Positions 1 through 64,000 are shown, counted from the first letter of the stretch. The stretch: DNA of 64,000 nucleotides from Candidatus Omnitrophota bacterium (GCA_041650835.1 JBAZKL010000001.1:101094-165093); one strand, 5' to 3'. Numbers and translations: made by a program. Notes: a model not told the origin generated them from the letters alone.

Positions 1-2063
1 GGCGCGTTCAATAAAATGGATCGCGAAATCGACCGCCAGTCCCAGTGTCAAAGCCGAAAGTACGGCTACCGGCATATCATATTCCTTACCGGTAAAGCCC
101 AGTGTGCTATAAATAAAAAGTATCGTCACCGTCAAAGGCAGCATAGACAAAAGCCCGGTCACCGGCGATTTAAAAAGCACGATCATCATAAAAAGGACGA
201 TAATGAAGCTGCCGAGGAAATTCACCAGCATTCCCACCACCATCTTATCCTGCCACACCATATTAATATAGGTCAGGCCTGCCCAATGATAGGAAACGGT
301 AAATGGCGCAGGGTGCGCCTTAAAGTATTCATCAACCTGCTTAACGACAACCGCCATCTGCTTATTATCTCCTGAAGTCAACTGCATCCAGACATTAGCC
401 TTGGAATAATCGGGAGTAACAAAGTGCCAAAGATCATCCGGCTTATGGGAATTCTCAAATGAAATAAGCGATTGAGCCACTGCCTGAGGTGTCGCGGGGA
501 TAATATTATTCTTTTTATCGCCGCCTAAAAGTTCATAATAGACCTTCTTAGTGATATCCGCCAAAGAACTGGACTTGCCGACCCTGCCTTTTTCAAGCAA
601 GTATTGCTGCAGCCCCTCGATATACCTCAACATCTGCGGCTCCTGGAAGACCAATGCGCCCTTATCTTTTGCCTCGAGCACCAGGTACGCGCTGTAGGTC
701 CCGCCGAAATGTTCATTAAGCACCTTATCCGCCACGCGTATGGGATGCTTTTTGTTAAACCATTTGACCGGATTATCATTGATCTGGATATGGGAAATCC
801 CGTACAGAGAAATCACGACCAGGACAATAGACACGGATAAAACCAGCTTCCAACGCGTTACGGTAAATTTACCCCAGGCGGCAAGCATACGGCTTAATGG
901 CCCCTTTCCAACATCGTCCTCATGAACGCCGAAATCACCCATTTTCTTCTCATCAAGCAAGGCAATATACGCGGGGATCAACAAGACGGTAAGAACCCAT
1001 GCCAGGGCGACACCGAACGCGACTGCGATCCCGAACACCTGTACCGGAGGGATGGGGGCAAATGATAATGAAAAGAAACCCGCGACCGTAGTTAATGAAG
1101 TAAAAAGATTCGGGCGATACAGTTCATTCAATACATACGTAATGGTTTTATTCTTGTTCTTAAAGCTGCGGTATTTCTCAAAGAATTCATTCAAGATATG
1201 GATAGAATCAAGCACTGATATAGGCAAAAGGAATATCGGGATCATTGAACTCATAATATGTATAGGAAACCCTAAACCTACCATGGCGCCCATAGTGATA
1301 ATAACCACGATGATCGCCATCACCAGCGGCATTATTACCAGCGCCACATGCTTAAAGAACCACCACATCAGGAGAAATATGACCAGCACTGCCAAAGGAG
1401 CCGAAATACCCATCTGCCAGAACATCTCAACGCCAAAGGCGTCCTCTGCTAAAGGAAGGCCGGTCAAATGGTACGCTTCGACCCCGGGATATCCGTCAAC
1501 GATCTTCCGGATCGATTTTGCTATACGGTAGCTCATCTTCTTTTCTTTTATGGGGACATAAACACAAAGCGCCTTGCCGTCACGTGAGATCAGTGTGTCG
1601 TAAAATAAAGGGTTTTCGAGCGCGCGGCTTTTAATACGCAGAGCGTCCGCCGCCGTATACGGAGGATCACCCATCAGCCAGCGAAAGCTGATAGCGCCCT
1701 CACCCGCCTGCTCGATATCGTCTTTATTAGCTAAACTCATTAACTCATACGCGATAACGCCGTCTATTTTCTTTATTTCACCGGTGATTTTGTATATTTT
1801 CCCCAGAGTGGAAGGATTAAATACACCGCCCGGGTCTTTTTCATTAACCACTCCCAGGACGATATAATCATAGATAGTGAATTCTTTCTTAACTTCGCGA
1901 TTAAAAACGCGGACAAACTCATTTTCAGGAAGCATATTCTCCGGATCAGTATCCACTTTCACCCGGAAAAATGCCGCCAGCGACGCCAATACGAGCAAGA
2001 ACGTGATAAAAAATATCAGTTTGGGCTTCTTAAGGGCAAATGCCACAAGTTTATCTATCATTG
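1..2063 (-). CDS. MMPL/RND superfamily transporter (sterol-sensing-domain type), partial: 3' end beyond window start
   Basis: Reverse-complement translation from ATG at 2063 gives MIDKLVAFALKKPKLIFFITFLLV... and stays open to position 1. Two multi-TM blocks flank large soluble loops, which is typical MMPL/HpnN-like architecture. It is absent from the ORF track because no stop falls in the window. Confidence 0.7.
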
Positions 2064-2411
2064 CCGTCCTCCTTCAAGAAGTTCCGCTGCCTTTTCCACG
2101 CATCCCAGGCAGGTAAGTTTACGCTGGCCGCGTATATCTTTACACTTAAGGGAACCCGCCGCGCTCGAAAACTCCCGCTCAAGTATTACGCCCCGCTGCG
2201 GATCTTTCTTTTGAATTAAATACTGAGCCGCGTAATACGCGCCACACCTGCCTCCGGGAGCCTTGCCTGCCCCATACGCGGCAAAAGAATCGACATCCTG
2301 CTGCGAAGCGCTAAAAACGTCATGATACGCCTTGATCACGGCTTGCGCGCAATTAAGCTTTACGTGCCCTTCCTGGCCTAAAAAATGCTTCTTTGCTTTT
2401 TCTTTACGCAT
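2058..2411 (-). CDS. C_GCAxxG_C_C family putative redox protein
   Basis: 117 aa with GGRCGAYYAA and CLGCVEKA motifs. The stop overlaps the start of the MMPL gene (ATGA). Confidence 0.5.
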   Translation of the reverse strand: MRKEKAKKHFLGQEGHVKLNCAQAVIKAYHDVFSASQQDVDSFAAYGAGKAPGGRCGAYYAAQYLIQKKDPQRGVILEREFSSAAGSLKCKDIRGQRKLTCLGCVEKAAELLEGGRQ

Positions 2412-2427
2412 ATTCCACCTCTCAATA

Positions 2428-2754
2428 TTACCTTGTCTTCGAAACAGTATATGCTCCGCCGCCTATACGCAGCGCCTTTCCGCAGAGCAGCGCTTCGGCG
2501 ACTTTTTTACGGGCAGATTCGATGATATTACCGAAAGTCTGGCGGGAGATCTTCATCTTCTTTGCCGCGTCGGCCTGATACATTCCCTGACGATCGGCAA
2601 AGCACAATGCCTCGCATTCATCAATCGTCAAAACGATCTCCTGAAGTTTGGTCAAAGGGACCCCCTGCGGCTTAAAAAACCGCACGCGAGGCTCTCCCCT
2701 GACACAACGGCATTTCCTGGGCCTGCCGCGGCTTATTTTTTTATTTTTTAGCAT
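2428..2754 (-). CDS. DUF134 (UPF0251) predicted DNA-binding protein
   Basis: N-terminal RGRPRKCRCV...FKPQG...DE.EA...AD.....AA..M.ISR.TF signature of DUF134. Confidence 0.65.
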   Translation of the reverse strand: MLKNKKISRGRPRKCRCVRGEPRVRFFKPQGVPLTKLQEIVLTIDECEALCFADRQGMYQADAAKKMKISRQTFGNIIESARKKVAEALLCGKALRIGGGAYTVSKTR

Positions 2755-2871
2755 ATGCCAATATTAAAACAAAAAACATTTTTTGTCAAGAAATTATTTA
2801 ACCTGACATTCCCAAAATGCCTGTCCCCGAAAGTGACTGTCACTAACAGGGACACCAGATCACCCAAAGAC

Positions 2872-2923
2872 ACCCCCAAAAAAAAGGCGGCAGATCACGA
2901 AGTTCGTGATCGCCACCTTTTTT
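2872..2923. terminator. Bidirectional rho-independent terminator (A-run, 14-bp-stem hairpin, T-run)
   Basis: Hairpin GGCGGCAGATCACGAAGTTCGTGATCGCCACC at 2886-2917, flanked by A8+ upstream and T6 downstream. It lies 25 nt past the stop of the minus-strand zinc-ribbon ORF. Confidence 0.7.
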
Positions 2924-2945
2924 AAAACACGCCTTAAAACCTTAT

Positions 2946-3104
2946 TTAACGGCCGCTATCTTTTCTTTTTGAATAGCATTCTTTGCAATAGATCGGGCGA
3001 GCTCCATTAGGCTTGAAAGGAACTTCACACTCTTTTTTGCAATCAGAACACACTGCTTTATGCATTTCCCGCGGCTGCCTGTTAAATCCATCCTGAAACC
3101 CCAT
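2946..3104 (-). CDS. Small CxxC-x17-CxxC zinc-ribbon protein (52 aa)
   Basis: Unlisted ORF: MGFQDGFNRQPREMHKAVCSDCKKECEVPFKPNGARPIYCKECYSKRKDSGR. A GGAGGA RBS sits 7 nt upstream of the ATG. Confidence 0.55.
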   Translation of the reverse strand: MGFQDGFNRQPREMHKAVCSDCKKECEVPFKPNGARPIYCKECYSKRKDSGR

Positions 3105-3157
3105 TTCGCTTCCTCCTTGTAAATACCTGTATTCAGGTATTCCGGTTAACTAATTAT

Positions 3158-3607
3158 TTACCTGCGGCCTTTTCTCTTAAACGGAAATGGCTTTTTTTTA
3201 TGCTCAAATCCACCTCTGGAGCCTTCGCTGCGCCTTGGAAAACTGCGCGCCTCGCCGCCGAAATCCCTTTCCCGCGGCTCCCCGAAATCCTTTTTCTTAT
3301 GCTCAAACCTTGGCGCTTCTTCACTGCCGCGTTTTTCAAAGCGGCGCCCGCCGCGGTCAAATCTTTTCTCTGCGAAGCTATCGCCGCGAGGCCGGTCAAA
3401 TGGACGACGGGGCCGGTCAAATGACCGGAATGGCTTCGAAAAATTCCTTTCACCCGAAGGCCTATGCGCTGATTGTTCGATCAAAACATCTATCTTTCTC
3501 TCCAACGCAGCCAATTGATGCTGCATCTTCTTGACCAAAGCCGCCACATCCTGCTCCCCGGGCTCTTGAGATATGGGATCATCATCTTTAAACTGCTCGC
3601 TCATTAC
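3158..3607 (-). CDS. Arg/Gly-rich low-complexity protein (RGG/FDRPR repeats), likely RNA-binding
   Basis: AAGGAG RBS before MSEQFKDD... (an internal start within the listed 177-aa ORF). Repeats FDRPRRPFDRPRG, RGGRRFEKRG and FEHKKK(D/P)F. Confidence 0.5.
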   Translation of the reverse strand, partial: VMSEQFKDDDPISQEPGEQDVAALVKKMQHQLAALERKIDVLIEQSAHRPSGERNFSKPFRSFDRPRRPFDRPRGDSFAEKRFDRGGRRFEKRGSEEAPRFEHKKKDFGEPRERDFGGEARSFPRRSEGSRGGFEHKKKPFPFKRKGRR

Positions 3608-3778
3608 TACTCCTTTTTTCTGCTCAAAAATATTTATCGCCTGCTCACTACAGCTCAACCGGGAGCAAGGCGGTATCAGATCCATGAACAACTAACAGGG
3701 CGCTCTTTTATCTTAATCTCTGAAGCTTATCATCCTGCCCTAAATGAACATGGCAATATTCCTCATGATTGTAAATAC

Positions 3779-4915
3779 TTAAGATCTGCTTACAATGGGG
3801 GAATCTGCATTTTCTAGACTTGGCTGAAGTTTTAACTTTTTTAATGATGCACGCGTCCCTTCCACAAGCTCGGTAAAAAGCTCTTTTACCGAAACAATTT
3901 TCTTAATCCGATAGGCATTACTGCCGCACATGGCAAAGCCTTTATCCATCTGGCCGGCAGCTGCGTTAAACAAGGCATTAGCGATGCAATAATTAGCCTT
4001 TTGATGGTCACAGGTAGCCAGGCATTTATACGGGCACCCGAAATCAAGGCGCTTGCCGCTGGATATTTTTTTGACAAAATCATTACTAATGACCCTTCCC
4101 GGCATTCCCACGGGGCTCTTAATGATCACGATGTCTTCTTTTTTAGCCGTTAAATACGCTTCCTTATAACTGTAAGACACATCGCATTCATGAGTACAAA
4201 CAAACCTTGTAGCCATCTGCACCGCGCTTGCCCCTAAACGGATAACCCGGGCGATATCTTCTCCGTCGAAAACACCTCCCGCGGCGATAACCGGGATCAT
4301 GCCTGCCTGGCTTTCGAAATCTTTGACGGCAGCAAGCACTTCCGTTAAAATATTATCCAGGCTCACCCGCTGGGGATCTTTAATATCCTCCAGGCTGTAA
4401 CCCAAATGCCCGCCGGCCAAGGGGCCTTCAACCACAAGAGCATCCGGGAAACGATCATATTTCTTTTTCCAGACACGGCAGATCAATTGCGCCGCCCTGG
4501 CAGAAGAAACGATCGGTACAAGTTTAGTCCTTTTATTCTTGATCAATGAAGGAAGCTTTAACGGCAAGCCCGCCCCCGAAATGATCACATCGACTGACTC
4601 ATGCTGCGCGGCGTCCACCAGATCATCATAATTCGTGAGCGCGCACATAATATTCACCCCGAACGGCTTATCAGTAATAGCGCGGGTCTTGCGGATAGCG
4701 CTTACCAGGGAACTGCGCGAGCGCGCGGCATAATCGCGTACTGAAGGATCAGCGTCTTCACCAAGCCCCACGGACGCTATAACGCCCAAACCGCCCTCGT
4801 TAGATACCGCGGAAGCCAAACCGAACGAGGAAACTCTCACCCCCATACCGCCCTGAACGATGGGGATCTCGATCCGTACATCTCCAATATCAAAATCCTT
4901 AAATAGGCTATTCAT
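3779..4915 (-). CDS. Nitronate monooxygenase / FabK-like NAD(P)H flavin oxidoreductase family
   Basis: IPIVQGGMGVRVSS, GGLGVI and AGGGV motifs of the NMO/2-nitropropane dioxygenase fold, with a Cys-rich C-terminal extension. Confidence 0.7.
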   Translation of the reverse strand: MNSLFKDFDIGDVRIEIPIVQGGMGVRVSSFGLASAVSNEGGLGVIASVGLGEDADPSVRDYAARSRSSLVSAIRKTRAITDKPFGVNIMCALTNYDDLVDAAQHESVDVIISGAGLPLKLPSLIKNKRTKLVPIVSSARAAQLICRVWKKKYDRFPDALVVEGPLAGGHLGYSLEDIKDPQRVSLDNILTEVLAAVKDFESQAGMIPVIAAGGVFDGEDIARVIRLGASAVQMATRFVCTHECDVSYSYKEAYLTAKKEDIVIIKSPVGMPGRVISNDFVKKISSGKRLDFGCPYKCLATCDHQKANYCIANALFNAAAGQMDKGFAMCGSNAYRIKKIVSVKELFTELVEGTRASLKKLKLQPSLENADSPIVSRS

Positions 4916-4922
4916 CGGTCAG

Positions 4923-5126
4923 CTACCCCGTGACTTTTATATTAATAGCCCGCGGGCCCTTGGGAGATTGCTCCACCTCAAATTCCACCTGCTGCTCTTC
5001 ATTCAACGCGTCAAATTTTACTTCGACTAAACTGGACTGATGGAAAAAGATCTCTCTGCCGTCATTATCATTAATAAAACCAAATCCACGGTCACGAGCA
5101 AGCTTCTTAATTTTACCTGTGTGCAT
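4923..5126 (-). CDS. csp: Cold-shock protein (CspA family)
   Basis: GKIKKL..RGFGFI..DG.EIFFH...L. (RNP motifs). 67 aa with GGAGGA RBS. Confidence 0.9.
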   Translation of the reverse strand: MHTGKIKKLARDRGFGFINDNDGREIFFHQSSLVEVKFDALNEEQQVEFEVEQSPKGPRAINIKVTG

Positions 5127-5157
5127 TTACTTCCTCCTCTTAATAGTTACTACAAAT

Positions 5158-5235
5158 AAAAAAAACCGTAAAGGTTAGTAGTCGTGCCCCTTTACGGCTA
5201 AAAGATTTTCTAATCTTCTTTTGTACAGCAAGAGC
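5158..5235 (-). promoter_or_regulatory. csp leader module: hairpin CCGTAAAGG/CCTTTACGG followed by U8 on the sense strand, plus an AAGATTAGAA...TCTT inverted repeat
   Basis: Intrinsic-terminator-like hairpin only ~33 nt upstream of the csp ATG on the coding strand. A near-identical block lies upstream of the second csp (17179-17245). Confidence 0.5.
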
Positions 5236-5877
5236 ATTATATCATACTCTTGGCATTTTACAATTATTACTTACATTTATTTTCCCGGCACCCCGCTTTC
5301 CAGGTCCCGAGGTCAATTACAACTATACTTTTTCCTCTCCCTTCTTTAAGATCTCGTTGCATTTCAAGCAAACGATCGATCTAACAAACCTTTCCTTTGT
5401 CTCTTTAAAAAATGTTACCAAATAATTATGTTGGAACTTGATCCCGCATCTCTTGCAGCTATTCATGATACTCTCCCTTTTTTGTTTCGTTTTAAAATTC
5501 CCCTAAAACTAACAGCTCAACAAATAATCCGCCCTGACAAACAGGCAAATCGCGACAAAAAATATTCTAAATTCTTCTTTGCTTCAGGTATTGATGTATT
5601 CCCGGAATTACTATTACTCCTTCATGCGGGCTTACCGTGAAAAGATTCTACACAAGAGCATTTTCCTGATGGGACATTTAAGGAGAGCAACAAGAGTGAG
5701 CAATAGGTATAGTATACCACTATAAAAGAATTATAACACTATTATTTTTTTAAAGAAGACCTGATTGATGCCCTCTTTCACGGGCATGACAAACGGGTTC
5801 GATTAACAATAAACGATAATTAAAATATTCCCGTCATCGGCAACTCACCCGGGGTCATTGTGGGGAGCCATAAACAT

Positions 5878-6546
5878 CTAACGGATTATGAAAGAACTGA
5901 ACGCCGGGTGCCTGGCGATCCGCTTGAGCGCCTGTTTCAGCAAACTCTTCCCCGGCTCTTTACGGTGCCAGGGAGAAGCGCCAGACGGATGCGGCAAAGG
6001 GATAAGGTCAAAAGTATTGCCCCGCCGCGTAAGCGAAAATTTTCTTCCGATGATCCGGTCAAGCTTTTGCAAGGGGATAAATTGCTCGATTGCCAGCTTA
6101 CCGACAGGAATGATCAATTCCGGCTTGAGGATCTTTATTTCCCGCTCAAGTGAGGCGCTGCAATTCAACACCTCTTGCGGCGACGGCACGCGGTCCCCGC
6201 CCTTGGGGTTTTTCCCGGGAAAACACCGGCACACCGCTGCCATATAGATGGAGGCGCGAAAACGTTCTTCGCTCATCCCCGCGGCCTCGCTGAACCTGCG
6301 AAAAAGAGTTTTCCCCGCGGTCCAGGCGAACGGGCGTCCGAGCTTCGGCTCCTTATCTCCCGGGGCCTGTCCTACCAGGACGACTTTACTCACCACCGCT
6401 CCCCCGCTGACCACAGGCGGATGCATTCTCGGGCACAGCCGGCACTGCCGCAGTTTTTCGATATGCGCACAGAGCTTCCCGGCAGCAGCTCTATCAGGAG
6501 GCGCACCTTCTCTCATGGGCATACACAATTCCTTTATCTTAACCAA
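5878..6546 (-). CDS. Uracil-DNA glycosylase, family 4 (Fe-S type)
   Basis: GQAPG..E...GRPF.G.AG..L motif and CxxC cysteines typical of family-4 UDG. Confidence 0.75.
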   Translation of the reverse strand: MVKIKELCMPMREGAPPDRAAAGKLCAHIEKLRQCRLCPRMHPPVVSGGAVVSKVVLVGQAPGDKEPKLGRPFAWTAGKTLFRRFSEAAGMSEERFRASIYMAAVCRCFPGKNPKGGDRVPSPQEVLNCSASLEREIKILKPELIIPVGKLAIEQFIPLQKLDRIIGRKFSLTRRGNTFDLIPLPHPSGASPWHRKEPGKSLLKQALKRIARHPAFSSFIIR

Positions 6547-6557
6547 AAAGGCGAAAG

Positions 6558-7073
6558 TTACGGCGTCAGCACCTTCTTTATTAAAGCATTACCCGAAGTA
6601 TCGATCAGGACTTCAACCGCTACCGAACTCTTACTTCCCCGCATGTGCGCCTCAATATCTTTACCTTCGCCTTCCGGAACAAAATAACTTTCTATTCCAT
6701 ACTTAAGCGCTAATTTCTTCTGATAACAGGCTTGGACGCTCGCCTTGATATACACTCCGGCTTCATTAACCGGCTTTTTCAGGTAAATTGCCGTTGCTTC
6801 CCAGAATTTTTCCCCCGGCTCGATCTTTACATATACCTTCCTGCCGCGTTCATAATAGGATTTCTCACTGAGCGTCGTCGACAGGTCAAGCGTGCTTATT
6901 TTATAGCGCAGGACGACATAATCACCCCTCAAAAAATCACGGGGGTCTACGGGGACAGTTTCTAAAAGCACGGTTTTTCCGGTCCTTATAATATGCTGTT
7001 TGGAACTTATCAACCCCGCCGCCACCGCTAACCACAAAAAACTCACGACAAAAAAGATCAGCTTTTTATTCAT
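6558..7073 (-). CDS. GDYXXLXY domain protein (membrane-anchored)
   Basis: PVDPRDFLRGDYVVLRY motif with an N-terminal TM. Adjacent to a DUF2157/DUF4401-like membrane protein. Confidence 0.7.
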   Translation of the reverse strand: MNKKLIFFVVSFLWLAVAAGLISSKQHIIRTGKTVLLETVPVDPRDFLRGDYVVLRYKISTLDLSTTLSEKSYYERGRKVYVKIEPGEKFWEATAIYLKKPVNEAGVYIKASVQACYQKKLALKYGIESYFVPEGEGKDIEAHMRGSKSSVAVEVLIDTSGNALIKKVLTP

Positions 7074-8734
7074 TCTGCTTTCATCCTTTCTATGATCTTC
7101 TTTCTTTGTTTTTCCAGATATGTCCCGAGAAATAAAATAAACAATCCCCCGGCTATAAAAAAGAGGGATTTTTCCTTTAATTTCCAGGTTACATCAATAT
7201 AACGGGTGATGATGAATAAAACGAAGATCACAATGCCCAAAGTGAAGATGCGGGGCCGTTTAAGTTCAACGCCTAAGAAAATATTACAGAGCGCAAAAAC
7301 CACCAAGACAGCGTTCATAACTATCGTATTCAACAATATCGCTTGAGGGGCCATTAATAAAACAAGGCTCCCCCCCAGAGCCGCGGCCATTGCCGTAAAT
7401 TCTATCCGGTCAGGCCTGCTCTTAATATTGCCGGACTTTATTTCATCGAGCATAAACAGGACAATAGCCGCCCCTAATGCCAGCGACCCGAAAAGATAAA
7501 CGCTGTTTGAGGCCTCCCCCCCTTCATCGAGAAGCGCCTTGAACGCTAAAAGATAGACGCAAATAAACGTCACCAGATAACCGGATATTTTATAGGTCAC
7601 GGGGAATAAATATCCTCTCCTGCGGGAAACGATCCCCGCGGAATAAACAGCTAACCCCAGGAATGATTGCAAGACGATAAACTGGATCCCGTTAAATTGA
7701 TAATAAAACAGGTAAGAAAACGAAGATAACGCTAAATTTATCCCTACTATCAAACCAGCCAGGCATAAAACCAGGTTCTTTTCTATATTATCCTTGTACG
7801 TCAAATAAAACATATATCCTACCGGCAGGAGAAAATAGAGATTCGGCCGGCCTTCTCTAACGGTAAAATAAGCGATATTCCAGAAAATAAACGAAAGGCA
7901 CGCGGAATACAGATACGCGCGCTCTTGCTTGCGGAACAGATAACAGGCCAATAACCCAACGCTGATCATAAGTGACAGCCACTCATATTTATTAAAACAA
8001 CAGTAAAAGCTTGCAGCTACCAGGCCGATGATATTGATCCTGCGGCTGACGACCAGATCCTGAGCCGTCGGCAGCATGCAGAGCAAAACGATAAGAGGAT
8101 AATAGTAATTGGCCGCGCCGTTACTGCCGCTGTAAAGGAAGTTCCAGATAACGAACAATACGGACGCGAGAATATGCGCATAATCATTCTTATAAAAAAC
8201 GGCGAGCGGCACAATAGGAAAAGCCCAGAGCAGTATGATATACCAGTTTTCAGAAGTAGGGATATTATAGATCTGTCCGATGAGCGCTATAGTCCCTCCC
8301 CAAAAAAGCGAAGCTAAAAGTAAGAGGCTCTTGCCTAAATTAAAATAACCCTCTTTTTCGAAGCTATAGACGTACCCCGCGTAGAGCGCCCCCAGAGTGA
8401 CTGCTAACAACATCGAGGTCCTCATAAGCGCAGGGATCCGCTGCCAGTTAGAGCCCACAAAAAAGATAACGCCTAACCCCACGAATATAGCTCCGACCAG
8501 GGTAAGGACCTTAACCATATCCATCCTTTTCCCGGCGGCCGCTCTTTTTAATTTATAAAGGGTCAAGAGAGCATCGCCCTGCTCTTTACTGATGATATTC
8601 TTCTCTTCCCATAACGGGACCTCCCGCCGCAACCAGGAAGCGTTCTTTCCAAACCCGCGAGTAACTGATCTGGCTACGGCAAAGATAATGACTCCCCACA
8701 TCAATAAACTGAATATCATGCTCAACATCATCAA
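7070..8734 (-). CDS. Polytopic membrane protein (DUF2157/DUF4401-like), partner of the GDYXXLXY protein
   Basis: 554 aa with >12 predicted TM helices. 4-nt overlap with the downstream GDYXXLXY gene. Confidence 0.5.
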   Translation of the reverse strand: MMMLSMIFSLLMWGVIIFAVARSVTRGFGKNASWLRREVPLWEEKNIISKEQGDALLTLYKLKRAAAGKRMDMVKVLTLVGAIFVGLGVIFFVGSNWQRIPALMRTSMLLAVTLGALYAGYVYSFEKEGYFNLGKSLLLLASLFWGGTIALIGQIYNIPTSENWYIILLWAFPIVPLAVFYKNDYAHILASVLFVIWNFLYSGSNGAANYYYPLIVLLCMLPTAQDLVVSRRINIIGLVAASFYCCFNKYEWLSLMISVGLLACYLFRKQERAYLYSACLSFIFWNIAYFTVREGRPNLYFLLPVGYMFYLTYKDNIEKNLVLCLAGLIVGINLALSSFSYLFYYQFNGIQFIVLQSFLGLAVYSAGIVSRRRGYLFPVTYKISGYLVTFICVYLLAFKALLDEGGEASNSVYLFGSLALGAAIVLFMLDEIKSGNIKSRPDRIEFTAMAAALGGSLVLLMAPQAILLNTIVMNAVLVVFALCNIFLGVELKRPRIFTLGIVIFVLFIITRYIDVTWKLKEKSLFFIAGGLFILFLGTYLEKQRKKIIERMKAE

Positions 8735-8919
8735 CTCCTCCTGTTAAACTATAAAAACGCTTTTATTCCCTTTTTATAAAACCACCGGATAAGTAATAAC
8801 TATACCACTGCCATAGGATTAAGGAAGATTTATTTGCTTTATAAAGAAACGATTCCCCGGTCAGAACACCTTCATTCACCTTTACGGAGCGGCGGATGGA
8901 CTGGCCTCTTAAACTAATC

Positions 8920-9162
8920 TTACCAGCGAAAATACAGGTAAATCCTCCCCCATCCTTTTTCCGTCTTCTCCAGGCGCGAATAAAGCTTACGGACATCTTT
9001 CCTGTTCAAAACACTCAGGATACGTTTTTTAACAATATCGCTCGCCGGACCATAGGCGATCTCAACCATCTTAGCGCGGTTATCCACAGCTTCCCGGATG
9101 ATCTTTTCAATTTCTTCTTCCATATCCGGGATCACCGGATAGACGTTTAATTTTAACTTCAT
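8920..9162 (-). CDS. Small protein, degenerate Smr-like domain
   Basis: 80 aa. Weak similarity to the Smr pattern (LNVYP...VEIAYG...ILSVL). Confidence 0.3.
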   Translation of the reverse strand: MKLKLNVYPVIPDMEEEIEKIIREAVDNRAKMVEIAYGPASDIVKKRILSVLNRKDVRKLYSRLEKTEKGWGRIYLYFRW

Positions 9163-9199
9163 CTTTTATGGCCGCCCCTCATATTTACCCGCTCAAGTA

Positions 9200-11266
9200 T
9201 CATTCCCCCGCCTGTTTGTCTCGAAGAGACTTAGATACGGCATTCGCGTTTAAGGGAATCGCCTGTTTTATTGCGGAAACGGGTAAATCGACTTGAATTT
9301 CTGTTCCCTTACCGGTTTTGCTTTCAACACGCATTGAACCCGCATGCAAAGTTACTACTTGCAGGCACACCGGCAAACCCAGCCCGGTGCCTTTTGGTTT
9401 AGTGCTGAAAAACGGTTCAAAAACCTTACCCAAAGCGTCTTCATCAATACCAACGCCATTATCCTTAAACGAGATCTTGATCAGAGTTTGATCATTACAG
9501 ATCCCGACCTCTATCCTGCCTCCCCGGGCCGGCAGGGCGTCGGCAGCATTATTGAGTATGTTATAAAAAACTTCTTTCATCTGCAACGGGTCAACCTCAG
9601 CCGTAACCGGATTTAACGCTCCGAACGATCTTTTAACAATGATCTCTTTCTTGACCTGATTAAGGGTCTGGTCTATGCATTCATTCAAGAGAGCGCAGAT
9701 ATCGATCTTTTCATAGACCGGAGGCCTGAGCTTGGAATAAAATAAAAGGTTATTTATTATCGAGTCGCTTTCAGCGATCTTTTTCTCTATATTTTGCAAA
9801 TTCTTCAGCAATGACTCATCCCGGGTCTTTCTTTTGATATTAGACGTAGCTAAAGCTATCGTGGACAACGGATTCCTCAGTTCATGCGCCACTGTCGCCG
9901 CCAGGGTCCCGATATCAGCAAGCCGCTTAGCCCTATCCAATTCCTGCTGCCTCAAACTTAGCTCTGTATGCGCCGTGATAAGCTTGGCCTGCGCGTGTTT
10001 TCGTTCGGTAATATCCTGAAAAACCACGACTTTTCCTACAAACATACCCGCTTCCATTATCGGTGTCCTGCTATATTCCACAGGGAAACACGTCGCGTCT
10101 TTTTTCCAGAATACTTCATCATTTACGAATGTGACCAGGTCGCCTTTATGGGTTTGATGTATTGGACAGGTACTTTCAAGATAAGGCTCGCCCCCTGCTT
10201 TAGAGTGGTGCCAGATCTCATGGCTCTTCTTACCGATAAGCTCCTCTGCTTTATACCCCAGCATTCTCGCGGCCGCGGGGTTGACAAAGGTATGCCTGCC
10301 GTTTAAATCCAACCCGATGATCCCGTCCGCCACAGAATCTAAGATCAATTTATTCTGGTATTGCAGCCATTCAGCCAGCCCCCTTGCTTTCAGCCGTTCC
10401 CCTTCTGCCCGGTCAAGAGTGGCAGCGATACCCCTGGACACCTGGAATACGATAATACAAGCGATGGCCATAAAACCAGCCGTGGTAAACATTGAAAAAA
10501 ACGCGTAGTTCATCGTGAACCACGCCGGCATTATCCTGTAAATAAGGCTATGCGTGAGAGCCGCGATAAAAATTATCGGAAAGAACGCGCGTAACAGAAT
10601 GGCATAAGCAGATGTGCCGCTGAGCGGCCTTAAAGGAAAATGCTCCCGGCCAAAAGCGCAGATCAAACCCACCGACAAGAACAAAAATGCCAAAGAGCTG
10701 CTAAAGGCCATGGGAATGATCCTGCCTCCCTGGAACATCGGCACATCGTAAGAATATCCCAGCAGCATCGTCAGAGCAATAAACATAACGAGAATAACCA
10801 GCCATCCCGGCACATCTTTAAAAACGGACTTTTTCCTTAAAAACAAAAACATAAGCACCGCACAACCTGTCAGAAAAAATGCCACCGTAGTGACCGGGGA
10901 CATACGCCTGTACAAATTGAATTCTTCCCAATAGAGATGTCCGTAGGTGAATATTTTATCCAACCTTAAATCCAGCCTCATAAAAAGCTCAATCATCCTT
11001 AAGGCGCTAAAGATCATAACCGGTACGCAGGCAGATATTATATAAACCCTGCTCACCTTGAACTTCGGGGAAGACAATATAAGACACAGGCAAGCACCAC
11101 ACAACACAAATCCTAAAGCAGTGCTTGCTCCCATCGGCTTATAACCTAACCCTAAAGCGGTAAAAAGAGTAAGGTCAGACAGCCAGTCGACGACCCCCAA
11201 AACGCCGATGGAGAGAACAATTACGCAGCAAAAAAATCCTGCCTGTTTAAGAATACTTTCTTTCAT
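9200..11266 (-). CDS. Sensor histidine kinase (multi-TM N-terminal sensor, PAS, HisKA, HATPase_c)
   Basis: ATVAHELRNPLSTI H-box and N/G1/G2 boxes. About 8 TM helices N-terminally and a PAS between TM region and kinase core. Confidence 0.85.
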   Translation of the reverse strand: MKESILKQAGFFCCVIVLSIGVLGVVDWLSDLTLFTALGLGYKPMGASTALGFVLCGACLCLILSSPKFKVSRVYIISACVPVMIFSALRMIELFMRLDLRLDKIFTYGHLYWEEFNLYRRMSPVTTVAFFLTGCAVLMFLFLRKKSVFKDVPGWLVILVMFIALTMLLGYSYDVPMFQGGRIIPMAFSSSLAFLFLSVGLICAFGREHFPLRPLSGTSAYAILLRAFFPIIFIAALTHSLIYRIMPAWFTMNYAFFSMFTTAGFMAIACIIVFQVSRGIAATLDRAEGERLKARGLAEWLQYQNKLILDSVADGIIGLDLNGRHTFVNPAAARMLGYKAEELIGKKSHEIWHHSKAGGEPYLESTCPIHQTHKGDLVTFVNDEVFWKKDATCFPVEYSRTPIMEAGMFVGKVVVFQDITERKHAQAKLITAHTELSLRQQELDRAKRLADIGTLAATVAHELRNPLSTIALATSNIKRKTRDESLLKNLQNIEKKIAESDSIINNLLFYSKLRPPVYEKIDICALLNECIDQTLNQVKKEIIVKRSFGALNPVTAEVDPLQMKEVFYNILNNAADALPARGGRIEVGICNDQTLIKISFKDNGVGIDEDALGKVFEPFFSTKPKGTGLGLPVCLQVVTLHAGSMRVESKTGKGTEIQVDLPVSAIKQAIPLNANAVSKSLRDKQAGE

Positions 11267-11280
11267 ATAAGCCGCTTAAA

Positions 11281-11306
11281 AATTAAAAACCAGGCAAATG
11301 CCTGGC
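11281..11306 (-). terminator. Rho-independent terminator
   Basis: Sense-strand hairpin CCAGGCATTTGCCTGG followed by a U-run, ~100 nt after the stop of the 11413 gene. Confidence 0.55.
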
Positions 11307-11412
11307 CTTGTAGAGATGAACAAATGTTGCGATTTAACCTCATTGCGTACTTCCCTGCGCATGATCATATTTTACAGCGCAAGGAAGTATTGTCAAAGGA
11401 AATATCCCCTCT

Positions 11413-12126
11413 CTATAATTGGGATCCGGAAAGGAGTTCTCTGGTCCCGTGCTTATCTTGAATATATACTTCAGGGACAAATTCAACCGAGTTAGGGATA
11501 AGCTCATCCATAACTTTTTTTATTCGCGCCTGCTGTGTTTGGTTTTGAGGGTCAAAGATAGGATTAAGGCTCAGATCGTTCAATAAAAGTATGACCGGGA
11601 CACGCGAAAAGGTATAATCCTTCAAAAGCTGCTTGATAAGAAGATCCAGGTACTCCGCTTTATCTTTAAACACATCCACAGCGGTTTTAAAATTGATCTT
11701 TCCCCAATCCTCATCGATCTTTTTATGGATGAGCGCGTAAACGGAAGAATATTTAAGCAATGCGGCCTTCCCGGGAGACAATCTCCCGGCCTCATTTATA
11801 ATAACGCCGGTCAGTTCGGAATGTTTAAATGATTTAATTTCCCTGTAAATATCAATGGCGAGAAGGTCAAAGATATAAACGCCTCGCACGCTGGAGGTGG
11901 CATCAATGGTGCTGCGCTTTACAAAATCCTCAACCGCGTCCCAGAGGAGTATTTCATCGTTTCGAATAAAATTCAGCGCCAGGAAATCGCAAGGCTGATC
12001 TTCGCGCAGCGCCCTGTATTGGCGGACTTTCCCTTCACTAAAGCCGGAATAAGTTATTTCGGCAAACCGCGGCATATGGCGAAAAATACTTGAATCCTGG
12101 AAACCGGAATCGATTAAATTCAACAT
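11413..12126 (-). CDS. Hypothetical protein
   Basis: 237-aa ORF with no recognisable motif. Confidence 0.4.
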   Translation of the reverse strand: MLNLIDSGFQDSSIFRHMPRFAEITYSGFSEGKVRQYRALREDQPCDFLALNFIRNDEILLWDAVEDFVKRSTIDATSSVRGVYIFDLLAIDIYREIKSFKHSELTGVIINEAGRLSPGKAALLKYSSVYALIHKKIDEDWGKINFKTAVDVFKDKAEYLDLLIKQLLKDYTFSRVPVILLLNDLSLNPIFDPQNQTQQARIKKVMDELIPNSVEFVPEVYIQDKHGTRELLSGSQL

Positions 12127-12195
12127 AGATATGCTATTTACCGTTATTTCAAATCATATTAAATAATTAAACGTTGTTTTACCGGAATTTACTGC

Positions 12196-12375
12196 TTATT
12201 TCATGAATAATTCAGCTATTTTCTTCTCGATCAATAGTACATGCTTTTCTTCTTCATTGATCAGAAAATAGAACAGGTCTTTCAAGGCAGGATGCTGAAT
12301 CAGCAATTTTTTGTAGACTTCTACCGCGTCTTTTTCTTTTGATAAAGCTAATTTCAAAGCATCAATTGTATCCAT
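12196..12375 (-). CDS. Small ferritin-like/rubrerythrin-type helical protein (59 aa)
   Basis: Start reassigned to MDTIDALK... (RBS AGGGGGGAGA). The listed ORF's N-terminal 41 aa run through a repeat element and give the same FLLHPTLKS artefact as the ORF at 55546. Confidence 0.45.
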   Translation of the reverse strand: MDTIDALKLALSKEKDAVEVYKKLLIQHPALKDLFYFLINEEEKHVLLIEKKIAELFMK

Positions 12376-12386
12376 TCTCCCCCCTT

Positions 12387-12497
12387 GCGCCAGAAAGGCG
12401 CATACCAACGCAATTCCGCGGCAGAAAGCCGCGTACCGGCGCAATTCCAATCTGCGCCGGGTGCTTTTAAGCGTTGGGTGAAGCAGAAAGCGAAACA
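12387..12497. repeat. Structured repeat element, family B, copy 1 (GCAGAAAGC-containing hairpins)
   Basis: 34-nt identity (ACCAACGCAATTCCGCGGCAGAAAGCCGCGTACC) and further blocks shared with 55437-55622. Lies between the rsmH stop and the small ferritin-like gene start. Confidence 0.7.
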
Positions 12498-12577
12498 TCT
12501 AACATAATTATATCACGACAAAAAAAGTATGGAACAATTCTTTACCGCAGAAGTGATCCGAAGTTAAGAACGCGATC

Positions 12578-13654
12578 TTATTCCCCTTGTTTTTGCGAAG
12601 AGCGCGCCGCCCAACGTAAGATGGCACTTTTGGAGCGCGGGTTATCAAAACATTCCTGAGGCATCGGCCGTATCGGCTCGCGGCAAATATCGGAATAGAT
12701 CCCTGCTTCCAATCCTGCCTGAAAAAACTTCACTACCCTCTTCTCTTCACCGGAATGAAAGGTTAAAACCGCCGCTCGGCCATTGGGTTTAAGGCATAGC
12801 GGCAGATTCCTTAAAAACTGCTCCAACGCCGAGAACTCGTCGTTAACCTCAATGCGTAAAGCCTGGAAAGTTCGACGGATCGAAGTAGTTATTTCTTTAC
12901 GGGAATCGGTACGAGCGATAGGAGCCAACGCTTCTTTTACGGTATCCGCCAACGCCGTAGTTGTAGAGATTTTACGGCAGTTCTTGTGGATCGCCCTGGC
13001 GATCTCTTTCGCGTAGGGTTCATCGGAATTATCAAAAAGCACTTTTTCCAGGGCTTTTTCGGAAATTCTCTTGATCAAAGCTGAGGCTGGTTGGCCGCGT
13101 TGGGGATTAAACCGTAAATCAAGCGGCCCTTCCCTTTTAAAGGTAAAGCCCCGCTCAGGATTATCCAATTGCATTGACGAAACGCCCAGATCAGCCAAAA
13201 TGAAATCAAACCCGCCGCCGGCGTCGGCAAGTATCTTGGGAATACCGGCAAAATTGATCTGTCGCAGGATAAGTTCTTTATCGGTAAAACCCAAAGCACG
13301 CAGCCGCGCTTGGGTACGCGTTAACTCGATAGGGTCAACATCGATGCCAAAAAGACGGCCGCCGGGGATAATGCGCTCAAGAAGCGCCTCTGCATGCCCG
13401 CCGAACCCCAAGGTAGCATCCAAACCTGTCTCACCGGGTTTAGGGTCAAGGACTTGTAAGATTTCTTTAACGCAGATCGATCGATGCATCCCGGCAGGCG
13501 TTTTCCCGCTCTTAATGATCTTCTTGATATCATCAGCGTATTTTTCCGGATTGAGTTCCTTGTACTTTTCGTCAAAGCGGCGGGGATGCGTGCCCTTATA
13601 GCGCACGCGCCGTTTTCGTTTCAAAGTTTCATTGTTTAAAACGGTATTTTCCAT
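12578..13654 (-). CDS. rsmH: 16S rRNA (cytosine1402-N4)-methyltransferase RsmH
   Basis: HRSICVKEIL...GLDATLGFGGHAEAL...FGIDVDP motifs. Start uncertain: the conserved core begins at M 13489, and the listed ORF start at 13738 would overlap the mazG-like gene. Confidence 0.8.
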   Translation of the reverse strand: MENTVLNNETLKRKRRVRYKGTHPRRFDEKYKELNPEKYADDIKKIIKSGKTPAGMHRSICVKEILQVLDPKPGETGLDATLGFGGHAEALLERIIPGGRLFGIDVDPIELTRTQARLRALGFTDKELILRQINFAGIPKILADAGGGFDFILADLGVSSMQLDNPERGFTFKREGPLDLRFNPQRGQPASALIKRISEKALEKVLFDNSDEPYAKEIARAIHKNCRKISTTTALADTVKEALAPIARTDSRKEITTSIRRTFQALRIEVNDEFSALEQFLRNLPLCLKPNGRAAVLTFHSGEEKRVVKFFQAGLEAGIYSDICREPIRPMPQECFDNPRSKSAILRWAARSSQKQGE

Positions 13655-13694
13655 AAATAAAAATAAAGCAAAAAAGATATCCCCGGGTAAAGCC

Positions 13695-14042
13695 TCATAA
13701 TTTATTGTACTTTGTATGTTTGCCCCTGGCTTTTTCAACCGGGTACTTTAATTCATTTTTCTCAAGCTTTTCTTCCATCGCGCTCATTAGATTTATTCCA
13801 AGATTATCAGCCAACTCAAAAAGATATAAAGCAATATCGGCAATTTCGTCTTTGATCTCGCCATGGCTTTGCTTTGTGTATCTCTCCACTTCCTCAGCAG
13901 TCTTCCATTGAAAATGCTCAAGAAGTTCAGAGGCTTCAAGGATCAATGAAACAGCCATATTTTTAGGATCGTGGAATTGCATCCAGTCGCGTTCATCCCT
14001 GAATTTTTTTATTTTATCTGTAATTAATTTAACTTCGCTCAT
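13695..14042 (-). CDS. MazG-like nucleotide pyrophosphohydrolase
   Basis: FRDERDWMQFHDPKN...E.SELLEHFQW...EIADIALYL signature of the MazG NTP-PPase domain. Confidence 0.8.
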   Translation of the reverse strand: MSEVKLITDKIKKFRDERDWMQFHDPKNMAVSLILEASELLEHFQWKTAEEVERYTKQSHGEIKDEIADIALYLFELADNLGINLMSAMEEKLEKNELKYPVEKARGKHTKYNKL

Positions 14043-14365
14043 AATATCCTCCCAAATTAAAAAACCGGATCTCCCCCCCTGACCCGGCTTGTTTAATGCT
14101 TATTATTGCGTAAAATCGCGTTCATAACGCCTCTTATGCTTTCGTCGTAATTGTATATAAGTATACAACTTTTGGGCCTGGATGACAAGGAGGATTTAGA
14201 AAACACCTATAATGTTTTGATTCCCGCTTATAGCTATGTAAGAGACCGGGAATGACGCCCCACTTGTCATGCCCGCGAGTTTACTCGGCTCTAAACGGGC
14301 ATCTAAAAAGCATAGATCCCCGCTTAAAGCATGCGGGGATGACAGACGAGAAAAACGGGAATGAT

Positions 14366-14530
14366 TATATAAATTTTAAAGGTTAAAAATCAAATAACAA
14401 AAGAAATTCAAAGAATAAAGATCAAATTTTAAAATTACCTGCGGTAGGCAGTAACCTTATACCTTTAACCTTCCTTTGTTATTTATACTTTAGACTTTAT
14501 CATTAACGCTATATAACCTAACTACTTAAC
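14366..14530. repeat. Palindromic MITE-like intergenic element, family A, copy 1
   Basis: About 85-90% identical to 16544-16715. Inverted arms AAATAACAAAGGAA.../...TTCCTTTGTTATTT around a CTGC-GGTA-GGCAG core. Confidence 0.75.
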
Positions 14531-14610
14531 CTAACAACCAAACTAACAGCTTAACCTTTACCTTAACCTAAAAACCGGTCTATCTATTTTAAGACCTGGT
14601 CTTGTGAATT

Positions 14611-16503
14611 CTATTCAGCTAATTCTTCGAGGTGTTCCCAGCGTTGGTAGGCTTTTTGGAGTTCGTCGGAAAGGGCTGCGGAGCGCTTTTTGACGCGCTC
14701 AACTTCCCCGGGGTCGCCCTGGTAAAAGTTAAAATCCGCTAACAATTTATAGAGCTCTTCCTGCTCATTTTCTAATTTCTCGATCTTTAACGGAAGTGCG
14801 TCTAATTCTTTCTGCTCTTTGAAGGTAAGCTTACGAGGGACAACAGGTTTCTTCTTTTTTACAGGCTCAAGTCTTTCCTTTGTTTTCGGAGGTTCAAGGC
14901 GCGCTGCCGGCTTACGCTGGCTTAACCAGTCGTCATAGCCGCCGGGATATTCGTTGATCTCACCCGCTCCTTCCATCACGATGGTCGAGGTAACTACATT
15001 ATTCAGAAATGCCCGGTCATGACTGACTAAAATAATTGTTCCCGGATAATCAAGGAGTAACTCTTCCAAGAGCTCCAGCGTCTCAATATCCAGGTCATTG
15101 GTCGGTTCATCCATCACCAAAACATTCGAAGGCTTGGAAAATAGTCGAGCCAGGAACAAGCGATTTCGCTCGCCTCCGGACAAAACTTTTACCTGTGTCA
15201 GGCTGCGTTCAGGGGCAAAAAGAAATTCCTGCAAATATCCCAGAACGTGTTTAGGCTTGCCGTTAATGATAACGGTGTCGCCCGCGTTATTTACATTCTC
15301 CGCTACAGTCTTATCTTCATCCAACTGCTCGCGCAGTTGGTCGTAATAGGCAACCTCGAGATTAGTGCCCAGAGTAACTGTTCCCCGTTGAGGCGCCAGC
15401 TTCCCCATTAAAATACGCAGTAAAGTAGTCTTGCCGCTGCCGTTAGGCCCGATCAGCCCGATCTTATCCCCGCGCGTGATCTGGGTCGAGAAATCTTTGA
15501 TCAAACATTTCTCATCGTAACTAAACCCCAGTTGGAACGCCTTGATCACGCGGTGGCCGGAAAGAATCGAGTTTTGCGCGCGCATACGGACTTGGCCTTC
15601 CTGCTTGCGCTGGGTCTTCTTCTCTTCCCGTAAGTGCTCCAGGGCCTTGACGCGTCCTTCATTGCGGCAGCGCCTGGCTTTAACACCCCGGCGGATCCAA
15701 ATTTCTTCTTCGGCTAATTTCTTATCAAAATGCCCCCAGGCTGCTTCGTCAATATCGAGCGCCGCTTGTTTACGCTCTAAAAAAGTCTTGTAATCGCATG
15801 CCCAGCTATAGATCCTGCCCCGGTCAAGTTCAATGATCCTGGTAGCTAAATGCGTCATGAACATCCGGTCATGGGTGACAAAGAAAACCGTGCCCGGATA
15901 ATTTGAAAGGAATTCCTCCAGCCAATTGATAGAATCGATATCCAAATGGTTGGTCGGTTCATCCAAAAGCAATACTTCAGGTTTTATCACCAGTGCCCTT
16001 GCTAACAGCACGCGGCGCTTCTGGCCGCCGGAAAGGCTCTCGAAATCACTCTCCCCGTCGAGCTTCATGCGGGTGATCACATTCTCAACATGGTTATTCA
16101 CATCCCAGGAATTGGTATGATCCAACTCGGCTTGCAGGACGTCCAGCTGTTTTAATAATTCCGGGGTATGTTCCGTATGAAGCCGGTGAGTGAGCGCGTG
16201 ATATTTGCTTAAAAGTACCGCGCGTTCCCCTAAACCGGAGAGGACGATATCATAGACGCTTCCTTTCATATCGACAGGGACTTCCTGCGGCAGGTGCGTG
16301 ACTTGTATTCCTTTTTGAAAAATAACTTCTCCGTCATCAACTGCCAATTGTCCGGCCATCACCTTCATCAAGGTGGTTTTACCCGCGCCGTTCCTGCCAA
16401 GCAGGGCAACACGCTCGCCCGGTTCAAGCTGAAAGCTTAAACCGTCAAAAATAAGCGGGCCGCTGAATTTTAAGGTAATTTCCTGCAAACTGATCAAGGC
16501 CAT
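14611..16503 (-). CDS. ABC-F family ATPase (Uup/EttA-like, two ABC domains plus C-terminal coiled coil)
   Basis: Two Walker A (GRNGAGKTT, GPNGSGKTT) and two signature motifs (LSGGQKRR, LSGGERNR). No TM domain. Confidence 0.9.
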   Translation of the reverse strand: MALISLQEITLKFSGPLIFDGLSFQLEPGERVALLGRNGAGKTTLMKVMAGQLAVDDGEVIFQKGIQVTHLPQEVPVDMKGSVYDIVLSGLGERAVLLSKYHALTHRLHTEHTPELLKQLDVLQAELDHTNSWDVNNHVENVITRMKLDGESDFESLSGGQKRRVLLARALVIKPEVLLLDEPTNHLDIDSINWLEEFLSNYPGTVFFVTHDRMFMTHLATRIIELDRGRIYSWACDYKTFLERKQAALDIDEAAWGHFDKKLAEEEIWIRRGVKARRCRNEGRVKALEHLREEKKTQRKQEGQVRMRAQNSILSGHRVIKAFQLGFSYDEKCLIKDFSTQITRGDKIGLIGPNGSGKTTLLRILMGKLAPQRGTVTLGTNLEVAYYDQLREQLDEDKTVAENVNNAGDTVIINGKPKHVLGYLQEFLFAPERSLTQVKVLSGGERNRLFLARLFSKPSNVLVMDEPTNDLDIETLELLEELLLDYPGTIILVSHDRAFLNNVVTSTIVMEGAGEINEYPGGYDDWLSQRKPAARLEPPKTKERLEPVKKKKPVVPRKLTFKEQKELDALPLKIEKLENEQEELYKLLADFNFYQGDPGEVERVKKRSAALSDELQKAYQRWEHLEELAE

Positions 16504-16543
16504 AATTCTTTACAATATTGTACTTAAAAGATTAATGACATGA

Positions 16544-16715
16544 CTATAAAAATTTTAAAGTTTAAAGGCTAAATAACAAAGGAAATTCAAAGAATAAAGG
16601 TTAAATCTTAAAATTTCCTACCTGCCGGTAGGCAGGAACCTTATACCTTTAACCTTCCTTTATTATTTAGACTTTAGACTTTATCATTAACGCTATATAA
16701 CCTAACTACTTTACC
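16544..16715. repeat. Palindromic MITE-like intergenic element, family A, copy 2
   Basis: Arms TAAAGGCTAAATAACAAAGGAA / TTCCTTTATTATTTAGACTTTAG. Central hairpin CCTGCCGGTAGGCAGG. Confidence 0.75.
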
Positions 16716-16806
16716 TTAACCTGTCAACTGATCTAACACGGATTCCCGCGTAAAATAGCAAGGCCCGGGATCTCGAAAGATACCGGGCCCTGTTTGAAAC
16801 TCAAGA

Positions 16807-17007
16807 TTATAACTTGACTACATTAGTAGCCTGCTCGCCTTTAGGGCCTTGTTCGATATCGAACTCAACCTGAGCGCCTTCAGCTAAAGATTTATAGCCA
16901 TCGCCCTTGATAGCGGAATGATGTACGAATACATCTTTGCCGTTTTCAGGTGTGACAAATCCATAACCTTTTTGATCATTGAACCACTTTACTATTCCTT
17001 TTGCCAT
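16807..17007 (-). CDS. csp: Cold-shock protein (CspA family)
   Basis: [15 protein letters not shown]...VFVHHSAI motifs with AGGAGG RBS. Confidence 0.9.
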
Positions 17008-17178
17008 TGCTTGTACCTCCTTTTCTCTATATTTAGTAACTTGTTAGAAATCGTTATCATCTTTACCTGCTAGACTTTAGACTTCTAACGGGACAAACAA
17101 TGACAAACACCATGTTGCTGCTGACTTACACCCCGCGCTGATTGGAAATTGCGCGGGTGTGCTGCTTTCCGCAGCAAC

Positions 17179-17245
17179 AAAAAACCGTAAGGTCAGTTAT
17201 CCTTTCCTTACGGCTAAGACTTCTAATCTTTTACTGTTTTTTAGT
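17179..17245 (-). terminator. Hairpin + U6 terminator-like module (second copy of the csp-associated module)
   Basis: CCGTAAGG...CCTTACGG hairpin, then TTTTTT on the sense strand. Preceded by the AAGATTAGAAGTCTT block shared with 5158-5235. Confidence 0.55.
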
Positions 17246-17285
17246 ATACCACTAATGCGTTTTTTGTCAAGGGTTATTATATAAA

Positions 17286-17415
17286 GTCTAAAGTTTAAAG
17301 ACTAAATAACAAAGGAAGCTCAAAGACTAAAGATTAAATTTTAAAATTACGCCTTAAACCTTTGACCTTACTTTGTTATTTAAACTTTAGCCTTTAGACT
17401 TAACTCTCTATCTCT
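17286..17415. repeat. Palindromic MITE-like element, family A, copy 3 (shorter and diverged)
   Basis: TAAAGACTAAATAACAAAGGAAG...CTTACTTTGTTATTTAAACTTTAGCC arms. Lacks the central GGTA hairpin. Confidence 0.6.
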
Positions 17416-17425
17416 CATTAAAAAG

Positions 17426-18112
17426 CTACTTCGCTGACTCGTTCTTTATCCTGCCGATGAGCCGCAGGAACCCATCAAGGATCGTCAAGGGATGCGGCGG
17501 ACACCCCGGAATATAAAGATCTACAGGAACAAGTCCCTCCAATCCCCGGGACGATTCAGGCCCGTCGACAAAAACGCCTCCGGATATCGCGCAGGCGCCG
17601 ACCGCGATCACGATCTTTGGTTCAGGGATCGCCTCATATGTTTTTATCAACGCGTCCTTCATATTGCGCGGCAGAGGCCCCGTGACCACGATCCCGTCGG
17701 CATGGCGCGGTGAGGCCACAAACTGTATCCCGAACCGGCTCAAATCAAAGACCGGAGTATTCAAGACGTTAATATCCGATTCACAGGCATTGCATCCTCC
17801 GGCGGATACTTGCCGCAGTTTCAGCGACCGGCCGAAAAGCTTACGGATATCTTCCTTCAAAGCGCGCGCCAAGGCATACTCATCGCCTTTAAGGAGAAGA
17901 GCGCCGCGGTTGGATACGGCCATCCGGAAATCAGTAGAGTATTGAATACCGCCATCCGGAACAAATGTAATCGCCCCCGCGTCAATACCGGGCCCCTGCC
18001 CGGCGATGATCGGCCGGCCGCGGTAGCGCGCAGGCAAAACCGGCAGCTTACCTTTCGGGAAGCGCAATGTCCGGCGGCCTTGTCTAATACGCGTGAGAAT
18101 GATTTTCAGCAT
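17426..18112 (-). CDS. NuoB/HycG-like small subunit of a group-4 energy-converting hydrogenase-type complex
   Basis: GGCNACE, PRHADGIVVTGP and YIPGCPP motifs, plus an ~85-aa N-terminal extension. Confidence 0.8.
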   Translation of the reverse strand: MLKIILTRIRQGRRTLRFPKGKLPVLPARYRGRPIIAGQGPGIDAGAITFVPDGGIQYSTDFRMAVSNRGALLLKGDEYALARALKEDIRKLFGRSLKLRQVSAGGCNACESDINVLNTPVFDLSRFGIQFVASPRHADGIVVTGPLPRNMKDALIKTYEAIPEPKIVIAVGACAISGGVFVDGPESSRGLEGLVPVDLYIPGCPPHPLTILDGFLRLIGRIKNESAK

Positions 18113-18121
18113 ACGGATCCT

Positions 18122-19633
18122 TTACAGATCATGTCCACAATACGATAAATTAAAACTTTTATTACACAACGGAAAATCAGAGATCTCCTGGTTACGCATA
18201 GCCATGGCCAGGCCCTGCCAGTTATGGAAGGACGGGTCCTTGATCTTATACCGGCTGAAAGCCCCCTGCCCGTCGGTTATCCCGACATGCATGATCTCTC
18301 CTCTCCAGCCTTCCACCAGGGAAAGAGCCAGCGCCTCCTGCCTCATCAAGCCGACGGGAACCATGATCTCGCCCTTAGGCAAGGCAGGCAGCGCCTTTAG
18401 CAGGAATTCCAGCGAACGCATCACTTCCTGCCGGCGCACCAAAGCCCGCGCGTACACATCACCGGTCGCCGCAAGTGAAATAGGGATATGATAGAACTGC
18501 CACATTCCCGAAGAATACTCGATACGCGCGTCGTGCTCAAGTGAGCTGGCGCGCGCCGCCAGTCCCACCAAACCGAACTTCTTCGCGTTCTTGGCAGAGA
18601 TCACGCCTATCCCTTCAAAACGCGCCAGCACCGAAGGGCGGGTGAATAAAAGCTCACTGACATCCTCAAATTCTTTTTTGTAAGTCTTAAGTTTGCGGCA
18701 AAGTTCATCCGCCATTTTAGCGTCGATATCGAAGAGGACGCCGCCCGGACGGCACAAGCCTTTTCCAAAACGATTGCCCGTGACCGTTAAAAGCAGGTTT
18801 AAATAATCGCCCCGCATGCGGCCGAAATACTCGCTCGTCGGCATAAAACCGGCATCTCGTCCTAACGCGCCCAGGTCGCCCACGTGATTGGCCAAACGCT
18901 CCAACTCCAGGCATACCGCGCGGATCGCCTGCGCCCGTGGTGAGATCGCGCATCCGCAAAGCGATTCCACCACCTCACAAAACGCCGTAGAATGCCCGAT
19001 GGATGTATCTCCGGCAATGGATTCACTTAATCGAACGCTACGGCTCAGATCGCATCCTGCCATCATCGCTTCTATTCCGCGGTGCTGATACCCTAACTGG
19101 ATCTCCAGATGCATCACTTCTTCCCCATGGCACTGGAAGCGGAAATGCCCGGGTTCAATAATACCGGCATGCACCGGGCCGACGCCGACTTCATGGACCT
19201 CTTCTCCATCCATGGCATAAAAAGGGTACGCCCCCGGTATCGAACGCGTTGAGATATCCTTCCAGACATCAGGAGCCCCCCGATAATTAGAGTGATACCG
19301 TAGCGGCTTAAACCAGGGATGTCCCTCGGGAAGGATCGCCCACTGCTCCGCGATCTCACGTTCGAACATGTTCGCCTGAGTGAGCGCCGGAGTCAAAGCT
19401 TCGTAACGCGGATCTTGCGCCGGAATGCGCGCCGAAAGGGCCCGTATCCGGGCTTCATCGTCGAATCCCAATATCGCGAACAATCGAATGTCCCCCCCGG
19501 GCTCAAGGCTTCCAAAAAGGTTTATCAAGCGGGCTTCATGCTGACAACGCCGGATGACTTCCGCGCGAAATTCCTGAACATTGAGTACCGCAATATCATT
19601 CAGCGCGATACGCGCGCCATTGAATAAATCCAT
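18122..19633 (-). CDS. Fused NuoC-NuoD / HycE-like large subunit lacking canonical NiFe-binding cysteines
   Basis: GPVHAGIIEPGHFRF and HRGIE motifs. No N-terminal RxCGxC or C-terminal DPCxxC ligand motifs; the C-terminus reads ...FPLCNKSFNLSYCGHDL. Confidence 0.75.
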   Translation of the reverse strand: MDLFNGARIALNDIAVLNVQEFRAEVIRRCQHEARLINLFGSLEPGGDIRLFAILGFDDEARIRALSARIPAQDPRYEALTPALTQANMFEREIAEQWAILPEGHPWFKPLRYHSNYRGAPDVWKDISTRSIPGAYPFYAMDGEEVHEVGVGPVHAGIIEPGHFRFQCHGEEVMHLEIQLGYQHRGIEAMMAGCDLSRSVRLSESIAGDTSIGHSTAFCEVVESLCGCAISPRAQAIRAVCLELERLANHVGDLGALGRDAGFMPTSEYFGRMRGDYLNLLLTVTGNRFGKGLCRPGGVLFDIDAKMADELCRKLKTYKKEFEDVSELLFTRPSVLARFEGIGVISAKNAKKFGLVGLAARASSLEHDARIEYSSGMWQFYHIPISLAATGDVYARALVRRQEVMRSLEFLLKALPALPKGEIMVPVGLMRQEALALSLVEGWRGEIMHVGITDGQGAFSRYKIKDPSFHNWQGLAMAMRNQEISDFPLCNKSFNLSYCGHDL

Positions 19634-19636
19634 AGA

Positions 19637-21046
19637 TCATACCCCTATCATCGCTACTGCCTCACGCAGGACCTTCTCAAGAGGTGCCGGCATCCACAGG
19701 CCGAGTGAGATCAAGGCAGCGGCGGAAACGGCAATAGCGCTATTCATAAAAAAACTCTCTTTCTTAGCCAGAACCGGTTCTGTCGGCGGGCCGTAAACGG
19801 CTTCCAGGACGATCCTGGCCAACCCGATAAAGATCACGATCAAAGCCGCCACAAATATCCCGGCAAGAAGGTATTGCCTGGATATGATCGCGCCGTTAAG
19901 GATCATCAGTTCGCTATGAAATGTCGCGAACGGAAACATCCCCGTTCCGGCAAACAATGACAGGAGCAAAAACACACCTGTCGCGGGGAACGTATTGATG
20001 ATCCCCTTCACATCATCAACGCGGGATGACCCGTATTTCTGGGCAATAGACCCGGCGGTGAGGAACATAACTACTTTAGCCAAAGCGTTGGTGATCATAT
20101 GGAACAGCGCGCCGAACAAGCCGATCCCCCCCAGGCCAAGCCCTAACACCAGGATACCCATATGTTCAATAGAAGAATACGCGAAAGAGCGTTTGATATT
20201 ATTCTCTCCCAGCATGAACAAAGCCGCGACCAGGAGCGACAAAACGGCAGACACAAAAAGGATAGATGAGTAAAAATTACCGAGATCTGTCTTAAAGCAG
20301 ATCTGACTGACCCGTACCAAAGCAAGAAAAGAACACTGCGTCAACCCTCCGGCCATCAGCACTCCCACCATACCCGTTGCCTGGCCATAGGCCTCCGGCT
20401 TCCAGCTGTGCATAGGCGCCAGCCCCATCTTGCAGCCGTAACCGACTAATAAAAAGATCACGCTCAATTTCAACCAATTGATCGACAATGACGGCGCCGC
20501 GTTCAAGAGAGACGGCAGCAAAAGCGTATGCACATCATGCGCGGCGATGGCCAAAAAGAATGTCCCCATGAGGGCCAGGGCAATACCGACAGAACAAACC
20601 AATAAATATTTCCAGGTCGCCTCCAGCGTCTCCTTGTTACGGTGAAAGCTGATGAGCGGAGCGCTGAAGAGCGTTCCCGTTTCAACCGCTACCCAGAGCA
20701 GCCCCAGATGGTAGCTCACCGCAGTCAATGTCATCGTAGATAATAAAAGTAGTAAACAGGAAATAAAGACCTGGCCGTTCCTCTGCTCATGCCTGAAATA
20801 CCCTATCATGAAAAAAGATACGGACAAAAACAACATGCTGGTTATGGATAAAAAAATAAGCCCTAAGGGATCCAGCACCAAATAACCATTAAATTCAGGC
20901 AGGGGCAACTGCTTCCAGAACGACGCGACGATAATGGCATGAATAACGGATACAGCGAACAAGAGCCACACGCGGAACATTTTGCCCACCGGCAAGAACG
21001 CGGCTAAAGCGCAAACAAAGGGTATCAGCAGAAGGCTCGTCACCAT
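19637..21046 (-). CDS. NuoN/NuoM/MrpD-like antiporter subunit (HyfD/F-like)
   Basis: 469 aa, ~14 TM, with the conserved proton-pumping-subunit topology. Confidence 0.75.
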   Translation of the reverse strand: MVTSLLLIPFVCALAAFLPVGKMFRVWLLFAVSVIHAIIVASFWKQLPLPEFNGYLVLDPLGLIFLSITSMLFLSVSFFMIGYFRHEQRNGQVFISCLLLLLSTMTLTAVSYHLGLLWVAVETGTLFSAPLISFHRNKETLEATWKYLLVCSVGIALALMGTFFLAIAAHDVHTLLLPSLLNAAPSLSINWLKLSVIFLLVGYGCKMGLAPMHSWKPEAYGQATGMVGVLMAGGLTQCSFLALVRVSQICFKTDLGNFYSSILFVSAVLSLLVAALFMLGENNIKRSFAYSSIEHMGILVLGLGLGGIGLFGALFHMITNALAKVVMFLTAGSIAQKYGSSRVDDVKGIINTFPATGVFLLLSLFAGTGMFPFATFHSELMILNGAIISRQYLLAGIFVAALIVIFIGLARIVLEAVYGPPTEPVLAKKESFFMNSAIAVSAAALISLGLWMPAPLEKVLREAVAMIGV

Positions 21047-21699
21047 CAGGAACTTTCTCCCATCTTAGACCGGCTCACCAGCCCCGGGTCATGTTCAAAT
21101 TCTTCGTTAATATGGTTGAGCACAATGGCCATGATAAAGACTGCGACAAAGATATCTAAAAGAATACCCATTTCGATCATGGTCGGCATGGCGTCGAATA
21201 ACGACAGCGCGAACAGGAATATTCCGTTCTCGATCACCAGATACCCGATAACCTGAGTCACTGCCCGTGTGCGGGTCACCATGATCAAAAAACCCAGGAG
21301 CACAGTCGCCAGAGAACACGGCAGGCCCAGGTCCGCAACCGGCAATCCCGGCAGTTGCAACGATGACGATACCCAGAATGCGCCGGCGATCAAGAATCCC
21401 CCGAAGACGATGGAACTGCCCACCCCGATGATCGGATTGATCTCGGAACGGATGGAAATATGGCGGATCGCCCACAACAAAATATACGGGACCAGGATAG
21501 CCTTGAGCACCAGCGTGCCGACCGAGAGGACCAGCTCATGTCCCGATATAGAGTCCGCGTGCAGGAATAACGGCACAAAGCCCAGGACAAAAGACTGCAA
21601 GGCGAAGATGCGGATCATCCCGACAATACGATGAGTCGCCAGGATACTCAAAGAAAAGAAAACGATCAAGATACAGCTCAGGTCAATCCAGGTGGTCAT
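21046..21699 (-). CDS. HyfE/MbhE-like small membrane subunit
   Basis: 217-aa polytopic membrane protein between the NuoH-like and NuoN-like genes. Confidence 0.55.
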   Translation of the reverse strand: MTTWIDLSCILIVFFSLSILATHRIVGMIRIFALQSFVLGFVPLFLHADSISGHELVLSVGTLVLKAILVPYILLWAIRHISIRSEINPIIGVGSSIVFGGFLIAGAFWVSSSLQLPGLPVADLGLPCSLATVLLGFLIMVTRTRAVTQVIGYLVIENGIFLFALSLFDAMPTMIEMGILLDIFVAVFIMAIVLNHINEEFEHDPGLVSRSKMGESS

Positions 21700-21702
21700 T
21701 GC

Positions 21703-22638
21703 CTAAAACCTCCACAATGTCACGATAAGCCCCAAAAATGCCAGGACAAAAGCGATCAACAAAAGGTCCCTGACGCGGTTCAAGCGGATACGCGCCATAG
21801 ACGACTCTAGCAATCCTACCAAAACAGCCAGCCCCAGCATCCCCGCGAAAAAGATCAGCATGTCCAAAAGCGGATGCCCGGTCGGCACAGGAAGAATGAT
21901 CGTAACCAGGATCGCGGCAAAGATCCAAAGTTTGACGGCCGAAGCGTAAAGCAGGTACGCCAGGTCCACCCCGCTGTGGTCAAGTATCATCACCTCATGG
22001 ATCATGGTAAGTTCCAGGTGCGTGTCCGGATCATCGATAGGAATACGGCAATTCTCCGCTAAAAGCACGATAAAAAAACTTGCCATAACAAGAAGTAATA
22101 CCGGGCCCAAAGAAACCCAGGACAAAGGGACATCAGCCCCCAGCATGGCCGACAAGGAAATGCTGCGGCTCAGACACGCCAGCGTAATGATATTCATGAA
22201 CAACGCTAATTCCGATAAACAGGCGAAAAATGCTTCTCTACTGGCGCCCATACCTTCAAAGCTTGACCCGGTATCCAGCGCCGCCGTGATCATAAAAAAA
22301 CGCGTGAGCGCTAAAAGGTAGGCGGCCAGAAAAATGTCACCCGGGAAGCTGAGTGGCGCCTTTGACGCGCCGAAGGGGACCAAAAGCGCCAAAACCAGCA
22401 TAGCGGCGACCGCCACCAGAGGGAACATCCGGAATACCCACGTCGCGCTGCTGCTATAAACACACTTTTTACGCAATAACCTCGCCAGGTCAAAATACGG
22501 CTGGCAGACGCTCGGCCCCACCTTGCCGCCGATAAAAGCCTTGATTTTGGCGGTCACTCCCAGAAAAAGCGGCGCGCAAAGGAGCGCGATAGCCCAATGG
22601 AATACGACCGATAATAACACTAGCAATTCAGGTTTCAT
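21703..22638 (-). CDS. NuoH/HycD-like membrane subunit
   Basis: 311 aa, 8 TM, with the PYFDLARLLRKK motif of the NuoH family. Confidence 0.75.
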   Translation of the reverse strand: MKPELLVLLSVVFHWAIALLCAPLFLGVTAKIKAFIGGKVGPSVCQPYFDLARLLRKKCVYSSSATWVFRMFPLVAVAAMLVLALLVPFGASKAPLSFPGDIFLAAYLLALTRFFMITAALDTGSSFEGMGASREAFFACLSELALFMNIITLACLSRSISLSAMLGADVPLSWVSLGPVLLLVMASFFIVLLAENCRIPIDDPDTHLELTMIHEVMILDHSGVDLAYLLYASAVKLWIFAAILVTIILPVPTGHPLLDMLIFFAGMLGLAVLVGLLESSMARIRLNRVRDLLLIAFVLAFLGLIVTLWRF

Positions 22639-24503
22639 TTCAGTTTCCAGGCTAATAAAAATATCAGGAATAAAAAGATATAAATAAGATACAGCTGGGT
22701 ATAGCGAATGCCTGCATTGTTAACTTTTTTCGAAAGGCCGGTTAAAATTGCCAACCCCGGACGGAAAATTCTCTCTTCAAAGAAATCGTGAACCGATGAA
22801 GACATATGCGTCTTTCCCGGAAAGAGCCCCGTAGCCTGTCCGCCATGACGGCGAAACATCAAGACCAAGCGCACTAAGTCAATGATCGACCGGGCAAAAG
22901 AGGACGATGTATACTGAAAACGCGGCGTCACCTGCGAAAACCCGCAACTCCAGGTTGAGCGGACCGGCATAGGCCGGGGCCCCAGTAATAAACGGCGGAT
23001 GGAGAAGAACACCAGGATCAGGGCTAAGAATATAAAAGCTGAACTGATCACCATGTCGAGCGGGACAAAGACCGCCTGAAGATCGATGCTGGAAATATCG
23101 GTATACGCCAAATAGGCGCCGCCGAGAAAAGTCAAGCGAGCCATAGTTTGAGGCGAAAGCCCGATCCAAACGCAAAGCCCTGCCAAAACTATCATCGGGA
23201 GCAACATCCAACAGGAGGTGTCTTCAGCAACGCTCCCTCTTACAACAGGCGCTCCCGCATTTTGAAGGCATGGCGATGTTTTTCCTTTAACGCTCTCGCG
23301 CGCCTCACCTGAAAACACAACCCCGTAAACCTTGCAGAAACACGCCAACGCCAACGCCCCCATAAGCGCCAGCGAGATGATCCCTAACGAACAAAAGATC
23401 ACACCCGGCAAAGCCAGCCCAAAGACCCCCTGAAAGAGCCCGAAATAAATTATGAATTCACTGATGAACCCGTTAAAAAGCGGCAGGCCGCAGATCGACA
23501 GCGCACCGATCAAAAAGAGCGCGCTGGTCAGCGGCATAGACCGGGTGAGCCCCCCCATACGGTCCATTTCGCCGGTATGAGTCTTTTGGATCACAGACCC
23601 TGCGCCAAGAAACAAAAGCCCCTTGAACAAAGAATGGTTGACGACATGCAACAATGCTCCCCCAAAACCCAAGACCGCAAGCAAGGGGATCCCGTAGCTG
23701 CGCCCCAACATACCAACGCCCAAACCGAGAGCGATAATACCGATATTCTCAATACTGTGATAGGCGAGCAGTTTTTTTAATTCATGCTGGCCCAAGGCGT
23801 ACAAAACCCCCAGAACGCCGCTCACAACTCCTATCACTAAAAGAAGGTATCCGCACCAGTGAGGAAGCACCCCCACGATCCAGAGGACCCGGCAGATCCC
23901 GTAGATCCCCATTTTGATCACGACCCCCGACATCACGGCGGAAATATGCGATGGCGACGCGGGATGGGCGTGCGGCAGCCATATATGAACCGGAACAAAG
24001 CCCGCTTTGACCCCAAAACCCGCCAGGGCCAGGAGAAAGATCATTCCCGCCAAGAACGGCGAAAAAGCCGTACGAAACATAACATCGAAATTCATTGAGC
24101 CGGATATATGGGCCATCAAGAAAAACATAAGAAATAGGAAAAAGGTCGCGCAATGGGAAGCGATAAAATAGATAAAGCCCGCTTTTCGGACAACGGGCTT
24201 CTCGTCGTTAAAAATGATCAGTAAATAGGTGACAATGGTCATCCCCTCCCACGCTCCCAGGAAGAGGATAGCATTGTTGGCGCTGACAATGAGAAAAAGC
24301 ACCATTACCAGCATTATATAAAAGAAGACATGCAGCCCCAGCGGTTTCTTGCCCCAATAAGGCCGCAGATATCCGACGCTGTAGATCCCGGCGCACACAG
24401 AAAGGATAGCGATCGCGATAAGGAACAAGCTGCTCAAAGGGTCAAGCTTCAGTGAAAGCTCACCGCCCGGGACCTGCCAGGCGCGGGTAAGGATCCTTTC
24501 CAT
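22635..24503 (-). CDS. NuoL/HycC/HyfB-like membrane subunit
   Basis: 622 aa, multi-TM, with NuoL-type antiporter-like repeats. Confidence 0.75.
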   Translation of the reverse strand: MERILTRAWQVPGGELSLKLDPLSSLFLIAIAILSVCAGIYSVGYLRPYWGKKPLGLHVFFYIMLVMVLFLIVSANNAILFLGAWEGMTIVTYLLIIFNDEKPVVRKAGFIYFIASHCATFFLFLMFFLMAHISGSMNFDVMFRTAFSPFLAGMIFLLALAGFGVKAGFVPVHIWLPHAHPASPSHISAVMSGVVIKMGIYGICRVLWIVGVLPHWCGYLLLVIGVVSGVLGVLYALGQHELKKLLAYHSIENIGIIALGLGVGMLGRSYGIPLLAVLGFGGALLHVVNHSLFKGLLFLGAGSVIQKTHTGEMDRMGGLTRSMPLTSALFLIGALSICGLPLFNGFISEFIIYFGLFQGVFGLALPGVIFCSLGIISLALMGALALACFCKVYGVVFSGEARESVKGKTSPCLQNAGAPVVRGSVAEDTSCWMLLPMIVLAGLCVWIGLSPQTMARLTFLGGAYLAYTDISSIDLQAVFVPLDMVISSAFIFLALILVFFSIRRLLLGPRPMPVRSTWSCGFSQVTPRFQYTSSSFARSIIDLVRLVLMFRRHGGQATGLFPGKTHMSSSVHDFFEERIFRPGLAILTGLSKKVNNAGIRYTQLYLIYIFLFLIFLLAWKLK

Positions 24504-25187
24504 TTAGGATGCCCTCACGATCTTTGATTCACAGACTTGGAACGTTGCTATGGTCTCTTGAGGACTTGCGCGGCGGATGAGCGCCGATTTCACGGACTCT
24601 TCCTGCAAACAGAAAGCCAGCCGAGACAATAACGACAAATGCCCTTTAAAGGACCCGGTCAGGATCACAAACAAGGTGTGAACCGGCTCCCCGTCAAAAG
24701 CGAAAAAGTTGACCGGCTGTTTCAGGAAAAAAAGCCCGACCACCGCTTCGACGCCGGCAAAGATCACGGGATGTTTGACATGCGGGATGGCGATACCATT
24801 GCCGATCCCCGTCGTTCCGATCTGCTCCCGGGACAAAAGCATCTCCTTTAACGGCGACCGGGGAATATGGGCAGGAAGCGGCAGGAAATCCAAAACCTTA
24901 TCGAGGATCTCCGCAGCAGAGCCTCCCTCAACCCCGGAATGGACACCGCCGCGCATCAAAGCTTGCGTGAAGATATCCAGCCCCGGACGATTCTTTTCGC
25001 AAAGCTTCAAAGCTCCCGGAGTCAAAGGGATATGATTCTTGAGCGCCCACTCCAGGACCTCGGCTGAATTAAAATAATACTGGTCATTGGCCTTGACCGC
25101 AGGCATATTACGGGAATTAAGCCATTGATAAAGCATTTTCTCCTCGATCTCAAAGGCCTTTTCTATATCATGAAACGTCAATTGCAT
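24504..25187 (-). CDS. Fusion of an excisionase-type HTH and a PTS EIIA-2 (PtsN-like) domain
   Basis: N-terminal MerR/excisionase-like HTH. C-terminal GNGIAIPH active-site motif of EIIA-2. The stop abuts the start codon of the NuoL-like gene. Confidence 0.65.
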   Translation of the reverse strand: MQLTFHDIEKAFEIEEKMLYQWLNSRNMPAVKANDQYYFNSAEVLEWALKNHIPLTPGALKLCEKNRPGLDIFTQALMRGGVHSGVEGGSAAEILDKVLDFLPLPAHIPRSPLKEMLLSREQIGTTGIGNGIAIPHVKHPVIFAGVEAVVGLFFLKQPVNFFAFDGEPVHTLFVILTGSFKGHLSLLSRLAFCLQEESVKSALIRRASPQETIATFQVCESKIVRAS

Positions 25188-25247
25188 GCCTCTTCCCCGC
25201 TCCTATCTGACTGCCGGACTCAGCAGGATACCTGACTTAACCGGGCT

Positions 25248-25616
25248 TTACTCTCTTCCTAAACTCTCCAGAAGCTTTTCGCTGCGTTTCAATTTCTTAC
25301 GCAGGAGCTCCGCGATCGGCCGCAGGACATTGAAAATATCATTATCCTGCAAACTGTAATAGACATTCTTTTTTTCCTGGCGGGCCTTCAAGACCCCCAG
25401 CTCCCTTAAGATCGACAGGTGACGCGAAAGGCTGGATTGCTCGACCCCCAATTCCTGCACAAGTTTGCCGACGCTCTCTTCCCCATCTTTAAGATATTCA
25501 ATGATCTGAAGGCGCACCGGATGAGCTAAAGTTTTCAGGAAGTCCGCTTTTATCTTAAATACCATATCATCGATCTTTCGCATAAACCCTTTCTCAATAA
25601 AAGCCGGCGGACACAC
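25248..25616 (-). CDS. ArsR/SmtB family transcriptional regulator
   Basis: LAHPVRLQIIEYL...LSRHLSILRELGVL wHTH signature. Confidence 0.85.
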   Translation of the reverse strand: MCPPAFIEKGFMRKIDDMVFKIKADFLKTLAHPVRLQIIEYLKDGEESVGKLVQELGVEQSSLSRHLSILRELGVLKARQEKKNVYYSLQDNDIFNVLRPIAELLRKKLKRSEKLLESLGRE

Positions 25617-25699
25617 TACCGCGATAATTTATTATTTCAAAACAATCCAATCTATTATATGCAATATCAAACATATGTAAATATATATTTTACATTTCA

Positions 25700-25711
25700 G
25701 GGAACGTTCCC
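25700..25711. promoter_or_regulatory. Palindrome GGGAACGTTCCC (candidate ArsR-family operator)
   Basis: Perfect 12-bp palindrome ~85 nt upstream of the arsR-like start. A near-copy GGGGAACGTCCCC lies at 25838-25850. Confidence 0.4.
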
Positions 25712-25867
25712 CGAGATGACCCCCTTACTCCCTACAACTAACTATATTGCAATCAGTTACAAAGATACTTCCCTATAAAAACTATACCTACCTCTCGTTA
25801 TTTTCCAAATACTTACAACTCAATAGCCTGCTACTTCGGGGAACGTCCCCTGAGGCATTCAGAATTA

Positions 25868-26692
25868 TTACGGGATCAAAATATCCTTTTTCGCGCGTAA
25901 GGCGGGAAATTTCATGCCCAGCGAAGAAAGCTTTTCCACGATTACACTCGATATAATAAGATTACGGTACCAGTTCCTGTTGGCAGGGATAACATACCAC
26001 GGGGCGTATTGCCGACTTGTTGCCTGTATCGCTTTTTCATAGGCGCGCATATAATCGTTCCAGAGCCCGCGGGTATTCAGGTCATCCACGTTAAATTTCC
26101 ATTGTTTCGCGGGATCATCTAATCTTTCCTGGAGGCGCACCTTCTGTTCCTCTTGATCGATATGTATAAAAAACTTCAAGATAATCGCCCCTTCATCAGA
26201 AAGCTCTTTTTCAAAAGCTTTAATATGTTCGTAGCGCTTACGGATAAGCGAAACGCTCACAAGATCTCTTACGAGGGGCACCAAAACATCTTCATAATGG
26301 CTGCGGTTAAATATCGCTATCTGGCCCTTCGCGGGAACGGCATTATGCACGCGCCAGAGATAATCCCTATCCAGTTCATCAGCAGACGGCGCCTTAAAAC
26401 AAGTTACCCGCACGCCCTGCGGATTGACCCCTTTAAACAAATGCTTTATCACCCCGTCCTTTCCTGAGGTATCCATCCCCTGTAAAACGATCAATATCTT
26501 GTAAGCGTGCGTGGCATAGAGCAATTCCTGCAACCTGCTTAATTGTTCCAGATTTTGCTCAAGTATCTTTTCGGCTTTTTCTTTACCGCCCTGAAAGGCG
26601 CTTCTATCTTCAGGGTTGATAGTACGCAAGCGCAAAGCAACAGCTTTTTTTACACGGTACCTCTCGAAATCAACCTTATCATGCTTTTTCAT
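25868..26692 (-). CDS. ppk2: Polyphosphate kinase 2 (PPK2) family
   Basis: GMDTSGKDG Walker A and the RVHNAVPAKGQIAIFNRSHYED lid region. Confidence 0.85.
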   Translation of the reverse strand: MKKHDKVDFERYRVKKAVALRLRTINPEDRSAFQGGKEKAEKILEQNLEQLSRLQELLYATHAYKILIVLQGMDTSGKDGVIKHLFKGVNPQGVRVTCFKAPSADELDRDYLWRVHNAVPAKGQIAIFNRSHYEDVLVPLVRDLVSVSLIRKRYEHIKAFEKELSDEGAIILKFFIHIDQEEQKVRLQERLDDPAKQWKFNVDDLNTRGLWNDYMRAYEKAIQATSRQYAPWYVIPANRNWYRNLIISSVIVEKLSSLGMKFPALRAKKDILIP

Positions 26693-26731
26693 CGACTCCT
26701 CCTGATCTTACGATCACCTGCCTTTTAAGTA

Positions 26732-27649
26732 TCATTCAATCATTTGTTTCTTCATGATCGCCGCTAAGATCTCCTCCGCCATAATGGCGTACCCTTTGGC
26801 GTTGGGATGCGAGTAAGAATACCGCGCAGAAAAACATTCCTCCAGCCGGCCATTAACCATATATTCCTTAAACTTCGCGTAGTTACGGACTATCGCGACA
26901 TTTTTTCTGATCGAGATATTCTCGAGGGCCTTATCAAAGACAAACCCTTTCGGATATTGAGAAAACAAAACATCGATACCGAGTGATCGGGCAAAATCGA
27001 CAAATTCATTCATATTTTGTTCAAAGACAAGGCGGACCGTGTTTAAATGTTTATCTCCCAACCGTTTTTGCGCCTGGAATCCATCGGGATCGGCAAGAGC
27101 GGTTTGTCTTTTAAAATTAGTTTCCGCGACGACGGTTTTATTGGCAAAACATATCGACAACAACTTCGCGGTCCTGGTGCGCATCACTGCCATGGCGCAT
27201 TTCGCCAAAAAAGGATCCATCCGGGAATAAGACACAATTTCCGTATTATCGGCAACATTCCACCAGTCATTCATGCCGGTCATCACGATAACCAGGTTCG
27301 GCTTACCATAACTGCCGGAATTCAAAATGTATTTAAAATAATTACACACCTGCCGTGAATTCGAGCCGGGGATACCGAAGTTAACAACCTTAACATGATT
27401 ACCCGGATATTGTTTCTCACAAAGTTCCTGCAGCGCTTCGGGGTAGCCTTTTTTATTCTCACTCCCGATCCCGTACGTAAATGAATCCCCGAAACAGTAT
27501 ACAAAAAAATCCCCCTTACCTGTTTTCTTTGCCGCAGCCAGGTCCTTATGATAGAAAAAGCCGATGATCCAAAGCGATGCCTCTACCATGCTTACAAATA
27601 AAACAAGCGCGGCTAAGCTAAGAAGGAGACCTTGAACGATTTTTCGCAT
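26732..27649 (-). CDS. SGNH/GDSL hydrolase family protein
   Basis: N-terminal TM/signal anchor, FGDSFTYG (GDSL block I) and GMNDWW. Confidence 0.65.
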   Translation of the reverse strand: MRKIVQGLLLSLAALVLFVSMVEASLWIIGFFYHKDLAAAKKTGKGDFFVYCFGDSFTYGIGSENKKGYPEALQELCEKQYPGNHVKVVNFGIPGSNSRQVCNYFKYILNSGSYGKPNLVIVMTGMNDWWNVADNTEIVSYSRMDPFLAKCAMAVMRTRTAKLLSICFANKTVVAETNFKRQTALADPDGFQAQKRLGDKHLNTVRLVFEQNMNEFVDFARSLGIDVLFSQYPKGFVFDKALENISIRKNVAIVRNYAKFKEYMVNGRLEECFSARYSYSHPNAKGYAIMAEEILAAIMKKQMIE

Positions 27650-27790
27650 TTTCCGCTATTAATAAAAAGAAGAGTTATTTTCTTGCGTTCTAAAGCTTCA
27701 TTTTTCCTTAATTATACAGCCTGCTTCCCTAAATGATAAGAGATTTCTTTAGAAAACAAAAAAAGGGATAATTTTATTTAAATATTAGGG

Positions 27791-28276
27791 TTATTTGCTC
27801 TGGAAGAATTTCTTAAGAGCGTAGAACAGCAAAACGAGCGCTAAAGAAAGAATTCCCGCGAGGATCTTTCTCCTGCTCACTGAATGGATAACTGGATTTC
27901 CCGGGATCACTTTCTTTATGGCGACGGCGTGAATATCCAGATCTCCCCCATGTTCAAGGCAGCTGCGATGGAACGTCCCGGAAATTTCCACAACATCTCC
28001 CTTATTATGGTAATCCCCGCCATGAAGGATATCTTTAACCATGTTTTTTGGAGCCCAGATACCGATTGCAATTGAGCCGTCATTCACATGCAGCCATGCG
28101 TAATCTCCCCGGGCCATTACTTCACCGACAACTTCTCCCTTATAGCTGACAATTGAGCCGTCATACTGCTGAGTGTTATTTATCAAATCCAAACCCGCAG
28201 CTGCCTGGGAATAAACGGGAGTAGCGGAAAGCATCAATACCAAAAACAACACCGGACAAAAGAAAAGACTTTTCAC
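27791..28276 (-). CDS. Exported hypothetical protein (signal peptide plus C-terminal TM)
   Basis: Signal peptide ...VYSQAAAG. Start codon overlaps the trkH stop. Confidence 0.45.
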   Translation of the reverse strand: MKSLFFCPVLFLVLMLSATPVYSQAAAGLDLINNTQQYDGSIVSYKGEVVGEVMARGDYAWLHVNDGSIAIGIWAPKNMVKDILHGGDYHNKGDVVEISGTFHRSCLEHGGDLDIHAVAIKKVIPGNPVIHSVSRRKILAGILSLALVLLFYALKKFFQSK

Positions 28277-29784
28277 TTATACCTGCCTTTCACAAATGCC
28301 GCGAAAAAACCGATCAGGGCGAAAACAGACAATAGCTCGAGCCTGCCTGCCCACATCTCGATTATGTAGGTAATTTTCAATATCATCGGCATGCTTGCGT
28401 CGGTTATGCCGCAGGAAAGCCCGACGTTACCGGCAGCAGAGGTCGATTCAAAAAGAGCTTCCAAAAAAGGATATCCCAGCGCTACGCCTATAAGAGTACC
28501 CAATCCATAGAGGAGAAAATACCCAAAAGTGACGGTCAGGACCGCCCGCACTTGTATATCCTCAATGAACATTGTTCTTATATGATGGAATTTCTGCACG
28601 ACGACCGCGTTTGGTGAAAGCAAAATCCTTTTAATATCCTGCCTGAACGCTTTAAAGATAATGCCCGCGCGCAGCATCTTTATACCTCCGGCAGTCGAAC
28701 AAGCGCAGCCTCCCCAAGCCATGGCAATGATCATTCCTGTCAACGCAAAATCGCCCCATTCCTTAATGAACTGCTGCGCGTATATGGTCATATAACCGGT
28801 AGTGGTATGCGCCGAAATGATCTGGAAAAACCCCTTACGGAACAAGATCATGCCCTGCGTATAAACACCCCATTTTTTCAAGCCGGCCATCGTGATCAAC
28901 GTAACGATCATAACCACAAACAAGAACGTGCGGGCCTCGATATTTTTCCATATTTCCTTAAAATTACCTGTCCATACCTGATAATGCAGATTAAAATTAA
29001 ACGAGCCGATCACCATAAAGAAAATTATGACAATTTCATAGAGCAAGCTGTGATAATAAAGGATATTCAGGGATAGAGGAGAAAAACCCGCGGTATCAAA
29101 TCCGGCCATAAAAATGCAGGCTCCGTGCAAGAACGCGCTTTGCGGCCTTAAACCTATAGACATCCCGATGAACCCTAAGATGACGGTACCGAGTGCCAGA
29201 TACACTATACTGATCGCCCAAATAAAACGCGCCGTATGTATGACATTGGGAACTAATTTCTCATCGCGCCCCTCACCTATATACAGATTAAAAGACCCGC
29301 TGGTGCCCCCGACCAGAAAAGAGATCGCGATAATAGCGATCCCCTGCCCTCCCAGGAAAGGCCCAAAGTGGCGCCACAAATTATGCGTCCAGGAAAGATG
29401 ATCCAGGTCTTGCACCAGAGTCAGTCCGGTCGTGGTGAACCCCGACATGGTCTCAAAACAGGCATCAAGAAATGAACTATAGTGGCCGCTCAATAACAAT
29501 GGTATGGCGGACAGCGCCATAGCGGCCAGCCATGAAAGAGCAATGACGACCATTGCCGGGCCGGCATGTAGATCCTTATCCGTTTTGCAGAGCCAGCTTA
29601 AAGCTAAACCGATGAATATCGCGATATTAGCGCTTATCAAGAAATCAAAGGCAGGGCCGGGCTCTCTCAATAAAACAAGCCCCGCCATAAACGGCAGGAA
29701 CATGGTAAGGCCGATACCAAGAATGATCCTTCCCAAATAATAGCCGATGTTCTTAATATCGTTCAATTGAGGCTTCAGTATCAT
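28273..29784 (-). CDS. trkH: TrkH/KtrB family K+ transporter
   Basis: Repeated selectivity-filter-like motifs GFTTTG, TTTGYM and AGNVGLS in a 10-12-TM protein. Confidence 0.85.
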   Translation of the reverse strand: MILKPQLNDIKNIGYYLGRIILGIGLTMFLPFMAGLVLLREPGPAFDFLISANIAIFIGLALSWLCKTDKDLHAGPAMVVIALSWLAAMALSAIPLLLSGHYSSFLDACFETMSGFTTTGLTLVQDLDHLSWTHNLWRHFGPFLGGQGIAIIAISFLVGGTSGSFNLYIGEGRDEKLVPNVIHTARFIWAISIVYLALGTVILGFIGMSIGLRPQSAFLHGACIFMAGFDTAGFSPLSLNILYYHSLLYEIVIIFFMVIGSFNFNLHYQVWTGNFKEIWKNIEARTFLFVVMIVTLITMAGLKKWGVYTQGMILFRKGFFQIISAHTTTGYMTIYAQQFIKEWGDFALTGMIIAMAWGGCACSTAGGIKMLRAGIIFKAFRQDIKRILLSPNAVVVQKFHHIRTMFIEDIQVRAVLTVTFGYFLLYGLGTLIGVALGYPFLEALFESTSAAGNVGLSCGITDASMPMILKITYIIEMWAGRLELLSVFALIGFFAAFVKGRYK

Positions 29785-29912
29785 CGTAAATATTGAATTG
29801 CTGAGGCAAAAAGTAAACCTATAGCGATGATCACCATCGCATACGCCGCTTCCCAGAATATCCCCAGGATAACAGTAAATAATCCGCTGATTTTCTTCTT
29901 TAGATTAAACAT
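29781..29912 (-). CDS. Small hydrophobic peptide (43 aa) translationally coupled to trkH
   Basis: Unlisted ORF MFNLKKKISGLFTVILGIFWEAAYAMVIIAIGLLFASAIQYLR. Its TGA overlaps the trkH ATG (ATGA). Confidence 0.35.
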   Translation of the reverse strand: MFNLKKKISGLFTVILGIFWEAAYAMVIIAIGLLFASAIQYLR

Positions 29913-30065
29913 TTTTGACCACCCAAGGCGCGAACATGAAAATGCCAGAGAATAAAACACTCTGGCTCTTGATAAGACGAAACTAAAAATTGTATTTATT
30001 CTAAGAGATTACGATACGCTTGACTAACAAGGAAGGCAAGTCAAAAAAAGGTCAAAACGCAAAAG

Positions 30066-30767
30066 TTAATCGTCAGAACGCAGACGGTAGCCTACTGCCG
30101 GCTCCGTAAGGATGTAGGTCGGCCGATCGGGGTTGGGTTCGATCTTACTGCGCAAATTACTCATGGTTACACGCAAAAGGTGTAAAATGCCTTCATAATC
30201 TTCTGTCTTATCCCAGATCTCACGCAAGATCAGTTTATGCGTCAGCACTTTCCCCGCGTTCCAAAGCAGAAGTTTGAGGATGTCATATTCGGTAGGAGAC
30301 AAATTGATCACGGTATCTTCAACTGTTACCCGGCGGCAGGTAATATCCATGACAAGTTTACCGCAAGAGACGATCTCCTCTTTTTCCAAAGGCAAAAGCC
30401 GTCTCATAACCGCCTTCATGCGCGCCAGCAATTCTTCGAGAGAGAAAGGCTTGGTAAGATAGTCATCTGCCCCCGCGTCAAGGGCAGCGACCTTCTCAAG
30501 AGGGTCGTCTCTTACCGATAAAATAATAATAGGGATCTTTGTGCGTTTACGGATCCTTACAATAACTTCTCTCCCCTGCATATCAGGAAGCCCCAGATCA
30601 AGAATAATGGCATCCGGATGCGCGCTTACCGACTCTGTTAAAGCTTCTTTACCTTTTGTTGCTTCAAATACGCTATAACCGTACGCCGCAAGAGATGTCT
30701 TAAGAAAATCGCGTATAGATTTTTCGTCGTCCACCACAAGGATCCGTAAATTATTCTGTTCTGCCAT
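30066..30767 (-). CDS. OmpR-family response regulator (KdpE-like)
   Basis: REC domain (D-box LDLGLPD) plus a winged-helix Trans_reg_C. Confidence 0.85.
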   Translation of the reverse strand: MAEQNNLRILVVDDEKSIRDFLKTSLAAYGYSVFEATKGKEALTESVSAHPDAIILDLGLPDMQGREVIVRIRKRTKIPIIILSVRDDPLEKVAALDAGADDYLTKPFSLEELLARMKAVMRRLLPLEKEEIVSCGKLVMDITCRRVTVEDTVINLSPTEYDILKLLLWNAGKVLTHKLILREIWDKTEDYEGILHLLRVTMSNLRSKIEPNPDRPTYILTEPAVGYRLRSDD

Positions 30768-30775
30768 TATTGCCT

Positions 30776-31855
30776 TTACTCCAGCGGTAGTTCAATAATA
30801 AACGTGGAACCTTTGCCGAATATACTTTCCGCGCGGACACGGCCTCCGTGAGCCTCAATGATATTCTTTGAAATACTTAAGCCCAAACCGGTTCCCGGGA
30901 CATTTCGAACACTCCCTACCCGATAAAACTTGTCAAAGACCCGCCCCAGGTCTTCCTTAGGGATCCCATCACCGTGATCCCGGACAGAAATGCGCGCCTT
31001 TTTATCTGCGCAAAAAACCTCAATTTCAATCGAAGAGTCATCCGGCGAATACTTCAAAGCGTTATCCATGACATTCGAGAACGCCTTAAGCATATACGGG
31101 AAATCGACAGCTACTTCGGGAGTGTCCTGCGGGATATTTATTTTTACGTTCCGGCTGCCTATCTTATCATTGAGCTGCTCAAGGGAGGCGCCGATGAAAT
31201 CCCTCAGATCACACGGTTTTTTAGAGATCCGTAATACGCCTGATTCCGACCTCGTCATATCCAAAAGATTGTTGACTATGCGATTGAGCCTCGCGGATTC
31301 ACCGTAAGCTGTTTGTAAAAGACCGGTTTTTTGCTGCTCTCCAAGCTTTGATTTATTATCCAAAAGAGCGCTTAAAGCCCCGGTGATCGAAACAAGCGGT
31401 GTTTTCAGGTCATGGGAGATCGAGCTGAGAAGCGCTGAATGAAGCTTCTCTGTCTGGCGCTGAATGATCTGCGCCCTGACCCTGGAAGCCAGCGCGCTTA
31501 CGATAAAACCAACAGCTAAAAAAGCCGCGAAGGTAAAAAGATACTCAAAATCATGCACGTTCAAAGTAAGATATGGCGGGACTAAAAAGAAGTCGAATGC
31601 AAGGACGCTTAATACTGAAGTTACGATCGCCGGGCCCTGGCCCCAGCGGATCGCGGCTATTACGACGGCCAAAAGATAGAACATCACGATATTTGTCGGC
31701 TCAAGCCTTCTTTTGAGGAATTCACCCAACAAAGTCATGATGAAAACAAGCCCTGCGCTTATCAGGTAAGGATAGATCTTTTTCCGTAAAACCGTTATCT
31801 TTTGCATAGGGATAGCTCCGTGGTCATATTGTACCACGGTGATTCTCAAGCTCAA
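30776..31855 (-). CDS. Sensor histidine kinase resembling the KdpD C-terminal half (DUF4118-like TM domain, HisKA, HATPase)
   Basis: 4 TM, then SISHDLKTPL H-box and ATP-binding boxes. Lacks the N-terminal KdpD/Usp domains. Confidence 0.75.
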   Translation of the reverse strand: MSLRITVVQYDHGAIPMQKITVLRKKIYPYLISAGLVFIMTLLGEFLKRRLEPTNIVMFYLLAVVIAAIRWGQGPAIVTSVLSVLAFDFFLVPPYLTLNVHDFEYLFTFAAFLAVGFIVSALASRVRAQIIQRQTEKLHSALLSSISHDLKTPLVSITGALSALLDNKSKLGEQQKTGLLQTAYGESARLNRIVNNLLDMTRSESGVLRISKKPCDLRDFIGASLEQLNDKIGSRNVKINIPQDTPEVAVDFPYMLKAFSNVMDNALKYSPDDSSIEIEVFCADKKARISVRDHGDGIPKEDLGRVFDKFYRVGSVRNVPGTGLGLSISKNIIEAHGGRVRAESIFGKGSTFIIELPLE

Positions 31856-31892
31856 GGGAATAAAGACCCCGGATAAATAATGGAACCCGCGT

Positions 31893-32327
31893 TTAAGATA
31901 CTGATCTTAACCACGAATCAATTCTTTGCAAAATATTGTCCCTGACAGAGCGCGTTCTCTCCAACTTTTCTTCCCTGCTTCCTTCAAAGCTCGCCGGATC
32001 ATCAAAGCCCCAATGGATCCTTTGAGTGGCGGCAGTCCCGGGGAACACAGGGCACTTTTGCGCCTGAGATTCGTCACAAACTGTAATTACGTAGTCGTAG
32101 CGCCTGCCTTGTTTATAAAAATCAAAAACGCTTTTGGTTTTATTCTGAGAGATATCGATCCCTATCTCCCGCATAACTTCGATGACCAGAGGATTGAGTT
32201 TGCCCGGCTCAAGGCCGGCGCTTTCGGCTTCAAAGCGGTCGTTTGCCTTCTGTTTCAGGAAAGCTTCGGCCATCTGAGAGCGCGCCGAATTATGCGCGCA
32301 GACAAAAAGCACTTTTTTCTTATCCAT
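31893..32327 (-). CDS. arsC: Arsenate reductase / LMW protein-tyrosine phosphatase family (ArsC-like)
   Basis: CAHNSARSQMAE P-loop and a downstream CDES...CP Cys pair. Confidence 0.8.
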   Translation of the reverse strand: MDKKKVLFVCAHNSARSQMAEAFLKQKANDRFEAESAGLEPGKLNPLVIEVMREIGIDISQNKTKSVFDFYKQGRRYDYVITVCDESQAQKCPVFPGTAATQRIHWGFDDPASFEGSREEKLERTRSVRDNILQRIDSWLRSVS

Positions 32328-32348
32328 ATGTACCGGCTCCTTTCATTA

Positions 32349-33014
32349 TTATAACCTTTCAGGATGGTGCTTTACCACATCGGCTTTAACCATATATATT
32401 ACGTCTTCGGCGATATTGGTGGCATGATCGCAGATCCTTTCCAGGTGCCGGGCGATCAAAAGCAGCGGGACCGCGCGCGTCGCGGTAGACGGATCTTTAC
32501 TCATATAATCATCAACGAGCTCTTTTTGGACTAAATTACGCAATTTGTCGGCTTCGTTATCCCGCAAGATAACGAAGCACGCCAATTCCGCGTTTTTATT
32601 CACAAAAGAATCCAACGCGTCTTTTGTCATCTGCTGAGCGAGGTTGGTTAACTTCGGGATATCAATGAGCGGTTTAAGTAACGGCTTGCCCGCCAGATCA
32701 TGGACGCGTTCAGCGATATCTACCGCCAAATCGGCTATCCTTTCCAAGTCGGTGGTTATCTTCATAGACATGGTAATGAACCTCAGATCGATCGCCATGG
32801 GCTGCCTGAGCGCCAAGAGGTCAAGGCATCGCTCATCGATAGCATTCTCCATTTCGTCAATAACCTTATCTTCGCTGATTATTAACCCGGCCTTTTCCAT
32901 ATTGAGTTCTTTGAGCGCTTCCACAGATTCAAAGATCGCCTTCTCGACAAGCGTGCCCATTTTAAGCAGCTGCTGCTTTACATCCGTTAATTCCTGGTCT
33001 AAATGCCTTTCCAT
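32349..33014 (-). CDS. phoU: Phosphate signalling complex protein PhoU
   Basis: Two PhoU repeats (E.IADLAVDIAERV / ERICDHATNIAEDV). Confidence 0.9.
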   Translation of the reverse strand: MERHLDQELTDVKQQLLKMGTLVEKAIFESVEALKELNMEKAGLIISEDKVIDEMENAIDERCLDLLALRQPMAIDLRFITMSMKITTDLERIADLAVDIAERVHDLAGKPLLKPLIDIPKLTNLAQQMTKDALDSFVNKNAELACFVILRDNEADKLRNLVQKELVDDYMSKDPSTATRAVPLLLIARHLERICDHATNIAEDVIYMVKADVVKHHPERL

Positions 33015-33038
33015 AACATCACCCGCTTTCTCTATATA

Positions 33039-33799
33039 TTAACCGAACCTCCCGGTAATGTAGGCCTCGGTCCTGGGATCCTGAGGCTTGGTAAATATAT
33101 CCTGCGTCTTGCCGAATTCAATGAGCTCCCCAAGCAGGAAAAACGCGGTATGATCGGATACCCGCGCCGCCTGCTGCATATTATGCGTGACAATGACATG
33201 GTATATTCTTTTTTGAGCTCGGTAATAAGCTCTTCTATCTTGGCGGTAGATATAGGGTCCAGGCTCGCGCAGGGCTCATCAAAAAGGATTCCCTCGCTTT
33301 CGACCGCCAGGCAGCGCGCGATACATAAACGCTGCTGCTGCCCTCCGGAGAGCTTTAAAGCGCTTTCATGGAGCCTGTCCTTTACCTCCATCCATAACGC
33401 CGCTTTTTTGAGCGCCCATTCAACTTTTTCCCCGATAAAAGCCCTGTCTCTGGCCCCGTTGACTTTAAGCCCGTAGCTGATATTATCAAAAATGCTTTTC
33501 GGGAAAGGATTGGGTTTTTGAAAAACCATACCGACACGCTTCCTGATATCCACCGCGTCCACCGAAGCGTCAAAAATATTCTTCCCGTCAAGAAGTATCT
33601 CACCCTTAACGGTCGAACCGGCGACCAGTTCGTTCATACGGTTGAGCAGGCGTATAAAGGTGGATTTCCCGCACCCCGAAGGGCCGATAATAGCTGTCAC
33701 CTGTTCGTCGTAAATATCCATTGTGATATCTTTCAACGCCTGATTCTTCCCATAGAAAAAATCTACACCGCTGGCCTTGATCTTTACCCTGTTATCCAT
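33039..33799 (-). CDS. pstB: Phosphate ABC transporter ATP-binding protein PstB with an apparent 1-nt frameshift
   Basis: N-terminal 199 aa (Walker [19 protein letters not shown], Walker B) in one frame. The canonical C-terminus [20 protein letters not shown]...[10 protein letters not shown] is in the -1 frame from ~33198 and ends at 33039. Confidence 0.8.
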
Positions 33800-34640
33800 T
33801 CAAGCCTCTCTGTCTTTGACGAATGTAAATAGCTATCCCTGATATCAATAATACCATAAACAACAGGATCAGGCTGCATCCATAGGCGATAGCTTTTTGT
33901 TTATCCGGATGGGCCCCTTCGGTCATTAACGCGTAAATATGGTACGGCAATGCCATAACTTCATTAAAAATACTTTTCGGATAACCGCGCTTATAAAAAG
34001 CAGCCGCGGTAAAAAGGATAGGCGCGGTTTCACCGGCTACCCTGCCGATACTTAAGATCACTCCTGTCAGTATTCCCGGTAACGCGGTAGGTAAAACGAT
34101 CCTCTTGATCGTCTCCCATTTACTGGCTCCCAGGGCAAGCGATGCCTCACGGATGGAATGCGGGACAGCGATGAGCGCTTCCTGGGAAGCCGAAATGATC
34201 ATCGGAAGCACCAGTATCCCCAGCGTCAGGCTTCCCGAGAGGATCGATACGCCGAATCCGAAGAACTTGACGAATACCGCCAGTCCAAAAAGGCCAAAGA
34301 CGACCGAGGGGACCCCCGCGAGATTATTGATACTGACACGGATGATATTGACCACGACGCTCTTGGGTGAGTATTCGCACAGGTATACAGCGCAGGCAAG
34401 GCCTAACGGAACGGCAAAAAGCATAGAGCCTAAGGTCAAATAAAGCGTCCCTGCAATAACGGGCGCGACGCCTCCCTCGGTCATGGCATTGCGCGGAGGC
34501 AAAGTAAGGAATTCCCAGGACATCACCTGAATACCGCGGGAGAGAATAAAATAAATAATTATCCCTAAGAAAAATAATGTGGCCAGAATGCAAAGGAAGA
34601 GGGAAAATAAGCCTAAATTTTGGACGATATCGCGTTTCAT
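33792..34640 (-). CDS. pstA: Phosphate ABC transporter permease PstA
   Basis: 6-TM permease with an EAA-like loop, in pstSCAB order. Confidence 0.85.
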
Positions 34641-34677
34641 GGTTGCGGCCCTTTAATCGCCTGCGTGCTCAAACACC

Positions 34678-35562
34678 TTACCCGCTTAACCCCAATTTTA
34701 TCCTGAATTTGCGGGAAACGATCTCAGCGATGATATTAAACACAAACGTGATCAGAAATAAAATAAGCGCGATCGCGAAAAGCGCGTGATAATGGTCGCC
34801 GCCCATAGGGGCCTCCCCCATTTCAGCTGCGATCGCCGCGGTCATCGGGCGTACCGGGACCAGAAATGAATGCGGAATGACCGCTGCGCCTCCCGCGACC
34901 ATCAATACGGTCATGGTTTCACCGATCGCGCGGCTCATTCCTAAGATGATCGCCGTTGCGATCCCCGAGCCTGCCGCGGGGACCACTACCTGCGTTAAGG
35001 TCTGCCAGCGGTTGGCACCTATGGCAAAAGAAGCCTCCCGGAAAGAACGCGGCACATAACTTAAGGCGTCCTCGGCAATACTGCAAACGCTCGGCGTCGC
35101 CATAAGCCCGAGGATAAAGCTGGCGTTCATCGCTGTCATGCCTGTAGGAAGATTGAATGTTTTCTGCAAGAAAGGAGTGACGACGACCATTCCGAAAAAC
35201 CCGAAAACGACCGAAGGGATACTCGCCAGCAGTTCTATGACCGGCTTTAAGAACTGCCGCTGCTTGAAACCGGCGATCTCATTAAGGTACAAAGCGCTTC
35301 CTATTCCTAAAGGGACGCAAACGACCACCGCTCCCAAAGTAACCAGGGTTGACGCCAGTATCAAAGGAAATATGCCGAACTCAGCAGGACTATACGTCGG
35401 GTACCAATATTTGCCGAAAACAAAATCCTTGAAACTTACTTTCGAGAAAATCGGGAGGCTTTCATTGAAAAGAACGACCACTATCGCGATCAGGAATAAT
35501 AACGACGCGAAAGCTAATATCGTGAATATCCACTTATATAATTTCTCCTTTAATCGTTTCAT
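34678..35562 (-). CDS. pstC: Phosphate ABC transporter permease PstC
   Basis: 6-TM permease. Confidence 0.85.
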   Translation of the reverse strand: MKRLKEKLYKWIFTILAFASLLFLIAIVVVLFNESLPIFSKVSFKDFVFGKYWYPTYSPAEFGIFPLILASTLVTLGAVVVCVPLGIGSALYLNEIAGFKQRQFLKPVIELLASIPSVVFGFFGMVVVTPFLQKTFNLPTGMTAMNASFILGLMATPSVCSIAEDALSYVPRSFREASFAIGANRWQTLTQVVVPAAGSGIATAIILGMSRAIGETMTVLMVAGGAAVIPHSFLVPVRPMTAAIAAEMGEAPMGGDHYHALFAIALILFLITFVFNIIAEIVSRKFRIKLGLSG

Positions 35563-35623
35563 GTTTGAGTAAGATAGGGGAAGGGCACGGCGGTCTCACT
35601 TTGCCGTGCCCTTCCCTTCACAT

Positions 35624-36439
35624 TTACTTTAACCCGACATATCCTTCACCCTCAACGAGCGCCTGACCAGCCTTACTTTTTACAAAATCCAGATATTCTT
35701 TTACCATTCCTTGCGGCTTGCCCTTAGAATACATAAAAAGCGGGCGGGTCACGGGATATTCTCCGGATAAAACTGTTTCTTTTGAGGCCACGACCCCATC
35801 GATCTCAAGAGCCTTGATATCCGAGGTCAGGAATCCCAATCCGACATAACCGATCGCGGCCGGAGTCTGAGTAACGTTCTGGGCGACCGCTTGGTTTGAA
35901 GCCTGCATCAACGCGTCAGGCCTGACCTTCTGGTTGTCCATCACCAAAACCCCGAACGCTTCAAAAGTCCCGCTTGAAGTATCCCGGGAAATAACCACGA
36001 TCTTACCCGGATTACCGCCTATTTGCGACCAATCGGAAACTCTCCCCGCGAAAATGTCCTTTACCTGCTTTTTAGAAAGTTTAGATAACGGGTTGGATTT
36101 GTTCACTACTACCGCGATACCATCCATCGCGACGATATGAGCAACAGGGTCCCTGCCGTTCGCGGCCGCCTGCTGAATCTCAGTATCTTTGATCGCCCGT
36201 GAAGCATCGGCTATATCGCAGGTGCCGTCAATAAGAGCGGCGATACCAACGCTTGAGCCTCCGCCCCGCACCGATATATCGGCGTTCGCGTTTGAGTCCA
36301 TAAAAGCCTCAGCGGTCTTCTGCGCGATAGGAAGCACCGTTGTAGAACCGGCGATAACGATCTTCTCGGCGAAACAAGCTGTGGCAGCAAGGCTTAAACC
36401 CGCAATTCCCGCCAGCATCAACATGACAAACTTTTTCAT
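35624..36439 (-). CDS. pstS: Phosphate-binding protein PstS
   Basis: Signal peptide plus PBP-like IAGSTTV...SRDTSSGT motifs. Confidence 0.85.
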   Translation of the reverse strand: MKKFVMLMLAGIAGLSLAATACFAEKIVIAGSTTVLPIAQKTAEAFMDSNANADISVRGGGSSVGIAALIDGTCDIADASRAIKDTEIQQAAANGRDPVAHIVAMDGIAVVVNKSNPLSKLSKKQVKDIFAGRVSDWSQIGGNPGKIVVISRDTSSGTFEAFGVLVMDNQKVRPDALMQASNQAVAQNVTQTPAAIGYVGLGFLTSDIKALEIDGVVASKETVLSGEYPVTRPLFMYSKGKPQGMVKEYLDFVKSKAGQALVEGEGYVGLK

Positions 36440-36516
36440 AATACCTATCCTCCTTAGTTATTACCCGCTGAGAGCAGCGCTCTTACGGGCTATATTTTCC
36501 CGGGACTGCAGACCTC

Positions 36517-37818
36517 TTAAAACTTCAAGTTCCAATCAACCTGAATCAAAGTTTCCGGAGCAAACGGCTTTGCCAATTTCTGCGCGCGGTAAACGTCGAG
36601 TTCAAGCCATGTATTCTTACCTAAACCATACGCGAATTTAAATTCATGGGCCTTTATATTCGTCTGCCCGCCATAACGGTCGGAATCAGGCAAAATATCA
36701 AGGATCGCGTTTCTCTCAAGCCTGACAAAATTGTAGGTAGCCTGCCAATCGCCCCATCCGGCGATCTTCTCGGCTCCTAAACTCGCCCCGAACATCTGCC
36801 CGGTCTTATTATCATCCGGTACGACATCGGCTATATTAGTCACAAATTCACCGAATAATTTCAGCTGAGGCACATTAAGGAAACTAACGCCTAAAGCGCT
36901 GAACGGCTCTTTGATCTTAACTTCTACCGCGGGCGATACCGTAAAGAAATTCGCGGTAGGATACGCGAATCCTCCTTTTGAACCGGTGTTTGTATTTGTG
37001 CTGCCGTCCAAAGCATGATTTTTAACCACAAAATAATCAAGCGCGACGCCGCTCTTTAAAGAAATAGTATCCGACAATTTACCGGTAAAGCCCGGCTGCA
37101 TATGAACAAAATACGGGTCATCATTGCTGCCGCTGATCTCTTCCAGGAAATACACGCCGGATTTCAGGAACATGTTCAAGGAAGGATTAACCTTTTTATT
37201 TACGTCGAATGCCACGCCTTCAGGAGTGATATCGGTATCCCAGATCATATCTCCCGGCTCCCAAACCGAGTCGCTCAACAATAATTTCCCCCCGAAAAGC
37301 GCAAATCCCGGAAAAGGCATATACTTGGCGTAGGCGTAATCCAGGTTGAAGGGCTTTTTCGCGAAAGAATTACCTAAGGACTGGTTCGTGGAACGCACCG
37401 TATCGGCGCTGGTAGCGGTATATTCGTTGAGTCCCGTTCCCAAGCCGAAAGCAACAAGCAGCTTTTCATTGACCTTTGATTCCATTCCTAATCTCAGCCT
37501 GATACGCGCCCTCTGCCGATTATTCGTGATATCGTTGGCCGCCTTGGCATGATTGACCTGATAGCGAAGCCTGAAATCGCCTTTAAGTTTTATATTCTGG
37601 ACCCAAGCCGGCAAAGTCGCCGAAGTACTGGTCGCGATCTCTTTCTTTACCTGCTCCTGCGTCTCGATCTTGACCTGCTGCGCTTCCGCGCCGGTCAACA
37701 CCCCTTTTTCAACAAGCTTCTGTAACAAGAGGTCGATTTCTCCCGCGTATGAAGTACGCATCCCTGTTGCCGCTACGATAAATCCAAGCAATACTGCCGC
37801 TGCTACAAACTTCCTCAT
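36517..37818 (-). CDS. Outer-membrane porin, probable phosphate-selective OprO/P-like
   Basis: Signal peptide, N-terminal coiled coil, beta-rich body ending in ...WNLKF. Sits immediately upstream of pstS. Confidence 0.6.
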   Translation of the reverse strand: MRKFVAAAVLLGFIVAATGMRTSYAGEIDLLLQKLVEKGVLTGAEAQQVKIETQEQVKKEIATSTSATLPAWVQNIKLKGDFRLRYQVNHAKAANDITNNRQRARIRLRLGMESKVNEKLLVAFGLGTGLNEYTATSADTVRSTNQSLGNSFAKKPFNLDYAYAKYMPFPGFALFGGKLLLSDSVWEPGDMIWDTDITPEGVAFDVNKKVNPSLNMFLKSGVYFLEEISGSNDDPYFVHMQPGFTGKLSDTISLKSGVALDYFVVKNHALDGSTNTNTGSKGGFAYPTANFFTVSPAVEVKIKEPFSALGVSFLNVPQLKLFGEFVTNIADVVPDDNKTGQMFGASLGAEKIAGWGDWQATYNFVRLERNAILDILPDSDRYGGQTNIKAHEFKFAYGLGKNTWLELDVYRAQKLAKPFAPETLIQVDWNLKF

Positions 37819-38126
37819 TTTCCTTCCTCCTTTTAATAAGGCCTCAATTTACGGAACAGCTTAAACGTAAATTGCCGGGCCGGATTTTCCCCGCGCCGAA
37901 GCAAGGGGCACTCGTTATTGTATCCGCGTTCATCGATCAACTTTATTCTTGAGCGAATTGTTTATAAAAAAGATCCATTGCCCTTTGCTCTTCATCAAAA
38001 ACTTCTTTCAGGTATTCCGAGACCTTCTTGAGTATTTTTGCTATGATTTTATTCATCCTCTTTTAACCGTCTCTTCCTGCCGGCTTTCTTTCATTGCTTT
38101 AGTTTACAAAACCCAGGTAACAAAAT

Positions 38127-38156
38127 CCTTAACGCTTTGTGAACTTTCTGTGAAAT
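38127..38156 (+). promoter_or_regulatory. Conserved motif CCTTAAcG-TTTGTGAACTTTCTGTGAAAT (Pho-box-like direct repeats), copy i
   Basis: One of 4 copies of CCTTAAGG followed by TGTGAA-N5-(T/G)GTGAA with 11-bp periodicity. Confidence 0.45.
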
Positions 38157-38178
38157 CAAGAAAACTCAAATTCTCGCG

Positions 38179-38880
38179 TTAAGCCGACGAATCAAATTTG
38201 TACCCTTCTCCCTTTACTGTCCTGATCAACTGCGGATCTTCGGGGTCTTTTTCTATCTTTTCCCTCAAATGCCTTATATGGACATCGATGTTCCCGTATT
38301 CGACAATATTGTCCTGCCCCCAGACGGCATCCAGGATCGCGCTGTGGCTCAGTACTATACCGGGATTATTGATGAATAGCTTAAGCACGCCTCTTTCTTT
38401 CTCCGTAAAGGCTATTCTCTGATCGTTACGTTTTACCTCTAAATTTTCCTGATCGATCTCAAGTGAGCCGATCTTGATGATCTTTAAGCTTGAATTCTTG
38501 TTCTCCGACCGAGCTAAGACCCTTTTTACCCGCACTACCAGTTCGCGGGGGCTGAACGGCTTGGTGACGTAATCATCCGTGCCGAGGTCAAAACCCTTTA
38601 GTTTATCCTCGATCTCGGAAAGCGCGCTGAGTATAATAATAGGTATATGCCTGGTCTGCGGGTTATGCTTTAAACGCCGGCAGACTTCCCACCCGTCGAT
38701 CCTGGGCAGCATAATATCGAGGATAATAAGCGCGGGATTTTGAGTATTGCAGATCTCTAATGCTTCGATGCCATTGTTCGCGGAAACCACATCGTAACCG
38801 GCTATCGTCATATGAAAAGCGATCAACTTTATGATCTCCTTTTCATCCTCAACGATCAGTATCTTTCTTTTCAGCACCAT
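38179..38880 (-). CDS. OmpR-family response regulator (PhoB/PhoP-like), orphan
   Basis: REC plus Trans_reg_C. No adjacent kinase. Confidence 0.8.
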   Translation of the reverse strand: MVLKRKILIVEDEKEIIKLIAFHMTIAGYDVVSANNGIEALEICNTQNPALIILDIMLPRIDGWEVCRRLKHNPQTRHIPIIILSALSEIEDKLKGFDLGTDDYVTKPFSPRELVVRVKRVLARSENKNSSLKIIKIGSLEIDQENLEVKRNDQRIAFTEKERGVLKLFINNPGIVLSHSAILDAVWGQDNIVEYGNIDVHIRHLREKIEKDPEDPQLIRTVKGEGYKFDSSA

Positions 38881-38986
38881 ATCTGCTCCTTTTCGTAGCC
38901 GGCGAAATACGCCGTAATCGCGGGCAACGCAGCCTGGTATTTTCTCATGCTTACAAAGAAAGTATACAAAACCAAGGTTACAATAT

Positions 38987-39016
38987 CATTAAGGGATTGT
39001 GACTTTATGGTGAATT
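38987..39016 (+). promoter_or_regulatory. Pho-box-like motif copy ii (CATTAAGGGATTGTGACTTTATGGTGAATTT)
   Basis: Same architecture as the 38127 motif, about 110-140 nt upstream of the orphan response-regulator gene. Confidence 0.4.
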
Positions 39017-39799
39017 TGCATTTGACGTAAGGAAGCGGTTAATTTCTTCCACGTTCAAGAAGTCACCGGATTTACGGAATAATTCCCTGCTCAATAAGAG
39101 CGTTTCGATGCCCTGCTCATGCTGGCCGTTCAAATAATAGGCGTTGGCCAAAAGCCGGCAGGCCGCTGCATCCTCGGGAAACGATTCCAGGACCATTTGA
39201 GCGTATTCGATAGCCTTGCAATAATCGTCGGAAAAATAATGCGCCAACGCCAGGTTATACATCACGTCGGGGTCATTCGTTTTCATTTCCAAAGCCCTCA
39301 TCAGCTCAGGGATCGCTTCCCGGTACTTTTGGTTTAATAACAGCTCCAGCCCTTTGAACACGTAAGAGGCGTATTCTTTGCTTACCGCGCCGCTCTTTAA
39401 TTCGCGTAAAAGGCCCAGCGCTCCGGCGGCATCGAAACCGCAACCAACAGCCCGCACTTGATTGAATTCTTTTTCAGCCTCATCGAATTTGTCTTGCGAG
39501 GCGCACGCCACGCCTTTTTTGAATGAGCGTCCGGTATCCTCAAGGGCTGCTTCATCAGCCGCGGGTAAAGCGGGGCCCTCTTCAATACTCCGGATATATT
39601 TATTCTCGTAATAAACAGGCCCTGAGGCAGTATCGATCGCGATATAATCTTTTTGTTTCTCGGTAATCTTACCTTCTGTTCTTTTACCCGACTTAAGCGT
39701 AACTATATCGGCAAAAAGCGAGCCTCCGTGATAAAAAACGCATATAAAAATAACTGCCGATGTAAAAGCTCTTACGAACCTGTTTTTTACCTTGATCAT
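39005..39799 (-). CDS. TPR-repeat protein with N-terminal signal anchor
   Basis: TPR-like helical repeats (AYYLNGQHEQGIE...) and an N-terminal hydrophobic segment. Confidence 0.6.
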   Translation of the reverse strand: MIKVKNRFVRAFTSAVIFICVFYHGGSLFADIVTLKSGKRTEGKITEKQKDYIAIDTASGPVYYENKYIRSIEEGPALPAADEAALEDTGRSFKKGVACASQDKFDEAEKEFNQVRAVGCGFDAAGALGLLRELKSGAVSKEYASYVFKGLELLLNQKYREAIPELMRALEMKTNDPDVMYNLALAHYFSDDYCKAIEYAQMVLESFPEDAAACRLLANAYYLNGQHEQGIETLLLSRELFRKSGDFLNVEEINRFLTSNANSP

Positions 39800-39800
39800 T

Positions 39801-42800
39801 TTATACTCCCGGTGAAAACGTTAATCGCGCCAAATTCTCCCTGAAGAGGCCTTCCGTCCCGTTATTTTCAAGCAGTCCCAGGAAATCAGGAAGAAGCGCG
39901 TCCACATGAACGCAGTGAGCTTCCTCTAACCGCAGGATCTGCCGCATCCAAACGCGCACATACCTGATACATTCGGATAACCGCTCTTTACTGATCTTCG
40001 CTTCCATATATTCCTTAATACGCTCCAAAGATGGGATAATCCCTGCCTCGATAAGATGCTGTATGTCCCTGCCCTCAAGGTCATCAGCCGGTATTTCGGC
40101 GGGGAAAAATCCTCCATGGCCGATGGGCTCACCCTGCGTAACAACAAACGCGGAAGAGGCCGAACGCAGGTCGATCCCGCCTAATCCGGATTGTCCCGGG
40201 TTCTTCTCAACGCGTATAGCCGAAGAACTCGGCGCAACGCTCATCCCCGGGAACAGGACTTCCCCCGCGATTGCCTGAGGGACAAATACTTCATCCTTGG
40301 CCTTACGTGCCGCTGGGACTGCCTTCCCGGGATGCCCCCGTAAATAACCGCCAAGCTCCTGCATTCTCTTGCGCTGGATCCGGCTTTTATCCATTCTCAC
40401 GTAAAACGACCCCAGCGGATAAGACGAAAAATAACCTATGTCCCGGAAGCATTTCTTTATAGTATCCTTGTTCTCAAAATAATATTTGAACAGTTCATGG
40501 AAAGCCAGTATTTCTTTATCCTCCAAAGAATAATAAACATCATCGCTGCCTACCGCCGCCGCGGTATATGTGGAAAACTTCCCCGAATTCAATACCCGCA
40601 GGAGAGGGATAATAATGAACGGCATGATCCGGTAATTGTCATATCCTTCCTGAATATGTCTTTCCATAATAGGCTTCAGGCCGTTCACCGCGACCCGCGC
40701 GAACATCCTGCCCTGCTGCGGCTCCAGGCTGAACATGAACCCGCCGGTAGAAGCTAAGACATCGCTCTGCTCGAATTCAGCGTCGCCGATATGCTTCCAG
40801 TCGATAAAAGAATAGAACGGCTCATGCTTTAATTTTGTCTTTAACGTCGCGTGGTCGGCTTTTTCATATACCTCTGCCAAGCCGTTGCGGGAGCCGTTAT
40901 TGACCCCGGGGACCAGCACCCCGAACTTCTGGTCAATGACCTGTTCGAGTTTGGTCCACATGCCCCATAAAGTCACATTCGCGGTAGGGACAAAATTGCC
41001 TACCGGTATCCCATTAGAGAACATGACCATCATTTTATCGCTCTGAAGCCCGCCGGGATCATGAGGATTTTCCATGCCGGCGTTCTGAATGGTTTTCAAT
41101 AAAAGATATTCTATCCCCGTGAAAGGCCTGCCCAGGGCTTTCGCCGGCGGCAAGGGCAAAGGCTTGAATAATTCTCCGGAATTCCGGCTAAAACCGTCTA
41201 CAAACACAACCGCTTTTTTCATCCGTGTCGCGTCTTTACCATTAAGGCCCGGATATCGCGAGGTGAAATCCTTGAATTCCTGAGAATAGTAAAGATAGTC
41301 ATAAAGTTCGCAAAAACGCTGGGCGTTCTCTTTGCTTTCCGAGAATAAATATACGACGGGGAATTTCTTCTTCGCAAAGATCCCCAACGAACCCTTTACA
41401 TGCGCCATCAACTTTTCTTTATCATCTCCGCTTATTACCACGATCGCCACATCCGCGGGCAATTCTTTTTCCAACAGGCCGACAGTCGCGTCATATTCGA
41501 ATTTGAGCCGGGCCTGCCTGAAATCAACGGTTTTCCTGCCGTTCGTTTCCTGCTGCAAAAGGCGGTCATACTCTTCGACAACCCTGCTCATCTCCTTATA
41601 AAAAGGGTTCTTTACCAACTTCACTACCGCCCAGGAAAGCAGGAATGATATCCATCCCAGAAAGAACGCTCCCAGGCCGATCCATCCGACAATAGTAGCG
41701 GGAGGAGACAGCGTGACCACCATATTCATGAATGAATAACTTCCCGCGATAATGCCGCAAATACCCCCGAATCGCCCGTACATGCCTCTATTTTTCCATT
41801 TTTTTTCCAGATGCAATAAAAACGACGAATCCACCTTAAGGCCGTCAAACCATTGCTGCCAATCGTCAATGATCGTATTTTCCTTACCCGCGTACATCTC
41901 AGGCTCGACCGGCTGAGCGTACTTGAACAAACCGTGTATTTTACTTTTAAACCTTTCCATATCTTTACTGCTCATCCGTAAGCCATACCAGCACCTTACA
42001 AACCATGTATAGAAACGGCCCATCATCCCGAATTTCCTGAGCTTGTAACTGAAAGCCATCTGGAATTTATACGCGGTATTGGCATTATCTTCATACTCTA
42101 AAGCGTACGTTCCGATACGCTGCAGTTTTTCGATATCCATCTCTATCGACCGGCGCTGCTCGTCTGACATCGAGGCATGGCCGCGCAATTGAAGAAAAAG
42201 CCTGCGCTGTGTTTCCAGAGATAACTTGGTCATTTCCTGGAACGTTTTCACAAGCGGTTTTACGTTCTGATCAATGATCTCCCGCGTAAAAGGGAGCCCC
42301 CTGATCAGGGAATGCGCGATATTATTGATGGTAACGCGATCATAGTCCGTCAGGAAGCCGGACTTCTTTGACCGCAGGGACAGCTTCCATTGATTAAGGA
42401 AAGTCTTGACCAGCTCCTGGCTGAAACGATTTTCTTTGCTTTGGTTATACCAGCGGTCTTCTTCCGCGATAAATGAATTCTGCAGCAGGTCCGTGCCATT
42501 GCCTTTATTCCACCAGCGGTATAGATAATACGAAACAACCCCTCCCGCCAGTATCCCCAAACCGATCAACAAATACGGTGAAGCAAGCCACTGGCCGAGA
42601 TTTTCAAAAAGACCACTTCCCCTATCGAAATCCCCTCTTCCCGCCAATGGGTCAAGAGGCAACATCCCCGTGTCAAGGTCGCCGCGCCCTGCCAGGGGCC
42701 CGGTTCTTGGCATATCAGGGATATACGGCGGCGCGGAACCAAAAGGAACTGCCTGTCCGGTTAAATAGGCAATGGCTTCCGGGGTCGCGTATTCCTGAGG

Positions 42801-44468
42801 TATAGCGATATGCTGCCCGGAAAAAATAAGGTCGGGATCAGCGATACTTGAGTTAACGGTAAGGATCTTCCTGACCAAATTCGCTACTTCGGTATTACCC
42901 GGCTCTAAAACACCGTTGCCTTTAAGCACGTCGCGGGCGATCCCCCAAAGCGTATTCTCGGCAGGGTTAACGAATGACCAGTTTTGCGGCACAGAAAGTA
43001 ATCCCAGGCCTTTGGCGACAAATTGATGAGCAAACGCTAATCCCGGGACAAAAAAAGAACCGAAGATAAAAGCTGCAGAAACCAGTGTCTTCAATGAAGG
43101 CCGAAACCTTTCCAGGGATCCTATTTTGCGCTCTTTTAAGGGAGAGCCGGCGCTACGCGCCGGAACTTTCTCCGGGGCATCCGCGCGCGCGGGCTGCGTG
43201 ACGGCCGATAAAACCTCTTTATTGCCTTGTGTGGTATCGACCACATGCATTTTGCCTTCTTTATAGATAAATTCGGCTAATTCCGGGCTGAAAAAGATCG
43301 CTCCGTCATTCTCGCGGTTCCCGCCGATCAAACTCCGCTGTTCTCCTTCCGGGGAAGTATAGGTCTTTGCCTGTCCGGGTTTAAGCGGATGGGAGAATAA
43401 CTCAGGCATACAAGCAAGAAAATTGATCCCCCCGCTCAAGTATGTCCTGATAACCTGCCCGAAAGCGCCGGGGACGGCGGTCTTAAGATTGTATTCTCCC
43501 CGTTCAAAAGATTCCCGGTATTGCCTGAAATAATCCTCCTTTGACCAGGGTCCTGCCGAGGTCAAACCGGTAAGGTCTCCTTGATCTATGAACGCGGCGT
43601 ATATCCCGCCTTTGCCGGAGAAACGCGCCTTGAACCACTGAGCAAGGATCAATGAGTAGTAAACCTGCCTCAAAGAAGCGTAACGTTTCGCGGTATTGAC
43701 ATCATGAGTAAGCTTGGGAATGATCAACGCTTTAAGCAGGCAGGAAGAATATTCATTCAACTCTTTTAACCGTTCATCTTTAAGATCATAGGCACCGCTA
43801 TCTTTCAGATGATCATGTTCCAGCATTACCTTAAGCGTGGCCTTATAGATATAGGCGTTATCAACCGATTCCCGGATAATGATCTCACCCGGGACTATCC
43901 AGGGGCGGGTGATCGTAGGAATAACCAGGTTATCACCGCCAAAGAGAGCTTCTGCCTTGCGGTATAGTTTATCCCAGTATTCTTTACCCTCGGGTGTTTC
44001 AGGAGAGCTAAAGAGCGCGGTATCTTTCTTAAGCTGCAGGTCGGCTTCCAGAAGGATCATCCCGACATCCGTCCTGGCTAAATTATCGTCTATGATAGTA
44101 TCTTGCGAATCAGGCCGCAGGTTCACCCAAAAAGCGTCATTCGGCAGGCTTATCCCGACAAAAAAATAGTTGAGAAGCGTTTGCGCGTTATTTTCGGTTA
44201 TCCGCTTATTCAGTCCGCTCAGGCCGCCTTTATCGACCAGGCAGCTGAAATTATTATTACGGCCGTCGTAGGAAAGATACCGTAAATACTCAAAACCGGA
44301 CATGCCGGGAACAGGAGTATTTCTTAAGAAAGCTGTCCGCGAAGAGATATCCAATTCCCCGGCAACCTGAGCAATACCGCTTTGATGGAACAACAAGCAA
44401 AGAGAGAGCGCGGAAATGATTATTTTGTCCACGCAGAAACGCTCACCCTGCAGCATATGGCCCCTCAA
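39801..44468 (-). CDS. Giant (1555-aa) multidomain membrane protein: signal peptide, LysM-like domain, PLAGRGD repeats, 3 TM segments, and large domains of unknown function
   Basis: LysM pattern NTLWGIARDVL...NLVRKILTVN...GQHIAIPQ. Tandem PLAGRGDLD/PLAGRGDFD repeats. TM helices at ~aa 640, 905 and 930. No other recognisable domain. Confidence 0.6.
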   Translation of the reverse strand: MRGHMLQGERFCVDKIIISALSLCLLFHQSGIAQVAGELDISSRTAFLRNTPVPGMSGFEYLRYLSYDGRNNNFSCLVDKGGLSGLNKRITENNAQTLLNYFFVGISLPNDAFWVNLRPDSQDTIIDDNLARTDVGMILLEADLQLKKDTALFSSPETPEGKEYWDKLYRKAEALFGGDNLVIPTITRPWIVPGEIIIRESVDNAYIYKATLKVMLEHDHLKDSGAYDLKDERLKELNEYSSCLLKALIIPKLTHDVNTAKRYASLRQVYYSLILAQWFKARFSGKGGIYAAFIDQGDLTGLTSAGPWSKEDYFRQYRESFERGEYNLKTAVPGAFGQVIRTYLSGGINFLACMPELFSHPLKPGQAKTYTSPEGEQRSLIGGNRENDGAIFFSPELAEFIYKEGKMHVVDTTQGNKEVLSAVTQPARADAPEKVPARSAGSPLKERKIGSLERFRPSLKTLVSAAFIFGSFFVPGLAFAHQFVAKGLGLLSVPQNWSFVNPAENTLWGIARDVLKGNGVLEPGNTEVANLVRKILTVNSSIADPDLIFSGQHIAIPQEYATPEAIAYLTGQAVPFGSAPPYIPDMPRTGPLAGRGDLDTGMLPLDPLAGRGDFDRGSGLFENLGQWLASPYLLIGLGILAGGVVSYYLYRWWNKGNGTDLLQNSFIAEEDRWYNQSKENRFSQELVKTFLNQWKLSLRSKKSGFLTDYDRVTINNIAHSLIRGLPFTREIIDQNVKPLVKTFQEMTKLSLETQRRLFLQLRGHASMSDEQRRSIEMDIEKLQRIGTYALEYEDNANTAYKFQMAFSYKLRKFGMMGRFYTWFVRCWYGLRMSSKDMERFKSKIHGLFKYAQPVEPEMYAGKENTIIDDWQQWFDGLKVDSSFLLHLEKKWKNRGMYGRFGGICGIIAGSYSFMNMVVTLSPPATIVGWIGLGAFFLGWISFLLSWAVVKLVKNPFYKEMSRVVEEYDRLLQQETNGRKTVDFRQARLKFEYDATVGLLEKELPADVAIVVISGDDKEKLMAHVKGSLGIFAKKKFPVVYLFSESKENAQRFCELYDYLYYSQEFKDFTSRYPGLNGKDATRMKKAVVFVDGFSRNSGELFKPLPLPPAKALGRPFTGIEYLLLKTIQNAGMENPHDPGGLQSDKMMVMFSNGIPVGNFVPTANVTLWGMWTKLEQVIDQKFGVLVPGVNNGSRNGLAEVYEKADHATLKTKLKHEPFYSFIDWKHIGDAEFEQSDVLASTGGFMFSLEPQQGRMFARVAVNGLKPIMERHIQEGYDNYRIMPFIIIPLLRVLNSGKFSTYTAAAVGSDDVYYSLEDKEILAFHELFKYYFENKDTIKKCFRDIGYFSSYPLGSFYVRMDKSRIQRKRMQELGGYLRGHPGKAVPAARKAKDEVFVPQAIAGEVLFPGMSVAPSSSAIRVEKNPGQSGLGGIDLRSASSAFVVTQGEPIGHGGFFPAEIPADDLEGRDIQHLIEAGIIPSLERIKEYMEAKISKERLSECIRYVRVWMRQILRLEEAHCVHVDALLPDFLGLLENNGTEGLFRENLARLTFSPGV

Positions 44469-44484
44469 GGAAACACATATCCTA

Positions 44485-44682
44485 TCAATAAATATTGGTT
44501 CCGATATCCGTCAACTTCAATTCTTTATTTCTTGCAGACAACGGGTATTCCCGGTCACTGCCCGTCACTAATAAAGCTAATTTCTTTATGTATTCTTCAC
44601 AACAATTATTCCATCCAATATCTTCCAGGCTTTGAGGATTAAGGACTTTTTTAGGAATAATTTCCGTAAAGGTGTCACTCAT
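44485..44682 (-). CDS. Small hypothetical protein (65 aa)
   Basis: Start reassigned to MSDTFTEII..., preceded by a strong AAGGAGGG RBS. Confidence 0.45.
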   Translation of the reverse strand: MSDTFTEIIPKKVLNPQSLEDIGWNNCCEEYIKKLALLVTGSDREYPLSARNKELKLTDIGTNIY

Positions 44683-44775
44683 GCGTCCCTCCTTATTTAT
44701 AGTGCTTAAGCTTCGGCTCAACCCGGCAAAACTGTCCGCTTAACTATTCATCAAGAAGAGTATACATTAAGAGAC

Positions 44776-44808
44776 GCAACAAATTCCTTAAGGTTTTGTG
44801 AACTTTTC
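44776..44808 (+). promoter_or_regulatory. Pho-box-like motif copy iii (CCTTAAGGTTTTGTGAACTTTTCGTGAAC)
   Basis: Perfect CCTTAAGG palindrome, then direct repeats TGTGAAC-N4-CGTGAAC. Lies between the phoR stop and the small ORF / giant gene. Confidence 0.45.
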
Positions 44809-44855
44809 GTGAACTTTCGACAAGAAATTGTGACAAACAGGAAATGCGCGGAGTG

Positions 44856-46631
44856 TTACGCCAGAGGAATGGTAAAACTGAAGGTAGAACCGGCGCCAAG
44901 TTCAGATTTAACCCAGACCTGGCCGCCGTGGGCGGATACAATGTGTTTAACGATGGCTAGGCCCAGCCCCGTACCCCCGAGTTCGCGGGAACGGGCTTTG
45001 TCCGCGCGGTAGAAACGCTCGAATACGCGGGGAAGGTCTTTTTCGGAAATACCGATCCCGGTATCAGCAATATCGATTTGTAAAGCGTCATCGGTTGCCT
45101 TGGCGGAAATGACAACCGTTGCTCCTTCAGGCGAGTATTTAAGAGCGTTATCGAGTATGTTGATCATGACCTGCGAAAACCTTGCTTCATCAACACGGAT
45201 CTTAGGCAACCCCGGGAGGAGATCGATCTTGAGTGAGATCGATTTTGCCTTAGCTTGATTATCAATGATCGTTATCGCTCTTTTTATCAACACAACAGGG
45301 TCAAGTGACTCAAAAGACATCTTTAACTTGCCTGACTCTATCTTTGATAGATCAAGCAGATCGTTTATAAGGGCGGCCAGGCGGTCGGCGTCCTGACAAA
45401 TGATGCTCATGAATTCCTGAGCGTGGTCCTTATCATCGAGGGCGCCCTCAAGAAGCGTTTCGGCATAGCCTTTGATGCTTGATATCGGAGTGCGCAGTTC
45501 ATGAGAAACATTGGCGACAAAATCCCGCCTCATTTTTTCCAGGCGCCTTAATTCAGTAATATCGTGAAATACCAATATCGCCCCTTCAAGTTTTCCGTTA
45601 CTCATGATCGGCACGCCGTTCACCTTAAGGATCTTTTCATCCGGTGCGTGGACAACGATCTCTTCGATCGCAAGCTGCTGACCTCCCGTAATGATCCTTT
45701 CCACCATATCTTCCACCGAGGTATTACGGACAACCTCCAGCATCATCTTACCTTCAGGGTTTGATTCAATGAAGAAAAGCTTTCTTAAAGAAGGATTCAT
45801 CAGAAGGATATTTTCATCCGCGTCGGTAACGATCACCCCTTCGAACATGCTCGAGAGGACCAGGTCGAGTTTTGCCTTCTCTGAATTGATCTTTTCGATC
45901 TTATCCTTGATCTCATCAGACATGGCATTTAATGAACGGGCAAGTTCGCCGATCTCATCCTTGAAATAGAGAGAAGCTTTCCGGGAAAAATCGCCCCGCG
46001 CCATGAGTTTGGCGATCGCCGACATCTCTTGGAGGGGGCGTGAAACAAATACGGACACCAAATAAGTCAAACCGAGGCTTAAGAGCAATATCCCGGCAAC
46101 GCTCACCCCTACTACCCTAAGCATCTTTGACTGCAGCAATTCAACATCAAGCAGAGGGACGGAAAAGCGCAATATCCCTTCAGTTTTTTCCCGGCCAAAA
46201 GGCATTGCCGTATAAAGCATATCTTTCTTGACCGTATAACTAAAACGATTACTTACCCCCAGGCCGCGCAGTAACGCCTCCTTTACTTCAGGCCTGTTCG
46301 CGTGATTTTCAACGGCGACGAGCTGCTCTCTGGTTAAATCGGCATCCCCCAGCACTTTTCCGTCAAGTGAGATAATGGTCACGCGCAGGAAAAGTGCCTT
46401 GCCCATCTTAAGGGAAAGCTCCTGGAAATCAAGGGGGGCGGTTTTAGCTAAAAGATGAGTTTCCAACAGCTCCTTACCGAGAGTAAGCTGGCGTAAAACA
46501 TTTTTTCTAAGGTTACTTTCCACGAAGTACTTAAGGTGGGGGGCCAGATAAAAATATCCGGCTGAAATAGCAAGAACAACAACAAAACAAAAAACAAAGG
46601 TAAGCTTCCACGGAAGTTTGATCTTAATCAT
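44856..46631 (-). CDS. phoR: Phosphate regulon sensor histidine kinase PhoR-like (2 TM, HAMP, PAS, HisKA, HATPase)
   Basis: ANVSHELRTPISSIKGY H-box. Overlaps the upstream response-regulator gene by 8 nt. Confidence 0.8.
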   Translation of the reverse strand: MIKIKLPWKLTFVFCFVVVLAISAGYFYLAPHLKYFVESNLRKNVLRQLTLGKELLETHLLAKTAPLDFQELSLKMGKALFLRVTIISLDGKVLGDADLTREQLVAVENHANRPEVKEALLRGLGVSNRFSYTVKKDMLYTAMPFGREKTEGILRFSVPLLDVELLQSKMLRVVGVSVAGILLLSLGLTYLVSVFVSRPLQEMSAIAKLMARGDFSRKASLYFKDEIGELARSLNAMSDEIKDKIEKINSEKAKLDLVLSSMFEGVIVTDADENILLMNPSLRKLFFIESNPEGKMMLEVVRNTSVEDMVERIITGGQQLAIEEIVVHAPDEKILKVNGVPIMSNGKLEGAILVFHDITELRRLEKMRRDFVANVSHELRTPISSIKGYAETLLEGALDDKDHAQEFMSIICQDADRLAALINDLLDLSKIESGKLKMSFESLDPVVLIKRAITIIDNQAKAKSISLKIDLLPGLPKIRVDEARFSQVMINILDNALKYSPEGATVVISAKATDDALQIDIADTGIGISEKDLPRVFERFYRADKARSRELGGTGLGLAIVKHIVSAHGGQVWVKSELGAGSTFSFTIPLA

Positions 46632-47313
46632 TTTCTTGAAATCTATAGCCTAATCCTCTGACCGTTTCGATTTGATCCCCTATCTTTCCGAGCTTTTCTC
46701 TCAAGCGTTTGATATGGGTATCAACGGTCCGGGTAAACACATTCGCGTGCATATCCCAGACATCAGACAATAACTGCTCCCGCGACTGGATGCGGCCGGT
46801 CCTTTCAACAAGCGTGACAAGAAGTTTAAACTCCAGGGGAGTGAATTCGATCTCTTTAGTATTGACCGTCACTTTATGTTTAGGGATATCAATGGACAAT
46901 CCCCCTTGTCTTATAATATCTTTGGGAGATCCTTCAGTTTTGCCCCTTCTCAGGATCGCTTTTACGCGCAGCATCAATTCCCGGGGGCTAAAAGGCTTGA
47001 CCACATAATCATCAGCTCCAAGTTCGAGGCCGACTATCCTATCCACCTCCTCTCCTTTTGCGGTCAGCATAATAACAGGGATATCTTTAAGTTTAGTATT
47101 TTGCTTAATTGCGCGGCATACCTCAAAGCCATCCATCTTAGGGAGCATAATATCTAAAACGATCAAGTCCGCGCCCTGTTTAGTTAAAACATCCAGGGCC
47201 TTTTCGCCGTCTTCTACGACCGTAGGGTCATAACCGGCTTTCTCGGCGTTATATTTTACAAGCTTAGCTATATGTTTATCGTCTTCGATTATAAGTATTT
47301 GTTCTTTAGGCAT
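46624..47313 (-). CDS. phoB: OmpR-family response regulator PhoB-like
   Basis: REC plus Trans_reg_C. Translationally coupled to the PhoR-like kinase. Confidence 0.8.
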   Translation of the reverse strand: MPKEQILIIEDDKHIAKLVKYNAEKAGYDPTVVEDGEKALDVLTKQGADLIVLDIMLPKMDGFEVCRAIKQNTKLKDIPVIMLTAKGEEVDRIVGLELGADDYVVKPFSPRELMLRVKAILRRGKTEGSPKDIIRQGGLSIDIPKHKVTVNTKEIEFTPLEFKLLVTLVERTGRIQSREQLLSDVWDMHANVFTRTVDTHIKRLREKLGKIGDQIETVRGLGYRFQEND

Positions 47314-47545
47314 AGATACCTCGTTAACCGGCTCTTAAAAATCCCCCCCTTAGAAATATCAAAACAATATGAACCGGAAAAATAGTCTTATCAATCCGGA
47401 TATTTATAATAAGTATAACAAACTATAATGAGATATTCTATATAATTATTCTTCTGATCACAGGGGAATGACCCGCGTGAGTATTATGAGCCACATAAAC
47501 CCAGGCTTTCCTCCGGAGATGATACTTAACAATAAATTATCACTT

Positions 47546-47578
47546 CCTTAAGGATTCTTTGTCATTTTGTGGTATAAT
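47546..47578 (+). promoter_or_regulatory. Pho-box-like motif copy iv fused to an extended -10 (TTTGTCATTTTGTGGTATAAT)
   Basis: CCTTAAGG, then TTGTCAT-N4-TGTGGTATAAT. The -10 ends 7 nt before the ATG at 47586, which implies a leaderless or near-leaderless mRNA. Confidence 0.5.
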
Positions 47579-47585
47579 TAACGGT

Positions 47586-48551
47586 ATGAAAAATAATTAC
47601 TTCGCGGGAATCGATATCGGCGGAACAAAAATAGCCGCAGCCTTGGCGACTAAAGACGGGAAGATCCTCAGCCGCAGCAAGTCTCCCACCCCCAAAAACG
47701 CATCCCCTGCTAAAATAGCCTCCATCGTAGCCGACCTGCTGGAAGAGATGCTTTACGCCTGCGGCATTAACAAAAAGGAATTATGTGGTGTCGGGATAGG
47801 GATCCCCGGAATAATCGACTCCGTTTCCGGGAAGATCCTGCGCACACCAAATATGCATATCGCAGGGGCAAATCTCCAAAAACAACTCAAGAAAAGGCTC
47901 AACATCAACTGTTGCCTCGGCAATGATGTTAATTTAGGGACCTTGGGGGAAAAATGGCTCGGCGCGGCAAAGAAAGCAAAGAATGTCGTCGGACTGTTCA
48001 TCGGCACAGGCATTGGCGCCGGGATCATTATTGACGGCAAGCTCTTTACCGGCAGCCACGGCGCTGCCGCGGAGATCGGCCACATGATCATTCAAGGCAG
48101 CGGCCCAAAATGCAGTTGCGGGAATACCGGCTGCCTGGAATCACTCGCCGGCAGATGGGCGATAGAAAGAGATATCAGGCAGGAAATTAAAAAAGGCAAA
48201 AAAACGCTCCTTACCAAACTTCTTGATAAGAATTCAGACCCTATCAAAAGCAAGATATTGCGCAAATCACTTGAAAAGCATGATAGGCTTACTGTCAAAA
48301 TACTTAAAGCGGCGGCGGAACAAATAGGTATCGCCTGCGTGTCCATCAGGCATATATTCGACCCGGAGATGATCGTGCTCGGCGGCGGAGTTATAGAAGC
48401 ATGCGCGGGCTTCATATTGCCGATAGTCAAGAAAACCGCGCAAAAAGACAAATTCTTTTCCACTATAGGAAGCTGCGAGATCGTCGCATCCAAGCTGGGA
48501 GATGATGCTATCGTTTTAGGAGCTATTAAACTATCCCAACAACACTCCTAA
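47586..48551 (+). CDS. ROK-family sugar kinase (glucokinase-like)
   Basis: GIDIGGTKI, the zinc motif CSCGNTGCLE and ASKHA fold. Only plus-strand gene in the window. Start taken at MKNNYF. Confidence 0.8.
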   Translation: MKNNYFAGIDIGGTKIAAALATKDGKILSRSKSPTPKNASPAKIASIVADLLEEMLYACGINKKELCGVGIGIPGIIDSVSGKILRTPNMHIAGANLQKQLKKRLNINCCLGNDVNLGTLGEKWLGAAKKAKNVVGLFIGTGIGAGIIIDGKLFTGSHGAAAEIGHMIIQGSGPKCSCGNTGCLESLAGRWAIERDIRQEIKKGKKTLLTKLLDKNSDPIKSKILRKSLEKHDRLTVKILKAAAEQIGIACVSIRHIFDPEMIVLGGGVIEACAGFILPIVKKTAQKDKFFSTIGSCEIVASKLGDDAIVLGAIKLSQQHS

Positions 48552-49441
48552 GCATCCCGCCTTAACTTCTCCCATAAACGCGTTTTCCGTAAATTCTTCC
48601 AGAGACTTACAAACTTACCATAAACACCTTTGCGTAAACCCGCGCATTCCCGCGTTAAATACGCGGCGGTCGCCTTGAGCCCTTTGTCCGGTCCCTTAAG
48701 AAAACCGGACAACACTTCAATAAGAAGGTCTAACTCATGCAAATCACCGAGGGAGTCCTGGATATCGCGGCTGGCGTAAATATAGCCGTCAAAGCGCTTG
48801 CCCTTATGACTTGGCCGGAAGATCTCCAAAGTGTAACGCAGCTTTTTAGCGGCAATACGCATGCGATGCAGCTCTTTTGTCTTTTTCGGCTTAAACACAT
48901 AGGGCGCCAAATCAAGCAATGTATCCAGCCGCTTGAGGATCATCGCTTTCTTTCGCGCGAGAAACGTATCGGCACAGGACTTACGGCTGCCGGAAGAAAT
49001 ATCACGCAAACAGTCCTTTAACCCGGGAAGCCGCGTCTTAATTTCAAATCCCTTAAGCTCAATCCCGATCCGCCCCTGCGCCTGTTCTCTTTTCCGCTTA
49101 AGGAAACGGATTATACCTTCGGTATGGATAACGCGGGAACTCTTTTTTAAGCGCTTGCGGGCGGCTTCTAAGAATTTGATCTGGACATCCAGCTGCCGCG
49201 CCAAGCCAAGCGCCCGGCCTATCTGAGCGATCTCTTTTCTCCAGGCCCTGGACTTCTTGACCGGAAGGATACCTTTAAAGGTGCTCAACGCCGCTCTTAA
49301 GCGGCGGGAAGCGACGCGCATCCGGTGAACCGGCTCTATGCCGGCTGAAAGCAAAACATCATTACGCTCTTTGAGGAAAGAATCGAGATACAGAAAAATG
49401 ATCTTGCGGGAGTAACGGTAAGGATCAATCTTATTTCGCAT
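48548..49441 (-). CDS. CHAD domain protein (polyphosphate-granule associated)
   Basis: VHRMRVASRRLRAAL and a second HRMRIAAKKLRY CHAD repeat. Start is uncertain (listed ORF begins at 49558). Confidence 0.7.
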   Translation of the reverse strand: MRNKIDPYRYSRKIIFLYLDSFLKERNDVLLSAGIEPVHRMRVASRRLRAALSTFKGILPVKKSRAWRKEIAQIGRALGLARQLDVQIKFLEAARKRLKKSSRVIHTEGIIRFLKRKREQAQGRIGIELKGFEIKTRLPGLKDCLRDISSGSRKSCADTFLARKKAMILKRLDTLLDLAPYVFKPKKTKELHRMRIAAKKLRYTLEIFRPSHKGKRFDGYIYASRDIQDSLGDLHELDLLIEVLSGFLKGPDKGLKATAAYLTRECAGLRKGVYGKFVSLWKNLRKTRLWEKLRRDA

Positions 49442-51461
49442 AATACCCGATAAAGAACTCTTGGGCGTTGAACGCTTTGCCTTCCCGCGCGGGGCGGATG
49501 TATTCATTGCGCGCGGTAAACAGATGTGTTTTTGAGTTATCTCTCCAATATTCTTCAAGGATGAACCTTAAATGCTCATTAAGGTCCTGCCTGCTTATTT
49601 CAAAAAGGAGCTCGATCCGGCGGTCAAAATTCCGGCTCATCCAATCAGCGGACGCAAGAAAGACCCTGGGTGAAGAATTATTATTAAAGCAGTACACGCG
49701 TGAATGCTCCAGGAACCTGCCCACAAGGCTCTTAACTTCAATATGCTCGCTCATCTGTTCGACACCGGGTATCAAACAACATATCCCGCGCACCAGCAGC
49801 CTGATCTTTACCCCCGCGTTCGACGCCTCATAAAGCTTATGGATGATCTGCGTATCTTCCAGGGAATTCAACTTGGCAAAAATAGAACCGTTCTTATACC
49901 TTTTCTGGAATTCAATTTCCTTATCGATCAACTCGAAGAAATACTTGCGCATATCATGGGGAGAAGCGATGATCCGCTTCCAGCGCGCCGGCAGCGAGTA
50001 GCCGGTAATAACGTTAAACACGTCTGATATGTCGATAGCGAAATCATCGCTTCTGGTAAAATAGCCTATATCGGTATAAACGCAGGCGGTCCGCTCGTTA
50101 TAGTTGCCGGTAGCCAGATGGACGTAGCGGGCGATCCGGCCTTCTTCCTGCCTCACGATAAGCGCCATCTTCGCGTGTATCTTGATCCCCGGCATTCCGT
50201 ATATGACATGGCAGCCTGCCGACTCCAGGTCCCTGGTCCAGCCGATGTTGCGTTCTTCGTCAAAACGCGCTTTCAATTCAACCACGACCGTCACCTGCTT
50301 CTTATTCTTGGCTGCTTCAGCTAAAGCCTTAATGATCGCCGAATCCTCGTTGGTCCGGTACAGCGTCATTTTGATCGCCAGAACATCGTTATCTTTCGCG
50401 GCAGCCTGGATCAGGTCAACCGTAGAATAGAAAGATTGGTACGGCATATGCAGCAGGAAATCCCCTTCTTTTATCTTGTCGAAAATATTCTCGTATTCTA
50501 TCTTAGAGGGCGTGTAGCTGCCGAACATCAATTCAGGCCTGCTTACCTGAGTGAGCAGCTCCGACAAAGAAGACAGGTCCAGGTTACTATCGGCGAAAAT
50601 AATATCCTCTTTGGGAAAATCAAGGTTCGCGTACAATAGGTCCAGCAGCTGGGCGTGCTTGCCCTTCTCCACCTGTAAACTTACCACCTTGGCTTTCGGC
50701 CGCTTTTTTATCTCGTTCTCAATAGCCTTCAGCAGGTCGGGTGAGTACTCTTCCCGCAGCGAGATATCGCTGTCGCGAATGATCCTGAAAGAAAAGCTGT
50801 CCACGATCTGGTAGCCGCGGAAAAACGACTCAAGGTTTTCCCGGATGATATCATCGATGAATATAAAACAAAATTCATCCTTTTCCGAAGGCAGCTTGTA
50901 CAAACGCGGGACCGACTTAGGGATTATCGCCAGCGCCAGGTACATTTCCTCTTTTCGGCTCAAAGCAAGCGCGAACGCGTTGGTCTTGGAATGTAAAACA
51001 GGGAAAGGATGCCCCGGATCAACCGCCATAGGAGTGACTATGGGGAACAAAGTCGCCTCAAAATATTTCTTCGCCACCCTTTTCTGCTCCCCGTTAAGCT
51101 GGTCGGGCTTGAGGATAAAGATCTTATTCTTTTGCAGCTCTTTACCGATATTTCCCTTATAAATATCGTATAATTTCCCGATCTGCGCGTCTATCCGCGA
51201 GCGTATCTCTGAAAAGAGCTCCAGAGGGTAATACCCGAACCCATCCTTATGGTTATGTCCGGCATCGATCAGCCTTTTTAATCCCGCTACCCTGACCATA
51301 AAGAACTCATCCAGGTTGTTAGCGGCGATGCTTAAGAACTTAACGCGTTCAAACAACGGGTTAGCGACGTCGGCAGACTCTGCGAGCACCCGCTCATTGA
51401 AAGCAAGCCAGCTTAGATCGCGGTGTATAAAAACATCTTTAGGCTCTTTTTCTTTATCCAT
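49431..51461 (-). CDS. ppk: Polyphosphate kinase 1
   Basis: 676 aa with PPK1 N-terminal, HD-like and two PLD-like C-terminal domains (FLSIAANNLDEFFMVRV, ...GNYNERTA...). Confidence 0.9.
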   Translation of the reverse strand: MDKEKEPKDVFIHRDLSWLAFNERVLAESADVANPLFERVKFLSIAANNLDEFFMVRVAGLKRLIDAGHNHKDGFGYYPLELFSEIRSRIDAQIGKLYDIYKGNIGKELQKNKIFILKPDQLNGEQKRVAKKYFEATLFPIVTPMAVDPGHPFPVLHSKTNAFALALSRKEEMYLALAIIPKSVPRLYKLPSEKDEFCFIFIDDIIRENLESFFRGYQIVDSFSFRIIRDSDISLREEYSPDLLKAIENEIKKRPKAKVVSLQVEKGKHAQLLDLLYANLDFPKEDIIFADSNLDLSSLSELLTQVSRPELMFGSYTPSKIEYENIFDKIKEGDFLLHMPYQSFYSTVDLIQAAAKDNDVLAIKMTLYRTNEDSAIIKALAEAAKNKKQVTVVVELKARFDEERNIGWTRDLESAGCHVIYGMPGIKIHAKMALIVRQEEGRIARYVHLATGNYNERTACVYTDIGYFTRSDDFAIDISDVFNVITGYSLPARWKRIIASPHDMRKYFFELIDKEIEFQKRYKNGSIFAKLNSLEDTQIIHKLYEASNAGVKIRLLVRGICCLIPGVEQMSEHIEVKSLVGRFLEHSRVYCFNNNSSPRVFLASADWMSRNFDRRIELLFEISRQDLNEHLRFILEEYWRDNSKTHLFTARNEYIRPAREGKAFNAQEFFIGYYAK

Positions 51462-51467
51462 GGATAG

Positions 51468-53021
51468 TTATTCCGTATATTGTATTTTCAGGTTGATCTT
51501 ATTGCCTGATATCTCTTCAAACATGCCTTTTTTTTCCTGGAAATCTATCTTTTCCAGAAGAAAGTTACCCGGGACAAATACCGTCAAAGATATGTCCTGG
51601 CTGCGGTTGAATTTAACCTCGATCTTCTTCACTTTTTGTTTATGCGAGCGGTCAAGCGCGTTAGAAAGCCTTAAGACAGAACTCAGCTTCTGGACGAGCA
51701 CCTGTTTATCCTTGGACAATGAATTATAAAGGAAATGCGTTTCCGCGGGAGTGCCCTTGCGGTGGTAACGCCCGATGCAGGCGATAACTTTTATTTCTTC
51801 GCTTGAGAGCCTGAAGAGGTTCAGGTTTGAAATAAGGTACTCGCTATGCTTATGATGGGCGCGGTTATACACAAACATCCCCAGATCGTGCAAGTGCGCC
51901 GCCAAGAGCAGATACAATAGATCCCCCTTCTTAAGGCCCAGCGTCTCCTTTAAATTATCAAAAAGCATGTCGGAAAGATCCGCCACCTGTTGTGAATGCT
52001 TGATATCCATGTTGAATTTCCGGCAGATAGCTTTTGCTATCGAGATCAACTGGTTGGTTTTGTTGTATTTCTGGGATATCTCGAAATCAAGGATTATATC
52101 GGCGAGTACCGCCTCGGCAAGCGGAACATCCAATAAATAAACATTCTTACTCTCGCTTAACTTCACGAATGTATTCAGGATTATGGCGTAAGCCGGGAAG
52201 GTCTCGGCGTTCTCCAGCGGTATTTTGTATTCGTCAACCAGCTCTTCGGTATTTCTTTCCGTAACGTTCGTCAAAAGCGCGGAGGTATCGGCTTCACTTA
52301 ACTTAAAAAAAGACTCATTCGGCTTATTGCTCGAAATGACCTTCGACAGGTGCGAAGTATGCGTTTCATCGATCAAAATGATATCATCGATGCTCACCAA
52401 AGGCATTTCTCTCCTGAAACAGGAGAACTCGTTATCCACATTTTCTTCTACCGCCGCGTAATTCTCCCGAAGGCTCCCATCCAGCTTTCCCATCAACTGT
52501 TTGATGCGCAAAGTGCCCAGCGGGAGCCCGACATTCATAAGCGTGAAGCCTTGCGCCATCACCGACACGTCAAGGCTGCCGGCGCCGAGCTCCGCGATAA
52601 TAAGGTTTTTGGTATGAAGCGGGTATTTATCTTTGAGCTTATGATACAGATAGGCGTCGATATAATAAATGACGTCTCCGACTGTCAAGACCTCGATATT
52701 AAAACCCGTTTTTCTATAGACCGTATCTATGAAAACGTCCCTGTTCGCGGCTTCCCTTACCGCGGTAGTAGCGATGACCTTAACGCCCGCCACTGAATAC
52801 TCTTTAAGCTTATCGCTGTATTTCTCCAGGATCGCGACCACGCGATTGATCGTCTCCTGGCTGATACGGTCTTTTAAAAAGGTATCATTGCCCAGGGGCA
52901 CGACGTTTTTCAGCAATTCAAGTATCTTAATTTCCTCCCCATCCTTTTCGGCGATAAAAAGCTTAATGGAATGAGTACCGATATCAATTACACCGCTGCG
53001 GGCGATCTCTTTGTCTTTCAT
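51468..53021 (-). CDS. ppx: Ppx/GppA exopolyphosphatase with C-terminal HD domain
   Basis: ASKHA N-terminus (VIDIGTHSIKLFIA) and an HD motif (HLHDLGMFV...HHKHS). Confidence 0.85.
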   Translation of the reverse strand: MKDKEIARSGVIDIGTHSIKLFIAEKDGEEIKILELLKNVVPLGNDTFLKDRISQETINRVVAILEKYSDKLKEYSVAGVKVIATTAVREAANRDVFIDTVYRKTGFNIEVLTVGDVIYYIDAYLYHKLKDKYPLHTKNLIIAELGAGSLDVSVMAQGFTLMNVGLPLGTLRIKQLMGKLDGSLRENYAAVEENVDNEFSCFRREMPLVSIDDIILIDETHTSHLSKVISSNKPNESFFKLSEADTSALLTNVTERNTEELVDEYKIPLENAETFPAYAIILNTFVKLSESKNVYLLDVPLAEAVLADIILDFEISQKYNKTNQLISIAKAICRKFNMDIKHSQQVADLSDMLFDNLKETLGLKKGDLLYLLLAAHLHDLGMFVYNRAHHKHSEYLISNLNLFRLSSEEIKVIACIGRYHRKGTPAETHFLYNSLSKDKQVLVQKLSSVLRLSNALDRSHKQKVKKIEVKFNRSQDISLTVFVPGNFLLEKIDFQEKKGMFEEISGNKINLKIQYTE

Positions 53022-53046
53022 AGTTTTTCAAGCAGTTAAGGGCTGT

Positions 53047-53541
53047 TTATAAATCGCTTTCAGGCGAGTGAGAAAACACTATCTTTCCTTTTTTCCGCGC
53101 GACCTTCTTCCAGGAATCAACGCTAAAATCAATACCAAACACCCCGCAGGGGCGAAATTCCTGCGTTAAACGCCCGGATAAATAATTAACAAGGTTCAAG
53201 AATTCAGGATTGTGCCCGAAAATAATGGCCGATCCGGCTTTATCGTCAATATTCTTAATGACCTTTAAGAGCTTTGGAATATTGGAGTAGTATAGAGCGT
53301 TAACTACTTTGATTTTCTTGCGGGAGAATCCTATTTTCCTGGCGATCGCCCTGGCTGTATCAAGGGCCCTTGTCGCAGGACTGGTATATACTGCCTGAAC
53401 GGTTATACCGCGCTTTTTCAAGTGCTTACCTGTGTCACGGGCCTCTTTCTCCCCTCGTTTATTAAGCGGCCTGTCTCTATCTTTTATACCGGGGATATCC
53501 TTATTGGATTTCGCGTGTCTGATCAGGTAAAGCCTTTTCAT
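53047..53541 (-). CDS. Histidine phosphatase family protein (SixA-like)
   Basis: LIRHAKS...RPL RHG motif. 164 aa. Confidence 0.75.
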   Translation of the reverse strand: MKRLYLIRHAKSNKDIPGIKDRDRPLNKRGEKEARDTGKHLKKRGITVQAVYTSPATRALDTARAIARKIGFSRKKIKVVNALYYSNIPKLLKVIKNIDDKAGSAIIFGHNPEFLNLVNYLSGRLTQEFRPCGVFGIDFSVDSWKKVARKKGKIVFSHSPESDL

Positions 53542-53668
53542 TTGTCTTTCTATAATTCGTCTTACTTATTATACCACAATATTATACCGCTCAACATCAA
53601 ATATGCCAAGCGGTAAATCCGGGCTACTGATCTCATGTGTCAATACGGGTGTAATGAGGGTAAAAACC

Positions 53669-54502
53669 TTAAGACAATTCCTGAATTTGACTTTTCTTGA
53701 GCTGGTCGGTAAGCAGCACGTTAACCTTAGAGAAGCCTGCTTCCCGTATTCGCCGCGTGATCTTACCAAGCGCCGTTTGGGGAGTATTGTTATCCCGGCT
53801 TAAATGCGCGAGAAAAATACACTTGAGAGCGTTATCGGAGGAATTCTTCAGGATCTCAGTAATAGCATTCGCCGAAGCATCGTTGCTGAGATGCTGCTTC
53901 CAGTTTACGTGACGAGGCGGATTATTCTCTATCATTTCCAGGTCATGATTCGCTTCAATAACCAGGCAATGAGAATTACTTAAAGCCCGGATCATTTTCC
54001 TGGAAACTTCTCTTGTATCCGTTAAATACCCTATTTTGCGCGCCTTACTTTGCTGTCCGTGTTCAATGCAAAAACCATGGGGCTGCCCCGCGTTACCGCC
54101 CTCATGAACCGACCGGAATGGCGTGATCCTGAATTCTTTAACCGAGAACATGCGGATATTATGGTGCTGTATAAGGCAGCGCGGACATTTTCCCTTACTG
54201 TCGCTACCCTTCAAAAGAGTTTTCTTGTGAATATAAAGAGGTATATTATACTCTTCGGCGATCTTAACCGTATCTCCATTAACATGGTCCCCATGCCCGT
54301 GCGTAACAACGATCGCGTTTATCCGCGCAGGCTCCAGGTCGATCGCGCGTAACATTTGGCAGAAGCTCTCTCTCGATATCCTTCCTCCGCAATCAATAAG
54401 TATCGCGCTTTCGCCTGTCCATATGGCAGTGCAATTACCGGAACTCCCGCTTTTCAAAACGCAGATCTTTAACGGCAAACTCCCTCCCTTATCGATAGGC
54501 AT
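53669..54502 (-). CDS. MBL-fold metallo-hydrolase (YycJ/PhnP-like)
   Basis: VTHGHGDHVNG motif, with N-terminal LKSGSSGN...IDCG. Confidence 0.7.
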   Translation of the reverse strand: MPIDKGGSLPLKICVLKSGSSGNCTAIWTGESAILIDCGGRISRESFCQMLRAIDLEPARINAIVVTHGHGDHVNGDTVKIAEEYNIPLYIHKKTLLKGSDSKGKCPRCLIQHHNIRMFSVKEFRITPFRSVHEGGNAGQPHGFCIEHGQQSKARKIGYLTDTREVSRKMIRALSNSHCLVIEANHDLEMIENNPPRHVNWKQHLSNDASANAITEILKNSSDNALKCIFLAHLSRDNNTPQTALGKITRRIREAGFSKVNVLLTDQLKKSQIQELS

Positions 54503-54544
54503 ACATCAGGCTCACGCGGGGTATCCCCGGCAATGGCCGTCTGC

Positions 54545-54907
54545 CTATTTTTTATTCGGTTTTTTCTTTGATTTTTTCTTGGATTTTACCATCGCGCACA
54601 AAAAGTCCGCCTGGGAAGATAATTTTCCGTTTTCATACGGGAATTCTTTACAATGGATGGGCTTCAAACTATAATCGACCTTATGGATGGCGCAGAGGCC
54701 TTCAGGGGTAAGGAACGTACAGGGATCATCTTCGCGGCTGGTCCCGACTTTATATCCGGAAGGAAAATTCTTATCTAACTCAAGGTGAAAGAAATCGCCT
54801 TTTAATCCGAGAGACACTATTTTCTTAGCCTCTTCCAGATCCACCCATGCCCCGAAATCACAACAGGAATATTGCTGTTTACATTTTAAGCAATCGACCT
54901 TTTTCAT
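54545..54907 (-). CDS. YkgJ-family (UPF0153, CxxCxxCC) putative Fe-S/zinc protein
   Basis: CLKCKQQYSCC motif. 120 aa with a Lys-rich tail. Confidence 0.65.
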   Translation of the reverse strand: MKKVDCLKCKQQYSCCDFGAWVDLEEAKKIVSLGLKGDFFHLELDKNFPSGYKVGTSREDDPCTFLTPEGLCAIHKVDYSLKPIHCKEFPYENGKLSSQADFLCAMVKSKKKSKKKPNKK

Positions 54908-55058
54908 TTTTTCCTTTTTACGCGTCAGAGGTTATCAGATAAACAGGATTCTGTTTTCATTGAATAATTTTAACATACTCGAAAAGTTAAAACAACGACT
55001 ATCTTAACATTTGCTTACGCGGCCATAGGGGCAAGAAATGAATGATTCAGCCCGCGTA

Positions 55059-55424
55059 TTAATGGCAGCCGTGCTGCGCGCAGGCGTTGTGCACGGTTAT
55101 TTCCTCAAGGCCGCCTTTCTTGAACTGAGCGATAATATCGGCTACTGTCCCCGGCACAGCCCGGTAAGCATGGATCCCTCCCTGATTAAGCCCCTGGACC
55201 GCGCGGGCGCCCATCCCGCCGGTAACCACGGCGTCGATCGACTTCCCCTGTAACGCGTTCATCGGCTGGCACATGCCGTGCGCGTGATGTTGATTGGCGT
55301 TATCAATGACCTCAACTGAATCTTTTTCCGTATCAACAATGGTAAAATACGGCGCGCTGCCGAAATGGCCGTAAACCTTCGCGCTTTTTCCTTCATTTGT
55401 TTCTGTGGGGATACATAACTTCAT
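55059..55424 (-). CDS. NifX/NifB-type dinitrogenase FeMo-cofactor-binding domain protein (standalone)
   Basis: MKLCIPTE...HFGSAPYFTIVD...HGMCQP...VDAVVTGGMGARA pattern of PF02579. Start reassigned to MKLCIP with AAGGAGAGG RBS. Confidence 0.7.
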   Translation of the reverse strand: MKLCIPTETNEGKSAKVYGHFGSAPYFTIVDTEKDSVEVIDNANQHHAHGMCQPMNALQGKSIDAVVTGGMGARAVQGLNQGGIHAYRAVPGTVADIIAQFKKGGLEEITVHNACAQHGCH

Positions 55425-55436
55425 TTTACCTCTCCT

Positions 55437-55622
55437 TTCGCAGAAAGCGAAACACCAACGCAATTCCTTTTAAGCGTTGGGTGTAGCAGAAAGCGAAACA
55501 CCAACGCAATTCCGCGGCAGAAAGCCGCGTACCTTGCCCTTCCAATTAAGGCAAAGTGCTTTTAAGCGTTGGGTGTAGCAGAAAGCCTGCCTGCCGGTAG
55601 GCAGGCGAAACACGCCGGGTAT
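55437..55622. repeat. Structured repeat element, family B, copy 2 (tandem GCAGAAAGC-containing hairpins)
   Basis: Internal direct repeats (GCAGAAAGCGAAACACCAACGCAATTCC x2; TTTTAAGCGTTGGGTGTAGCAGAAAGC x2). A 34-nt block is identical to copy 1 at 12405-12438. Overlaps the 3' end of the methyltransferase ORF. Confidence 0.7.
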
Positions 55623-56205
55623 TTTTCCCGGCGATAATAACAGTTTGACATACATCCCGGTAAACTCTTACCCTTAAACCTGCCCGCCGCAGGTATTCTT
55701 TTACTCCCGACAAGGACATTTGAGACGGCGCGTGTTCATGCCCGTCTAACGCGTGCACTTTTTCCATGATCTTCTGTCCCCTTTTATTCAGGTCCGCGAT
55801 GATCAGTTTTTCCTTAGTTACCCGCAGCATCTCTTTAAGGCATTTAAGCGGATTTTTCGCGTGATGGATAAAATTAACCGAGATCACAGAATTAAAATAA
55901 TCATCCGGGAAGCGTAATTTCTCGGCATTCATTATTTTAAGGGAAGCCGATCTCTCAAGCCCGAGCGCCTTGAGGCTTACCCCGGCCGCTCTTTGCGCTT
56001 TTTTATCCAGGTCGACCGAGATAAACTTAAAACCTTTGCGCGCCAGAGCTAAAGCCAAATGCCCCCTTCCCGTGCCAACTTCCAAGAGCCGCCCTTTACC
56101 GAGTTCGGCCTTGGCGAGAATAAAATTCCTGGCCCTGGGGATATCATAACCGTAGTGCTTAAACAATTTCAAACGAGCCTGCGCCTCTTTTAACAAATTA
56201 TCCAT
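55546..56205 (-). CDS. Class I SAM-dependent methyltransferase
   Basis: LEVGTGRGHLALALA motif I and a short Methyltransf_11/25-type core. The last ~20 codons run into repeat element B. Confidence 0.7.
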   Translation of the reverse strand: MDNLLKEAQARLKLFKHYGYDIPRARNFILAKAELGKGRLLEVGTGRGHLALALARKGFKFISVDLDKKAQRAAGVSLKALGLERSASLKIMNAEKLRFPDDYFNSVISVNFIHHAKNPLKCLKEMLRVTKEKLIIADLNKRGQKIMEKVHALDGHEHAPSQMSLSGVKEYLRRAGLRVRVYRDVCQTVIIAGKNTRRVSPAYRQAGFLLHPTLKSTLP

Positions 56206-56323
56206 TTAACCCGCTCTTTCAAGCTTCGCGCGCGGTAAGCCTTAACGCTTTCTACCCGCCCCAAGGACCTTCACGGCAATGAACGCGGCTTCCGCCCTAT
56301 TTCCCCGGGTGAGGGCCCCGCTT

Positions 56324-56351
56324 TATATTATTAGCATATGCTAATAATATA
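56324..56351. promoter_or_regulatory. 28-bp perfect palindrome TATATTATTAGCATATGCTAATAATATA
   Basis: Exact inverted repeat ~120 nt upstream of the methyltransferase start. Candidate operator or promoter. Confidence 0.5.
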
Positions 56352-56467
56352 AAAGAAAAGGCCGGCTCTGTCAATATAATAAATTGCGGCGCGGATAAAA
56401 CCGGGAGGAAAAAGTTCTTACAATTTTCACTTACGGGCTGCGAAAGCTCGATGAATTGTTAAAAAAA

Positions 56468-57493
56468 CTATCTGCTATTACCCGAATGGCTCTTAAGGCA
56501 CTCTATTTCTTTTTTAAGCTCAATGATCCGCTCTTCCCTGCCTATGGCAGCCTTATAAAAAATTTCCAATTCCTGCAAATGCTTTTCCACTTCAGCTTCC
56601 GCCTCTTTGCGCTCGGTATAATCGTCATACACAGCGACTATTTCACCTGAAGGCAACTTATAGACGTAGTTCTCCACCCATTCAGATAAGCGCCCATCAT
56701 GGTAAAAAGAGACGGGGTGGCGAAGAGATATCCCGCTTTTCCACACCTGAAGGAACACTTCAAATAAACCGATCTTTTTTACCCCGGGAAAAACCTCTAA
56801 GACCCCCTTGCCGATGATCTCTTCACGCCTGACCCTGCTATTTCGTTCACCGCTCTTATTTATATCTTTAATGATGAAATCCCGGCCTTCATCTATTGCC
56901 TCATAGATAGCTACGCCGCTGCTCATATTATTAAACAGCTCCTGGAAGCGCACATTACTGCTGCGTAAAGCCTCCTCAGCCCTCCTTCGGCCGGTAACAT
57001 CCCTAAAAATAGCCACCATGTAATCTTTTCCCAATAAATTCATTTTCGTGCCAAGAACATTGGCGTAAAAAATACTGCCGCCTTTTTTTATCACGGGCAG
57101 GTCCGCGGCAGGGACAAGGGAGTCCTTCGATTGCTCCTCGATGCGTTCCAGGACATTGGCCAATTGTTCTTTCGGATGGATATCCTCAACTCCCAGCGAT
57201 TTAAGCTCTTCTAAATTATAACCGAGCATCCCGCACATACTTTGATTGGCGTCATGGAATTTCTTAGACTCAAGATCGGTTATTATGATCCCGTCGGTTG
57301 AGTTGTTAAAAATAGTCCTGAACTTTTTCTCCGATATCCTTAAGACATCCCCCACCTGTTTACGCTCAATGTTTATCGTCTCAAGTTCAGCTATCCGCTT
57401 ATACAAAAGATTTATCTCTTCCTTAAGCTCTTCATTAGTTTTATCTTCCTGTGTCATCACTGAGCCCTCAATAAAGGATCCTAAAGCCTGCAT
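56468..57493 (-). CDS. Tandem PAS-domain protein without output domain
   Basis: N-terminal coiled coil followed by two PAS/PAC folds. Confidence 0.65.
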   Translation of the reverse strand: MQALGSFIEGSVMTQEDKTNEELKEEINLLYKRIAELETINIERKQVGDVLRISEKKFRTIFNNSTDGIIITDLESKKFHDANQSMCGMLGYNLEELKSLGVEDIHPKEQLANVLERIEEQSKDSLVPAADLPVIKKGGSIFYANVLGTKMNLLGKDYMVAIFRDVTGRRRAEEALRSSNVRFQELFNNMSSGVAIYEAIDEGRDFIIKDINKSGERNSRVRREEIIGKGVLEVFPGVKKIGLFEVFLQVWKSGISLRHPVSFYHDGRLSEWVENYVYKLPSGEIVAVYDDYTERKEAEAEVEKHLQELEIFYKAAIGREERIIELKKEIECLKSHSGNSR

Positions 57494-57621
57494 TTCTTAA
57501 AAAACTCTTTTATATGATTATACCACCTTAAAATGATTAGTGAACAATTCTTTGTCCCTGATGCCCTCTCCTCAGAGGCAGTGTCTGCCGTCTCAATTAC
57601 CGATAATGCCGCATTTCCCGC

Positions 57622-59181
57622 TCAAGAATTATTTAACCTGTATTCCCTTAAGGCACTACGCGCATGATCGACAGGAACGCCTTTTCCCGAACTGTTCCTT
57701 TCATAACAATAGACCCATAAACCGTCAAGGTACCCCTCAAACAAGAGCTTAAGATCACTATCAAGCGACCGTTTTACCGCGACGGAATTCTCATCTAATT
57801 TACCGCTTCTTTCCCAATCCAGGCAAATAACCCATATTCTCTTAAACGCAAGGCCGCCTATTTTATGTATCGGCACACAAAAGCGGGTTTCCGTTACCGG
57901 CCTTTGCCAGTCGGAATTTAAAACCTGAGGCGAAAACAGATAATACTGAGGGATCATTCTTTTAGAATAGAAATTTAATCCCGGCATTACTGATACATTA
58001 GTAAATGCGACAAGGTCGCCACTCCTGACATTATTGTCCAAATAACCAGCAAGAGGCCTGACAGGCTTTTTCAGGCATGCCCCTGAATGATACCTTCCGG
58101 GCGGATATATATATCCATAAAAATATAACCAGGTCCCGCAAAGAAAAATGGAGATTAAAACCCCTGCCGCGACCGCCCTGATGCCCCTGCTTAATCCCAT
58201 CACCGCGCACGATAATAATAAATAAAAATAGGGGCTAAACAATAACAGTCCGCGGCTTAAATATACCGAAAAGAATAATTTAGAAAATAAAAAAACCAGG
58301 GCAAGAGGGATAAAGAGCAAAAGGCCGCAGAAGTAAACACTCCTGCGCATATCTCTTTTTTTCATCACGACCGCGAATAAGATCATAAATATAATCACTG
58401 TTAATAAAGACGAAAGCGCATACAGTACCGCGGTGCCGTTGTATCCGAGGACATAATTCTGCAAGGTAATATTCAAAGACTGCCAATCCGGCTTTTTAAG
58501 CCAGAAACCTTGAGAAACAAACATCAATTTAGAGATAAAACGCGGCAGATAAAAACCGGAAATCCCCGCTATGAATAAAAAACACCACCACGCCTTATTC
58601 GCGCGGTATCTTGTAAGGGACAGGGCATATAAAGCTTGAGCGGAAATTAAAAAAATGTAAAAATAATTAGTGTATATTCCGGCCGATGAAACAATAGAAA
58701 ACCACAACCATCTCTTAAAAGTGCTTTTTTTGGTCGCTATAAGAAGCAGGTACGATGATACCGTACCGAGTAATAACACCATGCTGTAATCACGCGCCTC
58801 CTGCGCGTACCACAGGTGGAACGACGACAGTCCAATAAGCAACGTCGCTAAAATTGCCGTTTTTTTATCAAAGAGCTCTTTACCGAGCATAAAAACAATG
58901 ACTGTAGCAAGAAAACTAAACAGCATTGAAGGCAAGCGTAAACAAAACTCTGAAACACCAAAGGCCTTTACCCAAAAATGAAGTACTATCCAATATAACG
59001 GCGCATTCCAGTTATTCCACGGATATATTGCCAAGGATACCGAGTGTATTTCGTCAAACCAGAAATCTTTCGCGCCTAACCCGTAAATACGCAGCAAAAA
59101 AGAAATGACGAAAACACCCGCGACTATTAAGGCGCTTCGGTTACAACATTCATTTACCGGATCTTTACTGTTTTTGAACAT
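57622..59181 (-). CDS. Glycosyltransferase family 39/83 (ArnT/PMT-like) membrane protein
   Basis: About 12 TM with an N-terminal ...YGLGAKDFWFDE... DE-containing first loop. Confidence 0.65.
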   Translation of the reverse strand: MFKNSKDPVNECCNRSALIVAGVFVISFLLRIYGLGAKDFWFDEIHSVSLAIYPWNNWNAPLYWIVLHFWVKAFGVSEFCLRLPSMLFSFLATVIVFMLGKELFDKKTAILATLLIGLSSFHLWYAQEARDYSMVLLLGTVSSYLLLIATKKSTFKRWLWFSIVSSAGIYTNYFYIFLISAQALYALSLTRYRANKAWWCFLFIAGISGFYLPRFISKLMFVSQGFWLKKPDWQSLNITLQNYVLGYNGTAVLYALSSLLTVIIFMILFAVVMKKRDMRRSVYFCGLLLFIPLALVFLFSKLFFSVYLSRGLLLFSPYFYLLLSCAVMGLSRGIRAVAAGVLISIFLCGTWLYFYGYIYPPGRYHSGACLKKPVRPLAGYLDNNVRSGDLVAFTNVSVMPGLNFYSKRMIPQYYLFSPQVLNSDWQRPVTETRFCVPIHKIGGLAFKRIWVICLDWERSGKLDENSVAVKRSLDSDLKLLFEGYLDGLWVYCYERNSSGKGVPVDHARSALREYRLNNS

Positions 59182-59209
59182 AAAAAACCTTTAAAAAAAG
59201 AAAGTCCCG

Positions 59210-60370
59210 CTATTTCACAAGGAGCTTTTTTAAAATATACAGAAAGCGCCAATGGTACAAAAAACCCGTTTTTTTACTATAAGCCTTTAACCCGTAGAAT
59301 TTCGCGAACTGCTCCCGGGGAACATTAATGGCATACGCGAGTGATTCAAGGATATTGTCATGCAGAAGAAAATGCAATTGTAAATAAATATCATTGCGGC
59401 GCAGAAGTTTTTTTATGGAGAAGGTGTTTCTTGCGATAAACATCCGAATGGCCTTTCTTCGCAATGCCGGGATATCCAATTTCTTAAGGATATGTTCCGG
59501 GACAGCGTACCCGGAGAAAGACTGCATCTGAACCAATAAAAAAAATAGGGTTGTTCGCATATCATATTTTTCGCTCATCGCCAGGCAATAATCCCAATCA
59601 AAACGCTCCTCGTGTTTACGCATAAGCAGGATAGCGTCGTAAACATTCTTTAAACAGAGATTTTCGCCAAACCTCCGGGAATGCAACGCCAAACTAAAAA
59701 GCGAGTCTTCCGGAGAAAGCAATTTTATTATTTTACCGTCATACTGAATATCCCTTAACCTCTGCCAGATCTCCGGCAAAAGGCGGCGTTTTTTCCTTTT
59801 ATAATCAAGGGCCCAATGTAACTCCACACGATGCATAACGCTTGAGTTATTTCTCAAAAAAGCAATGTGATATTGATTTTCCCGCCAATACTCCTCTTTA
59901 AACCCATGCAATTCTTTTTTATAACCTAAATCAAGTAATATTGCCTCCGCATGAGAATAGCCTTCCTCCTGGACCAAAAGGTCTATATCTACCATTTGGC
60001 GGAGAAAAGTGTCTTGATATATGTCCGCAAGAAAAGCCACGCCTTTTATAGGCACAAGAGTAACTGCCGACCGTTCAAAAGCACCCGCTATCCGCGTAAA
60101 TTCCCGCCAGAACCGGTGCGAACGTTGCAGCGTAGCATATGAATTGTTTTTTATGAATCCTGCTAATTCTGCCGGCAAGGACCCGATAAGGTCTTTTAAC
60201 CTTAGATAAGCAAGCGGGATCAGTTGATGGTAAATAATGAGCTGTTTAAACACATCCCAATTAATATTATTATCCGCGAAAATCGCTTCTATTTTTGTAT
60301 CGGGCCCCGTTTTTAAAGCCGGTCCCCGGGCTATCTCCTTGAGAAATTCCTGTTCAGCGTTCACAGACAT
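59210..60370 (-). CDS. Nucleotidyltransferase family protein (NTP_transf_5-like)
   Basis: 386 aa. Central ...LVPIKGVAFLADIYQD...VDIDLLV... resembles PF14907 proteins, which often sit next to rSAM/SPASM genes. Confidence 0.55.
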   Translation of the reverse strand: MSVNAEQEFLKEIARGPALKTGPDTKIEAIFADNNINWDVFKQLIIYHQLIPLAYLRLKDLIGSLPAELAGFIKNNSYATLQRSHRFWREFTRIAGAFERSAVTLVPIKGVAFLADIYQDTFLRQMVDIDLLVQEEGYSHAEAILLDLGYKKELHGFKEEYWRENQYHIAFLRNNSSVMHRVELHWALDYKRKKRRLLPEIWQRLRDIQYDGKIIKLLSPEDSLFSLALHSRRFGENLCLKNVYDAILLMRKHEERFDWDYCLAMSEKYDMRTTLFFLLVQMQSFSGYAVPEHILKKLDIPALRRKAIRMFIARNTFSIKKLLRRNDIYLQLHFLLHDNILESLAYAINVPREQFAKFYGLKAYSKKTGFLYHWRFLYILKKLLVK

Positions 60371-60392
60371 GCTTGCCTTATCCTATCCTGCT

Positions 60393-61517
60393 TCATGAGA
60401 GCGCTTTGGCCCGGGCATGAGCTACTTTACAGAAATATTCAACTGGTTTATCCAATTCACCGGTTTCTAAGTAGGAATGCGCGGGGCACCAGATACAGAG
60501 ATTAATTATGGGACATGCCCGGCATTTTTTTAGGAAATCCCCGCTCTTTGAGCGCATATCACATACCCGGGGAGTAAATTTTTCCCAGGCCTCGGTTAAA
60601 CTCCCCTTTTTAAGGTCATAGATACAATCGGAATGCAAAAGCGAGGAACAAAGCCGGAAATACCCGTCATAACTCACAATAAAGTTTCCATTGCCTATTC
60701 CACAGTGAAAAAGATGATTACACCCAGGATGAGCAAATTCAGGATTAATAAATTGACTGCATTCTTTCCGTATGGCATTAAAACGCTCCGGGTCGGCTTT
60801 TTCAATACCCACAATTTCATCAGGAGTAAGGCGTTCTCGCTCTATCTCCTTGTTTTTCTCATGGTCTCTGTCAAAACGAAGGTGCAGAAACGGGTCGAAG
60901 CGGAAATAATCTTTGGTGATCCTGCGGCAAAAACCGGCGATCTGCGGCAATTCATGCATATTTGAACGCAAAGCCATGGCTTTAAAACGCACTCTAATCT
61001 TATTTTCTAAAAGAAGATCCAAGCCGCGCATAAAAGCGGCAAATGATCCTTTAACCTTAGTTACTTTTTCGTAGGTATCGCGCGTTACTCCATAAACCGT
61101 TACCTCGATATCTCGGGGAGGATATTTATTAAGGATATTTACGTGCTCCTGGACAATTAAGGTCGCATTGCTGAAAACTGAAACTAAAAGCCCTTTTTTC
61201 TTTAAATAAAGATAGATATCAAGAAAATCCTCTCTTAAAAAAGGCTCACCTCCGGTAACCAGGCACCAAAAAGCCCCCAAAGATACGGCTTGATCAATTA
61301 TTTTCCTGATCTCAGCAAAAGAAAGCTCTTTTTCTTTTGCCCTTTTATCATTACCCGGTAAGTTTATATAGCAATGGCGGCAATTGTTATTGCAGCGAGC
61401 GGTCAGCTCTAAACTAAACGAGATAAGCCTTCTCTGGTTTCTTGTCCTTTCCCAAAGAGATAGTTCGGGGAAAGAGATCGATTCCACGTAAGGTCCTTTA
61501 ACGCGCCTGGCTTTCAC
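60393..61517 (-). CDS. Radical SAM/SPASM domain protein (peptide-modifying maturase type)
   Basis: CNNNCRHCY (CX3CX2C) and GGEP. C-terminal SPASM cysteines (CGIGNGNF...C, CRACPIINLCIWC). Confidence 0.85.
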   Translation of the reverse strand: MKARRVKGPYVESISFPELSLWERTRNQRRLISFSLELTARCNNNCRHCYINLPGNDKRAKEKELSFAEIRKIIDQAVSLGAFWCLVTGGEPFLREDFLDIYLYLKKKGLLVSVFSNATLIVQEHVNILNKYPPRDIEVTVYGVTRDTYEKVTKVKGSFAAFMRGLDLLLENKIRVRFKAMALRSNMHELPQIAGFCRRITKDYFRFDPFLHLRFDRDHEKNKEIERERLTPDEIVGIEKADPERFNAIRKECSQFINPEFAHPGCNHLFHCGIGNGNFIVSYDGYFRLCSSLLHSDCIYDLKKGSLTEAWEKFTPRVCDMRSKSGDFLKKCRACPIINLCIWCPAHSYLETGELDKPVEYFCKVAHARAKALS

Positions 61518-62622
61518 AAACGTTTCTCTCCATTATTACACGGCTGGCGAACAGCTTATTCATGGCGCCTGCCCCCTTTTCTTTAGAGGCAGGCATTTCC
61601 TTGAAGCCCAGCCGCTGAGCAAACAAACTGCCCGGATATTCCCCTTTTATAACACTTACGGATATTTTATTTATCCGCGACAGCTTTAATAAATTGTCAG
61701 CCTGCTCAAGCAATTCTTTCTCAATAACAGTGCCTCGGTATCGAACCATGATCCTTGATTCGCACAGCCACCACCCCGGAAAGGGACACGCGGCCGGCCT
61801 GAACATAAATGACAAAGAAGCCGCCTGCCGGGAATTGATATCAAGTGCGATCGTCCACTTGGAAAGCGAGTTTTTATCCATACCAAGATTTAAATCAATG
61901 AGCTCGCAGGCAGAGATTTGCCTATTCAACCTGCCGGCTCCTTTGATGTTTATGGGAACACGTATTGAAAATTCAGCTTTTTTATTTAAATTTGGGAATA
62001 AAAATCCGGCGAGCCAGCGGTAAGCGTTAAACTGCTGTATATAATTGACCCCATAGATAAACCAAAAGAATAAATGTTGCCTCAGATAAGAATATTTAAG
62101 GAGAAAACCCAGAGCCATCTTCCCGAACAAATTATATTCTTTTTGCGCCGTTTCCAAGCGCTTGCCCTTTCTCTCTATACCCGATACTATCCCTAAGATA
62201 TCCTGATCAAAATGGGGGCCGTCGTTTCCGGAGCGAGCCATATCGGGCCGGGTAATAATATACTCTAAACCGTTTTTATTGCCTTTATCAATAGCGCGAT
62301 GGCCAAACAAATGGCTGGAGCGCCGGAAAACCGCGATATCCCCGATTTTGATCTGCTTCGCCTTCCGGGGCTCTATATGTAATATATCGCCCGGTCGCAC
62401 ACAAGGATACATACAAATGCCTTGAGCGCGGAACTTAATCATTTTCTTTTGCAAGAATACTTCTCTTAATTCAAAGAACTGGTGTATCAGCCTTAACTCG
62501 CCTGAACCTTGATCATGAGATAAAACGCGGGAAAGATCATTACTGTCTATTTCTTTACAAGAGGGGATAGAGCGGTACGTCTGAGCGCAGAATGCTTGAT
62601 ATTCCGGATTGTGACAGGACAT
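61498..62622 (-). CDS. Cytoplasmic S26B/SipW-like peptidase domain (putative Cys-His variant) fused to a GNAT-like C-terminal domain
   Basis: GICMYPCVRPGDIL (Cys in the GSMEP box-B position), GDIAVF and GHRAI (His box). No TM anchor. C-terminus ...ISVSVIKGEYPGSLFAQRLGFKE is GNAT-like. Confidence 0.5.
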   Translation of the reverse strand: MSCHNPEYQAFCAQTYRSIPSCKEIDSNDLSRVLSHDQGSGELRLIHQFFELREVFLQKKMIKFRAQGICMYPCVRPGDILHIEPRKAKQIKIGDIAVFRRSSHLFGHRAIDKGNKNGLEYIITRPDMARSGNDGPHFDQDILGIVSGIERKGKRLETAQKEYNLFGKMALGFLLKYSYLRQHLFFWFIYGVNYIQQFNAYRWLAGFLFPNLNKKAEFSIRVPINIKGAGRLNRQISACELIDLNLGMDKNSLSKWTIALDINSRQAASLSFMFRPAACPFPGWWLCESRIMVRYRGTVIEKELLEQADNLLKLSRINKISVSVIKGEYPGSLFAQRLGFKEMPASKEKGAGAMNKLFASRVIMERNVCESQAR

Positions 62623-62684
62623 TTCTTCTTTATTTCAAGAATAGCTTTTAGCGGCCATGGACCGGTTTTAAAAGGGACCTGGGA

Positions 62685-62864
62685 CTAACTTGAAGTCTGC
62701 CAGCTGCAGGACCCGCAAACGCCGGTATTATCGCATCCCGTATTACCCGCTCCAGGCCCACTCGACCAACCGGCACCCGCCTTACATTGAGATAAAATTC
62801 TTTCTTCGGGAGTTCCCCTTATCAACACACTCAACTTCGGCTTTTTCCATTTCTTTTTCTTCAT
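62685..62864 (-). CDS. Candidate RiPP precursor peptide (59 aa, Lys-rich leader, Cys/Gly-rich core)
   Basis: MKKKKWKKPKLSVLIRGTPEERILSQCKAGAGWSSGPGAGNTGCDNTGVCGSCSWQTSS. GGGAGGG RBS. Lies 62 nt upstream of, and co-oriented with, the peptidase / rSAM-SPASM / NTase genes. Confidence 0.6.
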   Translation of the reverse strand: MKKKKWKKPKLSVLIRGTPEERILSQCKAGAGWSSGPGAGNTGCDNTGVCGSCSWQTSS

Positions 62865-63058
62865 TACCGCCCTCCCCGAATACTGCTTTCGCAATTTTAA
62901 TTAAGATCACCGGCATAAATATCAGAACAGATGATTTTAATTATACAATATAAAAGTTGATAAATCAAAACAATCTCAAATACTGTCTTAAATTAAACTT
63001 AACTATGCCGATCCTTCGTTTATAGTTCTCTGCGCGTTAACAGGCATGGACAAAGAGG

Positions 63059-64000
63059 TTACAAGATCTTACCTGTCCACCCTCCCCTTCCCTGAGGCTT
63101 GTCAAATAAGTTTATTTTCATTCTAAAACATGCCGAAACTTTCCTAAACCCTTTATTAAGTTCTTCTTGATATTTTTTGTTTTCTCCCAGGTATTTATAA
63201 TGACGGGCAAGCAAAAAATTGATTTTCTCATTATCAGGGTCGGTCTTTTCCGCTTTTAGTAATTCATCAACGGCTTTTTTATACTGCCGCAGCGCAAAAA
63301 AACAATTCGCTAAAAACAGATTCAAGGGATATATCTTTCTCACCAAACCGTGCATTGAGATCATTTCCTTAGCCGTGCGAATACAGTCCTCGTATCGGCC
63401 GGCACCGGAATATTCGAGCGTTTTGTTCAATAATCGCGTCAAAATACTCCGTTTCTTCTGATATGCGCGAAATGCAACTATAAATAATTGTTGCCCCATC
63501 TTATTTGACCGCCATCGGGCACTTTTTATCTCCTCGTATAAGCTCTTTGTCACGAAAAAACCCCCTGAGGGGAAAGAAGACAGGGTTTGGCTCCGTTTCG
63601 CGATCCCTTCAAAACCTTCACCCGCGCTCAGATCTAAAAGCCTCGTATAAACATCTATGGCTGAACGAATATCCCCTATAGCCTCATAGCAGATACCCAG
63701 ATAAGCCAGAGCTTGATCCCTTATTTCCTCATTAAGCAGCGGCTCATCAAGAGCCATCAGAAAATACGCTATTGACCTTTTATAAAGGGGCTTGCTCATG
63801 AGTAAGAGCGCCTTGAAATAAAAATACGCTCCTGAATTACGGTCTTTTAAATCAATTCCCTTACTAATATAGCTCTGAGCCTTTTTAAACTTACCGACAC
63901 CTGAACTTTCATTGGCAAGCGCAATTAAGGAATTCCTATACGCCATTTTGCGCTCATAATACTTTGCGCCGGAAATATACACATTAACAGCAGGGATATT
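63059..64000 (-). CDS. TPR-like repeat protein, 5' end probably beyond the window
   Basis: The ORF stays open to the window edge (a GTG is listed as its start at 63982). TPR-like helical repeats. Confidence 0.5.
   Translation of the reverse strand, partial: NIPAVNVYISGAKYYERKMAYRNSLIALANESSGVGKFKKAQSYISKGIDLKDRNSGAYFYFKALLLMSKPLYKRSIAYFLMALDEPLLNEEIRDQALAYLGICYEAIGDIRSAIDVYTRLLDLSAGEGFEGIAKRSQTLSSFPSGGFFVTKSLYEEIKSARWRSNKMGQQLFIVAFRAYQKKRSILTRLLNKTLEYSGAGRYEDCIRTAKEMISMHGLVRKIYPLNLFLANCFFALRQYKKAVDELLKAEKTDPDNEKINFLLARHYKYLGENKKYQEELNKGFRKVSACFRMKINLFDKPQGRGGWTGKIL

What the first reader, a model, noticed from the sequence alone, without database searches (positions are those of the whole stretch)
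39801..44468. 1555-aa orphan multidomain membrane protein (LysM + RGD repeats) embedded in the Pho regulon
A single 4.7-kb ORF sits between phoR and the orphan PhoB-like regulator.

- It encodes a signal peptide and a ~600-aa exported region with a clear LysM-like peptidoglycan-binding motif.
- It has tandem PLAGRGD(L/F)D repeats.
- It has three TM helices and ~850 aa of further sequence with no motif I recognise.

Its promoter region carries the Pho-box-like motif, and it is followed by a TPR protein. I do not recognise a described family for a phosphate-starvation-linked, peptidoglycan-binding giant envelope protein.
Basis: partly seen in the sequence, partly recalled or inferred. Interest (0 to 1): 0.55.

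Follow-up and report, generated by a model that had tools for sequence, protein, structure and literature searches.

The report
Phosphate-locus membrane protein with nucleotidyltransferase fold
The big gene is real and is not an orphan: its core is a membrane-anchored domain shaped like a sugar-nucleotide-making enzyme, which in every related genome that could be checked sits inside the phosphate-uptake gene cluster, and it is capped by two end-pieces that hundreds of other proteins of the same uncultured phylum (Omnitrophota) also carry.

Summary
The ORF (39801-44456, minus strand, 1551 aa from the ATG) is a real gene of a Candidatus Omnitrophota MAG.

**Setting confirmed.** The order is phoB-phoR, a 65-aa ORF, this gene, a secreted TPR protein with overlapping stop/start, a PhoB-like regulator, a porin, pstSCAB and phoU. 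A promoter block with TTCAC-N6-TTCAC repeats is shared with the porin/pst operon.

**"Orphan" is wrong.**
- Residues 11-346 and about 1420-1551 are N- and C-terminal modules shared with hundreds of Omnitrophota multi-enzyme proteins. Neither module is in Pfam or NCBIfam.
- The "motif-less" 850 aa hold a helical region, a TM hairpin and a 400-aa domain modelled at pLDDT 88.

**Phosphate link.** This cassette is rare: 17 representatives in 1.84 billion proteins. All 11 informative loci lie in pst/pho clusters, including relatives that lack the N- and C-modules.

**Catalysis.** In this orthologue group the glycine-rich nucleotide loops are degenerate, so a regulatory or scaffold role is more likely than catalysis.

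**Weaker points.** The LysM call is borderline (19.9 bits against a cut-off of 20.9). Topology is unresolved. The function is inferred, not shown.

The parts
44759..44834 (-). Promoter block upstream of the small ORF and the large gene. It contains TTCAC-N6-TTCAC direct repeats (44798-44813), which are like a PhoB/OmpR-type box, and a -10 TATACT (44759-44764).
   Evidence: The pattern occurs exactly twice in the window against 0.12 expected. About 50 nt align with the porin/pst promoter. The sequence was read.
44485..44682 (-). 65-aa ORF with a strong RBS (AAGGAGGG), lying between phoR and the large gene. A 61-aa ORF occupies the same position in one orthologous locus.
   Evidence: Function unknown; not conserved in L001-L003, where the gap is under 135 bp.
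39801..44456 (-). The large gene: 1551 aa from the ATG, stop codon included.
   Evidence: 100% identity and coverage to a 1551-aa NCBI protein.
44367..44456 (-). N-terminal hydrophobic stretch (aa 1-30). It looks like a Sec signal peptide ending in ...SGIA|QVAG. The FEQSGFAQ(V/I)AG sequence is conserved across the paralogues, which is unusual for a signal peptide.
43419..44426 (-). N-module (aa 11-346). It is 55-66% identical to the N-termini of hundreds of Omnitrophota multi-domain proteins and matches no Pfam or NCBIfam model.
43026..43091 (-). TM1 (aa 456-477). It resembles an internal signal peptide, with a basic N-flank and A-F-A|HQF.
42798..42956 (-). LysM-like segment (aa ~501-553).
   Evidence: Pfam LysM scores 19.9 bits, E 7.2e-4, below the gathering score of 20.9. 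A SafA LysM sub-hit has E 0.004.
42624..42701 (-). Two (G/D)PLAGRGD(L/F)D motifs (aa 586-611), directly before TM2.
   Evidence: The proximal copy is conserved in 6 of 6 orthologues.
42519..42584 (-). TM2 (aa 625-646). Its N-flank is acidic and its C-flank basic in 5 of 5 orthologues.
41787..42509 (-). Helical region (aa 650-890), the first part of the pho-linked core cassette. The only similarity is a weak one to spectrin repeats.
   Evidence: E 0.014, not significant.
41619..41780 (-). TM3-TM4 hairpin (aa 893-946), with both outer flanks basic in 5 of 5 orthologues.
40335..41534 (-). Nucleotidyltransferase-fold domain (aa 975-1374), closest to the GDP-fucose pyrophosphorylase domain of FKP. 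The glycine-rich loops are degenerate in this orthologue group.
39807..40181 (-). C-module (aa ~1426-1550): GGIDLR followed by a helical AGIIPSxERIKEY...RLEE domain, shared with the same paralogues that carry the N-module.
   Evidence: BLASTP gives 33-34% identity with E 2e-13 and 2e-9. It is visible in all 37 paralogues fetched.
39005..39799 (-). TPR protein with its own signal peptide. Its start overlaps the large gene's stop (ATGA), and the same overlap is seen in orthologous locus L001.
   Evidence: A TPR neighbour is also present.
38139..38154 (-). Second copy of the TTCAC-N6-TTCAC box, upstream of the porin-pstSCAB operon.

Best explanation
The gene encodes a mosaic inner-membrane protein of the phosphate (Pho) gene cluster.

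**Shown**
1. Its core is a cassette of a helical region, a two-helix membrane hairpin and a ~400-aa domain with the sugar-1-phosphate nucleotidyltransferase fold. The closest solved relative is the GDP-fucose pyrophosphorylase half of FKP.
2. This cassette is rare. With or without the Omnitrophota end-modules, it was found only inside pst/phoU/phoBR/ppk clusters.
3. In Omnitrophota the cassette is bracketed by a ~340-aa N-module and a ~130-aa C-module. Hundreds of unrelated multi-enzyme proteins of the phylum share these modules.
4. This lineage adds a TM1 / LysM-like / RGDFD / TM2 insert and a translationally coupled, secreted TPR partner.
5. The promoter carries direct TTCAC repeats shared with the porin-pst promoter.

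**Inferred**
- The gene is switched on by the PhoB-type regulator under phosphate limitation.
- Charge bias places the helical region, the nucleotidyltransferase-fold domain and the C-module on the cytoplasmic face. The LysM-like loop then faces the periplasm, where it and the TPR partner could contact the wall.
- Relatives with intact GSG / AGG / DG / EK loops probably make or handle a nucleotide-activated sugar (or a similar phospho-compound) at the membrane, as part of phosphorus-sparing envelope remodelling next to the Pst transporter.
- In this orthologue group the glycine-rich loops are lost. The domain therefore most likely binds a ligand or a partner and acts as a regulatory or scaffolding pseudoenzyme, as eIF2B gamma/epsilon and GMPPA do within the same fold.
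For: - **Orthologues and paralogues:**
- **Cassette rarity:** 17 hits at E<=1e-3 among 1.84e9 representatives.
- **Synteny, 11 of 11 informative loci in pho clusters:**
  - this window;
  - P0003-P0006;
  - P0090 and P0122;
  - P0125, lying between pstA and pstB;
  - P0134, in the same phoB-phoR-X-RR-porin-pst order as here;
  - P0131, next to Metallophos, GT4 and MGDG-synthase genes;
  - P0129.
- **Motif decay:** the GSG loop is kept in 13 of 15 distant relatives and lost in all 5 orthologues. FKP residue roles come from PMC11982464.
- **Promoter:**
- **Charge bias at TM2 and the TM3/4 hairpin:** 5 of 5 orthologues.
- **TPR partner:** it has a signal peptide and its start overlaps the large gene's stop.
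- **LysM-like segment:**
Against: - The N-terminus has every feature of a cleavable Sec signal peptide. By parity, that would put the N-module and the nucleotidyltransferase-fold domain outside the cytoplasm. The topology is therefore not settled.
- LysM is below Pfam's threshold. The AF2 model of aa 1-649 was too poor to test its fold (pLDDT 44.8).
- The mapping of the family's loops onto FKP catalytic residues rests on the order of secondary-structure elements. No residue-level superposition was available.
- This protein keeps the E-K motif and its orthologues keep the D-G aspartate, so residual or altered catalysis is possible.
- No sequence method links the domain to any nucleotidyltransferase family.
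- There are no expression data, and no substrate is known.
- Nothing explains what the N- and C-modules do.
Confidence: 0.4

Rival explanations
1. It is an active, membrane-anchored NDP-sugar (or related) pyrophosphorylase. Under phosphate starvation it would supply activated sugars at the membrane for phosphorus-free glycolipids or glycans, using active-site residues other than the canonical glycine loops.
For: - The fold matches active enzymes.
- The E-K motif is kept in this protein, and D-G is kept in its orthologues.
- Distant relatives keep all loops.
- One relative's locus carries Metallophos, GT4 and MGDG-synthase-type genes, a set typical of lipid remodelling.
Against: - The GSG and AGG loops are lost in all five orthologues. 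In FKP these loops sandwich the base and hold the phosphates (PMC11982464).
- In this protein the presumed Mg-binding Asp is replaced by Asn.
Confidence: 0.25
2. It is an exported surface protein or effector. The N-terminal signal peptide would be real, and the N-module with the LysM-like/RGD region (about 600 aa) or the whole protein would lie outside the cell. It would bind the wall of the cell itself or of a host or prey cell. This is the first reader's view, extended to the N/C-module family acting as a secretion tag.
For: - The n-h-c signal peptide is canonical.
- Omnitrophota are thought to be host-dependent and carry many SP+TM long proteins (PMC10066038; bioRxiv 10.64898/2026.06.07.730766).
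- The LysM-like and RGD motifs fit this view.
- The partner TPR protein is secreted.
Against: - Charge bias puts the region after TM2 and both ends of the hairpin in the cytoplasm in 5 of 5 orthologues.
- In P0090 only the two-helix hairpin separates the N-module from a nucleotidyltransferase domain with intact NTP loops, so the two lie on the same side.
- Paralogues carry cytoplasm-type enzymes such as radical SAM, kinases and methyltransferases. They also carry internal Sec/Tat-like signals after the N-module, which need a cytoplasmic N-flank.
- The linkage to the pst operon points to a housekeeping role.
Confidence: 0.2
3. It is an accessory or regulatory subunit of the Pst-PhoU-PhoR signalling complex. 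The cassette would dock on PstCAB or PhoR, and its nucleotide-binding fold would sense a metabolite such as GTP, an NDP-sugar or polyphosphate-related nucleotides to tune Pho signalling.
For: - The gene's position is always beside phoU, phoR or pst genes. In one case it lies between pstA and pstB with overlapping reading frames.
- FKP's N-terminal domain itself has an extra, possibly allosteric, nucleotide site (PMC11982464).
- The fold has precedents as a pseudoenzyme.
Against: No interaction evidence. This overlaps with the best explanation and is not separable from it with the present data.
Confidence: 0.1

Closest known systems
GDP-fucose pyrophosphorylase (N-terminal) domain of bifunctional FKP, Bacteroides fragilis (PDB 9iis/9iit; PMC11982464)
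   Different: - Sequence identity is 10-12%, and no sequence method finds the relationship.
- There is no fucokinase half and no beta-helix.
- The domain is membrane-anchored by a hairpin.
- The nucleotide loops are degenerate in this orthologue group.
- The genomic setting is pst/pho, not fucose salvage.
Nucleotidyltransferase-fold pseudoenzymes (eIF2B gamma/epsilon, GMPPA)
   Different: The similarity is in fold only. Those proteins are soluble eukaryotic complexes. A pseudoenzyme status for this protein is inferred from motif loss, not shown.
PhoU and other accessory genes of pst operons
   Same: The genomic niche is the same: adjacent to phoU, phoBR and pstSCAB in every informative locus. 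The promoter resembles the pst promoter.
   Different: The fold and size are unrelated, the protein is membrane-embedded, and it is not present in model organisms.
LysM-domain membrane proteins
   Same: The segment at aa ~501-553 aligns to LysM profile positions 7-43.
   Different: The match is below the gathering score, has a long insertion, and is not detected in four of five related segments. The fold could not be checked.
Multi-enzyme long proteins of Omnitrophota (bioRxiv 10.64898/2026.06.07.730766; PMC10066038)
   Same: The phylum is the same. So is the habit of stringing cytoplasm-type enzyme domains into long SP/TM-bearing polypeptides. The same Pfam families occur in the paralogues' cargo: methyltransferase, HATPase, GNAT, radical SAM and ROK.
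   Different: Those papers treat proteins of 10,000 aa or more. In the passages I read they do not describe the shared N- and C-modules. This protein is 1.5 kaa and is tied to the pho cluster.

Membership tests
LysM domain (Pfam PF01476) | Score at or above Pfam's gathering threshold (20.9 bits) | tested here: not met
   The excised segment scores 19.9 bits, E 7.2e-4. Nothing appears on the whole protein. The NCBIfam SafA LysM sub-hit has E 0.004, 17 bits against a cut-off of 67.85.
LysM domain (Pfam PF01476) | beta-alpha-alpha-beta fold | tested here: inconclusive
   The AF2 model of aa 1-649 has pLDDT 44.8, and below 50 over aa 463-558.
Sugar-1-phosphate nucleotidyltransferase fold (FKP-NTD / GFPP type) | Three-dimensional fold | tested here: met
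Sugar-1-phosphate nucleotidyltransferase fold (FKP-NTD / GFPP type) | Sequence membership (Pfam Fucokinase / NTP_transferase models, or PDB sequences) | tested here: not met
   There are no hits at E<=1 for 11 family members, none for the query, and none in profile searches of PDB sequences.
Sugar-1-phosphate nucleotidyltransferase fold (FKP-NTD / GFPP type) | Glycine-rich nucleotide loops and the Mg-binding Asp (FKP G38/S39, G75/G76, D136, K187; PMC11982464) | tested here: not met
   In this protein GSG is replaced by ENA, AGG by DGF, and DG by NG; EK is kept. In orthologues P0003/4/6 the corresponding residues are GSL, KTS, DG/DA and ET. In this alignment the GSG and EK loops are intact in most distant relatives, and D at the DG position in 11 of 15 rows; the AGG loop is kept in only three of them (P0127, P0128, P0132). 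The residue mapping is inferred from the order of secondary-structure elements.
Sugar-1-phosphate nucleotidyltransferase fold (FKP-NTD / GFPP type) | NTP + sugar-1-phosphate turnover | not testable with these tools
   This needs an enzyme assay.
Pho regulon member | Conserved linkage to pst/phoU/phoBR genes | tested here: met
   11 of 11 informative loci. Two contigs were too short to judge.
Pho regulon member | PhoB-type direct-repeat box in the promoter | tested here: met
   TTCAC-N6-TTCAC occurs twice against 0.12 expected, both times in pho promoters, and the surrounding block is shared with the porin-pst promoter. That PhoB binds it is an inference. The exact pattern is absent from the ten related loci fetched at that point.
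Pho regulon member | Induction under phosphate limitation | not testable with these tools
   This needs transcriptomics or proteomics.
Polymorphic toxin / adhesin | Conserved trafficking end plus a variable toxin tip with an adjacent immunity gene, or known adhesin repeats | tested here: not met
   No toxin, Rhs, haemagglutinin or adhesin family is found in Pfam or NCBIfam. Both ends are conserved and the middle varies. The neighbours are a TPR protein and pho genes.
Omnitrophota N-module / C-module proteins (not a described family) | N-terminal ~340-aa module at 45-66% identity | tested here: met
   87 loci in species-representative genomes, up to 6 per genome.
Omnitrophota N-module / C-module proteins (not a described family) | C-terminal GGID(F/L)R + AGIIPSxERIKEY...RLEE module | tested here: met
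   BLASTP E 2e-13 and 2e-9. It is present in all 37 paralogues fetched.

The most novel reading that the evidence does not exclude
Two things may be new together.

1. The helical region + hairpin + nucleotidyltransferase-fold cassette may be an unrecognised, conserved component of phosphate-acquisition loci in Omnitrophota and neighbouring uncultured lineages. It would tie Pst/Pho signalling to nucleotide-sugar chemistry at the membrane.

2. The N- and C-modules that bracket it may be a phylum-specific tagging system. Such a system would send hundreds of different multi-enzyme cargo proteins to one common destination or assembly, such as a membrane-associated lattice, a secretion route towards host cells, or a processing machine that cuts at the recurrent A/G-S-S-P linkers and exposes internal Sec/Tat signals. 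This protein would then be the phosphate-module cargo of that system.
Probability: 0.2. Interest if true: 0.85.

Novelty: new variant of a known kind. Interest (0 to 1): 0.6.

Why it matters
- Pho/pst clusters are among the best-studied bacterial loci. Even so, a large conserved gene sits inside them in a whole set of uncultured lineages with no annotation at all.
- Knowing that its core has a GDP-sugar pyrophosphorylase fold gives a concrete, testable handle on how these ultra-small, possibly host-dependent bacteria cope with phosphate scarcity. The tests are substrate screens on relatives with intact loops and pull-downs with Pst/PhoU.
- Separately, one N-terminal and one C-terminal module cap hundreds of otherwise unrelated enzyme fusions in Omnitrophota. 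Neither module is modelled in Pfam or NCBIfam.
- If these modules are a sorting or assembly tag, they would help explain the phylum's unusual long multi-enzyme proteins.

Tried and rejected
**Searches that found nothing**
- Pfam and NCBIfam on the whole protein and on 11 family members gave nothing significant.
- Profile searches of PDB sequences, with the full-length profile and with the domain profile, gave only noise: spectrin at E 0.014 and parvalbumin at E 0.44.

**Searches that failed for technical reasons**
- The word-indexed homologue search with the cargo region returned only the 82%-identical fragment. The same search with the domain profile returned only another fragment. Both missed known orthologues, so two of the three searches were wasted.
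- AF2 of aa 1-649 with 18 sequences gave pLDDT 44.8. It is unusable, so the fold of the N-module and the LysM fold remain untested.
- The afdb50 fold library was not available.

**Negative checks**
- There is no other copy of the N- or C-module in this 64-kb window.
- The exact Pho-box pattern is absent from the ten related loci fetched by then. The 17-nt pattern with mismatches is not enriched window-wide, with 5 matches against 2.1 expected. Only the tighter 16-nt form is enriched.

**Readings considered and rejected**
- Polymorphic toxin or adhesin: no such domains, and both ends are conserved.
- Tandem-repeat protein: there are only two short RGD motifs.
- A hitch-hiker unrelated to pho genes: ruled out by 11 of 11 synteny.
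- Annotation or frameshift artefact: the ORF is intact in five genomes.

**Literature**
- Three full-text searches that included the term Omnitrophota, plus reading of two Omnitrophota papers, found no description of the shared end-modules.

Full report
**1. The observation**

The ORF is real. The ORF listing gives 39801..44468(-) from a TTG. The ATG at 44456 is preceded by GAGGGG and yields 1551 aa. This sequence is identical over its full length to NCBI 'MAG: hypothetical protein WC695_00660 [Candidatus Omnitrophota bacterium]', carried on an 868-kb contig.

Pfam confirms the neighbourhood. All genes below are on the minus strand unless marked:

| Feature | Coordinates |
|---|---|
| phoB-type regulator | 46624-47313 |
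| phoR-type kinase | 44856-46631 |
| 65-aa ORF with a strong RBS | 44485-44682 |
| the large gene | 39801-44456 |
| TPR protein | 39005-39799 |
| second OmpR/PhoB-type regulator | 38179-38880 |
| Porin_5 | 36517-37818 |
| pstS | 35624-36439 |
| pstC | 34678-35562 |
| pstA | 33792-34640 |
| pstB | 33032-33799 |
| phoU | 32349-33014 |
| LMW phosphatase | 31893-32327 |

On the other side of phoB lie ROK (47559-48551, plus strand), CHAD (48548-49558), ppk (49431-51461), ppx (51468-53021) and a histidine phosphatase (53047-53541).

**2. Not an orphan**

A search of 5.8 billion proteins found three kinds of relative:
- a 75%-identical fragment;
- four full-length orthologues at 35% identity and 98% coverage (P0003-P0006);
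- hundreds of Omnitrophota proteins of 900-2700 aa that match only 21-28% of the query, but at 50-66% identity.

Pairwise alignments place that match at residues 11-346. They also show a second shared block at the extreme C-terminus: GGID(L/F)R followed by about 100 helical residues containing AGIIPSxERIKEY...RLEE. This block scores 33-34% identity with E 2e-13 and 2e-9.

Every one of the 37 paralogues I fetched has both ends. Between the ends they carry unrelated cargo: metallophosphoesterase+FHA, MidA-type and other methyltransferases, GNAT, M48 and M23 peptidases, HATPase, Ser/Thr kinase, radical SAM, PEP-utilising enzymes, glutamate dehydrogenase and glycosyltransferases.

A scan of one genome per species found 87 loci encoding the N-module. 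Nearly all are in Omnitrophota MAGs, with up to six per genome. This is a lower bound, because the scan used exact peptide words from this one query. There is no second copy in this window.

Neither module matches Pfam or NCBIfam. I also found no description of them in three full-text literature searches that included the term Omnitrophota, or in two Omnitrophota papers that discuss long multi-enzyme proteins.

**3. What the 'motif-less' half is**

I made a profile of residues 650-1415 from the six orthologues and searched it against 1.84 billion cluster representatives. It found only 17 proteins at E<=1e-3, so the family is rare.
- Most hits also carry the N- and C-modules.
- P0125, P0131, P0132 and P0134 do not.

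Reading the alignment, the distant relatives share four blocks: 'PSAD-IVLV', 'DVPV...G.GSG.A', 'R.vVLLAGG' and 'GG.a..F.DG..v'. These reminded me of the GDP-fucose pyrophosphorylase part of FKP. That was a lead from memory, so I tested it.

AlphaFold2 on residues 975-1374 with a 20-sequence alignment gave pLDDT 87.8 and pTM 0.90.
- Foldseek against the PDB gave one significant hit: full-length FKP 9iit_A, at E 4e-6 and probability 1.0.

The fold assignment is therefore solid. Sequence methods do not see the relationship.

**4. Is the domain likely to be catalytic?**

The FKP paper assigns the following roles (PMC11982464):
- Gly38/Ser39 and Gly75/Gly76 hold the nucleotide;
- Arg80 and Lys89 hold the phosphates;
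- Asp136 binds Mg;
- Lys187 assists the attack.

In the model the family's conserved loops fall at equivalent places:

| Structural position (model numbering) | Motif in the family |
|---|---|
| loop after strand E60-65, before helix H70-83 | GSG |
| after strand E106-113 | AGG |
| after strand E166-172 | DG |
| after strand E218-223 | EK |

The column table shows how well each loop is kept:

| Loop | Distant relatives | This protein and its 83% relative | P0003 / P0004 / P0006 |
|---|---|---|---|
| GSG | kept in 13 of 15 | ENA | GSL |
| AGG | kept in several | lost | lost |
| DG (Asp) | mostly kept | Asn | Asp kept |
| EK | mostly kept | kept | ET |

The mapping onto FKP residues is inferred from the order of secondary-structure elements, because I could not obtain a residue-level superposition. 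My reading is that the distant relatives are probably enzymes. The orthologue group to which this gene belongs has probably lost canonical catalysis.

**5. The phosphate link**

This is the strongest result.
- All four orthologues lie in [pstB]-LMWPc-phoU-X-TPR(-TPR)-pstSCAB, or in phoU-X-TPR-TPR-HisPhos-ppx-ppk-CHAD-ROK.
- P0090 and P0122 have about 25% identity in the domain and intact loops. They lie in porin-pstSCAB-LMWPc-phoU-TPR-X-pstSCAB-phoU.
- P0129 lies in phoU-LMWPc-X-TPR-HisPhos-ppx-ppk-CHAD-ROK.

The relatives without N- and C-modules are also linked:
- P0125 lies between pstA and pstB, and its start overlaps pstA.
- P0134 lies in phoB-phoR-X-RR-porin-pstSCAB-phoU, the same order as in this window.
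- P0131 lies in ppk-CYTH-Metallophos-GT4-MGDG_synth-RR-X-porin-pstSCAB-phoU.

That makes 11 of 11 informative loci. Two contigs were too short to judge. The link therefore belongs to the helical region + hairpin + nucleotidyltransferase-fold cassette, not to the Omnitrophota end-modules.

**6. Promoter**

TTCAC-N6-TTCAC occurs exactly twice in the window, against 0.12 expected, and 0 of 100 shuffles reach two.
- One site is at 44798-44813, upstream of the small ORF and the large gene.
- The other is at 38139-38154, upstream of the porin-pst operon.
- Both are on the coding strand.

The two regions align over about 50 nt, including a -10 element (TATACT and TAAACT). Direct repeats with an 11-bp period are what OmpR/PhoB-family regulators bind; this is established knowledge. 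Binding at these sites is inferred.

**7. The insert, the partner and the topology**

*The LysM-like segment.* Residues 476-568, when excised, hit Pfam LysM at 19.9 bits and E 7e-4, covering profile positions 7-43. This is just under the 20.9-bit threshold. Related segments from four relatives score worse or not at all.

*The RGD motif.* It is a conserved membrane-proximal (N/D)P(L/F)x.RGD(F/L)(D/G), present in 6 of 6 orthologues, with a second copy in some.

*The partner.* The TPR protein has its own signal peptide, and its start overlaps the large gene's stop. The same overlap is seen in locus L001.

*Charge bias.*
- The N-flank of TM2 is acidic and its C-flank basic in 5 of 5 orthologues.
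- Both outer flanks of the TM3/TM4 hairpin are basic in 5 of 5.
- This puts the helical region and the nucleotidyltransferase-fold domain in the cytoplasm and the LysM-like loop in the periplasm. That is also where a LysM domain and an NTP-using fold respectively belong.

*Parity.* There are four TM segments between the N-module and the domain in this protein, and only the two-helix hairpin in P0090. Parity therefore places the N-module on the same side as the domain.

*Support from the paralogues.* Cytoplasm-type cargo enzymes point the same way. So do internal Sec- or Tat-like signals after the N-module, for example SRRNFLK...ALA in P0007, P0011, P0012 and P0035.

*The conflict.* The very N-terminus looks like a textbook cleavable signal peptide. 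I cannot resolve this with the tools available, and I carry the exported reading as a rival.

**8. Most likely mechanism**

Confidence is about 0.4. The protein is a phosphate-starvation-induced inner-membrane protein, and its conserved cassette works at the cytoplasmic face beside the Pst system.
- In relatives with intact loops, the cassette probably makes or handles a nucleotide-activated sugar or a similar compound for phosphorus-sparing envelope remodelling. The lipid-remodelling-type neighbours of P0131 fit this.
- In this orthologue group it more likely acts as a ligand-binding regulatory or scaffold domain.
- The periplasmic LysM-like loop and the secreted TPR partner would tie it to the wall.
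- The N- and C-modules presumably provide a localisation or assembly function common to hundreds of Omnitrophota proteins. Their mechanism is unknown.

**9. Verdict**

- The phosphate-linked interpretation is supported.
- The 'orphan' and 'no motif' parts are overturned.
- The 'exported peptidoglycan-binding' part is uncertain.

The protein is a new variant of a known kind: a known fold in a known regulon, but in an undescribed family and architecture. The N/C-module bracket family is a separate, possibly more interesting lead.

Noticed in passing
P0007, P0011, P0012, P0035, P0069 (paralogues fetched); in the window, compare aa 456-477 = 43026-43091: Many paralogues carry an internal twin-arginine-type signal after the N-module (e.g. 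VSRRNFLKWLGVSAASLVALQL..ALA), or a Sec-type signal with AXA. It lies hundreds of residues from the N-terminus. This would only make sense if the N-module is cytoplasmic, is cut off, or is translated separately.
   Followed up: partly
window aa 436-440 (AGSP), 1410-1413 and 1433-1436; throughout the paralogues: Short A/G-S-S-(P/A) motifs such as ASSP, AGSP and SSSP recur at the borders between modules in the paralogues, and before TM1 and the C-module here. They may be flexible linkers or processing sites of a polyprotein.
   Followed up: partly
window 37943-38056 (-) and 44485-44682 (-): Each of the two TTCAC-box promoters is followed first by a small ORF (37 aa and 65 aa) and only then by the large gene or operon. 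Related loci also show ORFs of 57-70 aa at these positions.
   Followed up: no
window 30066-31855 (-) and 38179-38880 (-): The cluster holds three OmpR-type regulators and two kinases: phoBR, a lone PhoB-like regulator, and a DUF4118 (KdpD-like) kinase with its regulator next to TrkH. Which regulator binds the TTCAC boxes is open.
   Followed up: no
L092 2743-5676 (locus of P0131): A distant cassette relative sits beside a metallophosphoesterase, a GT4 glycosyltransferase and an MGDG-synthase-type gene. This set resembles the phospholipid-to-glycolipid remodelling genes used under phosphate starvation in other bacteria.
   Followed up: no
L010 1896-5681 (P0125): A cassette relative without the Omnitrophota end-modules is inserted between pstA and pstB with overlapping reading frames, as if it were a subunit of the transporter operon.
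   Followed up: partly
window 17426-24503 (-): The stretch with raised G+C (0.51-0.55) and strong AT skew is not rRNA. It is a complex-I/Mbh-like operon with 20-kDa, 49-kDa, NuoH-like and two antiporter-like subunits.
   Followed up: yes
L014, L015, L017, L036, L074: A few genomes carrying the N-module are labelled 'uncultured Planctomycetales', Thermodesulfovibrionia or Deltaproteobacteria. These may be mislabelled or contaminated MAGs, or real spread of the module outside Omnitrophota.
   Followed up: no
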